From a bacterium (lineage in GTDB: Bacteria; Bacillota; DTU030; JBMNJR01), in assembly GCA_050951765.1 (NCBI GenBank), contig JBMNJR010000015.1, positions 159,591 to 223,590 of the forward strand: 64,000 nucleotides of DNA, given 5' to 3'. How positions within the stretch are numbered: the stretch's first letter is position 1; each line of letters starts with the position of its first letter. Positions 1 to 64,000 of the stretch are shown here, one piece after another. The position numbers and the translations under genes were made by a program. The notes below the pieces were generated by a model. That model did not search any database, was not told the DNA's origin, and saw only the letters and a program-made list of their open reading frames with translations.

Positions 1-107
1 AAGTGAATATCAGATAACCGGAATTAGATTTGAGATTGAGCACGCAGATAAGATTTCTTTGCCATCTTACGGACAAAACTAGGATGAATGCTTGGAGAGG
101 TGATGTT

Positions 108-1163
108 ATGCAATTTGGGCATAAAACTGTCAGTTTACTATTACTGCTATTGGCACTGGTATTGGTGTTTTTTCTAGTCATGACCGGATGTAGTAGTAAT
201 AAGCCCGAGCAAAAAGAGCAGGAACCACCGGAAGAGCAACTTAACAATGAGCAGGAAGTGGAAACAGAAATCGGATTAATTGCCCCATTGACAGGGGAAC
301 CGGTGGAGGAGGAAGCACTGATTACCCGTCGCCCGCTGGCAGTAATTATTGATAATGATCCTACCTTTGGTGCCCAGTCAGGTTTAGATAAAGCAGCTTG
401 GGTTTATGAGATTGCTGCTGAAGGCGGTATTACCCGTTTTCTTGCAGTATATCAACATCAGGATGCACCGGTGTTAGGGCCGGTAAGGAGTGCCCGTGAT
501 TATTTTCTTGATCGGGCATTAGAGTTTGAAGCTGCCCTTGCTCATATCGGCTATAGCCCGCAAGCAAAAAAAGACATCCCGCAGTTAGGAATTATTTCCT
601 TAAATGAATTCGCCCTCCCTAAACTATACTGGCGGACTGAAGATAAAAAAATGCCCCATAATCTCTATACTGACACGCAAGGTTTGTTTGCTGAAGTAGA
701 AAAGCGCGGTTTAAATAAATTCACCCCTAAGTGGGAGATTAATCATTTTAAAGCTGAGGAAGATATACCGGGTGTTCCTGTCAGTAGGATTAGGATTCAC
801 TATCCTCTCGGTGTTGTTGAGTATCGCTATCAGGCGGCCAGCGGCGCTTTTGCCCGGTCTTTCCGGGGGCAACCGCATCGTGAAGGGGAAACAGGTCAAC
901 AGATCCAGGTTAATAATGTAATTATCCAGCAGGTGGAGCGGCCGCGGGTTTTAGATAGCGAGGGGCGGTTGGAGTTAAAAATGGTGGGTAAAGGAGAAGC
1001 TAAGGTATTTCGTGCCGGCAAGGGGGTTGATGCTACCTGGGAGAAGAAAAGCCGGTATGCCTGGACGAATTATTATGGTCCTGATGGAGATATAGTTTCG
1101 TTTATAAAGGGAAATACCTGGGTGCAGGTAGTGCCGGAAGGGACCAGGATTGAAATAGAGTAG
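108..1163 (+). CDS. DUF3048-family secreted lipoprotein (YerB-like)
   Basis: ATG at 108 preceded by GGAGAGG RBS; N-terminal signal peptide with lipobox LVMTGC; DUF3048-like conserved core. Product name from family resemblance only. Confidence 0.55.
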   Translation: MQFGHKTVSLLLLLLALVLVFFLVMTGCSSNKPEQKEQEPPEEQLNNEQEVETEIGLIAPLTGEPVEEEALITRRPLAVIIDNDPTFGAQSGLDKAAWVYEIAAEGGITRFLAVYQHQDAPVLGPVRSARDYFLDRALEFEAALAHIGYSPQAKKDIPQLGIISLNEFALPKLYWRTEDKKMPHNLYTDTQGLFAEVEKRGLNKFTPKWEINHFKAEEDIPGVPVSRIRIHYPLGVVEYRYQAASGAFARSFRGQPHREGETGQQIQVNNVIIQQVERPRVLDSEGRLELKMVGKGEAKVFRAGKGVDATWEKKSRYAWTNYYGPDGDIVSFIKGNTWVQVVPEGTRIEIE

Positions 1164-1267
1164 ACTGTTGCCTTACTCGGTTGTTTTTTGGGTTTAGTGC
1201 CAAAAAGCACTAGCATAGTCCTCTTTGGCGTTAGCCACCCTAAGAAGAGAGGGAGGGTGATACCTAT

Positions 1268-1405
1268 ATGCAGGAGTCCCATGATGTTTTATGGCGACTC
1301 TTTCAAGCCACTGGTCACATCGGGGCTTATCTTTTCTATAAAACCCTGGTTACCGAAGAAAATGGAAGTAATGAGGGAGGAAACGAACAGGACCAGTACT
1401 GCTAG
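1268..1405 (+). CDS. small conserved protein (YqzL-like, 45 aa) upstream of recO
   Basis: ATG with GAGGGAGGG RBS 9 nt upstream; translation MQESHDVLWRLFQATGHIGAYLFYKTL... resembles the W..F..TG.I..YL.YK motif of small YqzL-type proteins found next to recO/glyQ in Bacilli. Not in the ORF track (<60 aa). Confidence 0.35.
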   Translation: MQESHDVLWRLFQATGHIGAYLFYKTLVTEENGSNEGGNEQDQYC

Positions 1406-1420
1406 AGAGAGGAGAAGACT

Positions 1421-2191
1421 ATGTCTCTTTATCGCATCGAAGCGGTGGTACTAAACCACCGCTATCTTGGTGAGGCTGATAAGTTGGTAACCCTTTATTC
1501 CAGGGAATTGGGGAAAATGAAGGCAGTGGCAAAAGGTGCCTGTCGCCCCCGTAACCGGCTGTTGGCAGGAACACAACCATATAGCCATACGGAGTTTTCC
1601 CTGTTTAAGGGGAAAAGCTTAGATCAAATTAGCCAATGCCAGTTGCGGGAATCCTTTTATTCTTTGCGGGAAGACCTGCAAAAAATGGCAGCAGCTGCAT
1701 ACATAGCGGAACTTTATGATCTTTTGCTGGAAGAACGGGAAAAAAACGAAGAACTATTTTACCTGCTTTTAACCACGCTCTATTTGCTCACCGGGTCAAA
1801 AGACTGGGAACTGTGCCTGCGTTATTTTGAATTACGTTTCTTATCCCTGGTCGGATACCAGCCGGAATTGGCACAGTGTGTTAATTGTCGCCAAACTTCC
1901 GACTTGACTGACCTTAAATTCAGCAGCCATTTGGGGGGGATCTTATGTCCCCGCTGCTGGGGGCAAGACCAGCGAGCCCTTAATGTCTCTTTAGGCAGCA
2001 TCGCACTGCTTAAACGCTTGCAGGTTACATCGCCCCGGGGTTTGAAAGTATTAAGAGCCAATGCATTTACCCGGAAAGAGCTGAGAAATGTACTACAAGC
2101 ATATATAGCTTATTTCCTGCCGCGGGAATTGAAATCCTTATCTTTTCTTAAACTAGTCCAAGAGGATGAAACGCTCCCAGATAAAAAATAG
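1421..2191 (+). CDS. recO: DNA repair protein RecO
   Basis: N-terminal OB-fold motif (YRIEAVVL..GEADKLVTLYSRELGK) and C-terminal Cys4 zinc motif (CVNC...CPRC); conserved position upstream of glyQS. Confidence 0.9.
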   Translation: MSLYRIEAVVLNHRYLGEADKLVTLYSRELGKMKAVAKGACRPRNRLLAGTQPYSHTEFSLFKGKSLDQISQCQLRESFYSLREDLQKMAAAAYIAELYDLLLEEREKNEELFYLLLTTLYLLTGSKDWELCLRYFELRFLSLVGYQPELAQCVNCRQTSDLTDLKFSSHLGGILCPRCWGQDQRALNVSLGSIALLKRLQVTSPRGLKVLRANAFTRKELRNVLQAYIAYFLPRELKSLSFLKLVQEDETLPDKK

Positions 2192-2227
2192 CAGTGTTTG
2201 ACAATAATTGGTGAATTTGCTAAAGTG

Positions 2228-2470
2228 GAGATAAAATTTATATGTTCCGGCTGATGAAAGAGAGGAGTAATTGGTGCCATTTTTCCCAGAGAGCAGGGTT
2301 CCGCCTGCAAGGCGGAGCTGTAAGCCCTGTATTAATGAGCCGATGAAGGGCGCTCTCGTAGGCCTGAACTATTGAGAGGGTTGGCAGTAATGCCAGCCAA
2401 GCAGGGTGGAACCGCGGGTTAACTCTCGTCCCTGCAATGCATAAGTATTGCAGGAGGTGAGAGTTTTTTG
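2228..2470 (+). promoter_or_regulatory. T-box leader (glycine specifier GGC) with intrinsic terminator, controlling glyQS
   Basis: Stem I AGAGAG...AGTA elements; GGC in the specifier region; T-box sequence AGCAGGGTGGAACCGCGGG at about 2401-2419; terminator hairpin CCTGCAAT/ATTGCAGG followed by a T-run at 2464-2470. Confidence 0.8.
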
Positions 2471-2530
2471 TTTTATTAAGCATAGAGTTAGCTGGCAGTG
2501 AGAATTGTAAACATAAGGAGGGAAATAAAA

Positions 2531-3424
2531 ATGCATTTCCAAGATATTATTCTTAATCTGCAAAATTACTGGGTACAGCAAGAATGTATTATTTTGCAGC
2601 CTTACGATGTGGAAAAGGGGGCTGGGACGATGAATCCGGCAACCTTTTTAAAGGCTTTGGGCCCAGAACCTTGGAATGTAGCTTATGTAGAACCGTCACG
2701 GCGGCCTACAGACGGGCGTTATGGCGAGAACCCCAATCGTCTGTATCAACATCACCAATATCAAGTGATTATGAAACCGTCTCCCGATAATATTCAACAA
2801 CTGTATTTAGAGAGTTTGTATAAATTAGGGATAGATCCTTTGGAACATGATATTCGTTTTGTGGAGGATAATTGGGAGTCCCCGACCCTGGGAGCGTGGG
2901 GATTAGGCTGGGAGGTTTGGCTGGATGGCATGGAGGTAACCCAGTTTACTTATTTTCAGCAAGTGGGAGGATTTGACACTAAACCGGTAGCTGTGGAAAT
3001 AACCTATGGTTTAGAGCGGATCGCGATGTTTTTGCAAAAAAAGGACAATGTTTTTAATATAACCTGGCGGGATGGAATCACTTATGGTGATGTTTTTCAC
3101 CGGTTTGAAGTAGAACATTCCCATTATAATTTTGCGGAAGCCAATATTGGGACATTGCTACAGTTATTTAGCATGTATGAAACTGAAGCAAAAAATATCC
3201 TGCAAAAAAAGCTAGTATTACCAGCCTATGATTATGTATTGAAATGCTCACATGTTTTTAATCTTCTTGACGCCAGAGGAGCCATAAGTGTTACTGAGCG
3301 GACCGGGTTTATTCACCGGGTTCGGGATTTGGCCCGGGAATGTGCGCAAGCTTATCTTGAACAAAGGGAAGAAATGGGCTATCCTTTATTGGCTAATAAG
3401 AAGGAGGCAGAGAGAAATGGATAA
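2531..3424 (+). CDS. glyQ: glycine--tRNA ligase alpha subunit
   Basis: [14 protein letters not shown]... class II aaRS alpha-subunit signature; AAGGAGG RBS; overlaps glyS start by 8 nt. Confidence 0.95.
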
Positions 3425-5504
3425 AGAGTTGGATTTACTTTTGGAGATCGGGACGGAGGAAATCCCAGCCCGGTTTATACCTGACGCTTTGGCACAACTA
3501 AGGGATCAAGGGAAGGAGTTATTGGCGCAAGCCCGGTTAGCACATGGTAAACTGGAAACCTCCGGGACTCCCAGACGTCTCATCTTATATATCCATGACT
3601 TAGCGCCCAAGGCTGCTGATTTAGAACTGGAAGTAAAGGGCCCACCGCAAAAAGTTGCCTTTGAAGCTGACGGCAACCCGACCAAAGCGGCTTTAGGTTT
3701 TGCCCGCAATCAGGGTGTTTCCGTAGCTGATCTAAAGGTAAAGGAGCTTGATGGCGGGCTGTACCTTTTTGCTTGTCGCAAAGAATTAGGACGCCCGGCG
3801 CGGGAATTGGCACCACAAATTCTAGAGGAGTTGGTCACTGGGATCAACTTTCCCAAGGCAATGCGCTGGGGCAATAACGATCTCAGGTTTGCCCGCCCAA
3901 TTCGCTGGTTAGTCGCTTTGTTGGGCCAGGAGGTTATTCCGTTCTCTATTGCTGGGGTTGCGTCCGGTCGCCGGACTTTTGGCCACCGCTTTTTGAGCAA
4001 GGGTTCGATTGAACTGGCGGAGCCGAGGGAGTATCATGAAAAAATGCGGCAGCATTATGTGCTCATAGACCCCCAGGAAAGGGAACAGCTTATCCGGGAA
4101 CAAGCGGAAGAAATAGTGAAAAAGGAAGCCGGTAAGGTATTGTGGGATAAGGAACTCCTGGCAGAAGTGGTTAATCTGGTTGAATACCCTACAGTTTTTA
4201 TGGGCTCCTTTGATCATGATTTTTTGGAACTGCCCACAGAAGTGGTAATTACACCGATGAAGGAACACCAGCGGTATTTTCCTGTGGCTGATTTGACTGG
4301 CGAGTTGTTGCCGCGATTTATTGCTGTCCGAAACGGAACTGATGACAATATTGCTATTGTGCGGGAAGGAAATGAAAAAGTTTTACGCGCCCGGTTAGCT
4401 GATGCCCAGTTTTTTTATAATGAAGATAAAAAAACTCCATTGGCAGAACGGTTGCCGCAATTGCAGGAAGTCGTATTTTTAGAAGGGTTAGGTTCTGTAT
4501 ATGATAAAGTAGAACGGTTACAGGATTTGGCTGCCTTTATTGTGGAAAACTTAGGGCTTGATGAGCCGGTACGCTCCTTGGTACAGCGTACTGTGACCTT
4601 GAGTAAAAATGATTTGGTAACAAAAATGGTTAACGAGTTTAGCGAATTGCAAGGTGTTATGGGCAGGGAATATGCATTACTAGACGGTGAAAACCCGGTG
4701 GTTGCCCAAGGGATTTATGAGCATTATCTGCCTCGTTTTGCAGGGGATGAATTGCCGCAGACTATGGTCGGTAAAGTTGCCAGCATCGCCGATAAGCTGG
4801 ACAGTATTTGCGGCTGTTTTGGCGTAGGTATTATTCCTACCGGGTCGCAAGATCCTTACGCACTGCGGCGGCAAGCCTATGGGATTGTAAACATTTTATT
4901 GCATAGCGACTTGAATCTTAAACTATCATCACTGGTGGAATATGCCTTGGCGATTTATCAAAGCAAGGGTCTTCTTTCTGGGGAAACAGCTGTAGTAAAA
5001 GAACAGGTTTTAGCTTTCTTTGCTGGGCGCATCAAAAATGCCCTCAGTGAACGGGGCTTTAGCTACGATAGCATCGAGGCAGTTATGGCAACCGATTATG
5101 ATAATGTGAGCCAGACCCTAAACCGCGTCGAGGCTATTAGTAAATTGAGACAGCAGCCGGAATTTACTAATATCTTGACGGTCTTTACCCGCATTCACAA
5201 TTTAGCCCGCCAAACTGAAGCAGGCAGCAAGTATGTCGCTGAACTCTTGCAAGAACCGGCGGAGCAGAAACTCTATACCAGTTTCCGGCAAATAAAACCG
5301 AAGTTGGAAAGAGCTTTGCAGGCGCAAGATTATGTGGGGGGAATAAAAGCACTTTCTGAACTTCAACCTGTATTGGAAGCCTTCTTTAATGAAGTGCTGG
5401 TAATGGCAGAGGATAAAAAATTGCAGGTAAATAGATTGGCACTATTAAAGGAATTAGATCAACTCTTTCTTACCATTGCCGATTTTAGCCAAATTGTTGC
5501 CTAG
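3417..5504 (+). CDS. glyS: glycine--tRNA ligase beta subunit
   Basis: [20 protein letters not shown]... canonical GlyS N-terminus; ATG at 3417 after AAGGAGG. Confidence 0.95.
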
Positions 5505-5688
5505 AATAATACTTGCGGATAATAAATAAACTTATTGCAGGCACTTTTTAGAAGCATTATTACTCATTTTATAAGCAATAGTATAGCAGATAACCGGTAA
5601 TAAGCAAAAAAGTTAGTAATATTTAAGGTTATTTAGCAGGGTTATTATCCTTTGTGGAGAATCTATTAATTGGCAAGTTGAGAAAGGG

Positions 5689-6369
5689 GTGAGGATTATT
5701 CGAATTACCTTACGCCAGAAAAAAATTATTGATATTGTCAAGAACAAGGAACCTATTACCAGTGAGCAGATCGCTGAGGAATTATCTTTAACCCGGGCAA
5801 CCTTACGACCTGATCTGGCTATATTGACGATGATGGGCATTTTAAAGGCAAAACCGCGGGTTGGCTATTGTTATAACAAAAAGCCGTTGCCATTCTTCAT
5901 TGGCGATCAACTGCAAGAACTAACGGTCAAAAGTGTTCAATCTCGGCCGGTGGTAGTCAGGGACGATGTCACCATTTACGATGCTATAGTCACTATGATG
6001 CTGGAAGACGTAGGCACTTTAATTGTTGTGGAGGAAAACGGATTGCTCGCCGGCATAGTATCCCGGAAAGACCTATTGAAAATAACTCTTGGCCAGGGCG
6101 ATATTCATAAAGTACCTGTAGGTATTGTTATGACTCGGTTTCCCAATGTTATAACCGTTACCCCGGAAGAGAGCGTTTGCGAAGCAGCGCGGAAAATGGT
6201 GGAGCATCAAGTTGACGGTTTGCCGGTTGTAGTATTGAAGGACGTTTCTCAAGCGGATCCCCATACATTACGAGTCGGGCTGAAAGTGGTTGGCCGGATC
6301 ACAAAAACTAATATAACAAAGTTGTTTGTTGAGTTAGGCTTAGGTACATACTGGCACAGGGAGGGATAA
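5689..6369 (+). CDS. ccpN: CcpN-like transcriptional repressor (HTH + tandem CBS domains)
   Basis: GTG start after GAAAGGGG; N-terminal HTH (ITSEQIAEELSLTRATL) followed by two CBS domains; conserved ccpN-yqfL arrangement immediately upstream of the PPDK regulatory gene. Confidence 0.7.
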   Translation: MRIIRITLRQKKIIDIVKNKEPITSEQIAEELSLTRATLRPDLAILTMMGILKAKPRVGYCYNKKPLPFFIGDQLQELTVKSVQSRPVVVRDDVTIYDAIVTMMLEDVGTLIVVEENGLLAGIVSRKDLLKITLGQGDIHKVPVGIVMTRFPNVITVTPEESVCEAARKMVEHQVDGLPVVVLKDVSQADPHTLRVGLKVVGRITKTNITKLFVELGLGTYWHREG

Positions 6370-6387
6370 GGCATCGTAAATAAACCT

Positions 6388-7185
6388 GTGGTGTATATTC
6401 TTTCGGACTCTGTTGGTGAAACTGCTGAATTAGTTGTTCGTGCCGCTGCCAGCCAGTTTAATTCCGGGCGGATAGAAATTCGCCGGATTCCCTTTGTAAG
6501 AGAAATAGAGAGCCTGGAAGGCATTTTAGAAGAGGTAGAGGAAGCACAAGGGGTATTGGTTTATACACTGGTATTGCCCCAGTTACGCAGTTACATGCGG
6601 GAGGAAGCGGCAAAACGGGGAATTCCCAGCGTTGATATTATGGGCCCTGTTGTGGATACGATTGGAAAATTGTTTCCCCAGCCGCCTCGGCTTAAACCCG
6701 GACTGGTCTATCAGCTGGATGAGGAGTATTTCCGGAAGGTGGAGGCAATTGAGTTTGCGGTTAAATATGATGATGGTAAGGAACCACGGGGTATTTTATG
6801 GGCAGATGTGGTTATAATTGGAGTATCGCGAACTTCCAAAACTCCTCTGTGTATGTATTTGGCGCATAAGGGCATGAAGGCTGCCAATGTTCCTTTGGTG
6901 CCGGAAGTAAGCCCGCCGGAGGAACTGTTTGCTGTTTCTCCCAATAAAATTGTCGGTCTCACTATTGCGCCGCGACATTTATTGGAAATTAGGCAAGAGC
7001 GTCTGAAAAATCTTGGGTTGAAGGGTGATGCTGCTTATGCTAATCCTGAGCGTATTTTAGCTGAGTTAAGATATGCTGAAGAAATTATGTCTAGGATCCG
7101 GTGTCATGTGATCGATGTCAGCAACAAAGCTGTAGAAGAAACTGCCGGTGAAATCGCCAGGATTATTAAGAAAGGGTGGAAGTGA
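6388..7185 (+). CDS. pyruvate, phosphate dikinase regulatory protein (PDRP/PpsR, DUF299 kinase/pyrophosphorylase)
   Basis: GTG start; VYILSDSVGETAE N-terminus and P-loop GVSRTSKTPL typical of the PDRP family; directly precedes ppdK. Confidence 0.85.
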   Translation: MVYILSDSVGETAELVVRAAASQFNSGRIEIRRIPFVREIESLEGILEEVEEAQGVLVYTLVLPQLRSYMREEAAKRGIPSVDIMGPVVDTIGKLFPQPPRLKPGLVYQLDEEYFRKVEAIEFAVKYDDGKEPRGILWADVVIIGVSRTSKTPLCMYLAHKGMKAANVPLVPEVSPPEELFAVSPNKIVGLTIAPRHLLEIRQERLKNLGLKGDAAYANPERILAELRYAEEIMSRIRCHVIDVSNKAVEETAGEIARIIKKGWK

Positions 7186-9839
7186 TGCAGAGAAGTTATG
7201 TTTACTTTTTTTCAGAAGGTAATGCCAAGCAAAGGGATCTTTTAGGTGGGAAAGGTGCCAATTTGGCGGAAATGACCCGCATTGGGTTGCCGGTTCCTCC
7301 CGGTTTTATTGTTAGTACTGAAGGTTGCCGCGCTTATTATTCTGAAGGTGAACAGCTTTCCGAAGCAATGCAAGCGGAGATTAGGTATGGGATCAAAAAA
7401 TTGGAAGAAAAAACGGGTAAGGGCTTTGGTGATCTGGCAAATCCGCTCCTGGTATCAGTTCGTTCTGGAGCTGCCATATCTATGCCCGGCATGATGGATA
7501 CGATTTTAAACCTAGGGCTTAATGAACAAACTCGGAATGGTCTAGCAAAGCTTACGGATAATCTGCGTTTTGCCAATGACTGCTATCGGCGTTTTATTCA
7601 AATGTTTAGTGAGGTTGTCATGGGAATCCCGGCAGAGAGCTTTGAAACGGAAATAGAAAAAGAAAAGCAAGCGGCAGGAGTGGTCAATGATACTGAATTA
7701 ACTGCTGCTAATTTAGAAAGGTTAATCGAAAGGTTTAAGGGGATTTATCGGCAGCAAATAGGTGAAGAGTTCCCTACGGATCCCATGGAGCAGCTTTTTG
7801 CGGCAGTAAAGGCAGTTTTTGCCTCTTGGAACGGTAACAGAGCGGTTATTTATCGCCGGCTACATAAAATTCCCGATGATATCGGGACAGCGGTAAATAT
7901 TCAAACCATGGTTTTTGGCAATATGGGTGATGATTCCGGTACAGGGGTTGCCTTTACACGTAATCCGTCCACAGGGATAAAAGAATTATATGGAGAGTAT
8001 CTTCTTAATGCCCAAGGTGAAGATGTGGTAGCAGGGATAAGGACCCCGCAACCACTAACAGGCTTAAAGCAGCAGGTACCAGAAGTGTATAAACAGTTTT
8101 TGCAAACTAGTCAATTGTTAGAGCAACACTACCGGGATCTACAGGATATTGAATTTACTTTTGAAAAAGGAAAACTATATGTTCTGCAAACACGTTCCGG
8201 CAAAAGGACTGCGGCTGCTGCGGTAAAAATAGCGGTGGATATGGTGGAGGAAGGATTAATAAGCATCGAAGAAGCTATCTTACGCATAGAACCGGAACAA
8301 TTAAACCAGTTAATGCATTCCAGTATTGACCCGGAGGCGGAAGCGGAAATACTGGCCAAGGGTTTGCCTGCTTCCCCAGGGGCTGCCATCGGCAAGGTAG
8401 TTTTTGATGCGGACCTAGCTGCAGAATTAGGCAAAAATGGAGAAAAGGTTATTTTAGTCAGGCCGGAAACCACTCCCGATGATATTCACGGCATAGTTAT
8501 GGCTCAAGGAATTCTTACCAGCAGAGGTGGCATGACAAGCCATGCGGCAGTTGTTGCCCGGGGCATGGGTAAGCCTTGCATTTGCGGGTGTGAGACTTTG
8601 CGGATTGATCTGCGGCAAAAGCAGTTTACCGCTAAGGGCATAACAGTGAAGGAGGGCGACTTACTCACTATTGACGGCGGTACAGGTAGTGTTATCTTAG
8701 GCGAGGCGAAACTTGTTTCGGCACAAATGACCGCCGAATTCCAAGTTTTATTACGCTGGGCAGATCAGATTAGCCGTTTAGGTGTGCGAGCCAACGCCGA
8801 TACACCGGAGGATGCAGCGCGGGCAAGGGAATTTGGTGCCCAAGGAATCGGATTGTGCCGGACCGAGCATATGTTTATGCAGCCGGAACGTTTGTTAACT
8901 GTACAGCAAATGATTCTTGCCGAAAAAGAAGAAGAGCGTGAGCAGGCATTAGCAAAACTATTACCGATGCAGCAGCAAGATTTTTATGGCATACTAAAAG
9001 CAATGGCAGATTTACCTGTGACTATTCGCCTGTTAGATCCGCCGCTCCATGAATTTTTACCCAGCGCTGAAGAGCTGTTGGTAGGGATTACTAAATTGGA
9101 GTTAACCGGTGAAAATCCGGAATTATTAGCCGAAAAGCAGGCGTTATTAGCCCAAGTCCGTGCATTGTCGGAATTTAACCCCATGCTTGGGCATCGAGGT
9201 TGTCGCCTGGGGCTTACTTTCCCTGCTGTATATGAAATGCAGGCAAAGGCGATTTTTAACGCGGTAGTTGATTTAGTTAAAGAAGGCATTAATGTATACC
9301 CGGAAATAATGATCCCCTTGGTTGGCGATCAGCAAGAGTTGATCCCGCTACGGGAACTAGTTATAAAAGTAGCAGAACAAATAAAAGCAGAAGCCGGCGT
9401 AGATTTTTCCTATACAGTTGGTACAATGATTGAATTGCCACGGGCTTGTCTAGTAGCAGATGAAATAGCAGCACATGCCGATTTCTTTTCCTTTGGCACA
9501 AACGACTTAACACAAACTACTTTTGGTTTTAGCCGGGATGATGCTGAAGGGAAGTTTTTATATCAATATATTGATCAGAAAATATTACAAGATAACCCCT
9601 TTGCGGTTTTGGACGAGAAGGGTGTGGGCAAATTGGTTGATATGGGCGTAAAACTGGGGCGGCAGCGGAGGGCGAATTTGAAAGTGGGCATTTGTGGCGA
9701 ACACGGCGGTGAACCAAGGTCTATTGATTTTTGCCATCGGGTTGGCTTAGATTATGTCAGTTGCTCCCCCTTCCGGGTACCGGTTGCAAGGTTAGCAGCA
9801 GCCCAGGCGGCGATTAGAAATAAAGATCAATCAAAGTAA
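7185..9839 (+). CDS. ppdK: pyruvate, phosphate dikinase
   Basis: 885 aa; ATP-grasp N-terminus (GGKGANLAEM), phospho-His domain (GGMTSHAAVVARGMGKPC), PEP-utilising C-terminus (CGEHGG). Confidence 0.9.
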   Translation: MQRSYVYFFSEGNAKQRDLLGGKGANLAEMTRIGLPVPPGFIVSTEGCRAYYSEGEQLSEAMQAEIRYGIKKLEEKTGKGFGDLANPLLVSVRSGAAISMPGMMDTILNLGLNEQTRNGLAKLTDNLRFANDCYRRFIQMFSEVVMGIPAESFETEIEKEKQAAGVVNDTELTAANLERLIERFKGIYRQQIGEEFPTDPMEQLFAAVKAVFASWNGNRAVIYRRLHKIPDDIGTAVNIQTMVFGNMGDDSGTGVAFTRNPSTGIKELYGEYLLNAQGEDVVAGIRTPQPLTGLKQQVPEVYKQFLQTSQLLEQHYRDLQDIEFTFEKGKLYVLQTRSGKRTAAAAVKIAVDMVEEGLISIEEAILRIEPEQLNQLMHSSIDPEAEAEILAKGLPASPGAAIGKVVFDADLAAELGKNGEKVILVRPETTPDDIHGIVMAQGILTSRGGMTSHAAVVARGMGKPCICGCETLRIDLRQKQFTAKGITVKEGDLLTIDGGTGSVILGEAKLVSAQMTAEFQVLLRWADQISRLGVRANADTPEDAARAREFGAQGIGLCRTEHMFMQPERLLTVQQMILAEKEEEREQALAKLLPMQQQDFYGILKAMADLPVTIRLLDPPLHEFLPSAEELLVGITKLELTGENPELLAEKQALLAQVRALSEFNPMLGHRGCRLGLTFPAVYEMQAKAIFNAVVDLVKEGINVYPEIMIPLVGDQQELIPLRELVIKVAEQIKAEAGVDFSYTVGTMIELPRACLVADEIAAHADFFSFGTNDLTQTTFGFSRDDAEGKFLYQYIDQKILQDNPFAVLDEKGVGKLVDMGVKLGRQRRANLKVGICGEHGGEPRSIDFCHRVGLDYVSCSPFRVPVARLAAAQAAIRNKDQSK

Positions 9840-10366
9840 ACTAAAATAGCTGAAAAGTAAGCAAGAAAACCGTCCCCATGCTTCTGCTTCTTAAGAAGGG
9901 CATTGTCTTATTTGGATTATACGAGACAGTACCCTTCATATTTTACTTGGCTGAAGGGGAGGTTCACAATCAAAAAGGAGCTTAACGGATAGAACTAGCC
10001 AGTCAGATTGCAATGGATCTTATTATGCCCGATTCGGATCAAGATCTGGTGAGCAAGACCCAGGTTAAGGTTTCGGTAGATTAAGAGGTTGTTGAAACTG
10101 ACCAAAAACAAGTGGACAGAGGAAGAACCGTGGCAGCTTGATCCTTTGCAGGTATCGCTTACCTTAGTCAATCTATAGTTTACGCCGGAAGGAGAACCGG
10201 AAATACCTATGTCGTCCTTTAAGCTGGCAGTAAACAATGCTGCGGAAGTGATTGTGGAAGTGGCAGCATTGAACGTATCTATATAAAGAGGCTTGTGCGG
10301 CAGGATGAAACAGGCATTTGGTTCGGTAGTAGGATATGATCCACGCTAAGCTTGTTGAAGAGGGTA

Positions 10367-10419
10367 TGAAAGACGGATACTTTCTCTTAATGGTTTGGGG
10401 AAATAGTATCCGTCTTTCA
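10367..10419. repeat. perfect 15-bp inverted repeat (TGAAAGACGGATACT / AGTATCCGTCTTTCA) with 23-nt loop
   Basis: read directly; lies in the AT-rich spacer between ppdK and the methyltransferase-like gene; no T-run follows. Confidence 0.5.
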
Positions 10420-10589
10420 TGTGCGCTGAAATTGTGGTTAAACTGGCTAAGGCATTAATATAATAGTCATGCTTTAATGAAAATAACTGTGGTTTTCGCT
10501 TTTAATCGGTGCCATATCATTTGTCGAAAGCTATTAGAAGGCGATACAAGATGGTAGAACTATTTGATATAATAACTAATAAATACTAA

Positions 10590-11327
10590 ATGAATGAGGT
10601 TTTTCGGATGGAATACAAATATGGAAAAAATGGGAATTATGAGCACTTTTCCAGTGGTCGGGTGCTATATCATGGCAGTGGGATGACGAACTTTCCGGTG
10701 AGATTGGCACAGGAGATATATGGTAGATGCTTACAATACTTACCTAAAAAGAAAAATATATGTGTATATGATTGTTGCTGTGGTGGGGGATATTTACTTA
10801 CTGTTTTGGGCTTTTTAAATCAAGACACCATTGGGAGAATCATTGGCAGTGATATAAATATGGAATTAATAAATACGGCACAAAAGAATCTATCACTGCT
10901 AAGCATAGAAGGAATAAATAGGCGGATAACGGAGATTGAGCAGATGATAGCTAGTTATCACAAGCAGTCACATGTTGAAGCAAAAAATAGTGCTGTTATA
11001 CTCAAAAGCTTGCTTAAAACCAAGATTGAGACTGAAGTTTTTCAAGCTGACGCAACAAAATATATTAGTATGCAGGTAAAACCGGATATTATTGTTACTG
11101 ATATTCCATATGGTCATATGGTAGCTTGGAGTGGAAATGAAGAAAATGTTATTGATCAGTTATTAGATATGATTTATGAAATTTGCAGTCCAAATACTAT
11201 TATCGGTCTTTGTATGCATAAGAAGCAGAAAGTCAGGAATGAGAAATTTACGCGCTTGGAAAAACAACAAATAGGAAAAAGGCAATTTACAATCTTAAGA
11301 ATAAATCAGTCGAAAAACAATGAATGA
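10590..11327 (+). CDS. putative SAM-dependent N-methyltransferase (motif I DCCCGGGY, motif IV TDIPYG), AT-rich gene
   Basis: Rossmann-fold MTase motifs in order I (VYDCCCGGGYLL), acidic post-I residue (IGSDIN), IV (IIVTDIPYG, DPPY-like); markedly lower GC than its neighbours. Confidence 0.5.
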   Translation: MNEVFRMEYKYGKNGNYEHFSSGRVLYHGSGMTNFPVRLAQEIYGRCLQYLPKKKNICVYDCCCGGGYLLTVLGFLNQDTIGRIIGSDINMELINTAQKNLSLLSIEGINRRITEIEQMIASYHKQSHVEAKNSAVILKSLLKTKIETEVFQADATKYISMQVKPDIIVTDIPYGHMVAWSGNEENVIDQLLDMIYEICSPNTIIGLCMHKKQKVRNEKFTRLEKQQIGKRQFTILRINQSKNNE

Positions 11328-11547
11328 TATTTTAACTACGCAATGTTTGTTCATAACAACGAAGATTTAATTGGGGTTGGCAGTGCGAAACGGATTCCGG
11401 TTCAGCACAAGTGACCGCACAGGCGGCATTATGCCGATGCCAAGTAGTGGAAAAGAATTGAACGTGCCAATACAATTAATGGGGGGGCCATCTCCGAACT
11501 TATCGGTTAGATCAACTTAACCGAGCGGGGAGTGGAAAGCAAAAGGA

Positions 11548-12552
11548 GTGATGTTCATGTTGCTGCGTCAACAAACAGAAGCATTGGAGGAAAAAAATCT
11601 TTCTGCGCGGGCAACACTGAGTAAAGCAACTCGGGGCAGGAGGTATCAAGAAGAGGAGTGTCCGGTGCGGACCGCTTTCCAGCGGGATCGGGACAGGATA
11701 ATTCACTGCAAAGCTTTCCGGAGGCTGAAACATAAGACACAGGTATTTATTGCCCCGGAAGGAGATCATTATCGTACCCGTTTAACCCACACCTTAGAGG
11801 TTTCCCAAATAGCCCGGACCATAGCCCGTTCATTGCGACTTAATGAGGACTTAACGGAGGCTATTGCTATGGGACATGATTTAGGCCACACTCCCTTTGG
11901 CCATTCCGGGGAAGCCGCCCTCAATGAGGTATGTCCTGTAGGGTTTCGGCACAATGAACAAAGCCTGAGGATAGTGGATTACTTGGAAGGAAAGCACGGT
12001 TTGAATCTTACCTGGGAAGTTAGAGACGGTATTTTACATCATTGCGGTGCCCAATCGCCGTCGACATTAGAAGGGCAAATAGTCAGGATTGCAGACCGGG
12101 TTGCCTATATTAATCATGATATTGATGATGTTTTGCGGGCAGGGATACTTAAACAGGAAGATCTGCCCCAGGATTGTCTGCAGGTGTTGGGATATGATCA
12201 CCGGACTAGAATCAGCCGCATGGTTATAGATCTCATTCAATCTAGTTGGGAACAGGATACAATTCAAATGTCAGCAGAGATTACTGCAGCTACACTTAAA
12301 CTTAGAACTTTTCTGTTTGAAAATGTCTATTCCAATCCTTTGGCGAAAGGGGAGGAGGATAAGGCAAAATCACTTTTGCAGCAGTTATATCACTACTATA
12401 TCTTACATCCGGAAGAGTTGGGAACAGAGGTTAAAAGCACTGACCAGTTAGAGCGGAGGGTAGCTGACTATATTGCCGGGATGACGGATCGGTTTGCCAT
12501 TAAGCAATTTAATAATTATTTTGTTCCTGCTGGCTTTAAGGTCTTTTCTTAA
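11548..12552 (+). CDS. dGTP triphosphohydrolase-like HD-domain protein
   Basis: HD motif (HDLGHTPFGH), TRLTHTLEVSQIAR and C-terminal Dgt-like region; conserved position upstream of dnaG in Firmicutes. Confidence 0.8.
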   Translation: MMFMLLRQQTEALEEKNLSARATLSKATRGRRYQEEECPVRTAFQRDRDRIIHCKAFRRLKHKTQVFIAPEGDHYRTRLTHTLEVSQIARTIARSLRLNEDLTEAIAMGHDLGHTPFGHSGEAALNEVCPVGFRHNEQSLRIVDYLEGKHGLNLTWEVRDGILHHCGAQSPSTLEGQIVRIADRVAYINHDIDDVLRAGILKQEDLPQDCLQVLGYDHRTRISRMVIDLIQSSWEQDTIQMSAEITAATLKLRTFLFENVYSNPLAKGEEDKAKSLLQQLYHYYILHPEELGTEVKSTDQLERRVADYIAGMTDRFAIKQFNNYFVPAGFKVFS

Positions 12553-12862
12553 ATAATAGATAAGAAGTGTATTCCCCATTTTTCAGCTTCTTTTATATTT
12601 TGAAACGGTAACAAGGGTTATGCCCTATTATAATTTGTTATACGGCCTGGATTCTGTTTTTTCAGGTACATACAAAATGAATGGTTGCCTTATTTAGGCG
12701 GCGGTCTTTGCTGGATAGCCGCAGAAGTTGTCTTTGCCTCCCAGCTATATAAGGTAATGTGATGGTTTTCCATCCTAATGACATATTTAATAGTTTTGAT
12801 TAATAAACTCTAAAGAAGGTAGTCCTTCACCGCGCTGTGAAAATTTGGGGGAGGGGCAACTT

Positions 12863-13183
12863 ATGAGTAAGGTTGATTGTATTTATTTAATTCCAGAGGA
12901 GTATGACATCGGAGCAGGGTCCGGTGAGGGGAATTTATATCGCTGTTTGGCAGGGGATGTTGTGCTCAAGGAAGCAGATCTTAACCAAGAGTGGGCTTGT
13001 GCCTGGTGTATAATACCGGTCATACTGAATGCAGAACATTGTATTTATTTGGAACCTGCAAAACGGTTTTTTAATCATGGAGAGAGTGTAGTGGTTCTTA
13101 TGTGTAGTCTCAAGGAAATCATGTTATCTGGGATAGAAGAAGATTGTCACGGATGTCCAAATTATATTCGGGCAGCTAAATAA
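12863..13183 (+). CDS. hypothetical Cys-rich small protein
   Basis: ORF with the ATG at 12863; several Cys pairs (CAWC, CHGC); no recognisable family. Confidence 0.35.
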   Translation: MSKVDCIYLIPEEYDIGAGSGEGNLYRCLAGDVVLKEADLNQEWACAWCIIPVILNAEHCIYLEPAKRFFNHGESVVVLMCSLKEIMLSGIEEDCHGCPNYIRAAK

Positions 13184-13411
13184 AGTATAACTGGCCTTAG
13201 CTTGAGAAATACTGATGGGGGTAAGGGGTAAAAAGTCGTTTGTTAAGGGAGGAATTTACTACCGCTGTGCCGAATAATTTAGAGTACTTCCTTATGGTTA
13301 TTGCCCCTGTCTCATTTTTAGGGAGAAGGGGATTTTTATATATTTTTAACCAATAGGAAGGAAAACAAAAACTTACAACGAATAACTTGTTTTTGGGCCA
13401 GGTGATCAAAA

Positions 13412-15226
13412 ATGGAAGGGCTGGTAGAGAGGGTACGGGAGGAAAATGATATTGTTGAAGTCATTGGGGAATATGTTTCCATAAAAAAGCAGGGAAAAAA
13501 TTATATTGGGTTATGTCCTTTTCATCAAGAAAAGACGCCCTCTTTTACCGTATCGCCGGAAAAGCAACTTTTTTATTGTTTTGGTTGCCATGTAGGGGGA
13601 GATATATATAAGTTTGTGCAACTATGGGAGAATACTGATTTTAAAGGAGCGCTGGAGATTCTTGCAAATCGGAAAGGGATATCCCTTAATGATGATAAAT
13701 CTCCTCGGGAACGAAAAATATATCAAGAGCGTAAGATTATTTATCAGGTTTTGAAGATAGCCGCTCAGTACTATTACTGGCAATTGGCTAAGAGTCCCGA
13801 AGGGGCTAAAGCAAGGGAGTATTGCGTACAACGGGGAATTAGAAGTGATATAATTTATCAATTTGGTTTAGGCTATGCTGCGTCTGGATGGGATGACTTA
13901 TTGCGCTTTTTTCGGAAACGAAAAATAATCCCGGAGATTCTTGAAAAAGCAGGATTGGTTTTGCCCGGCAAGGAAGGCGGCCATTATGATCGGTTCCGCC
14001 AGCGCTTAATGTTTCCTATTAGTGACAAAAATGGCAGAGTGGTTGCTTTCGGTGGTCGCGTGCTGGATGATTCTCTGCCCAAGTATATTAATTCACCGGA
14101 AACATCGGTATACAGTAAAGGGAAAAACTTATTCGGTTTTCATCTTGCCCGGGAAGCCATACGCAAAAAAAGATGGGCATTAATGGTAGAAGGATATTTA
14201 GATGCTATTACTCTCTATCAATATGGCTGGCGAAATGTTGTGGCGTCCTTAGGAACCGCTTTGACTGCAGAGCAGGCCCAATTGTTGGCGCGACATGCCC
14301 GGCGTGTGCTGATTGCATATGATGCTGACACTGCCGGCCAAGAGGCCACCTTGCGCAGTTTCCGGCTCTTAAAAGAAGCAGGTTGTCAAGTATTAGTTAT
14401 TTTATTACCTGAAGGGTATGATCCGGATTCTTATGTGAAAGAAAAAGGGAATTCCGCTTTTGCCCAATGCATTAAGACTGCTCTTCCTTTAGTGGAATTT
14501 CAGTTATCTATTTTAGATAAAAAATATGACTGTACTTCTGTGGAAGGAAAGGTGCAAATTATTGCAGCTTTGGTTCCCTTTTTAGTAGCCACTGAAAGCG
14601 TTGTGGAACGAGAGTTATTGGTGCGCCGTTTGTCTGAGCACTTAAGGGTTAGCGAAGAGTCAATTTGGAGCGAAATTAGACGTTTTCGCAGCCAGACTGG
14701 GAAAGCTAAGCAAAACAGGGATAGAATATTGGTAAACAGGTATAATATAGATCAAGGTTTCCACAATCAGCCAATAAACCCAAGTATTAAACCTGCCCAT
14801 TTACAGGCACAAACAATTCTTTTAGGCTTGTGCTTAAATGATAAACAGGCACGGGGAGAAATAATAAAAACATTGTCTTGGGAAGAGTTTGCAGAAGGAG
14901 CTAATCGGGAATTGGCCAAAGCCATATGGCAGTTGCATCAAGAAAGTAAAGATTTCACTCCTGCTGCGGTGTTGGATCGGATAGGGCACGAGGAAGCAAA
15001 AAAAATGGTCGCATGTCTTTCCATACAAGAGGAATCACTGGGGGAGCAAAGGGAAAAAAAATTACAGGATTGCCTGGCGGTATTAAAGAAACATCAGCTG
15101 CAAAAGCAGATTAAGGTAATACAAGCACAAATTATTTCCTCCGAACAGGAAGGGAAAAGTGTCGAAAGGGAGAATTTATTATTAAAGTTAAATGCACTAT
15201 TAAGTGAATTACGAAATTTATCCTGA
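13412..15226 (+). CDS. dnaG: DNA primase
   Basis: zinc-binding domain CPFHQEKTPSF...CFGC; TOPRIM region (EGYLD, AYDAD); dnaG-sigA synteny. Confidence 0.95.
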   Translation: MEGLVERVREENDIVEVIGEYVSIKKQGKNYIGLCPFHQEKTPSFTVSPEKQLFYCFGCHVGGDIYKFVQLWENTDFKGALEILANRKGISLNDDKSPRERKIYQERKIIYQVLKIAAQYYYWQLAKSPEGAKAREYCVQRGIRSDIIYQFGLGYAASGWDDLLRFFRKRKIIPEILEKAGLVLPGKEGGHYDRFRQRLMFPISDKNGRVVAFGGRVLDDSLPKYINSPETSVYSKGKNLFGFHLAREAIRKKRWALMVEGYLDAITLYQYGWRNVVASLGTALTAEQAQLLARHARRVLIAYDADTAGQEATLRSFRLLKEAGCQVLVILLPEGYDPDSYVKEKGNSAFAQCIKTALPLVEFQLSILDKKYDCTSVEGKVQIIAALVPFLVATESVVERELLVRRLSEHLRVSEESIWSEIRRFRSQTGKAKQNRDRILVNRYNIDQGFHNQPINPSIKPAHLQAQTILLGLCLNDKQARGEIIKTLSWEEFAEGANRELAKAIWQLHQESKDFTPAAVLDRIGHEEAKKMVACLSIQEESLGEQREKKLQDCLAVLKKHQLQKQIKVIQAQIISSEQEGKSVERENLLLKLNALLSELRNLS

Positions 15227-15274
15227 TAGAAAGGATGAAGCGTTGAATTGGTGAAAGGAAGGGGGGAAGTTGCA

Positions 15275-16360
15275 GTGGCTAAAAAGGATCAACTACCAAA
15301 GTTAGATACTTTAGATGCTCTATTTGTTAAAGGGAAGAAAAGGGGCCTTTTGACTTATAGTGAAATTATGGATTCATTACAAGAAATAGAATTAGATCCG
15401 GAACAAATTGATCACCTTTATGAAGCATTGGCTGAAATGGGCATTGAAGTTGTAGATGAAGAAGGAGAGCAGAGCGAAACAGAGGATGGAAGCCCGGAGG
15501 AAACTATTGATATTAGTGTCCCGGAAGGGATTGCCATAGATGATCCGGTCCGTATGTATTTGAAGGAAATAGGCCGGGTACCGTTATTGACAGCGGCAGA
15601 AGAAGTTGAATTGGCTAAAAGAATGGAATTAGGTGATGAAAACGCAAAGCGACGGTTGGCGGAAGCAAATTTAAGGTTGGTTGTCAGTATTGCTAAGCGT
15701 TATGTTGGACGAGGTATGCTTTTTTTGGATTTGATCCAAGAGGGTAATTTAGGCCTGCTGAAAGCGGTAGAAAAATTTGATTATCAAAAAGGCTTTAAAT
15801 TCAGCACCTACGCAACATGGTGGATTCGGCAGGCCATAACTAGAGCCATAGCGGATCAGGCCAGGACTATTCGCATTCCTGTTCATATGGTAGAGACCAT
15901 TAATAAACTTGTGCGTGTTTCACGGCAGCTACTGCAAGAGTTAGGTCGGGACCCCACGCCGGAAGAAATTGCCGATGAGATGGGTATTAGTGAGGAAAAA
16001 GTCCGGGAGATCATGAAGATTGCCCAGGAACCGGTGTCATTGGAGACTCCCATTGGGGAGGAAGAAGATAGTCACTTAGGGGATTTTATTGAAGATCAAG
16101 ATGTCCTATCACCGGCAGACGCTGCTTCCTTTACCCTTTTGCGCGAACAATTGGAAAGTGTTTTGGAAACTTTAACTCCACGGGAGAAGAAGGTTCTGCG
16201 CTTGCGTTTTGGTATTGATGACGGCAGAGCCCGTACTCTGGAAGAGGTGGGACAGGTCTTTGGTGTTACCAGGGAGCGGATTCGGCAGATTGAAGCAAAG
16301 GCATTGCGGAAACTGCGGCATCCCAGTCGGAGTAAAAAGTTAAAAGACTTTTTGGAATAA
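15275..16360 (+). CDS. sigA: RNA polymerase primary sigma factor SigA (RpoD)
   Basis: regions 1.2-4 (region 2.4 and -10-recognition motif [19 protein letters not shown]; region 4 VLRLRFGI...TLEEVG); GTG at 15275 preceded by GGAAGGGGGGAAG. Confidence 0.95.
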
Positions 16361-16431
16361 ACTAAGGCAGTGGAGCGGTGTATCCCTGCCTTTTGTTATG
16401 CGTTATCGGAGGAAAAACTAGGGGGTTCTGT

Positions 16432-17127
16432 ATGAAAATTTCTTTACGCTTGCTGCAAATAGTCAAATTTATACCTAGAGGGAAAGTGGTTGCCGATATA
16501 GGCACTGATCACGCTTATTTACCCCTGTATTTGATAAGCCAAGGATTATGCCCGTATGTTATTGCCAGCGAGGTCAATGAAAAGCCTTATGTCAATGCTT
16601 GCGCAATGGTAGAGCAAAGTGGTGCCGGAGAACGAATACAATTAAGGCTGGGCGATGGGTTTGCAGTTTTAGAGCCTGGGGAGGTGGAAGTAGCGGTTAT
16701 AGCCGGTGTAGGGGGTAGGACGATAATTAATATTTTGCGAGCACAGCCATTGGTAACGGAATCAATTAGTCGTTTTATTTTCCAACCGGTAACGGAAATC
16801 GAAGAACTACGGCTGTGGTTAAGCCGTCACTATTTTGCCATTATCGATGCTGCATTGGTTGCTGATGGGGGGCATATATATCAAGTAATTGTGGCTGAAC
16901 ATGGCGTGGAACCGAACGCTTCCGAGATTTTATTAGTTACCGGACCATGTTTGGTCGCAAAAAAAGATCCATTATTACCGGCATATTTAAGTAGGTTGCG
17001 GCAAAAGGAGCAGGAAATACTAGCTGAGATAGAAAGGACAGCAATCTGGACCCCCGAAAATTGGCAAAGGATGCGGTACCTGAAAACAAGATTAAGTAAG
17101 TTGAAGGAGATTGAAGCATGCCTGTAA
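16432..17127 (+). CDS. trmK: tRNA (adenine22-N1)-methyltransferase
   Basis: MKISLRL...VADIGTDHAYLP signature of the TrmK/YqfN family; the sigA-trmK-nif3 order is conserved in Firmicutes. Confidence 0.8.
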   Translation: MKISLRLLQIVKFIPRGKVVADIGTDHAYLPLYLISQGLCPYVIASEVNEKPYVNACAMVEQSGAGERIQLRLGDGFAVLEPGEVEVAVIAGVGGRTIINILRAQPLVTESISRFIFQPVTEIEELRLWLSRHYFAIIDAALVADGGHIYQVIVAEHGVEPNASEILLVTGPCLVAKKDPLLPAYLSRLRQKEQEILAEIERTAIWTPENWQRMRYLKTRLSKLKEIEACL

Positions 17128-18230
17128 GAGCAGTGGATATTGCTAAGTTAATGGGAAAATGGGCTCCCTTATCCCTGGCAGCAAAATGGGATAATGTGGG
17201 GTTGCAAATCGGTGATCCTAACCGGATCGTAAGGAGAATATTGGTGGCTCTGGACGTGGATGCTAACGCTGTGGCAGCGGCGAAAAGCATAGGGGCGGAG
17301 ATGATCGTAGCCCATCATCCGCTGATCTTTCAGCCGCTGACCAACTTGCGCTATGATCGGCCGCAAGGGGCTTTACTGGCCGAGATAATCCAAGAAAAAT
17401 TGGTCGTATATTGCGCCCATACAAATTTGGATCAAGCCTGGGGCGGTACTGACGATCTATTGGCAAAAAAAATCGGACTTACAGAGGTAGATATTCTGCA
17501 TCCTACAGGCAAAGAAGAACTTTATAAGCTGGTTGTTTTTGTACCACAGGAATATGAAGCGCAGGTTCGGTCTGCACTGGGCGATGCCGGAGCCGGGTGG
17601 ATAGGAAACTACAGCCATTGTACATTCCGGGTGTCCGGTACCGGAACCTTTCAGCCGCAAGTGGGCAGTCAACCTTTTATCGGTACAACCGGTAAATTGG
17701 AACAGGTATCGGAGTATCGTTTGGAAACTGTTACTACTGCGAAGCTTTTGCCCCAGGTGCTGGAAGCTATGTTTGCAGCCCACCCTTACGAAGAGGTGGC
17801 TTATGATCTTTTTCGCATGGAACAGGGAGGTAAGGTTTGGGGTTTTGGACGGATTGGAAGGCTTGTTGCTCCTTTATCATTGGATGATTTTGCCGGTAAA
17901 ATTAAAGCGGATTTAGGTCTTGATTATTTACGGGTATCTGGAAATCCGGGACAGCAGATAATGAAGGTGGCTGTGTGTGGGGGAAGCGGCAGTTCTTTTT
18001 TTGCCCAGGCCGGCGAACAGGGAGCAGATGTATTGGTTACGGGAGATATAAAATATCATGATGCAGCCGCCGCAGCAGCCGCAGGATTAGCGGTTATTGA
18101 CGCCGGCCATCAAGGGACGGAACAATTGATAGTAGATGCTATTAAAGAATATCTGCACCAAGGTTTAGCGGATGATGGTACAGTTGAGGTATATTGTCAT
18201 CATCCACAGCAGCTTTTTTGGATAAAGTAG
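17118..18230 (+). CDS. Nif3-family dinuclear metal-centre protein (GTP cyclohydrolase 1 type 2 homologue, YqfO)
   Basis: NIF3 N-terminus (WDNVGLQIGD, AHHPLIF) and central PII-like insertion; overlaps the trmK end by 10 nt. Confidence 0.85.
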   Translation: MPVRAVDIAKLMGKWAPLSLAAKWDNVGLQIGDPNRIVRRILVALDVDANAVAAAKSIGAEMIVAHHPLIFQPLTNLRYDRPQGALLAEIIQEKLVVYCAHTNLDQAWGGTDDLLAKKIGLTEVDILHPTGKEELYKLVVFVPQEYEAQVRSALGDAGAGWIGNYSHCTFRVSGTGTFQPQVGSQPFIGTTGKLEQVSEYRLETVTTAKLLPQVLEAMFAAHPYEEVAYDLFRMEQGGKVWGFGRIGRLVAPLSLDDFAGKIKADLGLDYLRVSGNPGQQIMKVAVCGGSGSSFFAQAGEQGADVLVTGDIKYHDAAAAAAAGLAVIDAGHQGTEQLIVDAIKEYLHQGLADDGTVEVYCHHPQQLFWIK

Positions 18231-18283
18231 GCAGGCATTGGATTGGCCTGTCTTTTATTTTATGAAAAAATGGGGGTGGGAAC

Positions 18284-19015
18284 ATGATAGGAAATGTAGG
18301 CAATATTGGGTTTTTGTGGCAGTTACAAAATCTCGATTTGGAGCAGTTAAATCTGTATCGTAAATTACAGAATATGGAAGTTTTACAATTAATTAATAAA
18401 TTGGAACTGGAATTAGCGAAGGAACAAACAACTTTAGTCCAGATTGTGCAAAAAGTAGAGGATACCAATAAACGATTGAAACGACGGGAAATGGAATTAG
18501 CTACAAAGAAGGAGCAAAAAAAACAATTGCAGGATCGACTTTATAGCGGTCAGGTGACCAATGCAAAAGAATTAAGTCAGATTCAACAAAAGCTGGGTCA
18601 TCTAGAAGAGCAGGAAACAGTATTAGAGGAAGAAATATTAAGATTAATGTTTACACAGGAAGAATTGGAGAAGGAACATGAGCTGATCAACCTTAGTATA
18701 GGCAAGATAGAGGATGAATTAAAAGATAATAACCAATCCTATATGCTGCAGGTGGAAGAGATAAAAATGAAGCTGGAGGAGATTCAGCCATTAAAAGAGG
18801 AATTGCATGCAAAAGTGGATCATAAAATCCTTCAACTCTACCGAGAACTTAAAAGCAAGAAAGGTGGTAGGGCGGTTGCGGCAGTGCGCGGTGATTTATG
18901 TTTAGGTTGCCGCATATCTATCCCGGTTAATTTAGTGAGCCAGATTATTCGTAATAACCGGTTGCAGACCTGCCCCAATTGTGGTAGAATCCTTTATTAC
19001 GAAGGCACGAAATAA
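18284..19015 (+). CDS. coiled-coil protein with C-terminal C4 zinc ribbon (COG1579/DUF164)
   Basis: long heptad-rich region and C-terminal CLGC...CPNC zinc ribbon; usual neighbour of nif3. Confidence 0.75.
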   Translation: MIGNVGNIGFLWQLQNLDLEQLNLYRKLQNMEVLQLINKLELELAKEQTTLVQIVQKVEDTNKRLKRREMELATKKEQKKQLQDRLYSGQVTNAKELSQIQQKLGHLEEQETVLEEEILRLMFTQEELEKEHELINLSIGKIEDELKDNNQSYMLQVEEIKMKLEEIQPLKEELHAKVDHKILQLYRELKSKKGGRAVAAVRGDLCLGCRISIPVNLVSQIIRNNRLQTCPNCGRILYYEGTK

Positions 19016-19041
19016 AATGCATATGAAGGAGAAGGGATAGT

Positions 19042-19452
19042 GTGGAATTAATAAAATTGTTTACCGATGGGGCAGCGCGAGGTAATCCGGGACCGGCGGG
19101 AATTGGCGTGGCTATTATTGGCCATACAGGTTCAGTTGTGGTAGAGTGTAGTGAATACATCGGCGAAACCACAAATAATATTGCCGAATACAGAGCTTTT
19201 ATCCGAGGTCTACAAGAAGCAACGGCTCTTTCGCCCGCCGAGGTACACGCTTTTTGTGACAGCCAATTGTTGGTGAGGCAGGTTAAGGGGGAATATAAGG
19301 TGCGGCATGAGAACCTAATCCCCCTTTATCAAGAGGCATTAGCTTTAATAAGGCAGTTGCCGCGATTTCAAATAACCTATATTCCCCGTTCGGAGAATAA
19401 ATATGCTGATGCTCTCGCCAATCAAGGCATTGATAGTCATCAGTGTCAGTGA
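19042..19452 (+). CDS. ribonuclease H-family protein (RNase HI-like)
   Basis: LFTDGAARGNPGPAGIGV...NNIAEYRAF...YIPRSENKYADALAN: catalytic D, E, D, D pattern of the RNase H fold. Confidence 0.8.
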   Translation: MELIKLFTDGAARGNPGPAGIGVAIIGHTGSVVVECSEYIGETTNNIAEYRAFIRGLQEATALSPAEVHAFCDSQLLVRQVKGEYKVRHENLIPLYQEALALIRQLPRFQITYIPRSENKYADALANQGIDSHQCQ

Positions 19453-19483
19453 AATGTTGTGCCGATAACCAGGAGGGGAGAAT

Positions 19484-19645
19484 ATGAGTATAAACAAAAC
19501 AAGGGGTTTTCTTTATCAAATGGCCCGCTTGTTGGGAGATTTACAAGCCATAGCCAGCGGTGATTCTGGTAAAATAAGAAGAAGAATAGCAAGGCGGGTT
19601 GCCGGGAAGGCAACCGGCAGGGCTTTAAGGAAATTATTTAAGTAA
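19484..19645 (+). CDS. hypothetical small basic protein (53 aa)
   Basis: ATG with AGGAGGGG RBS 7 nt upstream; clean 53-codon ORF MSINKTRGFLYQMARLLGDLQAIASGDSGKIRRRIARRVAGK...; not in the ORF track (<60 aa). Confidence 0.35.
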   Translation: MSINKTRGFLYQMARLLGDLQAIASGDSGKIRRRIARRVAGKATGRALRKLFK

Positions 19646-19730
19646 GATTATGACCGATTAAGTTTATCGAGATTCTGTATTTGAGAGCCTTGCACCAAGA
19701 ATAGGGTTTTGGCAAAGGGAAATATTATCA

Positions 19731-19759
19731 TTGACATCAGTAAGGGACGAGAGTATAAT
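19731..19759 (+). promoter_or_regulatory. consensus sigma-A promoter (TTGACA-17 nt-TATAAT) for rnpB
   Basis: perfect -35 at 19731-19736 and -10 at 19754-19759 with 17-nt spacer, about 28 nt upstream of the predicted RNase P RNA 5' end. Confidence 0.6.
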
Positions 19760-19786
19760 AAAAATCCGGGTTAAAAACTTAGAAAA

Positions 19787-20140
19787 GTGAGTAGGCCGGA
19801 TGACCGCAGGAACAAGTGCTGAAAAGCCGTTCTTGAGGAAAGTCCGAGCTCCACAGGGCAGGATGCTGGATAACGTCCAGTGGGGGTAACCCTAAGGCTA
19901 GTGCCACAGAAATAAACCGCCTGGTATTACATATCAGGCAAGGGTGGAACGGTGAGGTAAGAGCTCACCAGCAGTTAGGCGACTAACTGGCTAGGTAAAC
20001 CCCATCCGGAGCAAGACCGAATAGGAGAAGGAGGAAGTTGCCCGCTGACTTCTCGGGTTAGGTCGCTTGAGGTGTCAGGTAACTGGCATCCCAGATAGAT
20101 GGTCATCTAAGACAGGACTCGGCTTACAGGTCTACTCATT
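19787..20140 (+). ncRNA. rnpB: RNase P RNA, bacterial type A
   Basis: universally conserved P4 strand AGGAAAGTCCGAGCTCCACAGGGCAGG; GGTAAGAGCTCACCAG (P10/11 region), ACAGAAATAAACCGCC, GAATAGGAGAAGG...; P1 pairing GAGTAGGCC / GGTCTACTC at the termini. Confidence 0.85.
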
Positions 20141-20165
20141 TATAGTACTCAATTAATAATAATAC

Positions 20166-20241
20166 GGGGCATTAGTTCAGTTGGGAGAACGCTTGACTGG
20201 CAGTCAAGAGGGCAGCGGTTCGAGTCCGCTATGCTCCACCA
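20166..20241 (+). tRNA. tRNA-Ala (anticodon GGC), CCA encoded
   Basis: cloverleaf read by hand: acceptor GGGGCAT/ATGCTCC with the G3:U70 alanine identity pair, D-arm GTTC..GAAC, anticodon loop CTGGCAG (GGC), T-arm AGCGGTTCGAGTCCGCT, 3' ACCA. Confidence 0.9.
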
Positions 20242-20472
20242 AATAATTTACGGAAACTCCCTGCAATCTTAAACGGTTGCCGGGGGTTTTTCTTTTTGTG
20301 CCAAAGCCGTCTAAAATCATTGAAATTTGGGTGGTTATTATGTTTTTTGAGATTATTGTTAGAAGGATTTTGTTTTGCCTTGTCCCAATTTTGCATGTTT
20401 AAAATCATCCGCAAGTTGTGAATAAAATATCACTTATTAAAACAATATTAGATTAAAAAGTGAGGTGGTGTC

Positions 20473-21885
20473 ATGTTTAGTTGGCTAGCCAGGAGGTTGG
20501 GTGATGCTGTAGTGGATGACATGCTTCGCCGGATGTATCGCGAACACTATACCCGTAATATTTATGCTCCCATTACTGTTTTTGATAAAGTGGGGTTCCA
20601 TAATTTCATGGAAGCTGAAATGCGGGCGGCTGGGGGAAAGCCGTTGGAGCGGCCTTTAGGCAGCCCGGTTGTGCTTTCTGCTTGGGAACAAATTTTGCTC
20701 AATCCGGTCCATCTATTTCGCTTTCCTACAACTGCCGATACAAGCATTGATACTGGTGTAGTTATCGGCCCCAGGGCTCGAAGGCCATTGCAGTTGCAGA
20801 TTCCCATTATGATAGCCGCCATGTCTTATGGAGGCGCATTGAGCCTGCGGGCAAAAATCGCCTTCGCCCGGGCAGCTACTATGGCAGGTACTGCAACCAA
20901 TTCCGGCGAGGCTCCTTTAATTACCGAAGAAAGGGAAGCGGCAAGTCATTTTATTGGTCAGTATTCACGAAGTGGCTATATGACTGATCCGGATGATCTT
21001 AAACAGCTTGACGCTATTGAAATTCAGTTGGCGCAAGGCGCCCAGGCGGCTGCACCTCTTTCTCAACCCGCCAAATTTATTGGCCGCGAAATGCGAAAGC
21101 GTTTTCATCTGCAACCGGGTCAGCAGCAAAAAGTACCATCACGGCTGCCTGGGATAAATAGTAAGGAAGAGTTTATAAAACTGGTCGGTTCCCTGCGAGG
21201 GGATTACGATGTGCCGGTAGGAGTGAAATTTGCCGCTACCCATCATTTGGAAAAAGAACTGGCCATTATTCTGGAAGCAGGGGTGGATTTTATTGTTGTT
21301 GACGGGTCTGAGGGGGGTACTCATGCCGGCCCGCCCATTCTGCAAGATGATGTTGGTTTGCCCACCCTCCCTGCCCTCATCCGTACAGTCCGGTTTCTGG
21401 AAAACAGCGGCGCCAGGGATGGGGTTAGTCTCATTATTGCCGGCGGTTTATTTACCCCTGGCCAGTTCTTGAAGGCCTTGGCTTTGGGCGCTGATGCCAT
21501 TTATATTGGGACCATTGCTGTTATTGCCATGCTGAGTGAGCAGTTGACAAAAGCAATGCTTTGGGAACCCCCGACCCAGGTGCCTTTGTATACAGGTAAA
21601 TACAAGCAGCAATTGAAAATCGACCAAGGGGCGAACCGTCTCTACAATTTTTTGCGTGCTTCGGTTAAGGAAATGGAATTGGCCACTTATGCTTTAGGGA
21701 AAAAGTCCTTCCGGGAACTGAATAAAACTGATTTAACCACTACGGATCGTGAGCTTGCCCGCGCCGCAGGAATTGGATGGGCATATATGCCTGCAGAAGG
21801 GCGAGATGGTTTTCCCGTGGAACAGGCAGTTGAATTACCTTTTACCAATAAACGGGAAGAAGAACATCCGCCGGTGTTTCACTGA
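20473..21885 (+). CDS. FMN-binding glutamate synthase family protein (GltS central-domain-like)
   Basis: 470 aa ORF; overall resemblance to the glutamate-synthase FMN/TIM-barrel domain family (Gly-rich segment around GLFTPGQFLKALALGADAIYIGT); family-level call only. Confidence 0.75.
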   Translation: MFSWLARRLGDAVVDDMLRRMYREHYTRNIYAPITVFDKVGFHNFMEAEMRAAGGKPLERPLGSPVVLSAWEQILLNPVHLFRFPTTADTSIDTGVVIGPRARRPLQLQIPIMIAAMSYGGALSLRAKIAFARAATMAGTATNSGEAPLITEEREAASHFIGQYSRSGYMTDPDDLKQLDAIEIQLAQGAQAAAPLSQPAKFIGREMRKRFHLQPGQQQKVPSRLPGINSKEEFIKLVGSLRGDYDVPVGVKFAATHHLEKELAIILEAGVDFIVVDGSEGGTHAGPPILQDDVGLPTLPALIRTVRFLENSGARDGVSLIIAGGLFTPGQFLKALALGADAIYIGTIAVIAMLSEQLTKAMLWEPPTQVPLYTGKYKQQLKIDQGANRLYNFLRASVKEMELATYALGKKSFRELNKTDLTTTDRELARAAGIGWAYMPAEGRDGFPVEQAVELPFTNKREEEHPPVFH

Positions 21886-22081
21886 GGGTTGTGGCAAAAG
21901 ATAAGTTTTCCTTAGACTTTATGGTCTGGTGTGCCACTAACCAGATAATCATCCAGATTGGGTGAAGGGTGATAGCAGGAAATCGTGATGATTAATGGAA
22001 TCCATCCTTACCGGCATTTTGGCGGCAGACTGTCCCACAACATTACTTTTCCCTACATCTAAATATCCATGTTGTTTATCA

Positions 22082-22107
22082 AGCCCCGGTTTCACCGGGC
22101 TTTTTTG
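22082..22107 (+). terminator. rho-independent terminator
   Basis: AGCCCCGGT-TTC-ACCGGGCT hairpin followed by TTTTTT; lies about 200 nt downstream of the gltS-like stop. Confidence 0.6.
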
Positions 22108-22262
22108 CTTCAATTAATAGGAACATTTTATATTTGCAGGTTAATTTAGCAATCTCCGGTGCTTGCGAAAGGATTTTAGCTGGTTATTGAGTAATTCATA
22201 CTTTAAGTGGGTTACCGGGCTTTGTGATAAGTCAAGTCTGTTTAACCAGGAGGTGACAAAAA

Positions 22263-23960
22263 GTGTTGCTTGATTTATTAATCAAGAATGTATATGTGTA
22301 TAATTCATACTATAAGGAGTTTATTGTAGAGGACGTAATTATTAAAGACGGACGTTTTTTGTATATGGGGAAAGAATGGGACACAGGTTTAGAGTTTCAG
22401 GAAGTTATAGACGGCCAAGGTTACTATATGATTCCAGGATTAATTGATATCCACCTGCATATAGAAAGCTCAATGACTACACCGTCTCAATTTAGTGCTG
22501 CCATTATTAGACATGGTACAACTACTGTGGTTGCGGATCCGCACGAGATAGCCAACGTTTTAGGGATCGAGGGCATCAAAGCTATGATCGATTCTTATAA
22601 TGGGGATGGGGTAGATATATTTTACGGCATTCCCAGTTCTGTGCCTTCTACTTCGCAAGCATTAGAGACTACCGGTGGCCGGATTGGGTTGGCTGAGGTT
22701 CTTGACCTATTAAAGCTGAAACAGGTTTGCTGTTTGGGGGAAGTGATGAATTGCAAAGATTTAGTAGCAGTTGGGCCTACATTGATTAAACAGATCATTG
22801 GTTTAGTTAAAAAACAAGAACAGCACCTGCCAATAGAAGGACATTGCCCGAAAATATCTGGGTATGAACTGGCAAATTATATATATAATGGGGTTGATTC
22901 AGATCATACTCAACAGACGCCGGAGACCATAGCAGAAAAAATTAAAAATGGCATGTTTATGGAAATTCAGAGCAAATCACTTACACAAGACAATATTACG
23001 TATTTGGTTAAGCATAATTTATTTGAGCATTTTTGTTTTGTAACTGATGATGTTATGGCAGATAAACTGATGGCCGGCCATCTAAATTTATTAATAAAGG
23101 ATGCAATTAAATTGGGGATGGCAGCGGAAGATGCCATTTATGCAGCTACATATACCCCTGCTTTACGCATGGGTATGAAAGATCGAGGCAGTATTGCCCC
23201 TGGAAAAATCGCTGATTTTATTCTCTTACAGGATAAAAATAAGTTTATGATTGATGCTGTGTATAAAAATGGGAAAAAAGTGGAGACCTCCGATAATGGT
23301 GCAGGATGTTATTTTCCAAGACATTTTTATCGTAGTGTCAAGTTAAGCCCTGTTTCGCAACAGGATTTTATGTTAAATGTACCTATGGAGACGGGACGGG
23401 TAAGGTGCAGAGTTATGTATGTTACCCCTGATACTACATTTACCCAAGCGGGAGAAGGGGCATTGAATATTATAAATAATGAGCTGCAATGGGAAGATAG
23501 CGCATATTGTCTGATCTGTGTTTTTGAACGATATACAGGGAGTGGGCGTAAAGGGGTAGGTTTGGTTGGAGGTTCCATAATCAAAGAAGGGGCAATTGCT
23601 ACAACATATGCCCATGATCACCACAACCTGCTAGTCATGGGCAGGAATAAAAGGGATATGGAGGTAGCAGCTAATTGGGTTATTGCAAACCAGGGGGGGT
23701 ATTGTGTAGTTAAGAATGGGCAAGTGATAGCAGCTTTGGAATTACCTATTGGCGGGATATTATCAGCGGAAAATGTGCAGGTAATTGGGAGTAAATTGAA
23801 AAAAATAAGAGTAGCTATGCAGGCAATGGGATATCAGCATCAAAAAGAGATAATGTCCTTTAGTACTCTGTCCCTTCCGGTCAGCCCAAGTCTCAAAATT
23901 ACCGATCAGGGGTTAATAGATGTGAGGAAGCAGGAAATTGTGCAGTTGATAATCGACTAA
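22263..23960 (+). CDS. ade: adenine deaminase
   Basis: amidohydrolase metal site PGLIDIHLHIESS and TTTVVADPHEIANV typical of adenine deaminase; about 565 aa. Confidence 0.85.
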   Translation: MLLDLLIKNVYVYNSYYKEFIVEDVIIKDGRFLYMGKEWDTGLEFQEVIDGQGYYMIPGLIDIHLHIESSMTTPSQFSAAIIRHGTTTVVADPHEIANVLGIEGIKAMIDSYNGDGVDIFYGIPSSVPSTSQALETTGGRIGLAEVLDLLKLKQVCCLGEVMNCKDLVAVGPTLIKQIIGLVKKQEQHLPIEGHCPKISGYELANYIYNGVDSDHTQQTPETIAEKIKNGMFMEIQSKSLTQDNITYLVKHNLFEHFCFVTDDVMADKLMAGHLNLLIKDAIKLGMAAEDAIYAATYTPALRMGMKDRGSIAPGKIADFILLQDKNKFMIDAVYKNGKKVETSDNGAGCYFPRHFYRSVKLSPVSQQDFMLNVPMETGRVRCRVMYVTPDTTFTQAGEGALNIINNELQWEDSAYCLICVFERYTGSGRKGVGLVGGSIIKEGAIATTYAHDHHNLLVMGRNKRDMEVAANWVIANQGGYCVVKNGQVIAALELPIGGILSAENVQVIGSKLKKIRVAMQAMGYQHQKEIMSFSTLSLPVSPSLKITDQGLIDVRKQEIVQLIID

Positions 23961-24064
23961 AAGTGTTTCCGAGCGGAGAACATACATTGCGCGAGGCAAA
24001 TTAGGTGGCGGGAACCGGTAGGTGTATAGTGAAAATAAAAATAATTAAAGAGGGGGAAAGAATC

Positions 24065-24190
24065 ATGGAGTTTTTTGGCTTACTAGCACCGGTTGCTTTT
24101 GTCATTGCTTTGGCAGCACTTGCCCAAGTGGGCACATTAAAAAAGGATGTGGAGCTGTTAAAGGAAAAGTTATCCAAGAATGATTGCTAA
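24065..24190 (+). CDS. small single-TM peptide (41 aa) with charged C-terminus
   Basis: strong RBS GAGGGGGAAAG then ATG; MEFFGLLAPVAFVIALAALAQVG hydrophobic helix followed by a KKDVELLKEKLSKNDC tail. Confidence 0.35.
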   Translation: MEFFGLLAPVAFVIALAALAQVGTLKKDVELLKEKLSKNDC

Positions 24191-24241
24191 GAGGTCATCC
24201 CACCATTTTGGCGCAATAGGTTTCCGGGGTAACACTAAGCC

Positions 24242-24291
24242 TTGACAAAAAAGCTGGTGATAAAGTATATTATTATTAAGTTAGTAACTTA
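24242..24291 (+). promoter_or_regulatory. putative promoter (TTGACA-18-TATATT) with 7-1-7 palindrome TAAGTTAgTAACTTA (likely Rrf2 operator)
   Basis: -35 at 24242-24247, -10 at 24266-24271; perfect palindrome at 24277-24291 between the -10 and the Rrf2 start codon. Confidence 0.4.
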
Positions 24292-24313
24292 TATTTATTT
24301 GCAGGTGATTTAA

Positions 24314-24706
24314 ATGGTCAGCAATAAAACCGAGTATATTTTGAAAATCCTAATTAACCTTGCTCAACGTGAATGCAGTGAGTTTATTTCATCACGGGTA
24401 GTAGCAGATGAGGAAGGAGTACCGCCCAAATTTATGCCGCAGTTGATGTCAAGCTTGGTGAAAAGAGGGTGGGTAGAATCTGTGCGTGGTATTAATGGAG
24501 GCGTTCGTTTGGTGGCGGATCCGCACAAGCTCAGTGTTTTAGATGTAATTGAGTTGGCAGAGGACTCGTTTTTAGTGAAAAAGTGTGCTACCGGCATTTG
24601 TTCTTTTCAAAAACAGGACACTTGTAACCTGTTGCCGTTGTGGCGGAAAGCACAAAAGAATTTGGAAGAGGTTATGGGTAGCATGTCCATAGCTGATTTA
24701 ATCTAG
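24314..24706 (+). CDS. Rrf2-family transcriptional regulator
   Basis: N-terminal wHTH (EYILKILINLAQ...ISSRVVADEEGVPPKFMPQLMSSLVKRGWVESVRGINGGVRL) and Cys cluster (CATGICSFQKQDTC) characteristic of Rrf2/IscR-type regulators. Confidence 0.8.
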   Translation: MVSNKTEYILKILINLAQRECSEFISSRVVADEEGVPPKFMPQLMSSLVKRGWVESVRGINGGVRLVADPHKLSVLDVIELAEDSFLVKKCATGICSFQKQDTCNLLPLWRKAQKNLEEVMGSMSIADLI

Positions 24707-24787
24707 TGAGTATTGATGTATGAACGCATAAGTAAAACTCACAAGAAGGAGCCGATTTATTCCCCTTTGTGAGTTTTACTTTTTTGT

Positions 24788-25707
24788 TTAGTTGCCATCG
24801 GCTGCAGCTGTTTTGGGCAGCTCATGTTTTGTGAAGGCACCTCGTAAGGATGCTTTCAACGTATCGCCCCGTAGTCCGCACCGTAGGGCCTCTAAGGCTA
24901 AAACATCTTGCGGCTGGATATTGCCTAAATTTACGTTAGGTCCGAAACGCAAGATCAAGCTTTGTTGTTGATTTTTTAAGGGTGCTTCCCAAATTAGCGG
25001 AGTAACGTCTGGGAGGCCTTCAATTAGATGTTCAAGGTCTTCTTGGAGTAGCCGCCCTTCTTGGTCGTAAATAACCACTCCTTTCCTTGATTCCCTCCCT
25101 TCGATAATAGTCCCCAGGACACCTGCTTTCAGGTCACTTAAGATTTGTTCTTGCATTCTTTTTCCCGGCAATCGTTCTTGCGGGTCTTTTTTCCCTACTT
25201 CACTTATTACTTGCAGGCCGTAATCTTGAGCTTGCCGAATAGCCTTAAGACGCACGGCATGGGACATGTCGATAGTGCCATCGGATACTTCCACATGGGT
25301 AAACCCTAATTCAACTGCCCGTTTAAGAAAGCTTTTTAGTTTGTCTTGCAGAATAGCTATTTCCAAAAATGTACCGCCGGGGAAAATATCTACACCATAG
25401 GACTTGACTAACTGGATTTTTCCCCGGAGCAGGTTTGTGGAGTAAAAAGCTGAAGTGCCAAAGGATAATTTGATCATATCGATATAGTCAGATGCAAGGT
25501 TTAATAAATCTTGTGTATCGGTAGTCCCAGTCCTTTGTCTATGACCATGGTGAGTCCTGTTGGCCGTGGTTTATTTTTTTGCCCCGGAACCGGAAAGTCA
25601 AAAACTTCATGCCAAGCCTTGTGGTTCAAGAGTAGAAGTAGAATCCCTCCTTTATTGTTTAGTTGGGTTTCTTTACGCATTCTATTCTTCGGGATGGCTA
25701 ATGGCAT
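24788..25707 (-). pseudogene. comA: (2R)-phospho-3-sulfolactate synthase ComA, disrupted by a 1-nt frameshift
   Basis: two adjacent minus-strand ORFs (25707-25501 and 25477-24788) in different frames together span the full ComA fold. The N-terminal part ends ...PRPTGLTMVIDKGLGLP; the second frame continues ...DTQDLLNLASDYIDMIKLSFGTSAF...PGGTFLE, matching archaeal/bacterial ComA. The frames switch near 25517-25525. Confidence 0.7.
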
Positions 25708-25958
25708 CTTGTCTCTTTTATTTTATTATTATGTGTTTGGTGATGGTTATATTGGTTTGGAGTAAACTATGTGGAAAATTATTCTCAATAACATATTTAT
25801 TTGGTTATTTGTCCATTACTAATGCATATTTCCAGAGAAAGGAGTTAAAGGTTTTATAGCGAACTCTAATTGTAATAACTGTCATAGGGAGGTGTATTAC
25901 ACCATATAAGGATTGAGAGGAGTAAATATTATGTTAATCCGAGGGAGGCGGATGATAA

Positions 25959-26267
25959 ATGCCGAAGAAGCATGATGCGATCTTGATCAATGAAAAAGAC
26001 AATGTGGCAGTAGCTATTAGGGAACTTGTTGCGGGCGAACAAGCTGTTGTCAGAGGGGAGTCGACGGTAACAGAAATACCGGTTATACAGCCTATTCCAT
26101 TTGGCCATAAGTTTGCGCTGAAAGATATTGAAACCGGAACCAAAGTACTGAAATACGGTGCAGTCATAGGCAAGGCAATTAAGGATATCAAACAAGGGGA
26201 GCATGTGCACGATCATAATATTGAAGGTCTGAGAGGGAAAATCAATGGGGGCAAGGAGGGGCAATAA
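25959..26267 (+). CDS. UxaA-family hydro-lyase small subunit (SAF domain; SuyA-like)
   Basis: SAF/altronate-dehydratase N-domain pattern DNVAVAI..L..GE.V...IPFGHKFALKDI..G..V.KYG..IG.A...I..GEHVH.HN; RBS GAGGGAGG. Confidence 0.75.
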   Translation: MPKKHDAILINEKDNVAVAIRELVAGEQAVVRGESTVTEIPVIQPIPFGHKFALKDIETGTKVLKYGAVIGKAIKDIKQGEHVHDHNIEGLRGKINGGKEGQ

Positions 26268-27413
26268 ATGAAATTTTGGGGTTATACTCGGCCTGACGGG
26301 CAGGTTGGAATTAGAAATCATCTTTTGGTTATTTCAACTGTTGTGTGTGCCAATGGAACGGCAAAAAAAATTGCCGATCAGATTATGGGGGCAGTTGCCA
26401 TAACTCACGAACACGGCTGTGGTGCTCATTATCCTGCTGATGTTGGGCAAACCCACAGGACATTGGTCGGGTTTGGTAAAAACCCCAATGTGGGAGCTTG
26501 TATTGTGGTAGGGTTAGGGTGTGAAGGAGTAAAGCCGGCTAAGGTAGCTGCTGATATTGCCCAATCGGGCAAGCCGGTTGCCTGTATTGTCATTCAAGAG
26601 GAAGGCGGTACGGTAAATGCCATTAGCCGGGGTGCTAAGGTGGGGCGAGAAATGCTAGAAGATCTTTCTCGGCAGAGAAGGGAAGAACATAACTTAGAGA
26701 AGCTTATTTTAGCATTGGAGTGTGGCGGTTCTGATACCACTTCGGGAATTGCGGCTAACCCTGCCGTTGGCGTGGCCAGCGACCTATTAATTAATAATGG
26801 GGGCACTTCCATTCTTTCGGAAACTACGGAACTAGTAGGGGCAGAGCACATCTTGGCCGAACGGGCTGTCAATGAAGAAGTAGCCAAACAAATATTAGAT
26901 GTAGTTGCCCGGGCGGAAACCCATGGACATAACTTGGGCTATAATATGAGCAATCTTGCTCCGGGAAACAGGGCAGGAGGTCTATCTACAGTTGAGGAAA
27001 AGTCTTTAGGGTGTGTGCATAAGGCGGGAAGTGCAATTGTGCAGGAAGTGATTGATTATGCCTATATACCGACAAAGCAGGGTTTAATTATTATGGATAC
27101 GCCCGGCTATGATGTGGAATCAATTACCGGTATGGTTGCCGGCGGGGCGCAAGTAGTAGTATTTACCACAGGAAGGGGTACTCCGGTGGGTTGTCCTATT
27201 GCTCCGGTGATTAAAGTTACAGGCAATACTTCCACCTTCCAGAAGATGCAAGACAATATTGATATTAATGCCGGGAAGATTGTGGATGGCGTGAACACAG
27301 TCCAAGAGGTAGGTGAAGAGATTTTTGCGGAAATATTAGCTGTAGCCAATGGTAAGTTGACCAAAGCGGAACAATTTGAATTAGGCGAATTTGCTATTTG
27401 GCGGCTAGCATAA
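26268..27413 (+). CDS. UxaA-family hydro-lyase large subunit (altronate dehydratase C-domain-like; SuyB-like)
   Basis: WGYTRPDGQVGIRNHLLVI...C..GTA N-terminus typical of the UxaA C-terminal catalytic domain; start adjacent to the small-subunit stop (translational coupling). Confidence 0.8.
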   Translation: MKFWGYTRPDGQVGIRNHLLVISTVVCANGTAKKIADQIMGAVAITHEHGCGAHYPADVGQTHRTLVGFGKNPNVGACIVVGLGCEGVKPAKVAADIAQSGKPVACIVIQEEGGTVNAISRGAKVGREMLEDLSRQRREEHNLEKLILALECGGSDTTSGIAANPAVGVASDLLINNGGTSILSETTELVGAEHILAERAVNEEVAKQILDVVARAETHGHNLGYNMSNLAPGNRAGGLSTVEEKSLGCVHKAGSAIVQEVIDYAYIPTKQGLIIMDTPGYDVESITGMVAGGAQVVVFTTGRGTPVGCPIAPVIKVTGNTSTFQKMQDNIDINAGKIVDGVNTVQEVGEEIFAEILAVANGKLTKAEQFELGEFAIWRLA

Positions 27414-27517
27414 AATAATTATTCGGGTATACTCAGTATATGTTTCAGTGCATATTTGTACCGCTATGGGCTTAGTTATTCGCATCGTAAATTTACTTGG
27501 CAAGGAGGTGTGAAGGC

Positions 27518-28639
27518 GTGAAAATTACCGATGTTGAGGCTATTTGGGTTAGTCTTTCGGAGATGAAACTGATTGCCGACTCAACACAACAGGCGGTAAT
27601 TGTTCGCATCAAGACCGATGAAGGTATTGAAGGGATTGGCGAGACTCATACAGCACCTTATGTAATTAAAGCAATAATTGAAACCGATTCATCTGGGATA
27701 GTAGCCCAGGGCATTCGTTCTCTTTTAATTGGCGAGAATCCTTTAGATATTGAACGGTTGTGGCATAAAATGTATTATTTTACATCACGGTTTGGAAGAC
27801 GGGGGGCTGTCCTCAATGCTATCAGTGCTGTTGATATAGCGCTCTGGGATCTTTTAGGCAAGTATACTGGCTTGCCTGTCAGTACTTTATTGGGCGGCCG
27901 TTTCCGGGAGGAAGTTTCAGCTTATGCCAGTGTGTTAATGCCGGACACTCCGGAGGAAGCGCGGGATCTGGCCTTAGAGATTAAGGCGCAAGGTTTTCAA
28001 GCGGCAAAATTTGGTTGGGAAACCTTAGGCTCCGATTTGGTTGCTGACCGAAAAAGGGTAGAAGCCATTCGAAAAGCTGTGGGCAGCGGTTTTGCAGTGA
28101 TGATTGATATTGGTTATGGGTTAGAGGTTCGCCATGCTATCCGTTTAGCACGCATACTAGAGGAGTACGATATTGCCTTTTTAGAGGAACCTTTATCTCC
28201 CGATAACTTGGCAGGTTTTGCTTGCCTCAGTGCAGCTACTACTGTGCCCATTGCAACCGGTGAGAAGGAAACAACCAGATTCGGGTTTCTGGAGCTGATG
28301 GAGCGGGGAAAAGTAAGTATTATCCAGCCGGATATTGCCCGCGCCGGAGGTCTTACGGAAGTGAAGAAAATTGCACTTTTAGCCGATCTAAAAGGAGTGG
28401 AACTTATTCCCCATTGTTGGAGTAATGATATTCTGGTGGCTGCTACAGTTCATTTTATCGCTGCCAGACCGGCTCATTGCTATTTAGAATACTGCCTGCT
28501 GGATAATCCCATCCGGCGGGAGCTGATCAAAGAGCCGCTTAGTGCGGTTAACGGGAAGGTGAGTGTCCCCAAAAGACCGGGATTGGGAATAGAGCTCAAT
28601 GAAGAAGTCCTTGCTAAATTAACTATCACCCAGTTCTAG
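27518..28639 (+). CDS. enolase-superfamily enzyme (mandelate racemase/muconate lactonising family; dehydratase or epimerase)
   Basis: MR/MLE N-terminal capping domain and barrel with metal ligands (IDIGYG..., EEP, ...DIARAGG); GTG with CAAGGAGG RBS. Confidence 0.8.
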   Translation: MKITDVEAIWVSLSEMKLIADSTQQAVIVRIKTDEGIEGIGETHTAPYVIKAIIETDSSGIVAQGIRSLLIGENPLDIERLWHKMYYFTSRFGRRGAVLNAISAVDIALWDLLGKYTGLPVSTLLGGRFREEVSAYASVLMPDTPEEARDLALEIKAQGFQAAKFGWETLGSDLVADRKRVEAIRKAVGSGFAVMIDIGYGLEVRHAIRLARILEEYDIAFLEEPLSPDNLAGFACLSAATTVPIATGEKETTRFGFLELMERGKVSIIQPDIARAGGLTEVKKIALLADLKGVELIPHCWSNDILVAATVHFIAARPAHCYLEYCLLDNPIRRELIKEPLSAVNGKVSVPKRPGLGIELNEEVLAKLTITQF

Positions 28640-28800
28640 AAATTTGTATAATAAATAACCTAGATAATAACTATTTACCGATAACAATTATTTGTTCTAG
28701 AGCTGTGCCAAAGTCATTCAGTATTAGTATGTTTGAAAAGGCAACTCTCATATAAGTTTACTAATATCTCTGATGTTAATTATGCAAAGGAGGTTCGAAC

Positions 28801-30198
28801 ATGAACAGTCAAAGCAACACAAATGCACAGGAATATATTGCCGGTTTAGTCAGGAGAGCAAGGGAAGCCCAGAAGATAGCTAACGGATATAGCCAAGAAA
28901 GAGTAGATAAACTTATGACGGCAGTATGCTGGGATATTGTAAAAGATGGTCCTGCCCAGGAAATATCAAGACTTGCTGTGGAAGAATCAGGTATGGGTAA
29001 TTATGAATCGAAATATGCGAAATTAATGGTTAAGTTGAGAGGCGCCCTGAGGGATATGAAAGGGGAAAAGTCCGTAGGGATAATTGAAAGAGATGAAAGT
29101 AAAGGCATAGTAAAGATTGCTAAACCTGTGGGAGTAGTGGGTGCCATAATTCCCTGTACAAATCCTGAGGCAACACCTGTGTTAAAGGCCATGATGGCTA
29201 TCAAAACACGGAATGCAGTTATTTTTGCACCACATCCGCGCACAAAGAAAACTAACACCTTTATTGTAAACCTGATGCGCCAAACGCTAAAACGGTATGG
29301 TGCCCCCGAAGACCTGCTGATACCAATAGAGGAACCAACTATGGAAATATCAAAAGAGCTAATGCGCCAGTGTGATCTTATATTAGCCACAGGCGGGAGC
29401 GGGATGGTTAAAGCAGCATATTCGTCAGGCACACCTGCTTATGGAGTAGGAGTAGGTAATGCAGTGGTAGTAGTGGATGAAACTGCAGATTTGAAAGATG
29501 CGGCATATAAGGTAATGCGCAGTAAAACATTTGATTTAGCGACAAGTTGTTCTACGGAAAACTCATTGGTTATACAAGAAAGTGTATATGATCAATTCTT
29601 GGAGCACCTGCAAGCACAAGGCGGTTATCTTGTCAATGCTGCGGAAAAAGAACTGCTGGAAAAAGGAATGTGGGTTGACGGGCATTTGAGCCGGGATATT
29701 GTGGCTCAATCTGCACAGACTATCGGTAAGGTGGCGGGAATAAATATCCCTGCAGACAAGAAGTTTATCATGGTGGAAGAAACGGGAATTGGTCCAGGAT
29801 TTCCGTTTTCCGGCGAAAAGCTATCTGTGGTGGTAACTCTATACAAGTATAAAGAATTTGGGGAAGCCATAGCGAAGGTAAACAAAATTACGGCGTACCA
29901 GGGAAGTGGTCACTCCTGCGGCATACATTCAACCGATAATGAGCGGATAATTGAGTTGGCATTGAATACTTTTACCAGCCGTGTGATGGTAAGGCAGCCA
30001 CAGTGTCTTGCCAATAGCGGCGCGTGGACAAACGGCATGCCTATGACATTGAGCCTTGGGTGTGGAACATGGGGCGGCAACATATCTTCCGATAACATCA
30101 CCTGGCACAAACTGATAAACACCACCTGGGTTTCCTTCCCCATTGAAAATAATCAGCCAACAGATGAAGAACTATTTGGTGAGATTATGAAAAAATAA
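28801..30198 (+). CDS. CoA-acylating aldehyde dehydrogenase (EutE/PduP-like)
   Basis: aldehyde dehydrogenase fold with catalytic Cys in TSCSTENS and nucleotide-binding GAIIPCTNP; about 465 aa, typical of acylating ALDHs. Confidence 0.75.
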   Translation: MNSQSNTNAQEYIAGLVRRAREAQKIANGYSQERVDKLMTAVCWDIVKDGPAQEISRLAVEESGMGNYESKYAKLMVKLRGALRDMKGEKSVGIIERDESKGIVKIAKPVGVVGAIIPCTNPEATPVLKAMMAIKTRNAVIFAPHPRTKKTNTFIVNLMRQTLKRYGAPEDLLIPIEEPTMEISKELMRQCDLILATGGSGMVKAAYSSGTPAYGVGVGNAVVVVDETADLKDAAYKVMRSKTFDLATSCSTENSLVIQESVYDQFLEHLQAQGGYLVNAAEKELLEKGMWVDGHLSRDIVAQSAQTIGKVAGINIPADKKFIMVEETGIGPGFPFSGEKLSVVVTLYKYKEFGEAIAKVNKITAYQGSGHSCGIHSTDNERIIELALNTFTSRVMVRQPQCLANSGAWTNGMPMTLSLGCGTWGGNISSDNITWHKLINTTWVSFPIENNQPTDEELFGEIMKK

Positions 30199-30323
30199 TG
30201 ATGCAATTAATATGGTAAAGCAGCACCTGGTGGGGTGCTGCTTTTAATTTAGTCGGTAAATTTGTGCTGAAAGTTTTTTGGGAGAATAGAAATTATTAGT
30301 AGGCGAGGATTGTGCAGGAGGGG

Positions 30324-31163
30324 ATGTTTTTGAAGATATATATTTCGGCGGATATGGAAGGGATAACCGGAGTTACCGGTACGGCGGAAGTAACGGAAGG
30401 GAAGGGCTATTATCGGCGGTTTTGTTCATTGATGACTGCGGACATTAATGCCGCTGTAAGGGGTGCTTTTGCCGCCGGCGCTACTGAGGTATTAGTTAAT
30501 GATGCCCATTGGGGGATGAGAAATATAATTATCGAAGAGTTGGATCCTCGGGCTCAATTATTATCCGGCTCCCATAATAAACCGATGATGCAGGGGTTGG
30601 ACGCGTCTTTCGCAGCGGTTTTTTTCATCGGTTATCATGCCATGGCTGGCACAGAAGGGGCTGTAATCAACCATACTCTTTTGGGGCGGGAAATTACCGG
30701 TGTGTGGATAAACGGTAGGAAAGTGGGTGAGTTGGGGCTTAATGCTGCTTTTGCCGGTCATTACCAGGTTCCCGTTGTTATGGTAACCGGTGATGACAAA
30801 GTCGCTCAAGAGGCAAAAGCATTCTTAGGCCGGGTGGAGACGGTTATTGTCAAAGAAGGGATAGAACGGTGGGCGGCTAAATGCTATAGCCCTCAGCTAA
30901 CCGCCCAATGGATTGAAGCAAAGGCTTATCGGTCATTGCAAAATATAAAACTTTATCACCCATGTAGTGTTATGTGCCCGGTGGAGCTTACAATAGAGTT
31001 CTTGTCTACCAGTGCAGCGGAAATTGCAACATTGATGCCGGGTGTGGTGAAAAAAACACCGCGGAAGGTGAGTATAACTGGGCGACATATGTTAGAAACT
31101 TATAATATATTGCGGGCAATAATGATATTGAGCGCTTCTGCCAGTGACCAATGGTATGGTTAG
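30324..31163 (+). CDS. M55-family D-aminopeptidase (DppA-like)
   Basis: MFLKIYISADMEGITGV...NDAHWGMRN signature of peptidase family M55. Confidence 0.75.
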   Translation: MFLKIYISADMEGITGVTGTAEVTEGKGYYRRFCSLMTADINAAVRGAFAAGATEVLVNDAHWGMRNIIIEELDPRAQLLSGSHNKPMMQGLDASFAAVFFIGYHAMAGTEGAVINHTLLGREITGVWINGRKVGELGLNAAFAGHYQVPVVMVTGDDKVAQEAKAFLGRVETVIVKEGIERWAAKCYSPQLTAQWIEAKAYRSLQNIKLYHPCSVMCPVELTIEFLSTSAAEIATLMPGVVKKTPRKVSITGRHMLETYNILRAIMILSASASDQWYG

Positions 31164-31342
31164 GCATATAAAAAGATGAAAAAATTATGTGTTAATTTCC
31201 TGGAATATTGTCAATTTTGTCTATTTATGAAGAAGGAATTAGTAGGTTCATGCTGAATTTATTTTATTATCACACTGCGATGAAGGGGGTGAATATTCAC
31301 ATTTAATCGGAATAGGCGAGAAAATTATAAGGGGGGAAAATT

Positions 31343-32386
31343 GTGTTAAACAGGTACAGAAAAACATTTGTCTTGGCTTTGGTGTTTGTGTTGGCAATGG
31401 TGACTTTGGTGGGTTGTTCCGGTGGTTCCTCTGAGCCTAGCGGCGGAGAAGGGGAGGAAAAACCGCAAGAGTGGAGAATTAATATTGCCACCGCTACCAC
31501 TGGCGGTGCTTATTATCCAATCGGTAATGCTTTAGCTCAGATCTGGAGCAAAAATGTTCCCGGCGTCCGGGCTGCTGCCCAAGCTACCGCAGGAACGCCT
31601 CAGAATATTGAACTGATGCAAAATGGAGAAGCGGATGTTGCCATTGGTCAAAATGGTATTGCGTATTATGCCTATAATGGCACTGGCACCTATGAAGGAA
31701 AAGCGGTACCTATGATTCGCGGTATGTTGGCTCTCTACCCCAATGTTATGCACATGATAGTCCGGACAGACGCAGGGTTATCTTCAACTGCTGATTTAAA
31801 AGGCAAAAGGTTCGTCCCCGGCCAAGTAGCCAGCGCCACTGAAATTAACAGCCGAGAAATTTTGCAGGTCTACGGCCTGAATTATATGTCTGATCAAGGT
31901 GAAGTGAATGTGAATGCAGACTTTGTTGGTTACAACGAAGCGGTGGACCTGATGAAGGATGGGCACGTGGATGCCACCATGATCGCTGGCGGTGTTCCCA
32001 CTGCTGCGGTAATGGACGTTTTATCCACCGGCGTTGGCACCCTCATTTCCTTAGAAGAAGATAAGATCCAGGCAATCTGTGATAAATTCCCCTGGTATTT
32101 CCCCATTACCGTGCCTGCCGGGTCTTATCCTAACCAGGATGAGGACATTCATACAGTTGCCGTCTCCAATATGCTGATCGTGCCTGAGGATATGGATGAA
32201 GATCTGGTCTACAATCTGACTAAGGCAGTCTATGACTACCACGATGATCTTGTAGCTGGCCACCAGGCTACCAAGGACACTACTCTGGAACAGTCCATGG
32301 ACGGTATGATCATCCCGCTGCATCCAGGGGCGATCAAGTATTTTGAGGAGCATGGCGTTGATATGAGTGGTGTACCTAAAGCTTAA
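31343..32386 (+). CDS. TRAP transporter solute receptor, TAXI family (lipoprotein)
   Basis: signal peptide with lipobox LVGCSG; TAXI-type periplasmic binding fold (ATATTGGAYYPIGNALAQIW). Confidence 0.8.
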   Translation: MLNRYRKTFVLALVFVLAMVTLVGCSGGSSEPSGGEGEEKPQEWRINIATATTGGAYYPIGNALAQIWSKNVPGVRAAAQATAGTPQNIELMQNGEADVAIGQNGIAYYAYNGTGTYEGKAVPMIRGMLALYPNVMHMIVRTDAGLSSTADLKGKRFVPGQVASATEINSREILQVYGLNYMSDQGEVNVNADFVGYNEAVDLMKDGHVDATMIAGGVPTAAVMDVLSTGVGTLISLEEDKIQAICDKFPWYFPITVPAGSYPNQDEDIHTVAVSNMLIVPEDMDEDLVYNLTKAVYDYHDDLVAGHQATKDTTLEQSMDGMIIPLHPGAIKYFEEHGVDMSGVPKA

Positions 32387-32484
32387 GGCACTTCCAATTA
32401 CTTCTAGGACTTCTGAAGAAGGAAGCGGGGGTTGCCCCCTTCCTTCTTGCTTTAATAGTCCGGGGAACTGTAGGAGGTTAATTT

Positions 32485-34446
32485 ATGAAAAATACTAAGA
32501 ACCTAGATTCATTACAAGTACAGGCAGTTCCCGCTACCAAAGTAGCGGAAGAAATGTTGGAGAAGTTTGATACTGAGTCCCGCTTTCGCAAATATACCGG
32601 TTTTTGGGCTAAAGCAGTAGCCGTTATTGCTATTTCCATGTCTTTATTTCACTTTTATACAGCCGGTTTTGGCACGCTGATGGCCATGAAGCAACGCAGC
32701 ATTCACCTCACTTTTCTACTGAGTTTGGCCTTTATTTTGTATCCTGCCACAAGGAAGTCTCCGAAAAACAGACCTTCATATTGGGATCTCTTATGGGCGG
32801 TCATTGGTGTCATTTCAAGCATGTACTTGTTTTTCTTTTTTGATGCCTTTAGCATCAGGGGTACTGCAATTTCCAGAGATATTTTCTTTGGTGTCCTAAC
32901 CATAGTTGCGGTATTGGAAGCAGCGCGCCGTACTGTTGGGAAGGAACTTCCAATCCTGGCTTTAATCTTTTGGCTTTATGGACTCTTCGGTGACATGCTA
33001 CCTGGTGTTCTTGGGCATACCGGATTTTCATTTAGACGTATTGTCTACCATCTGTATCTTTCCTCAGAGGGAATTTTCGGCATAGCGCTGGGCGTGTCAG
33101 CCACCTATATCTTCCTTTTCATTCTCTTCGGTGCTTTCCTGGGTGAGACTGGGATGGCAGACTTTATTAACAGGTTCTCTATGGCTGTAGCCGGCCGTTC
33201 ACCGGGCGGGCCGGGGAAAGTGGCCATTGTTGCCAGTGGTTTACTCGGTACAATTAACGGCAGTGCAGTAGCTAACGTTGCTACCACAGGAGCCTTTACC
33301 ATCCCGCTGATGAAGAGTGTAGGCTATCGCCCCACCTTTGCAGGTGCCGTGGAGGCTGTAGCTTCTACTGGCGGCCAGATAATGCCTCCGGTTATGGGTG
33401 CTGCTGCCTTTGTTATGGCTGAGTTTCTGGGCATGAAATACAGTGAAATCATGATTGCCGCAGTTTTACCAGCCATGCTTTACTATATCTCCGTGTTTTT
33501 GGTTGTGCACCTAGAGGCTCTTAAGACCGGTTTGGTGGGCTTGCCTAAGGAACAGCTTCCGGAAATGAAAACATTGTTACGGGAACGAGGCCACTTGGTT
33601 ATACCTTTGATTGTTATTGTATATTTACTACTATCAGGTAGAACTCCTCTCAATGCTGCATTCTATGGCATTATTTCCGCTATAGCAGCCAGTTGGCTGC
33701 GGAAGGACACCCGTCTTACTTTCACCGGTTTGCTGAAAGCTTTGGAGGGCGGAGCCCGTAGTGCAGTGAGTACCGGTATTGCCTGTGCTGTGGTGGGAAA
33801 TATTGTGGGTATCACCAGCCTAACCGGGCTTGGCCTTGTGATAGGTGATAATATTATCTCTTTGGCAGGCGGCAATATCTTTATGACGTACTTCCTCGCC
33901 ATGGTCGTGAGCATTATTTTAGGTATGGGATTACCGACTACTGCCTGCTACATTGTGGCTGCCACCATAGCCGGTCCGGCTCTAATTAAGCTCGGTGTTG
34001 CTCCTCTCTCAGCCCATATGTTCGTCTTCTACTTTGCCTGCCTTTCCAACCTTACCCCACCAGTGGCTCTTGCGGCCTATACCGGTGCAGGCATTGCCGG
34101 AGCAAATCCTTCGCAAGTGGGTTGGACGGCCTTCCGGATGGCTTTGGCTGGATTTATTATCCCGTTCATCTTCGTTTACAATCCGCAGCTACTCCTGATG
34201 GGTGGTAGCACATTGGAGATCTTGCAGGCTTGCATTACTAGCATTATTGGCGTTGTGGGTCTGGCAGGTTTTGTGCAAGCTTACTTTATGGGAGATCTCA
34301 ACTCAATCCAGCGTGGGATCCTTTTCGTCGGTGCTTTGACATTGATGGTCCCTGGTTTGCTTAGCGATGTAATTGGTTTAGCCTCACTGGCAATTATTTT
34401 CTTTTGGCAAAAAGCAGCTACCGGTCATCGGAGCGTTAACGCATAA
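32485..34446 (+). CDS. TRAP transporter fused 4TM/12TM permease
   Basis: 653 aa polytopic membrane protein with the TRAP DctQM-fused permease architecture; follows the TAXI receptor. Confidence 0.85.
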   Translation: MKNTKNLDSLQVQAVPATKVAEEMLEKFDTESRFRKYTGFWAKAVAVIAISMSLFHFYTAGFGTLMAMKQRSIHLTFLLSLAFILYPATRKSPKNRPSYWDLLWAVIGVISSMYLFFFFDAFSIRGTAISRDIFFGVLTIVAVLEAARRTVGKELPILALIFWLYGLFGDMLPGVLGHTGFSFRRIVYHLYLSSEGIFGIALGVSATYIFLFILFGAFLGETGMADFINRFSMAVAGRSPGGPGKVAIVASGLLGTINGSAVANVATTGAFTIPLMKSVGYRPTFAGAVEAVASTGGQIMPPVMGAAAFVMAEFLGMKYSEIMIAAVLPAMLYYISVFLVVHLEALKTGLVGLPKEQLPEMKTLLRERGHLVIPLIVIVYLLLSGRTPLNAAFYGIISAIAASWLRKDTRLTFTGLLKALEGGARSAVSTGIACAVVGNIVGITSLTGLGLVIGDNIISLAGGNIFMTYFLAMVVSIILGMGLPTTACYIVAATIAGPALIKLGVAPLSAHMFVFYFACLSNLTPPVALAAYTGAGIAGANPSQVGWTAFRMALAGFIIPFIFVYNPQLLLMGGSTLEILQACITSIIGVVGLAGFVQAYFMGDLNSIQRGILFVGALTLMVPGLLSDVIGLASLAIIFFWQKAATGHRSVNA

Positions 34447-34487
34447 AGTAAAGTTACAGCAGGCGTAAGGATAGTATAAAAACAAAT

Positions 34488-34522
34488 TCTTAAAAGCCGC
34501 CGGTGATTGGGCGGCTTTTATA
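34488..34522 (+). terminator. rho-independent terminator after the TRAP permease
   Basis: AAGCCGCC-GGTGATTG-GGCGGCTT hairpin followed by TTATATT. Confidence 0.55.
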
Positions 34523-34669
34523 TTGTTGAACTCATACGTGCCTGTTGTCTATATTATTAATGGTTTCAACAATGAAGGGAGAGGTACAACTAACATACAT
34601 AATGTCTTAAATGCGCTTTTTTGTTTCTGATAATGTTTGCGGCCTGGGAAGTTTTGAGGAAGAATATTA

Positions 34670-35155
34670 TTATCTTCTGAGGGCGAAGGATTGGCCATCA
34701 AGTGCGCGGGATACAGCTAAGATGCCGTTCAGGTGATCATATTCGTGCTGCAGCAATTCTGCCAAATCGCCTTCCAATGGGAGCGAGTTTTTTTGCCATG
34801 TAAGATCTCGATAAGTTATCGTACATTTTTTGTGTCGGAGCACTTTAACATATAAATTGGGAAAGCTCATGCAGTCGTCCCAGATCTCCATCATTTCATC
34901 ACTTTTATCCGTCAATTGGGGGTTAATAAAGATAACAGGTGGTTCATTTATGTACAAATAAATTAATCTTTTAGGAACACCAATTTGTGGAGCTGCAATA
35001 GCTCTTCCGGCACCGAACTTTTTGCGGAAGTCCAGCAGCGTATCGTGTAAATCCCGGATAACTTCCTGTATCCATGGCAGTTCTGCTTGTTTAACCTGAA
35101 GCGCATGTTCATATAACCTAGAATCACCAAGGAGCAGAATATCTTTGACCGCCAT
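34670..35155 (-). CDS. def: peptide deformylase-like protein (divergent Def paralogue)
   Basis: motif 1 GAGRAIAAPQIG and motif 3 QHEYDHLNG are canonical; motif 2 (normally EGCLS) reads DDCMSFP. Confidence 0.7.
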   Translation of the reverse strand: MAVKDILLLGDSRLYEHALQVKQAELPWIQEVIRDLHDTLLDFRKKFGAGRAIAAPQIGVPKRLIYLYINEPPVIFINPQLTDKSDEMMEIWDDCMSFPNLYVKVLRHKKCTITYRDLTWQKNSLPLEGDLAELLQHEYDHLNGILAVSRALDGQSFALRR

Positions 35156-35368
35156 TTTATTTCTCCTTTCCTCAAGACTTATATTTTTCCTATGGATAAG
35201 AATAGCATATTATTTAGAAAAATCCTGCTAAAGGCAGCAGCAATTTCCGGCATAACATCTAATCTTTTTTTTGAAAATACGCAAAAGCGGTCGGCATTAT
35301 TTCAGCAGGAACCAAAATGTTTTTACGAGAACAATATATTAAGGATAATTTTGAAAGGGGTAAGTAGT

Positions 35369-35890
35369 ATGGGTAAACAACGCCGTCAGGAGATACTTCG
35401 TTTGCTTACAGAAGGGCGGGAACCTATTACCGGCACCCAGCTGGCTAAATATTTTGCCGTAAGTAGGCAGGTTATTGTGCAAGATATTGCTATTCTGAGG
35501 GCACAAGGGGCGGACATTTTTGCCACATCCCAAGGGTATCTATTTGGGCAGCCCCATAGAGTAACAACTATTACCAAGCGTTTGGCTTGCTGCCATAGCC
35601 CTGCCCAGACCCGTGCCGAATTGATGGCAATTGTTACTGCGGGCTGTCGTGTGATCGATGTCATAGTTGATCATTCTTTGTATGGTGAAATTCGCGGCCT
35701 ATTACTTTTAGAAACTAAAGCAGATGTAGAAAGTTTTATCCGGCGTTATGAAAAGCAAACAGCGCAATTACTTTCCACATTAACCGGAGGAGTGCATCTG
35801 CATACAATTGAGGCTGTTGATCCTGGTGCTTTCGTTGAAACAGAGTCGAAATTGCAGGATTTAGGTTTTCTATTAGTGGAAGGGGATTGA
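35369..35890 (+). CDS. niaR: transcription repressor NiaR (HTH + 3H domain)
   Basis: MGKQRRQEILRLLTEGREPITGTQLAKYFAVSRQVIVQDI HTH followed by a 3H nicotinate-sensing domain (multiple conserved His: HSPAQ, VDH, HLH). Confidence 0.75.
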   Translation: MGKQRRQEILRLLTEGREPITGTQLAKYFAVSRQVIVQDIAILRAQGADIFATSQGYLFGQPHRVTTITKRLACCHSPAQTRAELMAIVTAGCRVIDVIVDHSLYGEIRGLLLLETKADVESFIRRYEKQTAQLLSTLTGGVHLHTIEAVDPGAFVETESKLQDLGFLLVEGD

Positions 35891-35963
35891 CTTTACAGTT
35901 GACAAGACACTTATCAAATCCATACAATATAGAGAAGAGATAAATGGAAAGATAGGTGAAAAA

Positions 35964-36449
35964 ATGCGAACTAGAGAGCTTGTTTATGGAGCCCTGCTTA
36001 CGGCTTTTTCCTTGGTAATCCCCTTAGCTTTCGGCGGTTATCTCCGGGTCATTATTCCTCCGTTTACCGCTACTTTGGCCTCACATGTTCCGGTTATGCT
36101 GTCAATGCTTTTTAGTCCTTTGGTGGCTTTTTTAGTAGGTGTAGGTTCTACCATCGGGTTTTTAATCGTCGCCGGGCCGGTAGTTGCCGCCCGGGCAGCA
36201 GTGCATATCATAATTGGGGTATTAGGTGCCTTATTAATCAGACAAGGCCGCCCGTACCGTTTTGCTCTTTTGGTTACTGCTCCTGTCCATGCTTTGGGAG
36301 AAGCTTTTATAGTACTACCCTTTGGTTTTGACCTCTTTCATGGGTTATATGTGGTGGGGGTGGGAACCCTCTTACACCACGGGATTGACGCCCTAATCGC
36401 TCTCCTTTTGGTAGGTACATTGCACTTATCTTTAGGTTTAGGCAGGTAG
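35964..36449 (+). CDS. small integral membrane protein, ECF-transporter S-component-like (possible NiaX niacin transporter)
   Basis: 161 aa with 5-6 TM helices immediately downstream of niaR; the niaR-niaX arrangement is known from comparative genomics, but the family was not verified by alignment. Confidence 0.45.
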   Translation: MRTRELVYGALLTAFSLVIPLAFGGYLRVIIPPFTATLASHVPVMLSMLFSPLVAFLVGVGSTIGFLIVAGPVVAARAAVHIIIGVLGALLIRQGRPYRFALLVTAPVHALGEAFIVLPFGFDLFHGLYVVGVGTLLHHGIDALIALLLVGTLHLSLGLGR

Positions 36450-36684
36450 ATAATTTTTAGTTGGAACCCATGCCAATACTCGGCAGAAATCAGCCTTGTT
36501 GCAGGGAAACTCGGTCGTTTATGATCGGGTTTTTTTGGTATGGAGCTAATAGGTCTCTGCAGCGGGAAAATCCATTTGACGCAACCTAGTAGTTATAATA
36601 TAGTATATAATAGAATATACCCCTAAGGGTATAAAAGGAGGGGCGCTTCATGAACCAAAGAAAGCCCATTATAAGCTGGCAATT

Positions 36685-36912
36685 GTGGGTGATTGTAAAG
36701 GATGCGGTCTTTGTAACCGGGCTTGTCCGCTAACTGGAATTCCTGCACAGACGATTAGCGAAAAGAGGGTAAATCCCGGACAGCCGGCGGTTTTTTCCAG
36801 TCGCTGTATTCGCTGCCTACGGTGCGCAGAGGCTTGTCCCCAAAAGGCAATTGATTTGGTAGGGCAAATTAATGGAGCCAGGCTTAGTAAGCATGAGGTA
36901 GCAGCAGGTTAA
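36685..36912 (+). CDS. 2[4Fe-4S] ferredoxin (start uncertain, possibly frameshifted at the 5' end)
   Basis: two CxxCxxCxxxCP motifs (CKGCGLCNRACP, CIRCLRCAEACP); the only in-frame start is a GTG without an RBS, whereas a strong RBS+ATG at 36650 is in another frame. Confidence 0.55.
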   Translation: MGDCKGCGLCNRACPLTGIPAQTISEKRVNPGQPAVFSSRCIRCLRCAEACPQKAIDLVGQINGARLSKHEVAAG

Positions 36913-36917
36913 TCAAT

Positions 36918-36952
36918 ATTAGTGTCCGACCTTGGTGGGGTCGGACCTTTTG
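36918..36952 (+). terminator. rho-independent terminator
   Basis: GTCCGACC-TTGGTGG-GGTCGGAC hairpin followed by CTTTTGG. Confidence 0.6.
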
Positions 36953-37023
36953 GCTTTGGGCAGGTTAATGGTGGAGAAGTGGAGAATAATGAGGAGAAAG
37001 AGTGGAAATAGGGGTGGACACAA

Positions 37024-37290
37024 TTGGCTCATTATGTTTATTGCTTGCGTTGTCGCGATGGCAGCATATATACCGGTTATACAATTAATATTGAACGGCG
37101 GTTGGCGCAACATCAGGCAGGTAAGGCCGCTAAATACACCAGGGGCCGTCGTCCGGTGGAATTGCTTGGTTATCTGGCATTTGACTCCCAAAACGAAGCA
37201 TTGGCTTGGGAGGCGCGGCTGAAAAAATTGGCACCAAAAGCTAAATTAAAGTTAATTGAAAAACATGGGCTATCCGGAGAGGACAGCTAA
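37024..37290 (+). CDS. GIY-YIG nuclease-family protein (UPF0213-like)
   Basis: HYVYCLRCRDGSIYTGYT...RRLAQHQ GIY-YIG core; TTG start; 3' end overlaps the convergent porD stop. Confidence 0.7.
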   Translation: MAHYVYCLRCRDGSIYTGYTINIERRLAQHQAGKAAKYTRGRRPVELLGYLAFDSQNEALAWEARLKKLAPKAKLKLIEKHGLSGEDS

Positions 37291-37616
37291 TTTTCCTTAT
37301 TTTGCCTATCTTTTTCGCCTTCCTTTTGCTCCTGAACTGCAATTTTGTTCTGATAACTTTCTACGCCAATGGCTGCGTCGGGACAAATTCGTTCACATTG
37401 ATGGCAGAGAATGCAGCCTGCGGCGTCCACTTCTACAGAAGGAGTGCCGTAAACGCAGAGTCGATCCGACCAACCGATAACGTTTACCGGGCATACCTCA
37501 ATACAGAGGCCACAGCCTTTACACAGTCCGGGATATACTGTCCAACTACCGCCCTTTGGTACTTGGGAACGGAATCCGGCAAAGGTTTTTGTGTCTTGAG
37601 CCATGTTGTGTCCCAT
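37287..37616 (-). CDS. 2-oxoacid:ferredoxin oxidoreductase delta subunit (2[4Fe-4S] ferredoxin)
   Basis: two Cys clusters (CKGCGLCIEVCP, CILCHQCERICP); AAGGAGGG RBS; ATG overlaps the gamma-subunit TGA (ATGA coupling). Confidence 0.8.
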   Translation of the reverse strand: MGHNMAQDTKTFAGFRSQVPKGGSWTVYPGLCKGCGLCIEVCPVNVIGWSDRLCVYGTPSVEVDAAGCILCHQCERICPDAAIGVESYQNKIAVQEQKEGEKDRQNKEN

Positions 37617-38296
37617 CAGGCGCGCCCTCCTTTCACAGTGGCAGTATGTTTACGGTAGAGCTCTTGACCGGTGGTAAAGGCTTTTTCATTTAATTCCGCC
37701 AGCTCCGGTTTGGCGGCGAATTTATCCTTAAATTTAGCCTCCATTGCCTTTTTGACTATTTCCGGCTCCAGCACTTGGCTGGCAGCAATAATAGCTCCCA
37801 AGATAATCACATTAAAAACCCGGGGGGTTAATTGATCCTTGGCAACTTGAGCTGCCGGGATACCTATTACCTTTGGAACCTTAGGCGGCGTAATAGGTTT
37901 TCCCGGTTGGGTGCCCACCTGGTTGGCAAAAGCCTCCGGAGCTACTGTATCCCAACTTTGGATGCCGATGCTTAGATCTCCTATCTCCGGCGGTTTAATG
38001 GCGGAGCTGTCGTAAATGAAAAGAGTAGCAGGAGTAAGGTATATTTTAGTTCGCTCTACAGCCCGTTGACTCAAGGCGACAATAATATCTGCTTGTTTAA
38101 ATTTAGGAGAACCGATCTGAGCATTACTAATTTGGACAAAGGCGATGGAAACGCCTCCCCGCTGTTCAACTCCGAAATTGGGAATATAGATAGCCTCTTT
38201 GCCGGCAAGGTAAGCGGCTTCTGCCAGGATTTCACCAACCGCTTGCACCCCTTGCCCTCCTTCACCGGCTAAAGCAATTTTAGTTATTTCTTTCAT
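37616..38296 (-). CDS. 2-oxoacid:ferredoxin oxidoreductase gamma subunit
   Basis: KIALAGEGGQGVQAVGEILAEAA...PNFGVEQRGG signature of POR/KOR gamma subunits. Confidence 0.85.
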   Translation of the reverse strand: MKEITKIALAGEGGQGVQAVGEILAEAAYLAGKEAIYIPNFGVEQRGGVSIAFVQISNAQIGSPKFKQADIIVALSQRAVERTKIYLTPATLFIYDSSAIKPPEIGDLSIGIQSWDTVAPEAFANQVGTQPGKPITPPKVPKVIGIPAAQVAKDQLTPRVFNVIILGAIIAASQVLEPEIVKKAMEAKFKDKFAAKPELAELNEKAFTTGQELYRKHTATVKGGRA

Positions 38297-39079
38297 TTAA
38301 TGACCCTCCTTTTCCCCAACAGGCACTTTTATCTCTCCCACAGGAAAGACTTTGGCCATTTTTTCCTTGATATAGTCAAGGGTTTCTTGGGCATTTGTTC
38401 TCCAGTTGGTGGGACAAGAAGATAGAACTTCAAGAAAAGACAGCCCCCGTCCTTCCAATTGATTGTTTAAGGCGCGACGCATAAAATTTTTTAACTGGGG
38501 ATAATTGAGTATGGTTCCTCTTGCTATATAGGCATTAGCGCTGGAAGTGGCAGCTACCATTTCCGGACCTAAAATTGGGGAACCGGTAAGATTTATATCG
38601 CGGCCGTAAGGTGATGTTTCCGTAGTTTGTTCAGGTAAGGTGGTTGGAGCCATTTGACCGCCGGTCATAGCATAGACAGTATTGTTGCAAAGTATGGTAG
38701 TGATTTTTTCATTGCGAATTGCCGAACTGACCAAGTGTTGTAGGCCAATGGCATAGCCACCGCCATCTCCCATATAAGCAATACAGATGGCTTCCGGTGT
38801 TGCTCGTTTTACTCCGGTGATTACCGGAATAGTACGGCCGTGGTGGGTTTGAATGCTGTCAGCATTGAAAAAATCCCAACTAAGGAGAGAACAGCCGATA
38901 TCACAACCGTAAACAACACGGTCGAGGATGTTCAACTCGTCGATGACCTCTCCCAGTGCTTTTAGAATTATGGGATGGCCGCAACCGGGGCAAAATTTGT
39001 GGGGTTTAGTATCCCGCCGCCAAGTATATGGCATGTTTTCCACATGGGTCATAATCCTTTCTGGCTCAAGTTTTGTCAT
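38297..39079 (-). CDS. 2-oxoacid:ferredoxin oxidoreductase beta subunit (TPP-binding)
   Basis: N-terminal FCPGCGH motif and TPP-binding GDGG...N region typical of OFOR beta subunits. Confidence 0.9.
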   Translation of the reverse strand: MTKLEPERIMTHVENMPYTWRRDTKPHKFCPGCGHPIILKALGEVIDELNILDRVVYGCDIGCSLLSWDFFNADSIQTHHGRTIPVITGVKRATPEAICIAYMGDGGGYAIGLQHLVSSAIRNEKITTILCNNTVYAMTGGQMAPTTLPEQTTETSPYGRDINLTGSPILGPEMVAATSSANAYIARGTILNYPQLKNFMRRALNNQLEGRGLSFLEVLSSCPTNWRTNAQETLDYIKEKMAKVFPVGEIKVPVGEKEGH

Positions 39080-39094
39080 CAGGTTTCACTCCTT

Positions 39095-40180
39095 TTAGGA
39101 AAGTAGAGCCCGGACTTTTTCTTGTACTTCTGCCGAGGTAATCCCGACCCCTGGGCGCAATAGGGTATATATGGGAACATTGAGCCCGTAAAGCGCTTCT
39201 TTTACTTGGCTTAATAGTTGACCGTAAGCTGATTCTACGACTAAAACTCCTTCGCTTTTTTGGGCAGCTTTACGTATCGGATCTGCGGGAAAAGGCCGCA
39301 TTGTTATGGGGCGAAAATAGCCAATGGGCAGATCCTGCTGCATCAGTTTTTCTTGGGCATCCCTGGTTGCCCGAGAAACCACACCGTGAGCGACTAAGGT
39401 AAGTGTACATTGTTCCGGACCTTTTTCTTCCCATTCAATGATATCAGGTGTGAATTTTTCATAGTCTTTGATATGTTTTTCCAGAACTTCCAACAGTTCT
39501 TCTTCAATACTGTAGGTATTCCGATGGTGGGCGGGCGGCCGATCTTGACCGGGAATACCCGGTTTCAGGACTAATTTTTCGCTGGGAACCAGTTGGATGT
39601 TTCGATCTTGGGGGTTATAAAGAGTGACCGGTTCCCGCATCTTGGCTTGGTAGCCGTCTGCCAGCACAAAGGTGGGAAAGCGGTATTTCCAGGCAGTATT
39701 CATGGCTTTGATGGTGTAATCAAAGAGATCTTGATGGGAAGCGCTGGAATAGACAATCCGTAATCCTTCCCCATTGGCTCCAAAGCAGGTCAATCTGGTT
39801 TCCTGTTGCGAATAGATAACAGTGGCTGTGGAAGGGCCTCCCCGCTGCGTAATGATCCACACAGCAGGAATCCGCATCATCTCTGCCATGGAAATAGACT
39901 CTTGCATTAAGATATTGCCCGGGCCGGCAGTAGCAGAAAAAGCCTTCTTGCCTGTCATAACTCCCCCTAAGGTAGCAAAACCGGCTGAGATTTCATCTTC
40001 TGTCTGTAAAAAACCCTTGTTGAATTTGGGAGCTAAACGGGTCCAATAGTGCATAATTTCATTTTGCGGTGTAATAGGATAACCATACATAATATCAGCC
40101 CCGGCTGCCAGGGCCCCCCAGGCCACAACTTCATTGCCGGTAACAAACATACGCTGTTCTTTGGTAACGATATCTACCAT
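39095..40180 (-). CDS. 2-oxoacid:ferredoxin oxidoreductase alpha subunit
   Basis: about 360 aa alpha subunit (pyrimidine-binding domain) upstream of beta-gamma-delta; substrate (pyruvate / 2-oxoisovalerate / 2-oxoglutarate) not assignable from sequence alone. Confidence 0.9.
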   Translation of the reverse strand: MVDIVTKEQRMFVTGNEVVAWGALAAGADIMYGYPITPQNEIMHYWTRLAPKFNKGFLQTEDEISAGFATLGGVMTGKKAFSATAGPGNILMQESISMAEMMRIPAVWIITQRGGPSTATVIYSQQETRLTCFGANGEGLRIVYSSASHQDLFDYTIKAMNTAWKYRFPTFVLADGYQAKMREPVTLYNPQDRNIQLVPSEKLVLKPGIPGQDRPPAHHRNTYSIEEELLEVLEKHIKDYEKFTPDIIEWEEKGPEQCTLTLVAHGVVSRATRDAQEKLMQQDLPIGYFRPITMRPFPADPIRKAAQKSEGVLVVESAYGQLLSQVKEALYGLNVPIYTLLRPGVGITSAEVQEKVRALLS

Positions 40181-40205
40181 AAATCTCCTTCCTTTCTGCT
40201 TATGC

Positions 40206-40880
40206 TTAAAATAAGGCGGCTTCCATGAAGCGAGTCAATTTATGAATTGGTGTACCGGTGCAGTCAGCCGCCCCAAGCTGCTTTGCTACAGGGGCAAGAG
40301 CGCTGGTCCAGAGGAAAGGGACTCCTAATGCTATTGCGGCTTTTTTAACCAGCAAGGCTCCTGCTTGGACAATGGCCGGGGTTGTTTCCGAGCCGAGATG
40401 TGTATTGTTGATCAGGCCATCCAGTTGGGGGAAGGTTTGTCCATAGGCGATAATATCACTTACCGTGGCAGTCATTGGCCGGGCAATATTTACTACTAAG
40501 TAGACTTTTAATGCTTCGTTTTGCGGCAGGCCTTCAATCAGATTCAAAGCATTAGCTCCACCGACACCATAGCCCACATCGAAAATAATATCCCCCGGAT
40601 GCCGAAGCACTCCTTTGGTTTCCGCTTTGAGCAGGGTGCCGGTTTCCCCGAATCCCAAGGCGTCTTCGCGGCTCCAGGCAATAACCTTAAGTCCTGTAGC
40701 AGTTAATTTTTCTTTCAGCGGTCTGAGGGTGTAAAAGGGTTCCACCAGATCCAAGTCCACTAAGACTACGTTCCGTTGCTGCTCTAAAAAATCTAGGGCA
40801 CGGTTGATAGCATTTTCACTTTTGCCGCTGGCATATTCCCCCACAAAAGCTTCAATAATTCTTGTGGGCAAGGTTAGCAC
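40206..40880 (-). CDS. hypothetical protein with Walker-A-like motif (GEYASGKS), first gene of the OFOR operon
   Basis: 224 aa ORF 25 nt upstream of the alpha subunit; P-loop-like GxxxSGKS; family not recognised. Confidence 0.4.
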   Translation of the reverse strand: MLTLPTRIIEAFVGEYASGKSENAINRALDFLEQQRNVVLVDLDLVEPFYTLRPLKEKLTATGLKVIAWSREDALGFGETGTLLKAETKGVLRHPGDIIFDVGYGVGGANALNLIEGLPQNEALKVYLVVNIARPMTATVSDIIAYGQTFPQLDGLINNTHLGSETTPAIVQAGALLVKKAAIALGVPFLWTSALAPVAKQLGAADCTGTPIHKLTRFMEAALF

Positions 40881-41064
40881 TCCCGCCTGCAGTGTTTTTC
40901 TTTAGTAATTAGGCTAATTAAGTGGTTTTATGCATGGGAGATTAATAATGGATGTGAAATTTTCAAAGGCGTTAGTGAAAGGGAAAGGTGTTATTATTTT
41001 GGGCGGCGAATAGGAAATTTGTGACTTAAATTAATATCGGCAGTTGATAAAGGAGCAGGAAGTA

Positions 41065-43518
41065 ATGAAGAAAAAATCGTCAGCCCATACCCGGCAGCCA
41101 ATCATGGGTGATTTTGGCCTGCATTGTGGTTTTACAAAAAAAACTATAGCAGCACTGTATAGATCCTTAAGCAGGGTTTCTCCTTCCAGGCGGGGGGAAT
41201 TGGTAGACCGATGGCAGCATGTTATGTGCCAAGATGAAGTGAATAATGCCCGCGCCGAAACCCGGAAAAAAAATGCTTTAATCTCCTTGGCTGGAGAATT
41301 GGGTTTTAATAGTTGGGAAATACAACCGCAGCTGTTTTTGTTTGTTCTCCATACATATTTTGCCCTGATAACAAAAATGCTGGCAGCGCCGGTTATTGGC
41401 TTTGCCGAGCATCCCCCTGACCAGCAAAATTTGTTTCCCTGGCTGACGGGGCTAGAGAGACATCCAATTTTCGCCATGCCGGCAGGAGATAGTCAAGGGG
41501 CAGCTCTTTTTACTTGGTATCTGGAAAACTGGACTCCAAAATTAGCTGATGCGCTGGAGGAACTGCTTGCGTATACCCGGTCTTCTTATGTAAACAGGCA
41601 TAACAAACAACAGCTGCCCGGTGATATTTTGCATTATTTGTATCAATCACTCTTTCCGGCGGCTTTACGGCACGGTATGGGTGAGTATTATACACCGGCA
41701 TGGTTAGTAGATTACAGTTATGAATTGTTGGCCCCTAAATTTTTCTCTCCCGACGGAGAGGCAGGTTTATTAGACCCTGCCTGCGGATCCGGCGCTTTTC
41801 TCCTGCCGGCGCTGAAACAGTTATGGCAGGAGGGGCAAGAATTGGGTTTCAGTGCAAGGGAGTTGATTGTCGCCTCCGGCAGGTTGGTGGTAGGAATCGA
41901 TCGGAACCCTTTGGCTGTTTTAGCGGCGCGGGTTAATTATTTATTAGCGATTGCAGCTTACGCACCAGGTATGGCTGCGCATTTTTTACCTCCTGTCTAT
42001 TGGGGGGATAGTATTTTGGCACCACCGCAAGAGTTGGAGGCTAAAGAATTTCAATATATTGTAGGCAATCCGCCTTGGGTTAATTGGGAGGCGTTACCTG
42101 CAGAATATAGAGAAAAAACGAAGCAATTATGGACTGAGCACGGTCTTTTTCAACATCAGGGTTATGATGCCCTGTTGGGCAAAAGTAAGGATGATTTGTC
42201 TATTTTAATAACCTATGTAGTTCTTGAACGCTATCTTCGCCGCGGTGGCACCCTGGCTTTTATTATCACCCAATCTATTTTTCAGACTACCGGTGCAGGG
42301 AGGGGCTTTCGCTCTTTTCAGCTTGGTGATGGAACGCCGATTCAGGTATTGCAAGTGGAAGATCTTAGTTGTATTAAACCGTTTTCCGGAGCCAAGAATC
42401 GCACCGCTATGGTTTTACTGCGAAAGGGAATGCGCACCTGTTACCCGGTTCCCTATATATATTGGCAGCGTCAACCGGGCTTTCCAGCTCCCCGGGAGCA
42501 TGACAGTTTGATCAAGGTAAAAAGGCAGACTCAACGTTTAGCATTGGTAGCCAAGCCTTATTTGCCCACTGACAATGCTTCGCCTTGGTTGACAATCACC
42601 CCGGGGGTTTTACCGGTTATTGAAAAGCTACAGGGTAAGTCTTATTATCAGGCGCGGGAAGGGGTAAATACCGGGGGTGCTAATGGCGTATTTTATTTCG
42701 AGGTCTTGGCACGGGGAAAAGACGGGAAAAAGCTCCTGGTGCGCAATATCACATCTGGCAATAAAAGATCAGTGCCGGCACAGGAAGCATGGTTGGAATC
42801 CGATCTGATTTATCCGGTTCTGCGGGGCCGCAATATTTCCCCTTGGCGAGGAGTACCGGAAGAATGGATCCTACTGACCCATCAAGAAGGGAAAAAGCTG
42901 CAGGCTATTCCCCCGGAGGAACTAGCTAGTGATTACCCAAACACCTTTGCTTATTTAGAGAGCTTTGCTCCCATTTTATATCAGCGGCGAACGCAGGTAG
43001 TCAGAAAACTGATGGAGAAAGGTTTTTATTATTCTCTCTTTGGCATTGGCGACTATACATTTACTCCCTTTAAGGTAGTATGGCATCGGATTGGCACCAA
43101 GATCAAGGCTGCAGTTGTAGGTAGTCTCGATGTTATGCCGCCCCAGCAGGGGTTAATAATACCTAATGACAGCACTGTTTTCGTTCCTTTTACCCAAGCT
43201 GAGGAGGCTTATTACTTCTGCGCATTGCTCAATTCGGCTCCTGCCCAGCTGATCGTGCGCACAACCTCTGTCCTGGCCACCGGAAGTTTTGCCTCACCCC
43301 ATATTTTAACTAAGGTGCCAATCCCCTGTTATCAGTCTAATAATTCTCTGCATAAGGAATTGGCTCACTTAGCCAAAACAGCGACCTCCGTTGCCTGCAA
43401 GGGAGAGAATTGTGAAAAATGGGAGAATGAAATTAACAAACAGGCAGCGGCATTGTGGGGCTTAAGCCACAGTGAATTAGGGGAAATTCAGCGCTGTTTG
43501 CAACAGTTGGGTAGTTAG
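41065..43518 (+). CDS. gamma-class N6-adenine DNA methyltransferase (Eco57I/PglX-like MTase core + TaqI-like C-terminal target-recognition region), no cognate nuclease nearby
   Basis: motif X GEYYTPAWLVDY, motif I LLDPACGSGAFLL, motif IV VGNPPW in gamma-class order; 818 aa with about 420 aa C-terminal non-catalytic region. Confidence 0.8.
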   Translation: MKKKSSAHTRQPIMGDFGLHCGFTKKTIAALYRSLSRVSPSRRGELVDRWQHVMCQDEVNNARAETRKKNALISLAGELGFNSWEIQPQLFLFVLHTYFALITKMLAAPVIGFAEHPPDQQNLFPWLTGLERHPIFAMPAGDSQGAALFTWYLENWTPKLADALEELLAYTRSSYVNRHNKQQLPGDILHYLYQSLFPAALRHGMGEYYTPAWLVDYSYELLAPKFFSPDGEAGLLDPACGSGAFLLPALKQLWQEGQELGFSARELIVASGRLVVGIDRNPLAVLAARVNYLLAIAAYAPGMAAHFLPPVYWGDSILAPPQELEAKEFQYIVGNPPWVNWEALPAEYREKTKQLWTEHGLFQHQGYDALLGKSKDDLSILITYVVLERYLRRGGTLAFIITQSIFQTTGAGRGFRSFQLGDGTPIQVLQVEDLSCIKPFSGAKNRTAMVLLRKGMRTCYPVPYIYWQRQPGFPAPREHDSLIKVKRQTQRLALVAKPYLPTDNASPWLTITPGVLPVIEKLQGKSYYQAREGVNTGGANGVFYFEVLARGKDGKKLLVRNITSGNKRSVPAQEAWLESDLIYPVLRGRNISPWRGVPEEWILLTHQEGKKLQAIPPEELASDYPNTFAYLESFAPILYQRRTQVVRKLMEKGFYYSLFGIGDYTFTPFKVVWHRIGTKIKAAVVGSLDVMPPQQGLIIPNDSTVFVPFTQAEEAYYFCALLNSAPAQLIVRTTSVLATGSFASPHILTKVPIPCYQSNNSLHKELAHLAKTATSVACKGENCEKWENEINKQAAALWGLSHSELGEIQRCLQQLGS

Positions 43519-43519
43519 G

Positions 43520-43925
43520 TTTGGTCCTCACACCGATTCCCGGCACAAGTGTCCAGCACTTATGGCGTCACCCTTGGGGAGGACCTATCACTGCGGTTCC
43601 TTGTCCAGCGGGGTCGTGAGCCCATGGGACCTCTATACTTCTAGGTGCCGGAAGTACCTCTCCACAGCAGGAGACAGTTCTCCTGAACGAGCGCGGCTCG
43701 TTCGGGCAGTGACACAACCCGCCCTTGCGGGCTCAGACATGGTGTCGCTGCTTGTCCTCACTCGCCTGCGTTCTCTTTACTTAGTATCTCAATGCTGTTT
43801 CAGGGTACTTCCGGCACCTGGCAACGAGCTATTGACTGCTGTCTATTGGCAACTGCTACAGCCGCTCGCCGCAAATACGCTTCGCCAGAAGTGCTGACTT
43901 TGGTGCACTCTATCCTTGTTGTGCG
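43520..43925. other. GC-rich non-coding region with nested long-range inverted repeats (candidate structured RNA or recombination/MITE-like element)
   Basis: perfect 15-bp inverted repeat GGTGCCGGAAGTACC (43644-43658) / GGTACTTCCGGCACC (43804-43818); outer 14-bp repeat CAGCACTTATGGCG (43553-43566) / CGCCAGAAGTGCTG (43883-43896); internal hairpins CAGGAGAcagtTCTCCTG, GAACGAGCgcggCTCGTTC, CCCGCccttGCGGG; GC clearly above the flanks; the only ORF has a non-protein-like composition. Confidence 0.5.
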
Positions 43926-43967
43926 CTAATGGGATGGGCAAGCCTATTTTGTAAAGCTGGCGACTGC

Positions 43968-44112
43968 TCTTGGAGGTTAGAAGTTTAGAAGTTGGAAGTT
44001 AGAAAAGAGACTATATAGTTTTAGGTGCTATGCATAACAAAGGAGAAATAAAGAAATCTTTCGCCTTACTGTCTAACCTCGAAACTCTAACTTCTAACTT
44101 CTAACTTCTAGG
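43968..44112. repeat. palindromic element built from tandem heptamers (TAGAAGT x4 ... ACTTCTA x4) around a 60-nt AT-rich loop
   Basis: left arm GGAGGTTAGAAGTTTAGAAGTTGGAAGTTAGAA, right arm CTCTAACTTCTAACTTCTAACTTCTAGGAG; the arms can pair over about 30 bp. Confidence 0.6.
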
Positions 44113-44173
44113 AGAGGGCGCCATGGTCGCCGGAGCCAACGGCAATATTAGGCTAGCACCGGACAATGTATTT

Positions 44174-46621
44174 TCAAGGTAGTGCTGGAGTTTTTTTCGG
44201 TTGAGTTGGTTCTTCATCAATTTGCCACAGCTGTTGTGTACGGATCTGTTGTGCAAATGCAGTCAAGCGCCTGTTTACCAAGTCATTGACAGTACCTGTG
44301 GCGAAGGATTCATTTTCATCCTTATCTCCGGCAGGCAGATCGGTAAGGATCTCTATTCCTTCGCTAATATGGTCAATGGCATATATATGGAATATACCTT
44401 TGGTAACAGCCTCCACAACCTCATCCTTCAGCATGAGGTTTTTGATATTTTGGCGAGGAATGATTACTCCTTGTCTCCCAGTAAACCCTTGAATTTTGCA
44501 GACATAGAAAAACCCTTCAATTTTTTCGTTTACTCCGCCAATAGGTTGTATCTCCCCCCGTTGATTGACAGAACCGGTAACTGCAATGCCCTGACTTAGA
44601 GGAACTCCGGCCAAACTAGAGAGCAGGGCATAAAGCTCAGCACTGGAGGCACTGTCACCTTCAACCCCGTCATATGATTGTTCAAAACAAATTGTGGCGG
44701 AGAGGGTCAACGGTTTATCTTGGGCAAATTTGCCTCCCAAATAGCCGCTCAATATCAAGACGCCTTTATTATGAATTGGCCCACTGAGATCAGACTCCCG
44801 TTCAATATTAATAACACCCTGTTTACCACTATAAGTGCGGGCAGTTATGCGCACGGGCTTGCCAAAGCGATAATCACCCAGATCGAGAACTGAAAGCCCG
44901 TTAATTTGTCCAATTACCTTATCTTTAGTGTCTACAAGAATATCGCCGCGGGCAATTAACTCCCGGATTTTTTCTTCGGTCCGGTTAGAACGATATTCCT
45001 TTGCTTCTAGAGCTTTAACCATATGCATGGGTTCAATTTGTTTGGAACCGTCTGCTTCTGCCCAGGCATTGGCTTCACAGATCATTTCCACTATTTTATT
45101 GAAACGGGCGGTCATTTTCTCCTGGTCACCGGCTAAGCGAGAACTGTAATCGATTAATTGAGCGCAGGCAGCAGCAGTGAAGTGTCTCAGTCCAGCTCGC
45201 CGGCAATATGAAGCAATAAATGCAGCATAATTGCTGATGTTATCGGGAGTGCGGGGCATTTCCGCTCCGAAATCTGCTTTCACTTTAAATAGTGTGGCAA
45301 AGTCCTCGTCAAACTGATAAAGGAGATTATAGATTATGGGACTGCCAATGATAATCACCTTTGTTTCCAGTGGAATCGGTTCCGGCTTGAGACCGGCAGT
45401 AGGAACTAGGCCGTATCTTTCAGCAATATTCTCCATCCTAATTTCCTGGTTCTTTAAGGCTTTTTTCAATGCATCCCAGGAAGCAGGTTGCCGGAGAATA
45501 TCTTCGGCATAAAGGATTAAATAGCCACCATTGGCACGATGCAGGGCACCGGCTTTGATCATGCTAAAATCGGTAAGCATTAATCCCAATTGTCCTTTAT
45601 ATTCGATCTTGCCGATTAAATTATAATAGGTCGGATTTGTTTCGATTACTACCGGTGCTCCCTGTTGTTTGCCATTATCGATGAGGAGGTTAACCTTATA
45701 TTTGTTAAAAGAAGTCTCTTGTTTGGATTTGTTGAAAAGGAAATCCAAAGCATCAAGTTCGTCTTTTTCTTTGCGAAAGGCATTTAAGTTTTCAATAATA
45801 TCATTTTGTACTGCTTCCAGGTATTCAACCACACGCGGAAACGCTTGATACCGGAGTTTAAGATCATCTATGGGATGGCGGACGATAAAATAGCCAATCT
45901 GTTTATCTAATTCCTCTACCTGTGTTTGAGCTTCTTTTTCCAAAAGCCGCAGGCGGCGTCCCAGTTCTTGTAATTTATCCTCCACTTGACGGCTTACGGT
46001 TTCGAATTGTTTCCGTGTTGCTTCATCTAAACCGGCCATTTCTTCCGGTTTCAGTGGCCGATTGTCAACCATGGGAAAAACTATAAAACCTGCCGCAGTT
46101 CTTTGTAACGTAAAGCCGGCTGCTTTGGCTTCCTGTTGGAATTGGTCTATCAGTTCATTGCTTGTCTCTTGGTATTGCTTGATCACCCGCTCTTTACTTT
46201 GTTGGTATTCTTCGCTTTCAAAGATTATTGGTATCCGTTGTTGTAATTCTTCCACCAACACTTCCATATCTTGGGCTAGCGAAGCTCCTACGGTTGGTGG
46301 CAAACGAAGCGAAATAGGTTCATAAGGTTGGGCAAAATTATAAACATAACACCAGTCGTCAGGTGGCGTTTCTTGCAGTGCTTTTTTTGCAATGGCTGTT
46401 TGCGTATAGGTGCTGCGTCCTGTACCAGCAGGACCCACAACAAATATGTTATAATGAGGATTTTTTATGGTCAGTCCGAAAGTTAATGCTTGCACAGCCC
46501 GTTCTTGGCCAAAAATATCGTCAATAGGGATTAATTGTTCTGTGGTATTAAAGGGTAATAGCCTCGGATTTAGTTGGCAGCGCAGTGATTTAGCGGGCAA
46601 AGATGAATAAGCAGTTGACAT
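44174..46621 (-). CDS. Lon-like ATP-dependent protease (AAA+ module + Lon S16 proteolytic domain; COG1067/LonB/BrxL-like)
   Basis: Walker A VVGPAGTGRSTY; C-terminal Lon protease domain with catalytic Ser in GDSASSAE and downstream Lys; 815 aa. Confidence 0.85.
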   Translation of the reverse strand: MSTAYSSLPAKSLRCQLNPRLLPFNTTEQLIPIDDIFGQERAVQALTFGLTIKNPHYNIFVVGPAGTGRSTYTQTAIAKKALQETPPDDWCYVYNFAQPYEPISLRLPPTVGASLAQDMEVLVEELQQRIPIIFESEEYQQSKERVIKQYQETSNELIDQFQQEAKAAGFTLQRTAAGFIVFPMVDNRPLKPEEMAGLDEATRKQFETVSRQVEDKLQELGRRLRLLEKEAQTQVEELDKQIGYFIVRHPIDDLKLRYQAFPRVVEYLEAVQNDIIENLNAFRKEKDELDALDFLFNKSKQETSFNKYKVNLLIDNGKQQGAPVVIETNPTYYNLIGKIEYKGQLGLMLTDFSMIKAGALHRANGGYLILYAEDILRQPASWDALKKALKNQEIRMENIAERYGLVPTAGLKPEPIPLETKVIIIGSPIIYNLLYQFDEDFATLFKVKADFGAEMPRTPDNISNYAAFIASYCRRAGLRHFTAAACAQLIDYSSRLAGDQEKMTARFNKIVEMICEANAWAEADGSKQIEPMHMVKALEAKEYRSNRTEEKIRELIARGDILVDTKDKVIGQINGLSVLDLGDYRFGKPVRITARTYSGKQGVINIERESDLSGPIHNKGVLILSGYLGGKFAQDKPLTLSATICFEQSYDGVEGDSASSAELYALLSSLAGVPLSQGIAVTGSVNQRGEIQPIGGVNEKIEGFFYVCKIQGFTGRQGVIIPRQNIKNLMLKDEVVEAVTKGIFHIYAIDHISEGIEILTDLPAGDKDENESFATGTVNDLVNRRLTAFAQQIRTQQLWQIDEEPTQPKKTPALP

Positions 46622-46797
46622 GTAGATCCTCCCTTAGTTGTATCTTTGTCGGTGCAGAAAATATTTTTCGAATAAGTTTAGTTTTTCACCAACAGTACAA
46701 GGTTATATTTGAAATACTTACCTACAAAAGTGTCTGTATAGCTTTGTCCTAGCTAGGAAAAAGTAGTATAGAGCAAACAATAAAAGGAGGGAAATAC

Positions 46798-47712
46798 ATG
46801 CAAGGCTGGAGGGATTGGTTGGGCAATAAATATAAACATCTATTTTTATCGCTAGTACTTGTTCTAATTGCAGTACAAGCTCTATCCGGTTGCAGTTTGA
46901 CTGAATATTGGAAGCCGCTGGAAAACTCGCCATTGCCTGAACCTGATTACGAGCCTTTGCGATCAGAAATAAAAGATTACATCCAGTCTCAAGGCGGCAG
47001 AATCGGCGTTTATTTTCGTGATGTCCGTTCGGGGGCAAGTTTTGGTATTACTGAGAAAGAACCGATTACTGCCGCCAGCTCTATTAAAGCACCTATTGTC
47101 CTCTATCTTTTTGAACAGGTGGCAGCCGGGAAGCTCAGCTTAGAGGAGAAGATGGATTATCAAGATATAGATTATAGTGCCGGTGCCGGAAACCTGCAGT
47201 TTTTCGCTGCGGAAGGAGCTCGATATTCATTAGGTGTTTTAGCTAACCTGGCGATTACCATTAGTGACAATATTGCTTGGAAAATGTTATTGCGACGCTT
47301 GGGAAAAGATAATGTGGCTAGTTATTTTCGTTCCCTGGGAGGGGAAACCGTATATCCGGAAGGGCAAAACATTTCAACTGCCCGGGATTTAGGGATATAC
47401 ATGCAAGGAATTTTAGATTTTACCGAAAGGGAGCCGGAATTGGGGGAACTTCTTTTAGCTTATATGTCCCATACGATTTTTGATGAAGAGGGGATACCGG
47501 TTGGCGTGCCCGATGGAATAAAAGTAGCCCATAAAGTGGGTACCGTTAACCATGTGGCTGCTGATGTGGGTATTGTTTTCTTAGCGGATCGGCCCTATAT
47601 CTTAACGGTGATGACCGATGGCGTCGGACAAAGCATTGATGACGGGTTTGCTGTGGTAGAAGAAATTTCGGCTAAAGTCTATCGTTATCAAAAGGAAAGC
47701 GTGATTGATTGA
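46798..47712 (+). CDS. class A beta-lactamase-family serine hydrolase (lipoprotein)
   Basis: lipobox LSGCS; SxxK (ASSIK), SDN (ISDNIAW) and KTG-like (HKVGT) motifs. Confidence 0.7.
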   Translation: MQGWRDWLGNKYKHLFLSLVLVLIAVQALSGCSLTEYWKPLENSPLPEPDYEPLRSEIKDYIQSQGGRIGVYFRDVRSGASFGITEKEPITAASSIKAPIVLYLFEQVAAGKLSLEEKMDYQDIDYSAGAGNLQFFAAEGARYSLGVLANLAITISDNIAWKMLLRRLGKDNVASYFRSLGGETVYPEGQNISTARDLGIYMQGILDFTEREPELGELLLAYMSHTIFDEEGIPVGVPDGIKVAHKVGTVNHVAADVGIVFLADRPYILTVMTDGVGQSIDDGFAVVEEISAKVYRYQKESVID

Positions 47713-47898
47713 TAAGCTAGATATAATGGTATTAATGTGGAGTATGGCTGCTAAAGCAATTTTGCAGTTTTATTTTGCATCGCTCATACTTGACTCAACT
47801 GGGGAGGAGATACATTGCTGGCAGCGAATATTTGCTGCATAGTACTTTGATTAATAAGGGATGAGGGGGTGTAGAAAATAACAGCAGAGCACAGCATT

Positions 47899-48978
47899 TT
47901 GGTTGTCAACCCCGGTTCTACCTCAACAAAAATTGCTTTTTTTGTCGGGGAAGAATGCATATTTAGCCAGCATATTAATCACCCGCGGCAAGAGTTGCTG
48001 GGGTTTGGGCGGATTATTGAACAGTTGCCTTATCGATTGAATTATATTAAAAATGCCTTGAAGAAAGCAGGGATTTCACCGGCTAATTGTGCGGCGGTTG
48101 TAGGACGGGGCGGGCTATTGCACCCAATGGCAGGAGGTACTTATCAAGTAAATGAGGCTATGTTAGCAGATTTGGAAGCCGGGATTCAGGGAGAGCATCC
48201 GGCTAATCTAGGAGGCATAATTGCCCATAAAATCGGGGTTGAGTATGGGATTCCGGCTTTCATTGTGGATCCGGTGTCTGTAGATGAGATGGATGCTGTC
48301 TGTCGTATTTCGGGATTAAAGGAGATTACTCGCAGCAGCTTGGGTCATTACCTTAATGTGCGGCGGATAGCGAGGTTGGCTGCTGAAGATATGGGCAAAG
48401 ATTATGGGCTGTGCAATTTTGTTTTAGCGCATTTAGGCGGAGGTATTTCCATCTTTGCCATGTACAAGGGACGGTTAGTGGATGTTGATAGTGCTAACCA
48501 TGAAGGTCCGTTTTCGCCCAATCGAACCGGTGGCCTTTCCAGTACTGACCTGATTGAACTTTGTTATTCTGGTAAATACACTAAAAATGAACTGTTGACT
48601 AAAATTTTGCATCAAGGTGGCGTGTATTCCTATTTAGGTACCGCTGACATTAAAGAAGTAGAAGCTAAGATTGTGCAAGGTGACAAAGAAGCACTGATAG
48701 TATTGGAGGCTATGGCACTCCAAATTGCGAAGAATATTGCTGCCATGGCAACAGTATTAAAAGGTGTTGTGGATGCGGTAATACTCACCGGCGGAGTTGC
48801 TTATTCACAATTAGTAACAAATTATATTCGAGAGCGGGTAGAGTTTATCGCCCCGGTTCTGCTTTATCCGGGAGAGGAAGAGATGGCTGCCTTGGCAGAG
48901 GGAGCCTTGCGGGTAGTGAAAGGGGAAGAAGCGGCAAAGGTTTATATGGGGAAAGGGGGTCTCAATAATGAGGCTTAA
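47899..48978 (+). CDS. buk: butyrate kinase (start codon uncertain)
   Basis: ...ILVVNPGSTSTKIAFF acetate/butyrate kinase N-terminus, about 355 aa. The first in-frame canonical start (TTG 47899) truncates the conserved IL; an ATA at 47875 sits 8 nt after a GAGGGGG RBS, so there may be a non-canonical start or a base error. Confidence 0.8.
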   Translation: MVVNPGSTSTKIAFFVGEECIFSQHINHPRQELLGFGRIIEQLPYRLNYIKNALKKAGISPANCAAVVGRGGLLHPMAGGTYQVNEAMLADLEAGIQGEHPANLGGIIAHKIGVEYGIPAFIVDPVSVDEMDAVCRISGLKEITRSSLGHYLNVRRIARLAAEDMGKDYGLCNFVLAHLGGGISIFAMYKGRLVDVDSANHEGPFSPNRTGGLSSTDLIELCYSGKYTKNELLTKILHQGGVYSYLGTADIKEVEAKIVQGDKEALIVLEAMALQIAKNIAAMATVLKGVVDAVILTGGVAYSQLVTNYIRERVEFIAPVLLYPGEEEMAALAEGALRVVKGEEAAKVYMGKGGLNNEA

Positions 48979-49885
48979 GGACTTTAGCCAGATGCTGGAA
49001 CGGGCCCAAAAACACCCTTTAACCCGGGTTGCTGTGGCAGCGGCTGCTGATGAGGGGGTTTTGGAAGGGGTAAAGCTAGCTGTTGAAGCGAGGCTAATTG
49101 AACCGTTGTTAGTTGGTAATGAGACGGAAATCAAAAAGGCTGCTGCCGAAATAAGATTACCATTGGCTGCTTGTGAGTTAATATCTGCTCCTGACGCCAT
49201 TACCAGTGCAGCTACTGCAGTTAAGTTGGTCAGCAGTGGCGAAGCAGATGTGGTTATGAAGGGGATGGTAGGCACAGCATATTTATTAAAGGCTGTACTC
49301 AATGAGGAATACGGCCTTCGAACAGGCAGGTTATTAAGTCATGTGGCAGCTTTTGCTGTGCCAAACTTTAGCCGGCTCTTGTTTATGACCGATGGCGGGG
49401 TGAATATTGCTCCTGACATCGGGCAGAAACAGGTTATACTCCAAAATGCAATTGACGCTGTGCGGGCCTTAGGTTATACAAATCCTAAAGTGGCGGTTCT
49501 TGGTGCCGTTGAAACAGTCAACCCGCAGATGGATGCAACTATAGATGCAGCAATTTTAACAAAGATGGCTGCACGGGGTCAGATCAAGGGAGCTTTAGTT
49601 GATGGGCCGTTGGCTTTGGATAATGCCATAAGTTCTGATGCGGCGGAACAGAAGAGGATAAATAGTCCGGTTGCGGGAGATGCAGATTTACTTTTAGTAC
49701 CAAATATTGAGGCCGGTAATATTTTTGGCAAATCCCTTACCTTTCTGGCGGGAGGCATTATGGCCGGTATTGTTGTGGGAAGTAAAGCGCCGGTTATTTT
49801 ACCATCGCGGGCTGATACCGCTTATTCCAAGTTTTGCTCTTTAATCTTTGCCAGTTTAGTCTATCAGGGGAGGCAAGCCGGCTAA
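48968..49885 (+). CDS. ptb: phosphate butyryltransferase
   Basis: phosphate acetyl/butyryltransferase fold, about 305 aa; overlaps the buk stop by 11 nt. Confidence 0.85.
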   Translation: MRLKDFSQMLERAQKHPLTRVAVAAAADEGVLEGVKLAVEARLIEPLLVGNETEIKKAAAEIRLPLAACELISAPDAITSAATAVKLVSSGEADVVMKGMVGTAYLLKAVLNEEYGLRTGRLLSHVAAFAVPNFSRLLFMTDGGVNIAPDIGQKQVILQNAIDAVRALGYTNPKVAVLGAVETVNPQMDATIDAAILTKMAARGQIKGALVDGPLALDNAISSDAAEQKRINSPVAGDADLLLVPNIEAGNIFGKSLTFLAGGIMAGIVVGSKAPVILPSRADTAYSKFCSLIFASLVYQGRQAG

Positions 49886-50040
49886 TATTTATTCCCTTCT
49901 TTCTTCAATTGTTACCCAGAAAGTACCAGGAACATTGCCCTTTATTTTTCTGTCTAAACTAGTAGAATAGAAAGAGGAGGGATGATAAGGGTCTCCGGTA
50001 ACCACTAATACCAGATATTTTAAGAAAGAAGGGAACAATT

Positions 50041-50835
50041 TTGTTGAAAAGAACTCTTACCACGACCCTTTTGGTCTCGTTTTTAGTAATTTTATTAGGT
50101 GGACAAGCATTGGCAGCCTCTTATGGTGAAGTGATTTGGGATTCTAATAATAATGTTATCCGGTTGCAATTAGTGGATGAAAAACAGGCAGTGGCAATCG
50201 CGAAAGAACAGGTGGGAGCCCGTTCCTTGAAAGTGGAATCAGCTCGTTTGGTTATCTTCCGGTCTTCACTTGCTTGGGAAATCACCTTACATGAGGAAAG
50301 TCGCAGGGAAACTATAACCCATCAAGTTTGGGTGAATTTATTGAATGGTAAAGTGTTAGAGCATAGAGCAAAAGGAGTTGAAACACCGCGTCCGCCGGTT
50401 ACTAAACCTAAAGAAGTTGATCAAAAAGAAGCAATTAAAATTGCCCGCGGCGAAGTGGTGCAAGAAGTAGACATTAAGGCTGTTGCCCATATGAAGAATT
50501 CCCGTATTTGGGTGGTAAACATGCTCCCCAAAGGAATAGCTGATTCTACAGAACGAATCTATGTTATGATCAATCAAGATAATGGCGAGATTATTGAGCG
50601 CGGCTGGATTAAAGACGGCAAAAGCCATGTTGCCAGAGTGGGTAAGGAACGTGCATTAAGAATTGCGGAGCGGCAGATCAATTATAAATATACTGATGCC
50701 AGTGTTGGCTTAACGCTGAAACGCAATACTCTGGCTTGGGAAATCCGCCTGCATAAGGAAGGAAATCGCAATCCTGCCAGCTTTTTGCTTGACGCTTTTA
50801 CAGGCGAGATAATCGCTCAGAAAAACGTTAAGTAG
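50041..50835 (+). CDS. secreted protein with two PepSY domains
   Basis: signal peptide; two repeats of the ...LAWEI.LH... PepSY-type module. Confidence 0.6.
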   Translation: MLKRTLTTTLLVSFLVILLGGQALAASYGEVIWDSNNNVIRLQLVDEKQAVAIAKEQVGARSLKVESARLVIFRSSLAWEITLHEESRRETITHQVWVNLLNGKVLEHRAKGVETPRPPVTKPKEVDQKEAIKIARGEVVQEVDIKAVAHMKNSRIWVVNMLPKGIADSTERIYVMINQDNGEIIERGWIKDGKSHVARVGKERALRIAERQINYKYTDASVGLTLKRNTLAWEIRLHKEGNRNPASFLLDAFTGEIIAQKNVK

Positions 50836-50948
50836 AACTTGAATAATGCGAAGGTCTACACAGAATTCGTAGACCTTCTTTTTTATTGGTGAAGCTTGGG
50901 AAGGGTTTCTTGTTGCCATGGGGAATATTACCATGAGAGGTGAAGTAT

Positions 50949-52148
50949 ATGGATAGAAAGTATTCCCTGCCAATTATGCTCCTACTTGCCATATTATCCT
51001 TTGCAGGTTTGATCTATTTTGAGGCTAAACCGGCTGCACCGGTGGTAGCAGATTTAGAACCGGTAGGACAAGAACCTGAACCGGACTTAATTACAGAAGT
51101 GACCCTAGCTGCTGTGGGCGATATTATGGCCCATATGCCGCAAGTAAATGCAGCATATAATCAAGAATTAGGTGTTTATGATTTCTCTCCGTGCTTTGCC
51201 CCTGTGCGGCCGTTGCTTGAAGAAGCGGATATAGCTGTTGCCAACTTGGAAACTACGCTAACAGGGTCAGACCGTAATTTTTCCGGTTATCCCCGTTTTA
51301 ACAGCCCTGCTGAATTGGCTCAGGCACTTAAATGGACAGGATTTGATTTGATATGTACTGCTAATAACCATTCATTAGATAGAGGGGAAGAGGGAGTTTT
51401 ACGTACTCTTGCCAACTTGAATGTCGAGGGGTTGGCGGCTGTTGGTACATACTCTAACTGGGAGGAAAGGAAGGAAATACTTATTATGGAGGAGGGCGGA
51501 CAAAGGCTGGCTTTTTTAGCCTACACTTATGGTACCAATGGTCTCTTACCTCCTGCCGGAAAGGAATATCTGGTCAAGTTAATTGACGAGCAAGAAATGG
51601 GGGAAGATATTGCGCATGCCCGGGCAGAAGGTGTTGATTGGATCATAGTATTCTTGCACTTTGGTAATGAGTACCAACGTACTCCTTCCCCTGAACAGGA
51701 GGAATTGGTGGATTATCTTATTACTTTAGGGGTAGATGTAATTTTAGGGAGCCATCCCCACGTTTTACAGCCCGTTATAGTTACCTCCGGGTCGGAAACT
51801 GATCAGGTGGTAGCATACTCATTGGGAAATTTTGTTTCTAATCAACGGGATCGTTATCGCGATAGTGGAATGATTTTATATATGACACTGGAGAAAAATC
51901 TTACTCGAGATATTAAGACTGTTAGCAAGGTAGAATATGTGCCTACCTGGGTGCACAGATATCAAAGGGAAGGCAGGCTGCAATATCAGATTCTGCCGGT
52001 GGAATCTGCCCTTAGGGATTATGAACAAGGAAATGCAAGTTATTTGACCAGTGGCGATTATCAAAGGTTACAAGAGGTTTGGGAAGAAACTACCCAATGG
52101 GTAGCACCCCCGGAAGGTAAGATAAATTTGCGAAATCTAACAACTTAG
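50949..52148 (+). CDS. CapA/PgsA-family protein (poly-gamma-glutamate capsule synthesis; metallophosphoesterase fold)
   Basis: N-terminal TM helix; AAVGDIMAH...ANLETTLTGS...CTANNHSLDRG motifs of PGA_cap. Confidence 0.8.
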   Translation: MDRKYSLPIMLLLAILSFAGLIYFEAKPAAPVVADLEPVGQEPEPDLITEVTLAAVGDIMAHMPQVNAAYNQELGVYDFSPCFAPVRPLLEEADIAVANLETTLTGSDRNFSGYPRFNSPAELAQALKWTGFDLICTANNHSLDRGEEGVLRTLANLNVEGLAAVGTYSNWEERKEILIMEEGGQRLAFLAYTYGTNGLLPPAGKEYLVKLIDEQEMGEDIAHARAEGVDWIIVFLHFGNEYQRTPSPEQEELVDYLITLGVDVILGSHPHVLQPVIVTSGSETDQVVAYSLGNFVSNQRDRYRDSGMILYMTLEKNLTRDIKTVSKVEYVPTWVHRYQREGRLQYQILPVESALRDYEQGNASYLTSGDYQRLQEVWEETTQWVAPPEGKINLRNLTT

Positions 52149-52620
52149 TTGGATAGCGTAGCATTTACTTATTTTTTATCGGGCGTAACCTTGTAATTTA
52201 AAAAGCACGAAGGAGATATTTTTTCCCCGTGCTTTAAGTAACTTGTTTTTATTTATCATTTTTCGCTTCTTGCTGGTTATATTTTTTCCCCATGAATTTA
52301 ACTTGTTCATTGATCAATTCATCGGCGCTGATAGTGGGCAGCATGCCATTGGACATAATGTTATCAGAAGCAAATTGTTTTTCTTTATCCTTGTTATTGC
52401 GGTTATTTTTGGGGGGCAATTTACATCTCTCCTGTAAGCATTATTGGCTGGAACTATTATTAGTATTTCATTATTGATGCACCTTTACCCCTGTAATCTG
52501 TCTTTTCTAACCATGCATATCTTTTACTGAATCCTTATATTCTACCGAACTTGACAAAAAGGTGGCAATTAAAGTATACTTAAAGAGTTGATAATGGTTC
52601 TCAGTGAGGGGAGTATACAG

Positions 52621-53373
52621 ATGCAACAGATATTGGCAATTACTTTTTATGGTATACTTGCGGGGGTTGTGGGAACCGGTTTAGGCGGGCTTTTTACTGT
52701 TATGCTAGGCAAACCAAAGGATAGTGTTTTAAGTAGTGTCCTCGCTTTTTCCGGCGGCATAATGTTGGCTGTTATTTTTGTTGATTTACTACCGGAAGCC
52801 CTTGCATTTGGCAGTATATTTTTTGTGTTATGCGGCCTAATTATAGGTGTAATTATGTTAGCACTACTTGATATGTATTTTCCCCATTCCCATTTTTCCC
52901 ACTTCTTTAATGAGGCAGGGGAGAGAACAAGCCACTTTATCCGGACAAGCATTTTATTATGTATCGGAATTGCTATGCATAACCTCCCTGAGGGTTTAGC
53001 CATTGGTGCAGGTTATATAGCGTCGGAAAATATTGGTATTGGTTTAGCGCTTATTATTGGTCTGCACAATATCCCTGAGGGAGCTGCCATAGCAGGCCCC
53101 ATGAAGGCAGGACAGGTGAATAGTTCTAAAATACTGCTTTGGACATGCTTAGCAGGTTTACCGATGGGGGTTGGCACATTATTAGGCGCAATTATAGGGG
53201 GAGTATCTAATTTGGTATTAGCTTTGGCTTTAGGAGTTGCCGCAGGGGCAATGTTATATGTAATTTTCGATGAACTATTACCTGATGCTCACCGCCTGGC
53301 TGATGGCCATTCAGCAACTTTTGGGGCAGTGGTGGGCGTGATTCTCGGTTTATTATTTTTGCTTAATATGTAA
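52621..53373 (+). CDS. ZIP-family divalent metal transporter (ZupT-like)
   Basis: 8 TM helices with HNLPEGLAIG and HNIPEGAAIAG signature motifs; GAGGGGAG RBS. Confidence 0.85.
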   Translation: MQQILAITFYGILAGVVGTGLGGLFTVMLGKPKDSVLSSVLAFSGGIMLAVIFVDLLPEALAFGSIFFVLCGLIIGVIMLALLDMYFPHSHFSHFFNEAGERTSHFIRTSILLCIGIAMHNLPEGLAIGAGYIASENIGIGLALIIGLHNIPEGAAIAGPMKAGQVNSSKILLWTCLAGLPMGVGTLLGAIIGGVSNLVLALALGVAAGAMLYVIFDELLPDAHRLADGHSATFGAVVGVILGLLFLLNM

Positions 53374-53428
53374 TCGGGTAGTACAGCGAGGATACCGGAA
53401 TGTTGTAGAATCGGCAAAATAGTGAAGG

Positions 53429-53947
53429 CTATTCACTAGTGTTAGACTCTGATTGTACCCGATGGGCTATTCTTGCTGCGGTAGCTGCTGCCAGAGCGGC
53501 AATTAAATCATCGATAAATGTATTGACAGTAGTCCCTTTGTCCTTGTTCAGTTTACCAATCACTCCTGGTTTTAACTTGTCTAGATAGCCAAAATTGGTA
53601 AAACCTATAGATCCGTAAACATTGACAATACTTAGAGACAGTATTTCATCAATCCCATAGAGAGCATCATCATTGCGGATGATACTATTAAGTGGCTCCG
53701 GAACAACCCCTTTTTCGGTAAGAGTGTCGAGAGTTAATCCGGTTAGGATTGCATTTTGCACTTCTCGCTTTTCCAGTACACAGTTAACGTTCTCGATACA
53801 TTCTGTTAAGGTTAGGTCAGGTAGATAAGGCTTTTGTAATATTAAAACCAATGAGGCAATTTCTTCTACACTTACACCTCTTTGTTGCAAAAAGGAAATA
53901 CATACAGAACGATTGCAACCCAGTTGTTTTTTTTGTAAAGGTTTCAT
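53429..53947 (-). CDS. pgpA: phosphatidylglycerophosphatase A
   Basis: about 170 aa PgpA fold (GIDEILSLSI...DDLIAALAAATAARIA). Confidence 0.75.
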   Translation of the reverse strand: MKPLQKKQLGCNRSVCISFLQQRGVSVEEIASLVLILQKPYLPDLTLTECIENVNCVLEKREVQNAILTGLTLDTLTEKGVVPEPLNSIIRNDDALYGIDEILSLSIVNVYGSIGFTNFGYLDKLKPGVIGKLNKDKGTTVNTFIDDLIAALAAATAARIAHRVQSESNTSE

Positions 53948-54180
53948 AAAAAAATCACTCCAATCTGAAACAATCTAAGATACAAGTTACAACTATATTT
54001 ATTATACAATAAATAAATTCCATCGGGTATGGAAAGCATTTACTATTTTGTTCCCTATTCCCAATTTTTTAAACTTATTGAACTCACAACCGATTGTTTT
54101 TCCGATAAATAAGGAGGAATTTTCTTATTGGCTGCGAATATATATGTTTGAGTTTGAGAATCTATAGGGAGGTGACTAGG

Positions 54181-54348
54181 GTGGCTTATAGTATTTCTGA
54201 TGAGTGTATTGCTTGTGGAGCTTGCCAAGCAGACTGCCCGGTGGAAGCTATTAGTGAGGGAGATATTTATCTAATTGATGCTGATGTTTGTATTGACTGT
54301 GGTGCTTGTGCGGATGTATGTCCGGTGGGCGCTCCGCAACCGGCCTAA
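54181..54348 (+). CDS. 2[4Fe-4S] ferredoxin (55 aa)
   Basis: AYSISDECIACGACQADCP and CIDCGACADVCP; GTG with AGGGAGG RBS. Confidence 0.8.
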   Translation: MAYSISDECIACGACQADCPVEAISEGDIYLIDADVCIDCGACADVCPVGAPQPA

Positions 54349-54430
54349 ATTATTATGTAGCTAATGCGGCAAAGAAGCTGTTTTATCACAGCTTCTTTTT
54401 CGTAGTGCAATGGAGTAAGGGTGTGAGCAA

Positions 54431-54769
54431 GTGTTTGAGTTGCTGGAAGATTTAAAGCCGGAATTTTCCAGAATGCAGCGGCGAGTAGTGGATTTGGCGG
54501 AGATTACTCTTCTTTCTGTACAGCTTTCTGTTGGTCAAGGGGTAGTGGTAACAAATCGTAATATTTACTTTTTACATAAAAAGTTGTTTGGAGTACGGGT
54601 TAATTGTGTTGCTCTGGAACAGGTCCATCTAATACAAGTGGCAGGAAAAACATTAGTATTAGAAGGCGAAACCGGAAAATTGGGGAAGTTAGACTTTTCG
54701 CAACGAAAAGAACTGCTTGTCCCAGTATACAAAAAGCTCAAGCAGGTTCTTCCTTCCTTATCGAAATGA
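54431..54769 (+). CDS. hypothetical protein (possible bacterial PH-like domain)
   Basis: ORF with the GTG start; no family recognised. Confidence 0.35.
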   Translation: MFELLEDLKPEFSRMQRRVVDLAEITLLSVQLSVGQGVVVTNRNIYFLHKKLFGVRVNCVALEQVHLIQVAGKTLVLEGETGKLGKLDFSQRKELLVPVYKKLKQVLPSLSK

Positions 54770-54909
54770 AACGTATAGTTGAGGGATAGTGATAATCACT
54801 ATTCCTTTTTCTTTTAGGAAATATTTACTATTTTGTAATACTTGGTTATGATCATTGTTATTATTTTCGGGTACAATGAGAAAGGAAGGGATACCGGAGG
54901 TGAAGTAAG

Positions 54910-56529
54910 ATGGGCAGGCCAAGAATCTTATTCTTTCTGTTATTATTTTCACTTGTTTTTGTCGCCTGTGATAAAATTGAACAAGGGTCATTGGACGTAA
55001 TTAATCCCGAAATTAATGAAGAAGAAAATCGTGCCGTTGAGGAAGAAATAGAAGCGATTGAGCTGCAGGTGCCTAATGAAGTAAAAGAGGCTCATGAAGA
55101 GAGTATTGACATTGAGCAACCTGTTTCTCAAGTTAATGAACCTATAGTAGATGATCAGGGAGAAAATTTAGTACAAGTGCTTAAAAGTGATAGGATCTTA
55201 TCTGCCGGCCCTTTTTATGGAGTTTTACCGCAAATTTATTGGTCACCCTTAGGTACGCATCTGGCGATCAAAGGTGCTGCTGCAGGTCAAGGGGTATGGG
55301 TGTTAGATCTAAAAAAAGAGCAGATTCATCAGGCCATAAGACTTCCCCAAAGGATAGATTCAAACTGTACCAATTTACAAATTTTGGGATGGAGTGCTGA
55401 TGGGGAAAAATTATATTTTATTATTGAAGGCTTGCAGGTGACAGAACCATATTTAGGGAAAACTGGACTTTTTCTAGGAGAAGTGGTGCTGGCAGATGGA
55501 AGTGCTACGGTAGCAGAAGTGCTTTGGGTGCAGGACGGTTATTCCGGAATCAGCCAGTTTAAGTTGGTAAAAGATAATAATTTTTTGCTCTGTCACCGGG
55601 CGGGTGAATTATGGAGAATTAATATACAGACAGCGGCAAAGGAATTGTTAGCAGCAAATCTTCCGCAATGGGATGGTTTATTTCAGGTAACATTTTCCCC
55701 TACAGGCAAATATATTGCCTATCAGTTAGAGAGGAATGGAAAGAATGGAATAGCCATTCTAAATACCGAAAATGGTCATGAAGCGGTATTACTGGAAAAT
55801 GATGATTACCATTTTTTCCCTGTATGGAATCCGGCAGAGGACAAGATTGCTTTTTTGACAGGAGTTGCTCTGCAGGGAGAAGGTTATGATTATTATCAGG
55901 GGGAAGATGGTGCTTTGCCCCCTGCTACTAAAATACAGGTATATAATGTGGAAGGTGAACAGATAGTTACTTACCAACTTGAGGAGGGAAAAGTTGGGGC
56001 TCCTTATTGGTCAAATAATAGTGAATATTTAGCTTTTCTTTCCGCCCGCTGGGAGAATGAGTCTAATTTTTGGGAGCCGGATTTTATTTGGGATGGTATT
56101 TATGAAGTTGGTTTAGCTGGCGGAGAACCGCAAAAAATATTGGAGCTGGAAGGTGAGTGGTTTTCTGTTGGCGGGTGGTCACCGGATAATGAAAGAATTT
56201 CTATTTTTAGATACGATGCCGATGGCAGCTCATCGCTTTTAGTATTGAATAGGCATAGCAGTAGACTGGAGTTGACTGTTCGAGAAGCTATGGACGAACC
56301 ATTGCAATGGTATAAATCAGGACTCTTAGTGGGAAAGGTTTTGGAAGGAACAAATGGGTTGTATACAGAGGTTTTTTATATTGATCAAGGAGGTCGGGAA
56401 AGATCTTTGACAAACAATGGGGGCTGGAAAAATAGTTTTCTCCTTTGGGCTGATCGATTGGCTTATGTGCGGGGTGATACTATCCATTCTTCTTATCCTC
56501 TTTATGTGGAGATTCTTGTCTTACCATAA
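54910..56529 (+). CDS. lipoprotein with WD40-like/TolB-type beta-propeller repeats
   Basis: lipobox FVACDK; acidic linker; repeated ...YSP.G..IAF... blades. Confidence 0.6.
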   Translation: MGRPRILFFLLLFSLVFVACDKIEQGSLDVINPEINEEENRAVEEEIEAIELQVPNEVKEAHEESIDIEQPVSQVNEPIVDDQGENLVQVLKSDRILSAGPFYGVLPQIYWSPLGTHLAIKGAAAGQGVWVLDLKKEQIHQAIRLPQRIDSNCTNLQILGWSADGEKLYFIIEGLQVTEPYLGKTGLFLGEVVLADGSATVAEVLWVQDGYSGISQFKLVKDNNFLLCHRAGELWRINIQTAAKELLAANLPQWDGLFQVTFSPTGKYIAYQLERNGKNGIAILNTENGHEAVLLENDDYHFFPVWNPAEDKIAFLTGVALQGEGYDYYQGEDGALPPATKIQVYNVEGEQIVTYQLEEGKVGAPYWSNNSEYLAFLSARWENESNFWEPDFIWDGIYEVGLAGGEPQKILELEGEWFSVGGWSPDNERISIFRYDADGSSSLLVLNRHSSRLELTVREAMDEPLQWYKSGLLVGKVLEGTNGLYTEVFYIDQGGRERSLTNNGGWKNSFLLWADRLAYVRGDTIHSSYPLYVEILVLP

Positions 56530-56682
56530 TGAGTATTATTATGAATAAAAAAACCTCCGCAATTTTTAGAAATATCATAGGAATAATGGTTGCTTATTCA
56601 GGAGAAGTAATGTATAATGATTTAAGTTATTTTTTTGCAATTTAATAAAATATACAATGTTCGAGAAAAGGGAGGGTAATTG

Positions 56683-56865
56683 ATGGAAATAATACGGCAA
56701 ATTAATGGTAAAGAATATACTATTACTGTTGAATTTGAACATCGCAACGTCCCTTCCAAACGATGGGTTGCTTATTGCAAACAAGTAGACTTGGAAGAGG
56801 AAGTTGGCGCAAATCCAAATGAAGCCGTACGCAAGTTGGAGATAAGAATTATTAAGGCAAGTTAA
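56683..56865 (+). CDS. hypothetical small protein (60 aa)
   Basis: ATG with GGGAGGG RBS; followed by a perfect terminator. Confidence 0.4.
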   Translation: MEIIRQINGKEYTITVEFEHRNVPSKRWVAYCKQVDLEEEVGANPNEAVRKLEIRIIKAS

Positions 56866-56872
56866 GTAACTA

Positions 56873-56912
56873 AAGAACCGTCTTCCTGCTGAGCGAAGAC
56901 GGTTCTTTAGTT
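56873..56912 (+). terminator. rho-independent terminator
   Basis: AAAGAACCGTCTTC-ctgctgagc-GAAGACGGTTCTTT 14-bp stem followed by a T-rich tail. Confidence 0.7.
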
Positions 56913-57008
56913 TGAGATCAAAATTTTATGTCTGGCAGGTGTTTCGCGGTAGAAGCGGAATTTTAGAAAAGGTTTTATTCCGTGCTTGGGAAAGGGGAAG
57001 GAAATGAT

Positions 57009-57899
57009 ATGGAAACGGAGCAAAGAACAGGAACAGTACATTATTTACTATTAACTACAGCAGTGATTGGTATCTCTTTTTCCGCCATCCTTATTCGTTT
57101 AACAACTGCTCCGCCGGTGATTGTTGCAGTTTATCGACTGCTGTTTTCCTTGATTTTCATTTTGCCTATATTAATCAGCAAAAAGGAATGGCGTTCTAAT
57201 CACCTCCGTGCACAACATATATTTTGGGCTATTTTAAGTGGGTTATGTTTAGCCTTGCATTTTTTTACCTGGATCACATCATTGCAGTTGACTTCAGTGG
57301 TCAGTTCTGTGGTTTTAGTTACTATGCAGCCGATTTTTACCTTATTGGCGGGACATTTCTTCTTAGGAGAAAAGGTTACAACCAAAGAATTGATCGGCGT
57401 AGGTATAGCTCTTAGTGGAGCTCTAATTCTAACTGGATCTGATGCCATAATCATAAGCGGCAAAACACTATCAGGGAATGGTTTGGCTTTTTTAAGTTCT
57501 ATTTTTTACGCAGGCTATTTGTTGCTAGGTCGTTGGTTGCGGCGGCATATAAATCTATGGATCTATGTATCTTTAGTATACGGAGTAGCTACATCGTTGT
57601 TAGTAGTCACAGGGCTAATGCTAAAAATCCCTCTTTATCCTTATCCTTGTTCCGATTATTTATTGCTTTTCCTGTTGGCTGCCGTTTCTACTCTGGGTGG
57701 GCATACAGTCTTTAATTGGTTGTTAGGTTATCTGCCGGTAGGGATAATATCAGTGAGTATTTTGGGAGAACCGGTGGGAGCAACTATATTAGCCTTTTTA
57801 ATTTTGCAGGAGATACCAATATACGGACAAATACTTGGGGGGATTTTAGTTTTAATCGGTATCGGATGGTTTTTAATGGGAAAAAGAGGAAATGGTTAG
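57009..57899 (+). CDS. DMT-superfamily transporter (tandem EamA domains)
   Basis: 10-TM protein with two EamA repeats; AAAGGGGAAGG RBS. Confidence 0.75.
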   Translation: METEQRTGTVHYLLLTTAVIGISFSAILIRLTTAPPVIVAVYRLLFSLIFILPILISKKEWRSNHLRAQHIFWAILSGLCLALHFFTWITSLQLTSVVSSVVLVTMQPIFTLLAGHFFLGEKVTTKELIGVGIALSGALILTGSDAIIISGKTLSGNGLAFLSSIFYAGYLLLGRWLRRHINLWIYVSLVYGVATSLLVVTGLMLKIPLYPYPCSDYLLLFLLAAVSTLGGHTVFNWLLGYLPVGIISVSILGEPVGATILAFLILQEIPIYGQILGGILVLIGIGWFLMGKRGNG

Positions 57900-58044
57900 A
57901 AATTTGGTAAAATATGATTTATATGTAAATAAATGTAAGACAATAAGCGCGGAAAATATAGAAATTTTTGCATAAATTGACTTGATTTGGTAATAGTTTT
58001 TTGGTATTATATAAAGGCATCGACAGATAAAGGAGGACGCTGTA

Positions 58045-58200
58045 ATGAATTATCGTAAGGAATTAGCAGGAGCGATTGAAGAGCTGCGCTCGAAGTTATA
58101 TCATGCTGTTTCTGATAATCCAAAAAATGTAAAAAATTCTGATGTGCAAGAATTAAGCAGTGCTCTCGATAAACTTATTGTACAATGGGTTAAAAATTAA
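58045..58200 (+). CDS. Spo0E-family sporulation regulatory phosphatase (51 aa)
   Basis: AAGGAGG RBS 7 nt upstream; MNYRKELAGAIEELRSKLYHAVS...VQELSSALDKLIV matches the Spo0E-like helical hairpin with the SQELDxLI-type motif. Below the ORF-track size cutoff. Confidence 0.55.
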   Translation: MNYRKELAGAIEELRSKLYHAVSDNPKNVKNSDVQELSSALDKLIVQWVKN

Positions 58201-58237
58201 TACAATTCCAGGTTATATTTTAACAGTAAACGGCAAA

Positions 58238-58528
58238 TTAGGAAAATTGCATTATTAGTTCATGGAGTGAATCTGGGTTTGGCGTAACAATAAATATTTC
58301 TTGCACACCCCCGCCGGATTTAGCCAAAAGTTTTACCCCGGTGGGGGTTTTATATTTCCAAGATAGTTGTACTTTTGAGCCACGTATGGCACTATTGATT
58401 CGGCCGGGGATAATAGATTTTACAGCAGGGTGGTTGGCAATTTCCTCCAGCATGGGGCATAATCCGGGAAGAAGATGGTGCTTCCTTTTTACTCTACCTT
58501 TGCGGTATTTCATGTTTTGTCTTCCCAA
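58238..58528 (-). CDS. hypothetical basic protein
   Basis: 96-aa ORF (alternative start M6 at 58513); no family recognised. Confidence 0.35.
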   Translation of the reverse strand: MGRQNMKYRKGRVKRKHHLLPGLCPMLEEIANHPAVKSIIPGRINSAIRGSKVQLSWKYKTPTGVKLLAKSGGGVQEIFIVTPNPDSLHELIMQFS

Positions 58529-58670
58529 TTACTTCACCTCCAAAGGGGGCGGGATTGTTTGTGTAATATTACTATTTTCGGCTGTAAGAATACTATTCCT
58601 GTTTTTTTTCTTGCTAAGTATAATAATTAGTATAAACCCAGCCAATGGCTTCAGTAAAGGAGAGGTGTAA

Positions 58671-59111
58671 ATGACAGAACCAAATAGTATTGATATTGCA
58701 CGGGCGGCTATAAAAATGGCTCTTAGTGAAAATAGGTCTGAAGAAAAAACATTGAAAACACACTTCAATAGGCAACAAATTAGGACTGTAGCCGTTGATT
58801 ATGGAGGGGAATACATCGCGTCTTTAAAAAGAGTGGTGGAAAGGGCGATTGTTGCCGCCAAAAGAGAAAAGGTGATCAAAGCAACCCATTTGGAGGAGGG
58901 TGCCGTAGCCGGTGCGACCAGGGAGGCGTTGGCACAAATAATGAATAAAGCTATGGGTTTAAATATCGGCGGCAAAATAGGAATTGCACGCAAAGGTGAA
59001 CATATCAGTATTTGTGTTTTTTTTGGAGTCGGATTATTACATCTGAATGAAGTGGCAGTAGGGCTGGCCCATCGGGCTATACCCAATAGTGAAGAAAATG
59101 AGCAGGGGTAA
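58671..59111 (+). CDS. HutP-family protein (hut-operon antiterminator-like)
   Basis: about 146 aa with the HutP-like pattern ...THLEEGAVAGATREAL...ISICVFFGVGLLH...VAVGLAHRAI (compare B. subtilis HutP SHALYHATMEALHG...IAVSLYGTIGAP...FGVGINHI). Confidence 0.55.
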   Translation: MTEPNSIDIARAAIKMALSENRSEEKTLKTHFNRQQIRTVAVDYGGEYIASLKRVVERAIVAAKREKVIKATHLEEGAVAGATREALAQIMNKAMGLNIGGKIGIARKGEHISICVFFGVGLLHLNEVAVGLAHRAIPNSEENEQG

Positions 59112-59269
59112 CCTGCTCTTTTTTTGTGCTGTAGAAAAGAATAGTGAAAAAATGTTTTGATAATTTTTCTAGCTAGCAGGAAAATGGGCTGGACTGGCGA
59201 AAAGTAATAAAGTGTGGGTAAAAGTGGGGGAAAGTGGAGGAATTATCTAATAAAGGTTGTGTGGCAAAC

Positions 59270-59713
59270 ATGTTTATGGGGGAATATCGTCATACTATTG
59301 ATAATAAAGGACGCTTGATCATTCCGGTCAAATTTCGGGATGGTTTAGGTTCCCTATTTATTGCTACTAAGGGTTTGGATGAATGTCTTTTTCTCTATTC
59401 GGAGGCAGAATGGTCTATTTTGGAACAAAAATTAAAGTCGCTTCCCTTTACGAAGGCAGATGCCCGGGCCTTTGTCCGTTTTTTCTTCTCCGGAGCTACG
59501 GAATGCCAGTTGGATAAACAAGGAAGGATTCTCTTACCGCCAAATTTGCGTGAATATGCCGGCCTCGAGAAGGATGCTATTTTGCTTGGAGTGTCCAACC
59601 GAGTAGAAATCTGGAGTGAAGCAAACTGGCAGGAATATAGCAGTAAAGCAGCAGCAGCTTATGAAGAAATCGCAGAAAAAATTGTGGATTTTGACCTTTA
59701 TCCGGGAGGATGA
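59270..59713 (+). CDS. mraZ: division/cell-wall cluster transcriptional regulator MraZ
   Basis: [19 protein letters not shown]... tandem MraZ/SpoVT-AbrB-like domains. Confidence 0.9.
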
Positions 59714-60684
59714 GCATGGTGGCCTTTGAACATATTCCGGTCTTGCTGGAGGAGACCATAGAATTATTAAACTGCCAACCGGGCGGTGTATATCTTGACT
59801 GCACATTAGGCGGTGGTGGTCATGCGCAGGCTATTTTAAGGAAAATTGTACCCAGTGGCCGTCTAATAGGTATTGATCGAGATGCAGCAGCAATAACGGC
59901 AGCAAAAGAAAAGTTGGCCCCTTACGCAGAGTCCGTGTCATTGGTGCAAGCAAATTATGTGGAATTAAAAGGGGTATTGGCAGGTCATGGTATTAAGCAA
60001 GTAAACGGAGTACTTATGGATTTGGGAGTGTCGTCACCCCAGTTGGATGCTTATGAACGGGGTTTTACTTATCAAAGGGAAGCGCCTTTGGATATGCGCA
60101 TGGATACTAGGCAAGAGCAAACTGCGGCTGATTTGGTTAATAAGCTGTCAGTAAAGGAGCTGGCGCAGTTGATTTGGGAATACGGTGAAGAACGGTGGGC
60201 AACAAGAATAGCCAAATATATTGTGGAGGCGCGGCAGGAAAAAAGTATTACTACTACCACGGAATTGGTGGATGTGATCAAAGCGGCAATTCCGGCTGCG
60301 GCCCGTCGTTCCGGTCCGCATCCGGCAAAGAGAACCTTTCAAGCCTTAAGAATAGCTGTCAATAATGAATTAGAATCTTTGCGCTTTGCTTTGACAGACG
60401 CTATTGACGTTTTGGCACCTGGCGGACGCATATGCGTGATCTCTTTTCATTCTTTGGAGGATAGAATTGTGAAACAGAAATTTCGTGCACTGGCGCAAGT
60501 TTGTACATGCCCACCGGAAGCACCGGTTTGTGTTTGCGGCGGCCAACCGTTACTTAAGGTTTTAACTAGGCGGCCTGTTACAGCGGGAACAGATGAGCTA
60601 AATAGCAATCCACGGGCACGGAGTGCCAAGTTACGGGCAGCACAAAAACTACCAGTAGTTCTAAACTCTCAAGGGGGTGAATAA
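59710..60684 (+). CDS. rsmH: 16S rRNA (cytosine1402-N4)-methyltransferase RsmH
   Basis: HIPVLL.E......[13 protein letters not shown] signature; overlaps the mraZ stop. Confidence 0.9.
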
Positions 60685-60692
60685 ATTTGCTT

Positions 60693-61181
60693 ATGACCAG
60701 AGGCAACACTGCCCCTGCATATCAACCATCACATTATCAGGCACAACCGGTGCGGGTGGCAAAACAGCGCCGTGTGCGGCGAATACGGGTTCGGCCCATA
60801 CCTTTGTATGGGATGGCGGTTTCTTTTGTTGTCTTGCTTGCGGTTCTCTATCTTTCCCAATATGCGGTTCTAGCACATATGAATCATCAGGTTTATTGTT
60901 TACAGAGAGAATTAGATACATTGGCAAGGGTTAATAGTGACTTAAAACGGGAAATGGCAAGGTTGAGTTCATTGGAACGGATTGAGGAAGTAGCAGTAGG
61001 GGAATTGGGTATGGTTCCTGCCGCAGAAGTTAGGTATATTGTATTAGAGCAGGTAGATTCGCAGGAATATCCCTTAAAGGCGGAAGATGGGATTGTTACA
61101 GAAAATGGTATTTTTGCGTTTTTAGGCAGGTTGCTACCTAAAGCGGGTTCAGCTTATGCCCAAAGTCCGGAAAAGCGATGA
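60693..61181 (+). CDS. ftsL: cell division protein FtsL
   Basis: basic N-terminus, single TM helix, coiled-coil periplasmic region; position between rsmH and the PBP gene. Confidence 0.7.
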   Translation: MTRGNTAPAYQPSHYQAQPVRVAKQRRVRRIRVRPIPLYGMAVSFVVLLAVLYLSQYAVLAHMNHQVYCLQRELDTLARVNSDLKREMARLSSLERIEEVAVGELGMVPAAEVRYIVLEQVDSQEYPLKAEDGIVTENGIFAFLGRLLPKAGSAYAQSPEKR

Positions 61182-61205
61182 AGGGGTTGTGAAGGGGGAG
61201 GCTCC

Positions 61206-63296
61206 ATGACTCCATTGTTAATTAGGCGGCGAATCGTAGTATTATTCATTTTAATTGCCCTTAGTACAGTTTCACTGGGAGGGCGTTTATTTTTCATTCA
61301 GATCTTACAGAGTGAGGCTTTTCAACAACAAGCGTTGTCTCAAAGGTTGCGACAGGTATTTATTCAACCTACCCGCGGTACCATCTATGACCGGAATAAA
61401 CAAGAACTGGCCTTTGATATTAGTGTTGATTCCATAGTTGCCAATCCGGTGCAATTGAAAAACAAGGAGGAAAATGCGCAGGCGCTGGCAGAAATCTTGG
61501 GTAGGGAACAGGCAGATATTTTGGAGTTGTTTTCCCGTAAGAGCTCCTTTGAATTTATTGAACGAAAAGTTGACCAAGATATTGCGCAGAAAGTCCGGGA
61601 ATTGGGTTTAGAAGGTGTTTACTTAGTTGAGGAAACAAAACGTTATTACCCTGAAGGTGTATTGGCGGCGCATATACTGGGATTTGCCGGCATAGATAAT
61701 CAAGGTTTAGAAGGAATTGAGGTTACTTATGATGAGCAACTGCGCGGCTCAGAAGGACGCTTTTTGGGGGAAACTACTGCCATCGGGACGGAAATTCCTG
61801 ATGGTTTGAAAAAGTATATTCCATCCCGGGATGGGTATAATCTTATTCTAACAATAGATAAAGGAATTCAATATATTGTGGAGCGTCAGCTTGATCAGAT
61901 TATGCAGGAAAATCAAGCACGGGCGGCAACGATTATTGTTACTAATCCGAAAACCGGTGAAGTGTTGGCACTGGGTAATAGGCCTACATATGATCCTAAT
62001 AATCCGCTACAGGCAATGGATAATTGGCGTAATCTAGCTATCTGGTTTAATTATGAACCAGGGTCTACATTTAAGATTGTGACCGCGGCAGCTGCCTTGG
62101 AAGAAGGAGTAGTGTCGGAGAATGAGGGTTTTTTTTGTAATGGAAGCATTACTGTCGCCGGTCATAGTATTGGTTGTGCTTCCGCCCACGGTAGCCAGAG
62201 CTTGGCTGATGTGATAAAATACTCTTGTAATGTTGGCTTTATTACTATTGGGCAACGTTTAGGTACAGACAAATTATATAAATATATCGATGCTTTTGGT
62301 TTTGGTGACCCTACAGGCATTCCTTTACCCGGGGAGGCAGCTGGGATTTTGCTTCCCAAAAGTCAAGTAGGGCCTGTGGAGTTGGCTAATAATTCCTTTG
62401 GCCAGGGTATTGCTGTTACACCATTGCAAATGATTAATATGGCTGGTGCAATCGCCAACGGCGGAGTCCTTCTAAAACCGCAAATTGTGCGGGAAATTAG
62501 AGATCATGAGGATAATCTTGTGGAAGCATTTGCCCCCCAAGTGGTACGGCAGGTTGTTTCTCGGGAAACTGCGGAAAAGTTAACTAGTTTTTTGCATTTG
62601 GTTGTCTCAGAGGGAACCGGAAGCAATGCTGATGTTGTTGGCTACAAACTGGCAGGGAAGACAGGTACCGCCCAAAAGATAGAAGCAGGGCGCTATGTTT
62701 CCGATAAGCATGTTGCTTCTTTTCTTGGGTTCGGCCCGGTGGAAGATCCGCAATTGGCAGTGCTGGTGGTAATTGACGAACCTAAGGGTGCATATTACGG
62801 TGGTTTAGTGGCAGCACCGGTGTTTAGTAAGGTTATGGAAGAATCGTTGCAATACCTAGGTGTTCCACCCACAGAACTGCAGGAAGAGGAAGAAATGGAA
62901 ATTTTTGTTGAAGTGCCTAATGTGGTTAATCTCCCGTACCCGGATGCAGTAGTAGTACTGGCAGATAAAGGGCTAACGGTTCAACCGGGTGAGGAAGACA
63001 AAATAGTGTTTGACCAAGTTCCCCGGGCGGGAGCAAAGGTGAAAGAGGGTACAAAAGTTCTTCTGTATTTTCGGGAGGAAGGAGAAGCTCCCGGAAGTTC
63101 AATGGAAGGAGAAGTTATGGTCCCCAATTTGTATGGCATGACTATTCGGGAAGTGGCTGATACCCTAAGCCAACTGGATTTACTTCTGCATCCGGAAGGA
63201 ACAGGTCTAGCTGTAGAGCAAAACCCGGAACCTTTAACCGTGGTTCCTTTAAACAGCGTTATTGAGGTTAAATTTGCCTCTCCTTCCTCTCATTAG
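61206..63296 (+). CDS. penicillin-binding protein (FtsI/PBP2B/SpoVD-type transpeptidase) with C-terminal PASTA domain
   Basis: transpeptidase motifs STFK, SCN, KTGT; dimerisation domain; the C-terminal PASTA-like domain suggests SpoVD/PBP2B. Confidence 0.85.
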   Translation: MTPLLIRRRIVVLFILIALSTVSLGGRLFFIQILQSEAFQQQALSQRLRQVFIQPTRGTIYDRNKQELAFDISVDSIVANPVQLKNKEENAQALAEILGREQADILELFSRKSSFEFIERKVDQDIAQKVRELGLEGVYLVEETKRYYPEGVLAAHILGFAGIDNQGLEGIEVTYDEQLRGSEGRFLGETTAIGTEIPDGLKKYIPSRDGYNLILTIDKGIQYIVERQLDQIMQENQARAATIIVTNPKTGEVLALGNRPTYDPNNPLQAMDNWRNLAIWFNYEPGSTFKIVTAAAALEEGVVSENEGFFCNGSITVAGHSIGCASAHGSQSLADVIKYSCNVGFITIGQRLGTDKLYKYIDAFGFGDPTGIPLPGEAAGILLPKSQVGPVELANNSFGQGIAVTPLQMINMAGAIANGGVLLKPQIVREIRDHEDNLVEAFAPQVVRQVVSRETAEKLTSFLHLVVSEGTGSNADVVGYKLAGKTGTAQKIEAGRYVSDKHVASFLGFGPVEDPQLAVLVVIDEPKGAYYGGLVAAPVFSKVMEESLQYLGVPPTELQEEEEMEIFVEVPNVVNLPYPDAVVVLADKGLTVQPGEEDKIVFDQVPRAGAKVKEGTKVLLYFREEGEAPGSSMEGEVMVPNLYGMTIREVADTLSQLDLLLHPEGTGLAVEQNPEPLTVVPLNSVIEVKFASPSSH

Positions 63297-63405
63297 ATAA
63301 TTCTAATCAATTCCCGGGTACGATGGATGGAGAATGTAATAAAATAATTAATAAATTAAATAACAGGAAATGGGATTAAGGCCCGTGGAGGAAAGGAGAA
63401 AAGGA

Positions 63406-64000
63406 ATGAAGAAAGACTTACGGGAATTATTATCTGCGTTAGAAATAGAAGCAATATCTGACCAAGCTGATATATGTGTGAGCGGGATAGCTTATGATTC
63501 AAGAAAGGTTAAGCCCGGCGATCTTTTTGTTTGTATCCAGGGGTTTCAACATGATGGACATGATTTTATTGCTGAGGCAATTGGGAACGGGTGTGTGGGG
63601 GTAATAGTACAAAGGGATGTGGCTGTGCCCAGAGGAGTTGTGCGCATTAAAGTATCCGATACCCGTCAAGCATTAGCCCGGGTAGCAAACGCCTTTTATG
63701 ACTACCCTTCAGGCAAATTGCGGTTGATTGGGGTTACCGGGACCAATGGAAAGACTTCTACCACTCACTTGATTGAGGGAATTCTACGGAAAGCGGGTTA
63801 TCGTACCGGATTAATCGGTACTATTTATAATCGAATCAATACCCAGCAAATACCGGTAGAAAGAACTACTCCGGAATCCCTTGATTTACAGCACTTGTTC
63901 GCGCAAATGGTAGAGGCAGGGGTTGATTATTGTGTAATGGAGGTTTCTTCCCACGCTTTAAGTTTGCAGAGGGTTGTTGGCTGTGATTTTGATGTAGGTG
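63406..64000 (+). CDS. murE: UDP-N-acetylmuramoyl-L-alanyl-D-glutamate--2,6-diaminopimelate ligase (5' partial, runs off the window)
   Basis: MurE N-terminus and P-loop GVTGTNGKTSTT; gene continues beyond 64000. Confidence 0.9.
   Translation, partial: MKKDLRELLSALEIEAISDQADICVSGIAYDSRKVKPGDLFVCIQGFQHDGHDFIAEAIGNGCVGVIVQRDVAVPRGVVRIKVSDTRQALARVANAFYDYPSGKLRLIGVTGTNGKTSTTHLIEGILRKAGYRTGLIGTIYNRINTQQIPVERTTPESLDLQHLFAQMVEAGVDYCVMEVSSHALSLQRVVGCDFDVG

Follow-up and report, generated by a model that had tools for sequence, protein, structure and literature searches.

The broken comA gene and the SAF/large-subunit pair transcribed divergently from it, 480 bp away, are probably two unrelated things that lie side by side in the window, i.e., the whole 64-kb stretch of DNA that was analyzed: comA is a recent pseudogene, the pair is a dehydratase of the UxaA/GarD superfamily that heads a catabolic operon, and the adjacency of the pair to comA and to the gene for an Rrf2-family regulator is coincidental. 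ComA condenses PEP with sulfite in the first step to sulfolactate. An earlier note had read the same genes as one locus related to sulfolactate or other sulfonates; the Rrf2 gene, both comA halves and the genes for the SAF and large subunits all lie where it had placed them (Table 1). The remainder of the window consists of housekeeping genes, with none for sulfur metabolism. The GC content is flat, 0.39-0.50, across 18-37 kb of the window, and a horizontally acquired island was rejected on this ground. The inverted repeat is probably a bidirectional terminator. Rfam matching at E ≤ 1 over 23900-26100 found neither a riboswitch nor a leader RNA ahead of comA or the pair.

Table 1. Features of the comA region and the neighboring operon, in window coordinates.
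Feature	Coordinates	Strand	Basis or remark
Rrf2-family regulator	24314-24706	+	Pfam Rrf2, 109.5 bits
Inverted repeat, 22-nt arms, 86% complementary	24723-24788		Between the convergent stops of the Rrf2 gene and comA
comA 3' ORF from ATG (mechanical call), 229 aa	24788-25477	-	
comA 3' part, frame B, begins DTQDLLNLASDYID, runs to stop	24788-25522	-	
comA frameshift site, one base missing	25514-25529	-	Three-frame translation and DNA alignment
comA 5' ORF, 68 aa	25501-25707	-	
comA 5' fragment, frame A, from likely TTG start	25501-25629	-	Pfam ComA profile positions 3-22
SAF-domain small subunit	25959-26267	+	Pfam SAF, 43.2 bits
Large catalytic subunit	26268-27413	+	GD_AH_second, 136 bits; GD_AH_C, 325 bits
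Enolase-superfamily (MR/MLE) protein	27497-28639	+	Pfam MR_MLE_N and MR_MLE_C
SauS-like CoA-acylating aldehyde dehydrogenase	28801-30198	+	NF047625, 566.9 bits
M55 (DppA-like) metallopeptidase	30312-31163	+	Pfam Peptidase_M55, 321.7 bits
TAXI-type TRAP transporter	31343-34446	+	NMT1_3 binding protein and fused DctQM permease
NMT1_3 binding protein of the TRAP transporter	31343-32386	+	
Fused DctQM permease of the TRAP transporter	32485-34446	+	

The two halves of comA match the Pfam ComA family (PF02679; threshold 25.2 bits) in different frames, the 3' ORF at profile positions 38-243 with 232 bits and the 5' ORF at positions 3-22 with 20.6 bits. Three-frame translation reads ...GLTMVIDKGLGLP IHKIY and a stop in frame A and ...DTQDLLNLASDYIDMIKLSFGTSAF in frame B, exactly as the earlier note gave them, and a shift of -1 from the upstream to the downstream frame means that one base is missing. 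The single-base deletion is thereby upheld, with both halves aligning to intact ComA across the break. The likely true start of comA is the TTG at 25629 (MNHKAW...), because it matches P0122, which opens MNHKAWREVFDFPVPG. From this start the 5' fragment runs through GLTMVIDKGLGL to a premature TAA at 25503-25501, with the break after about 37 codons and the stop about five codons past the shift. On the ComA of M. jannaschii (1qwg) the break maps to residues 26-27, just past the first beta-strand, to which GLTMVIDKGLGL of the window sequence corresponds. The window comA thus contains no uninterrupted frame for a full TIM barrel, and we propose that the loss of one base after the codons of the first beta-strand shifted the frame into an early stop and recently inactivated the gene, in which case active phosphosulfolactate synthase would not be made.

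Within 25514-25529 the frame can be restored by any of three equally long repairs, namely CTA[A]CC (about 25521), CC[N]GAT and TGGG[G] at 25526-25528. The one that fits the homologues best, CTA[A]CC GAT, gives GLGLTDTQD, compared with GLGLTETRD in relatives. In the DNA alignment, the three nearest homologues (L025, L026 and L016) have TGGGG where the window has TGGG, and a G4-to-G3 contraction is therefore one possible origin of the break. That no homopolymer is present at the site, as had been stated, is correct for long runs but not for short ones, as a run of GGGG in the nearest homologues is GGG here. A one-base repair results in a protein of 280 residues, which can be aligned over its full length with intact Bacillota ComA at 74-75% identity and, within the ComA/YitD family (PF02679, TIGR03849; PDB 1qwg and 1u83), with residues 13-248 of 1qwg. 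The repaired protein scores 334.9 bits over the whole profile, positions 1-241, of TIGR03849 (NCBIfam phosphosulfolactate synthase; cut-off 280), for which the 3' ORF alone reaches 279.9 bits, and the resemblance is not due to chance. About 100 invariant columns are common to the repaired protein and nine intact homologues, and all columns that are invariant among these homologues are intact in both fragments, which indicates a recent event.

The broken site is identical in three more assemblies, L001 (Logan SRR31061296), L002 (SRR31066179) and L003 (IMG 3300062814), which were built by different assemblers from one IMG data set and a minimum of two SRA runs. L001 differs from the window at one of 12,225 bases elsewhere and is thus a separate assembly. 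The presence of the same broken sequence in three other public assemblies makes comA most likely a real, recent pseudogene, in agreement with the preference that the earlier note had expressed for a pseudogene over an error. It is unlikely that comA is intact in the living organism and that its frame was broken by an error of sequencing or assembly. Such an error would fit a source that is a metagenome-assembled genome, data sets that carry the broken sequence under neighboring accession numbers and probably share a platform, fragments that are perfectly conserved with no second lesion, and one candidate site in a short run of G, which relatives have as GGGG; however, the same sequence was obtained from different data sets by different assemblers, the G run is just 3-4 bases long and not error-prone on short-read platforms, and no full-length allele of the window comA is found among 5.8 billion clustered proteins, where the next best match is 75% identical. 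The usual partner genes of comA are also absent nearby. All of these assemblies probably come from one sequencing project, for which a systematic platform error is conceivable.

The close relatives of comA sit beside a gene for a PF03601 exporter or comB, whereas tblastn with ComB, two PF03601 proteins and SuyZ gave no match in the 64-kb window. The window differs from intact ComA/YitD in its broken frame and from the closest relatives of comA in its lack of a nearby comB/PF03601 partner, and the missing partners would be consistent with decay of the pathway. In Bacillus subtilis, yitCD were inferred to have a role in making phosphosulfolactate, and sulfolactate accounts for about 5% of the dry weight of the spores (PMC517825). 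A second, intact comA could reside elsewhere in the genome, beyond the window. No syntenic sister genome was found, and comA and the pair are adjacent in no related locus examined, whether approached from the relatives of comA or from those of the pair. The comA pseudogene is best regarded as ordinary gene decay.

The pair has the domain set of the UxaA/GarD superfamily, i.e., GD_AH_second, GD_AH_C and SAF, and the structure of E. coli GarD (6u7l) matches the large subunit with E = 8e-68. On TIGR03248 (galactarate dehydratase) the large subunit scores 258.4 bits, below the equivalence cut-off of 730.85; on the same model the split pair of a Bacillus scores 243 bits and true SuyB proteins score 124 and 152 bits. 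The earlier note had likened the pair to the sulfolactate sulfo-lyase SuyAB, and a sulfolactate/sulfonate unit with the pair as a SuyAB-type sulfo-lyase, the now broken comA as the former source of phosphosulfolactate and the Rrf2 protein as the regulator of both would accommodate the divergent arrangement of comA and the pair as well as the split layout. SuyAB of Paracoccus pantotrophus/versutus and Cupriavidus pinatubonensis belongs to the same superfamily, and SuyAB and the window pair share the division into a SAF small subunit (about 100 aa) and a large subunit (about 385 aa) as well as the cysteine of the KCG(E/G)SD region. The split layout is, however, not specific to SuyAB, as it is also found in sugar-acid dehydratases, such as the pair in the fucose cluster of Bacillus sp. 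S3, and a split L-fuconate dehydratase was proposed by Watanabe et al. (2019) (PMC6336799).

The cysteines of the large subunit separate it from SuyB. Four cysteines, proposed as iron ligands, are conserved across the superfamily except in SuyAB (Watanabe et al., 2019; PMC6336799). The window protein retains Cys27, Cys51, Cys85 and Cys152, all of which align with cysteines of GarD and UxaA, and C27, C51 and C85 are absent from all four SuyB/SuyB-like sequences. Where the window protein has the motifs VVCAN, HGCG and GLGCE, whose cysteines are present in UxaA and GarD, SuyB has DDxSNA, YGRLQ and GI--E. The identity between SuyB and the window large subunit is 33-37%, and for the window small subunit the identity is 54-55% with its counterparts in the same clade and 39-44% with SuyA. 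Because the pair keeps the proposed iron-ligand cysteines, it most likely dehydrates a 2-hydroxy acid; as in its family, it would abstract the alpha-proton and eliminate water from the beta position to yield a 2-oxo acid.

In a neighbor-joining tree of 27 sequences with 200 bootstraps and SuyB anchors from Paracoccus versutus and C. pinatubonensis, SuyB forms a clade with 100% bootstrap to which the window protein does not belong; the window protein falls in a separate clade (98%). The tree thus settles one half of the choice between SuyAB and sugar-acid dehydratases that the earlier note had posed: the window protein is not a SuyB, but it also stays apart from the classical single-chain enzymes UxaA and GarD, and the deep nodes joining the split clades are weak (10-28% bootstrap). 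The pair in Bacillus sp. S3 has the split architecture and all four cysteines, as in the window, and at 47% its identity is the highest to any pair with a context that suggests function, yet it is not in the window clade and joins SuyB with 86% bootstrap. Judged from its sequence, the window pair belongs to a third clade of split enzymes, so far uncharacterised, in which the cysteines of the dehydratase type are retained. This clade is common in anaerobic Bacillota and Synergistota, and a literature search on split UxaA-type enzymes of this clade returned nothing useful.

The pair is proposed to head an operon that also encodes the MR/MLE enzyme, the CoA-acylating aldehyde dehydrogenase, the M55 peptidase and the TAXI-TRAP importer, and that resembles a module for the catabolism of an organic acid or amide taken up from outside. 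The MR/MLE protein, which starts at 27518 in public gene calls, belongs to the acid-sugar-dehydratase-like subgroup; its best NCBIfam family is galactonate dehydratase (212 bits, cut-off 311) and its best PDB match is 3sjn (312 bits), on which the literature gave nothing useful. The M55 peptidase scores 241.8 bits on NCBIfam DppA (cut-off 430). Unlike heteromeric sugar-acid dehydratase systems, the operon is free of genes for a sugar pathway (lactonase, sugar dehydrogenase, KDG-type aldolase or FAH hydrolase). In a genome-contig scan, relatives of the large subunit were found at only 5 loci (49-56% identity), none of which has other operon genes nearby, and the same holds for all 66 loci with relatives of the MR/MLE protein (at most 48% identical) in a metagenome scan. 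The neighbors of the pair relatives are PLP enzymes, 2-oxoacid:ferredoxin oxidoreductases, LarA-like proteins and TctABC, and never ComA. The split clade and the operon are uncharacterised and show no sign of being exceptional.

The aldehyde dehydrogenase provides a thin thread back to sulfonates. SauS (NF047625) is its best NCBIfam family, where its 567 bits fall short of the cut-off of 600 and exceed those of SucD (409 bits) and ACDH (376 bits), and one source names it sulfoacetaldehyde dehydrogenase. SauS and the window protein share the CoA-acylating aldehyde dehydrogenase fold, which is also found in SucD/AdhE. Conservation in the clade of the window protein is 70-85% across Bacillota that ferment amino acids and sugars, and a 71%-identical homologue occupies the IolA slot of a myo-inositol (iol) cluster that is free of sulfonate genes, which suggests malonate semialdehyde as the substrate. 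The substrate is thus likely to be malonate semialdehyde or another acidic aldehyde of similarly small size. A literature search on acylating malonate-semialdehyde dehydrogenases in anaerobic inositol catabolism gave nothing useful.

Regulation offers no clear link between these genes either. The Rrf2 protein does contain cysteines, as had been noted, in a C-terminal three-cysteine motif for an Fe-S cluster (Cys91-x4-Cys96-x7-Cys104), and it scores under every equivalog cut-off (IscR, CymR, NsrR and RirA). Its suggested control of the locus finds no support: the Rrf2 gene and comA are convergent, and a promoter-like site of the Rrf2 gene itself lies at 24242-24271 (TTGACA-18-TATATT; promoter scan). 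No inverted repeats were found in the promoter regions of the Rrf2 gene and the pair. No operator common to the two is evident, as the sole 11-mer that occurs upstream of both, ATATTTATTTG, is at chance frequency (4 matches found vs. 4.2 expected).

Given the cysteines, the tree and the lack of a common operator, the sulfolactate/sulfonate unit is quite improbable. As a biosynthetic enzyme, ComA would not supply a lyase directly, since ComB must first act on its product. Authentic suyAB loci were recovered from plasmid records; that of P. versutus is accompanied by suyZ and that of C. pinatubonensis by hpsNOP. Real suyAB loci carry suyZ, TauE, hpsNOP or Ldh_2 genes, none of which is present in the window; neither a sulfite or sulfate exporter (SuyZ, TauE) nor a sulfolactate (SlcC, ComC) or DHPS dehydrogenase was found there. 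The operon might instead break down C3- or C2-sulfonates without SuyAB, the cysteine-retaining split lyase and the enolase-superfamily enzyme acting on the two sulfolactate enantiomers and the SauS-like dehydrogenase and the TAXI-TRAP importer completing the pathway. An enzyme of the cysteine-retaining split clade may desulfonate, but for this operon we consider the proposal very improbable; if it were true, the loss of comA would be the sign of a bacterium that no longer makes sulfolactate but scavenges it.

The main value of the unrelated-neighbors explanation that we prefer is that of a caution. SuyAB and altronate dehydratase are names that split UxaA-family pairs of anaerobes readily receive, and such labels, together with that of sulfoacetaldehyde dehydrogenase, could inflate metagenome estimates of sulfonate cycling. 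The motifs VVCAN, HGCG and GLGCE separate split enzymes of the dehydratase type from true SuyB and are a possible quick filter.

It is scarcely credible that comA functions despite the break, by -1 recoding at the site or by assembly of its two fragments into a split enzyme: the fragments do keep all invariant residues and -1 is the usual direction of programmed frameshifting, but the site has neither a slippery heptamer (X XXY YYZ) nor a downstream structure motif, every homologue examined is single-frame and a recoding site is thus not conserved, and the 5' fragment adds only about 40 residues. Programmed -1 frameshifting was rejected on the heptamer and the single-frame homologues, and re-initiation at ATG 25477 because no Shine-Dalgarno sequence or ribosome-binding site is found upstream of it. 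The 229-aa ORF that begins at this ATG (MIKLSF) does not include strand 1 and helix 1 of the TIM barrel, and its product is annotated as the gene by both NCBI and JGI.

The phosphosulfolactate synthase gene comA of the window is most likely a recent pseudogene. Its two ORFs match the Pfam ComA model in different frames, and the positions of the five ORFs of the locus agree exactly with the earlier note. By three-frame translation, frame A reads ...GLTMVIDKGLGLPIHKIY followed by a stop and the -1 frame reads ...DTQDLLNLASDYIDMIKLSFGTSAF; the -1 shift between the halves means that one base is missing, as had been proposed. Each half matches ComA, and with one base added the protein aligns without gaps with nine intact homologues of 272-295 aa, shares 74-75% identity with the two closest and scores 334.9 bits (cut-off, 280 bits) over the entire NCBIfam profile for phosphosulfolactate synthase. 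Judged from the N-terminus of the nearest homologue (P0122), MNHKAWREVFDFPVPG, the likely start is TTG 25629. DNA alignment with three relatives allows three equal-length repairs within 25514-25529, of which CTA[A]CC GAT fits conservation best, giving GLGLTDTQD where the relatives have GLGLTETRD. Contraction of TGGGG to TGGG at 25526-25528 is a possible alternative origin, so the earlier statement that the break lacks a homopolymer holds for long runs only. The break maps to residues 26-27 of the Methanocaldococcus jannaschii enzyme (1qwg), right after the first beta-strand, and the surviving 229-aa ORF lacks both this strand and a ribosome-binding site.

Features at the comA locus (window coordinates)
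Feature	Position	Strand	Evidence
Rrf2 regulator	24314-24706	+	ORF scan
ComA 3' ORF, 229 aa	24788-25477	-	Pfam ComA, profile positions 38-243, 232 bits
ComA 5' ORF, 68 aa	25501-25707	-	Pfam ComA, profile positions 3-22, different frame
SAF protein, 102 aa	25959-26267	+	ORF scan
Large subunit of the pair, 381 aa	26268-27413	+	ORF scan
SauS-like aldehyde dehydrogenase	28801-30198		NCBIfam SauS, 566.9 bits

It is unlikely that the frameshift is a sequencing or assembly artefact. Five contigs of the protein collection, drawn from two IMG assemblies and three SRA runs, carry the window's UxaA-like large subunit. Three of them span comA and repeat the break exactly; one of these differs from the window by a single base outside the break and is therefore not a copy of its assembly. 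No full-length comA allele was found among the clustered proteins searched, and the public annotation holds only the truncated 229-aa protein. These results favor a real pseudogene over an error, as the earlier note did. A small chance is still left to an artefact, because the data sets with the broken gene probably come from one project and platform and the comparison is of assemblies, not reads. Programmed frameshifting is rejected, because a slippery heptamer is absent and every homologue has a single frame. All residues invariant among ComA homologues are kept across both fragments, and the lesion, if real, is therefore recent.

The divergent pair of an SAF small subunit and a UxaA-like large subunit had been likened to the (2R)-sulfolactate sulfo-lyase SuyAB. 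A noisy SuyB query, read by machine from a supplementary alignment of Watanabe et al. (2019; PMC6336799), was run by tblastn against plasmids and recovered the authentic suyA-suyB-suyZ locus of Paracoccus versutus pTAV3, the authentic hpsN-hpsO-...-suyAB locus of Cupriavidus pinatubonensis, SuyAB-like pairs of Rhodococcus and Methylobacterium beside Ldh_2-type dehydrogenases and a TauE exporter, and a split pair within a fucose-utilisation cluster of Bacillus sp. S3. Within its own clade, the window's large subunit shares 54-75% identity with other members; its identity is 47% with the Bacillus protein, 38 and 34% with GarD and UxaA of E. coli K-12, respectively, and 33-37% with the SuyB proteins. 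Neighbour joining (200 bootstraps) places it outside the SuyB clade (four sequences, 100% support) and within a 98%-supported clade from anaerobic Bacillota and Synergistota. Cysteines at VVCAN, HGCG and GLGCE are present in the window protein and its clade as well as in GarD, UxaA and the Bacillus protein. In each of the four SuyB sequences, DDxSNA, YGRLQ and GI--E stand in their place, and SuyB and the window protein have only the fourth cysteine (xCGxSD) in common. This pattern agrees with the report that four superfamily cysteines are conserved except in sulfolactate sulfo-lyase and that other split enzymes exist in the superfamily (Watanabe et al., 2019; PMC6336799). GarD-model scores are 258 bits for the window protein and 243 for the Bacillus pair, versus 124 and 152 for true SuyB. 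Identities, tree, cysteines and scores all reject SuyAB, and by these sequence criteria the pair is predicted to be a dehydratase-type split enzyme. The pair also does not group with the classical single-chain sugar-acid dehydratases, so that the alternative placement named in the earlier note was found only by half. Overall, the finding is an ordinary one, whose practical value is to warn annotators not to label split UxaA-family pairs SuyAB.

The closest relatives of the pair have quite different gene neighborhoods. In a Dethiobacter MAG, the neighbors are a sigma-54 activator and PLP enzymes. A second contig has aminotransferases, 2-hydroxyacid dehydrogenases and TctABC, together with a LarA-like protein and another split pair. 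A third combines a four-subunit 2-oxoacid:ferredoxin oxidoreductase and an ADP-forming acyl-CoA synthetase with a GntP permease and, again, a LarA-like protein. No ComA was found near the closest relatives of the pair in the loci examined. Among the closest ComA relatives examined, comA is followed by ComB or a PF03601 transporter, of the same family as SuyZ, and never by a UxaA-like pair. The other operon genes occur with none of the 66 metagenomic relatives of the enolase-superfamily gene. As no neighborhood is shared, the adjacency of comA and the pair looks coincidental. No PF03601 or ComB gene was detected in the window, and no sulfur-metabolism genes were found in the rest of its 64 kb, which is housekeeping (recO, glyQS, ppdK, dnaG, sigA, def, an oxidoreductase operon, Lon, mraW and a PBP). 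With comA apparently inactivated recently and its usual partners missing from the window, these observations suggest that the lineage is losing sulfolactate synthesis, which in Bacillus supplies a major spore solute (PMC517825).

PF03601 genes lie after or near comA at L025 1032-2078, L026 1517-2539, L016 8979-10022, L017 4955-5995 and L019 7363-8409 (loci of the closest relatives), annotated as 'putative sulfate exporter family' of YeiH type; the SuyZ protein of the authentic suyAB locus also belongs to PF03601 (25% identity). That the two genes recur together in Bacillota may point to a step that exports sulfolactate or sulfite. At L009 7683-10733 and L010 1343-4393, two split SAF and UxaA-like pairs, 67 and 36% identical to the window's large subunit, stand in tandem beside aminotransferases, 2-hydroxyacid dehydrogenases, RidA, TctABC and a LarA-like gene.

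The sole pro-sulfonate signal at the locus is the aldehyde dehydrogenase, whose best NCBIfam family is SauS, below the cut-off of 600 bits. The resemblance is real, since on this model lower scores were obtained for two controls, SucD of C. kluyveri (409 bits) and an acetylating acetaldehyde dehydrogenase (376 bits). Its clade, labelled 'sulfoacetaldehyde dehydrogenase' by JGI, is 70-85% conserved across many fermentative Bacillota, and another member follows a class-III aminotransferase gene. In Crassaminicella thermophila (CP042243.1; L034 3108-16051), a 71%-identical homologue takes the place of IolA in a complete myo-inositol cluster with IolG, IolC, IolJ, IolB, IolD and IolE equivalents. 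The expected substrate of this homologue is malonate semialdehyde, which matches sulfoacetaldehyde in shape; this suggests a variant of the pathway with a CoA-acylating malonate-semialdehyde dehydrogenase. Given this homologue and the breadth of the clade, the SauS-like score would reflect a small acidic aldehyde substrate and is probably not in itself a sign of sulfonates.

Of the seven products of the divergent operon, two form the split UxaA/GarD-type dehydratase and two a TAXI-TRAP importer; the others are an enolase-superfamily enzyme, a CoA-acylating aldehyde dehydrogenase and an M55 peptidase. The operon appears to serve the import and catabolism of an organic acid or amide; the pair, as its family suggests, would abstract an alpha-proton and then eliminate water at the beta position. 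Enolase-family relatives sit among amide hydrolases; the nearest metagenomic ones (L041 7430-12047 and L047 5581-11113; 45-47% identity) are flanked by AstE/AspA-type, ceramidase-like and Amidohydro_2 hydrolases and a GntR regulator, hinting at an N-acyl or amide substrate rather than a sugar acid. At L058 10001-11106, the match to a further metagenomic relative is split into two overlapping segments (10001-10294 and 10246-11106), suggesting that this gene is also frameshifted. The 250-bp leader of the SAF gene contains two Shine-Dalgarno-like direct-repeat pairs at 25837-25953, GAAAGGAGTTAA / GAGAGGAGTAAA and AGGGAGGTGTAT / AGGGAGGCGGAT, and a 14-codon ORF overlapping the SAF start; no Rfam family matched in it or in the other intergenic regions examined at the locus.

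The Rrf2 protein contains Cys91, Cys96 and Cys104, a three-cysteine motif typical of Fe-S-binding Rrf2 proteins, and reaches no NCBIfam equivalog threshold. Its proposed control of comA or the pair is not supported: the gene is convergent with comA, with which it shares a terminator-like inverted repeat, it has its own strong promoter-like site, and an 11-mer common to its upstream region and that of the pair occurs at chance frequency. No feature examined links Rrf2 with either neighbor, and of the earlier picture the comA frameshift and pseudogene status stand, without the SuyAB assignment, the sulfonate reading or the Rrf2 link. Three ORFs 5' of Rrf2 on the same strand (20473-24190) encode a stand-alone FMN protein of glutamate-synthase type, an amidohydrolase resembling adenine deaminase (412 bits; equivalog cut-off, 472.5) and a 61-aa product with a hydrophobic core. 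Elsewhere, an 824-aa ORF at 41044-43518, with matches to N6_Mtase, Eco57I and MmeI-type methyltransferase, probably encodes a restriction-modification enzyme of type IIG; on the opposite strand lie an adjoining 224-aa ORF with no Pfam match (40206-40880) and, nearby, a 2-oxoacid:ferredoxin oxidoreductase operon (37616-40180).

Follow-up and report, generated by a model that had tools for sequence, protein, structure and literature searches.

A probable composite copy of a mosaic, non-coding interspersed repeat between convergent methyltransferase and LonC genes in an uncultured Bacillota

From the comparison of a single intergenic spacer with related loci, we propose that the spacer probably holds one composite copy (M1+M2+M3) of a non-coding mosaic interspersed repeat family, which would be non-autonomous and horizontally spreading, akin to MITEs and BIMEs. 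The spacer belongs to the window, i.e. the whole stretch of 64,000 nucleotides that was analysed, where three repeat modules, M1, M2 and M3, are pieced together over 43520-44182. The modules occur in unrelated spacers, alone and combined, are present or absent at orthologous sites, and are more alike between hosts than the host genes are. The element would hence be an undescribed but fairly ordinary interspersed repeat, and a discrete RNA gene is not demonstrated. Two alternatives had been raised in the original prediction. A repeat or recombination element at the DNA level is favoured, the element being multi-copy, unlinked and absent from orthologous spacers, although neither a target duplication nor a transposase was found. 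For a novel structured RNA, helices are indeed kept by compensatory changes, but no Rfam match, promoter, terminator or significant covariation was detected.

The feature was initially drawn at 43520-43925, bordered by the stop codon of a methyltransferase gene (41044-43518, + strand) and the convergent LonC gene (44174-46621, - strand). It is real, but the repeated material runs on to 44182. The region is richer in GC than both neighbouring genes, as had been claimed, with a GC content of 55-58% (0.555-0.58 in 200-nt windows over 43500-43899) vs 0.40-0.50 in the flanks and 0.44 in the whole window, and the + strand is A-poor at the element, with an AT skew of about -0.2. The wider neighbourhood consists of housekeeping genes (2-oxoacid:ferredoxin oxidoreductase, beta-lactamase-like protein, butyrate kinase and phosphotransbutyrylase). 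The methyltransferase shows conserved synteny and 52-60% amino acid identity in relatives, and on this basis appears to have been passed down vertically. The features of the locus are as follows.

41044-43518, + strand: N6-adenine methyltransferase gene, 824 aa, with N6_Mtase/Eco57I/MmeI-type domains
~43526-43587, + strand: module M1, 5' repeat module (CCGATTCCCGGCAC ... CAGCACTTATGGCGTCAC), homologous to L090 10606-10673 and L101 7160-7230
43588-43966, + strand: module M2, main GC-rich unit of 379 nt, with two copies in L090 and contig breaks at its borders
43634-43825, + strand: core of M2, ~190 nt, closed by a long inverted repeat and found alone in L094/L095/L096
43641-43660, + strand: 5' arm of P1, the closing helix of the core, pairing with 43802-43821
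43668-43685, + strand: hairpin CAGGAGA-cagt-TCTCCTG, kept in L090a, L090b and L096
43685-43703, + strand: hairpin P2, GAACGAGC-gcgg-CTCGTTC, stem invariant in 4 copies
43706-43751, + strand: P3, a 10-bp helix (43706-43715 / 43742-43751) enclosing a GCCC/GGGC hairpin at 43721-43732
43752-43794, + strand: J3, conserved pyrimidine-rich stretch, predicted to be mostly unpaired, with 19% variable columns among 4 copies
43802-43821, + strand: 3' arm of P1, pairing with 43641-43660
43883-43896, + strand: right arm of the outer inverted repeat, pairing with 43554-43567
43940-44182, + strand: module M3, long hairpin with base GGGCAAGCCTATTTT / AATATTAGGCTAGC and inner stem GGCGAC / GTCGCC; its tail matches L090 and overlaps the LonC stop codon in the window
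43958-44123, no strand assigned: window-specific filling of M3, long hairpin with TTAGAAG / CTTCTAA heptamer arrays, z -4.4
44174-46621, - strand: LonC-type protease gene, convergent with the methyltransferase gene

The nested inverted repeats described earlier were largely recovered, with coordinates shifted by about one base. The inner repeat, reported as perfect over 15 bp, has 16 nt of unbroken pairing (43643-43658 / 43804-43819), or 27 nt when 81% complementarity is accepted (43643-43669 / 43793-43819), compared to a longest perfect inverted repeat of 6-11 nt in 300 first-order Markov simulations of the region; its exact 15-mer has no second occurrence in the window. The outer 14-bp repeat (43554-43567 / 43883-43896) is paired at 13 of 14 positions, but its left arm is located in the other module, M1. 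At least three short perfect hairpins had been reported between the arms, and all three are present, at 43668-43685, 43685-43703 and 43718-43731. In folding calculations on the 411-nt region, the + strand reaches -168.3 kcal/mol (z -5.36, with none of 100 shuffles as good) and the - strand -165.2 kcal/mol (z -4.15).

Much of this pairing is retained in the other copies. In P1 it is kept through a G-C to A-U change (L090a) and U/C-G changes, with a few mismatches, while the hairpin at 43668-43685 has three G-U wobble positions on the + strand in L090a and L090b and a larger loop in L096. P2 recurs in a diverged relative (L103 5811-5846, GAAGGAGC/GCTCCTTT), where a C-G to G-C swap leaves the stem intact. 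L090b retains the outer helix at 11 of 14 positions, and two compensatory swaps preserve it in the diverged L103 member (5855-5868 / 5981-5994). Relative to the other copies, M1 of the window carries a 19-nt deletion and an insertion of ~16 nt.

The element is multi-copy, one of the possibilities considered at the outset. M2 occurs twice in L090, at 10674-11043 (87.2% identity over 374 nt) and 8164-8524 (85.3%), both in intercistronic spacers of an ECF-transporter operon and in a single orientation. A third context, detected by a metagenome scan with a conserved 21-mer, is one locus seen in three samples (L094/95/96); at L096 5394-5578 the core is present by itself (window 43640-43819, 86% identity), between divergent genes beside thiamine genes. 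The tail of M3 (44114-44182) matches three successive L090 spacers (6529-6589, 8564-8625 and 11089-11157), and M3 stands alone in the L090 spacer 6487-6589. A copy of M1 at L101 7160-7230, which lies in the same organism ~1.35 kb to the left of the window, precedes a different middle segment, and a diverged, rearranged family member was identified at L103 5798-5994. The gene contexts are thus unrelated, namely methyltransferase/LonC in the window, the ECF-transporter operon in L090 and the thiamine-gene neighbourhood in L096. Only 4-5 distinct copies were recovered, among them four distinct M2 or core copies in three organisms at non-orthologous sites, and a high copy number is not shown by so few.

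Comparisons of orthologous sites reveal three places where some relatives have the element and others lack it. In the relatives L081-84 and L088-89, the syntenic methyltransferase spacers (54-340 nt) bear no similarity to the element. The other two sites are in L103, where the ECF operon has its orthologue in an organism closely related to that of L090 (81% identical at the amino acid level in the protein compared); the two spacers that carry composites of ~0.8 kb in L090 measure just 24 and 73 nt here. In addition, 80 LonC loci from GTDB genomes hold no homologue of the element, and therefore there is no link to LonC. The idea that the element might always accompany the methyltransferase and Lon genes was consequently abandoned, given the other contexts, the empty orthologous spacers and these LonC loci.

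The copy search covered metagenome contigs, 5.8 billion protein clusters and 1.8 billion representatives, with the translation of the open reading frame of the element serving as a proxy for DNA copies in the search that returned P0121, a protein called on contig L090 that is one annotated M2 copy. Self-BLAST of 79 kb of the window genome gave no further M2 copy, distant-mode BLASTN against collections of phages and plasmids turned up nothing beyond a trivial match of 49 nt, and five pattern scans of viral contigs did not find the element. Same-organism Logan contigs stop at 43623 (in two runs), at 43604 and, coming from the right, at 43956. Logan assembly uses k=31, and with this value the contig ends fit a repeat spanning ~43594-43985.

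The three carriers differ widely in base composition, with GC contents of 44% (window), 51% and 58-59%, and the tetranucleotide correlations of the other two to the window are 0.72 and 0.25. In tetranucleotide usage, L095/96 and L103 resemble L082 (0.95-0.97) and L090 resembles L081 (0.87); from this similarity and common samples only, we infer that L090, L095/96 and L103 belong to these relatives. Nucleotide identity between the window organism and L081/L082 is 57-73% in orthologous genes and 35-43% at their third codon positions, which are saturated. Between the same hosts, the element is 85-87% identical at non-orthologous places vs 57-73% for host genes, and such identity of non-coding DNA at non-orthologous places therefore implies either recent horizontal spread or a constraint similar to that on rRNA. 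The sporadic, shuffled occurrence would favour spread over such a constraint. The carrier organisms co-occur in the same digester samples. As the element has the GC content of the 58-59% GC host, its GC excess could derive from its structure, from an origin in a higher-GC relative, or both.

Direct marks of transposition were not detected. No target-site duplication is present at the core borders (L096), at the M2 borders (window and L090) or in the filled and empty L090/L103 sites, none of these borders being exact to the base, and ~2 Mb of loci examined contain no transposase or autonomous partner with the same ends. An inverted repeat of 16-20 bp encloses the core, and M2 overall is without clear terminal inverted repeats.

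We propose the following mechanism for the mosaic repeat. The composite would have arrived by insertion of mobile DNA that moves between co-resident relatives, with mobilisation presumably taking place in trans by some enzyme. The nested inverted repeats would represent the element's own structure, likely kept because the element must fold in single-stranded form, as ssDNA when mobilised or as RNA on read-through. At this locus it would be transcribed passively as the 3' UTR of the methyltransferase gene, and the very stable fold may then act mainly as a 3' barrier and as an insulator between the two convergent genes.

How the helices vary bears on this proposal. In a six-helix model of the core, built on 5 sequences from 4 lineages, 94.9% of cells are paired, with two compensatory pairs and many one-sided G-U changes. 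Column variability in 4 copies is lowest in the inner stems (11%), followed by J3 (19%), the P1 arms (32%) and the loops (36%). A single-stranded form seems to matter because compensatory and wobble changes keep the helices and the inner stems vary least; selection on pairing in such a form, RNA or ssDNA, seems to operate, without being statistically secure. The covariation analysis suggested with the initial finding accordingly gave a divided answer: compensatory changes do exist in other copies, but shuffles of the 5 sequences reach the observed values in 129-194 of 500 trials, which is not significant. That the closing stem varies more than the inner stems and J3 speaks against a plain MITE, and a pattern with the interior better conserved than the closing stem is the reverse of that in a classical MITE.

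This pattern leads to a second reading, which regards the core (43634-43825), or all of M2, as primarily a mobile functional RNA with a defined structure, its repeat behaviour being secondary. Since a target duplication and an autonomous partner are missing and the interior is conserved, we grant this reading a minor but real share of the probability. Possible roles are an omega-RNA/HEARO-like guide or scaffold of an unrecognised mobile system, a ribozyme, or an sRNA pairing via its pyrimidine-rich strand. In agreement, the fold is strong, compensatory and wobble changes maintain the helices even in the diverged L103 member, and the inner stems and the unpaired stretch 43752-43794 are better conserved than the closing stem. 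Furthermore, the core stands by itself in L096, M1 of L101 begins 8 nt past a TGCTATAAT box, and identity across hosts is 86% with silent sites saturated. The strand preference is ambiguous. On the + strand, the core has G-U at 9 pair positions vs A-C at 3, but the 3' hairpin of M2 favours the opposite strand, and the consensus fold energies of the two strands are nearly equal (-83.0 vs -82.0 and -124.9 vs -119.7).

Other observations argue against the functional RNA. At its gathering thresholds, Rfam 15 identifies only RNase P RNA and a tRNA in the window, both outside the element, which has nothing at E <= 10, and the other copies likewise give nothing consistent at this threshold; the original prediction, which had found no match to known RNA classes by eye, is borne out here. 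ARAGORN detects only tRNA-Ala at 20166-20241 and nothing in the element. No sigma-70-like promoter or intrinsic terminator is located at the borders of the core or M2 in the window. There is no conserved neighbour gene, and the modules are freely shuffled and truncated. Within the element, strain SNPs reach ~10x the density of those in the flanking genes, and one of them disrupts a stem. In L085, an 11.7-kb contig of the same population, 4 of the 14 SNPs relative to the window fall inside the element (43524, 43693, 43699 and 43751): 43693 G>T restores the base of the other family copies, 43699 C>A breaks the P2 stem and 43751 C>T creates a G-U pair in P3.

In an extended form of this reading, which we put forward as speculation with rather little credence, the core would be a functional RNA or structured ssDNA of an undescribed mobile system, characterised by conserved helices and a conserved tract of single-stranded pyrimidines. 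Such a core would pass horizontally among digester Bacillota, directing its own spread or controlling neighbouring transcripts, with M1 and M3 as promoter-proximal and 3' modules, respectively.

Elements of the IS200/IS605 and REP/RAYT types move as ssDNA, recognise hairpins in place of terminal inverted repeats and do not duplicate their target. A non-autonomous IS200/IS605-type derivative (PATE) or a REP/RAYT-type element is nevertheless unlikely in the present case. The absence of a target duplication, hairpins conserved by pairing and not by sequence, stems whose tolerance of G-T suits ssDNA as well as RNA, and the one orientation in the L090 intercistronic spacers are all compatible with this origin. 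However, the loci examined contain no Y1/HUH transposase, TnpB or RAYT gene, no conserved tetranucleotide stands out as a target, and the modules are far larger than REPs.

It is very improbable that the region encodes a small protein or represents a decayed gene fragment: although all copies have a + strand open frame of 109-168 codons and one copy was called as a hypothetical protein (P0121), the open reading frame at 43562-43897 (111 codons) is without Pfam match, its substitutions relative to the other copies are even across codon positions (15/19/17 and 11/12/16), the frame is disrupted by indels of 1 nt, and two very large protein searches gave P0121 only. The frame stays open because the + strand is A-poor, and the initial view of it as an artefact of base composition thus holds.

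Several further candidates were rejected. An intrinsic terminator was dropped, as no GC-rich hairpin stands directly before a U-run at 43500-44173 on either strand. The closing repeat of a retron msr-msd is present, but the neighbouring proteins scanned or listed contain no reverse transcriptase domain. M3 lacks the R''/R' core sites (RYYYAAC ... GTTRRRY) of an integron attC array; the L090 genes around it form an ordinary conserved operon, which L103 has without M3 at two sites. A cobalamin riboswitch, suggested by the cobalt/ECF context in L090, has no Rfam match, and a tRNA-derived fragment, suggested by CGATTCCCGGC in M1, matches no tRNA model. An invertible segment was discarded, the contig breaks being located at the M2 borders and not at the inverted-repeat arms.

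Among known repeats, example families are Correia/NEMIS in Neisseria, RUP and BOX (boxA-B-C) in Streptococcus pneumoniae, and bcr1 in the Bacillus cereus group. Bacterial MITEs and modular interspersed repeats have been described in general (PMC3184786). Like these, the present element is non-coding, shorter than 600 bp (M2 379 nt, core 190 nt), located in intergenic or intercistronic spacers, bounded by inverted repeats at its core, strongly folding, presumably co-transcribed with its neighbours, and dispersed in copies that are present or absent between relatives; as in BOX, modules are recombined in varied sets. It differs in that neither a target-site duplication nor a cognate IS was detected, conservation is higher in the interior than in the inverted-repeat arms, few copies were recovered, and identity is 86% between hosts whose orthologous genes are 57-73% identical.

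REPs are palindromes of 20-40 bp, most of which carry a GTAG or CGTC tag, and roles in termination and mRNA stabilisation have been proposed for them (PMC3733652). With REPs and BIMEs, the element shares the mosaic assembly of palindromic units within spacers, the M3 hairpin after successive operon genes and a likely effect on transcript 3' ends, but its units are 70-375 nt vs 20-40 nt, and no RAYT gene was seen in the loci examined. HEARO/IscB omega-RNA, TnpB omega-RNA, GOLLD and ROOL are large structured RNAs of patchy distribution that are linked to mobile elements; those of the HEARO, GOLLD, ROOL and omega-RNA families with an Rfam model were covered by the Rfam scans. The present element resembles them in size (190-450 nt), nested helices, GC-richness in an AT-richer genome and sporadic, non-syntenic occurrence. 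In contrast to them, it is scored by no Rfam model at E <= 10, has no adjacent IscB, TnpB or phage gene, and has shuffled modules.

If the mosaic-repeat reading is true, the spacer exposes a previously uncatalogued mosaic repeat family in uncultured Syntrophomonadales-like Bacillota. This would explain assembly breaks, help to avoid false calls of ncRNAs and open reading frames (one copy is already annotated as a protein), and allow recent DNA exchange to be traced between digester species that live together and differ greatly in base composition. The finding would gain weight if the conserved core were an RNA with its own function, the conservation pattern and the 86% identity being atypical of plain MITEs.

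A number of additional observations were made at these loci. The arms of the heptamer hairpin in M3 lie at 43976-44004 and 44086-44110; the strain variant L098 has lost one heptamer unit from each arm, 8 nt in the left and 7 nt in the right, leaving the arms matched. At L098 8380-8520 (~window 44100-44240), a LonC variant has an A-run indel near the 3' end that extends the protein from 815 to 839 aa, into M3. Short direct repeats also occur in spacers without M2, at L081 8458-8794 (ACAGTTGAC-type) and L103 5890-5925 (AACCGATAAC-type), in positions analogous to the window heptamer arrays. In copy L090a, a 25-nt tandem repeat (L090 8070-8153, 3.4 copies of GCGACGGGCCTGTCCAAAGCCGAAG) separates a partial M1 from M2.

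M3, with its GGCGAC...GTCGCC hairpin and a ...ATTAGGCTAGC... tail ending in a T-run, follows three successive operon genes in L090 (6487-6589, 8500-8625 and 11031-11157), and may mark transcript ends or processing sites. At L101 7143-7560, ~1.0-1.4 kb left of the window start, M1 begins 8 nt after a perfect extended -10 box, TGCTATAAT, and is followed by a different filling of nested inverted repeats (7244-7259/7477-7492 and 7268-7284/7349-7365) and then by an M3-like start; together, the stretch from box to M3-like start would form a ~460-nt leader of a DUF881 gene. On the same L101, one JGI contig, an exact 211-nt tandem duplication extends over the end of a diacylglycerol-kinase gene (6664-7084). 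It appears to be absent from L102 of the same organism, judged by the gene list, and is probably an assembly or strain difference.

Outside the element, the methyltransferase is 817-833 aa long and syntenic in all relatives, and the next closest homologues have ~1100 aa and cover just ~60% of the window protein in alignments; the gene resembles an orphan methylase maintained by vertical descent more than a component of a defence island. The RNase P RNA of the window is of bacterial class A (319 bits) and is directly followed by tRNA-Ala(GGC), the pair occupying 19788-20241.
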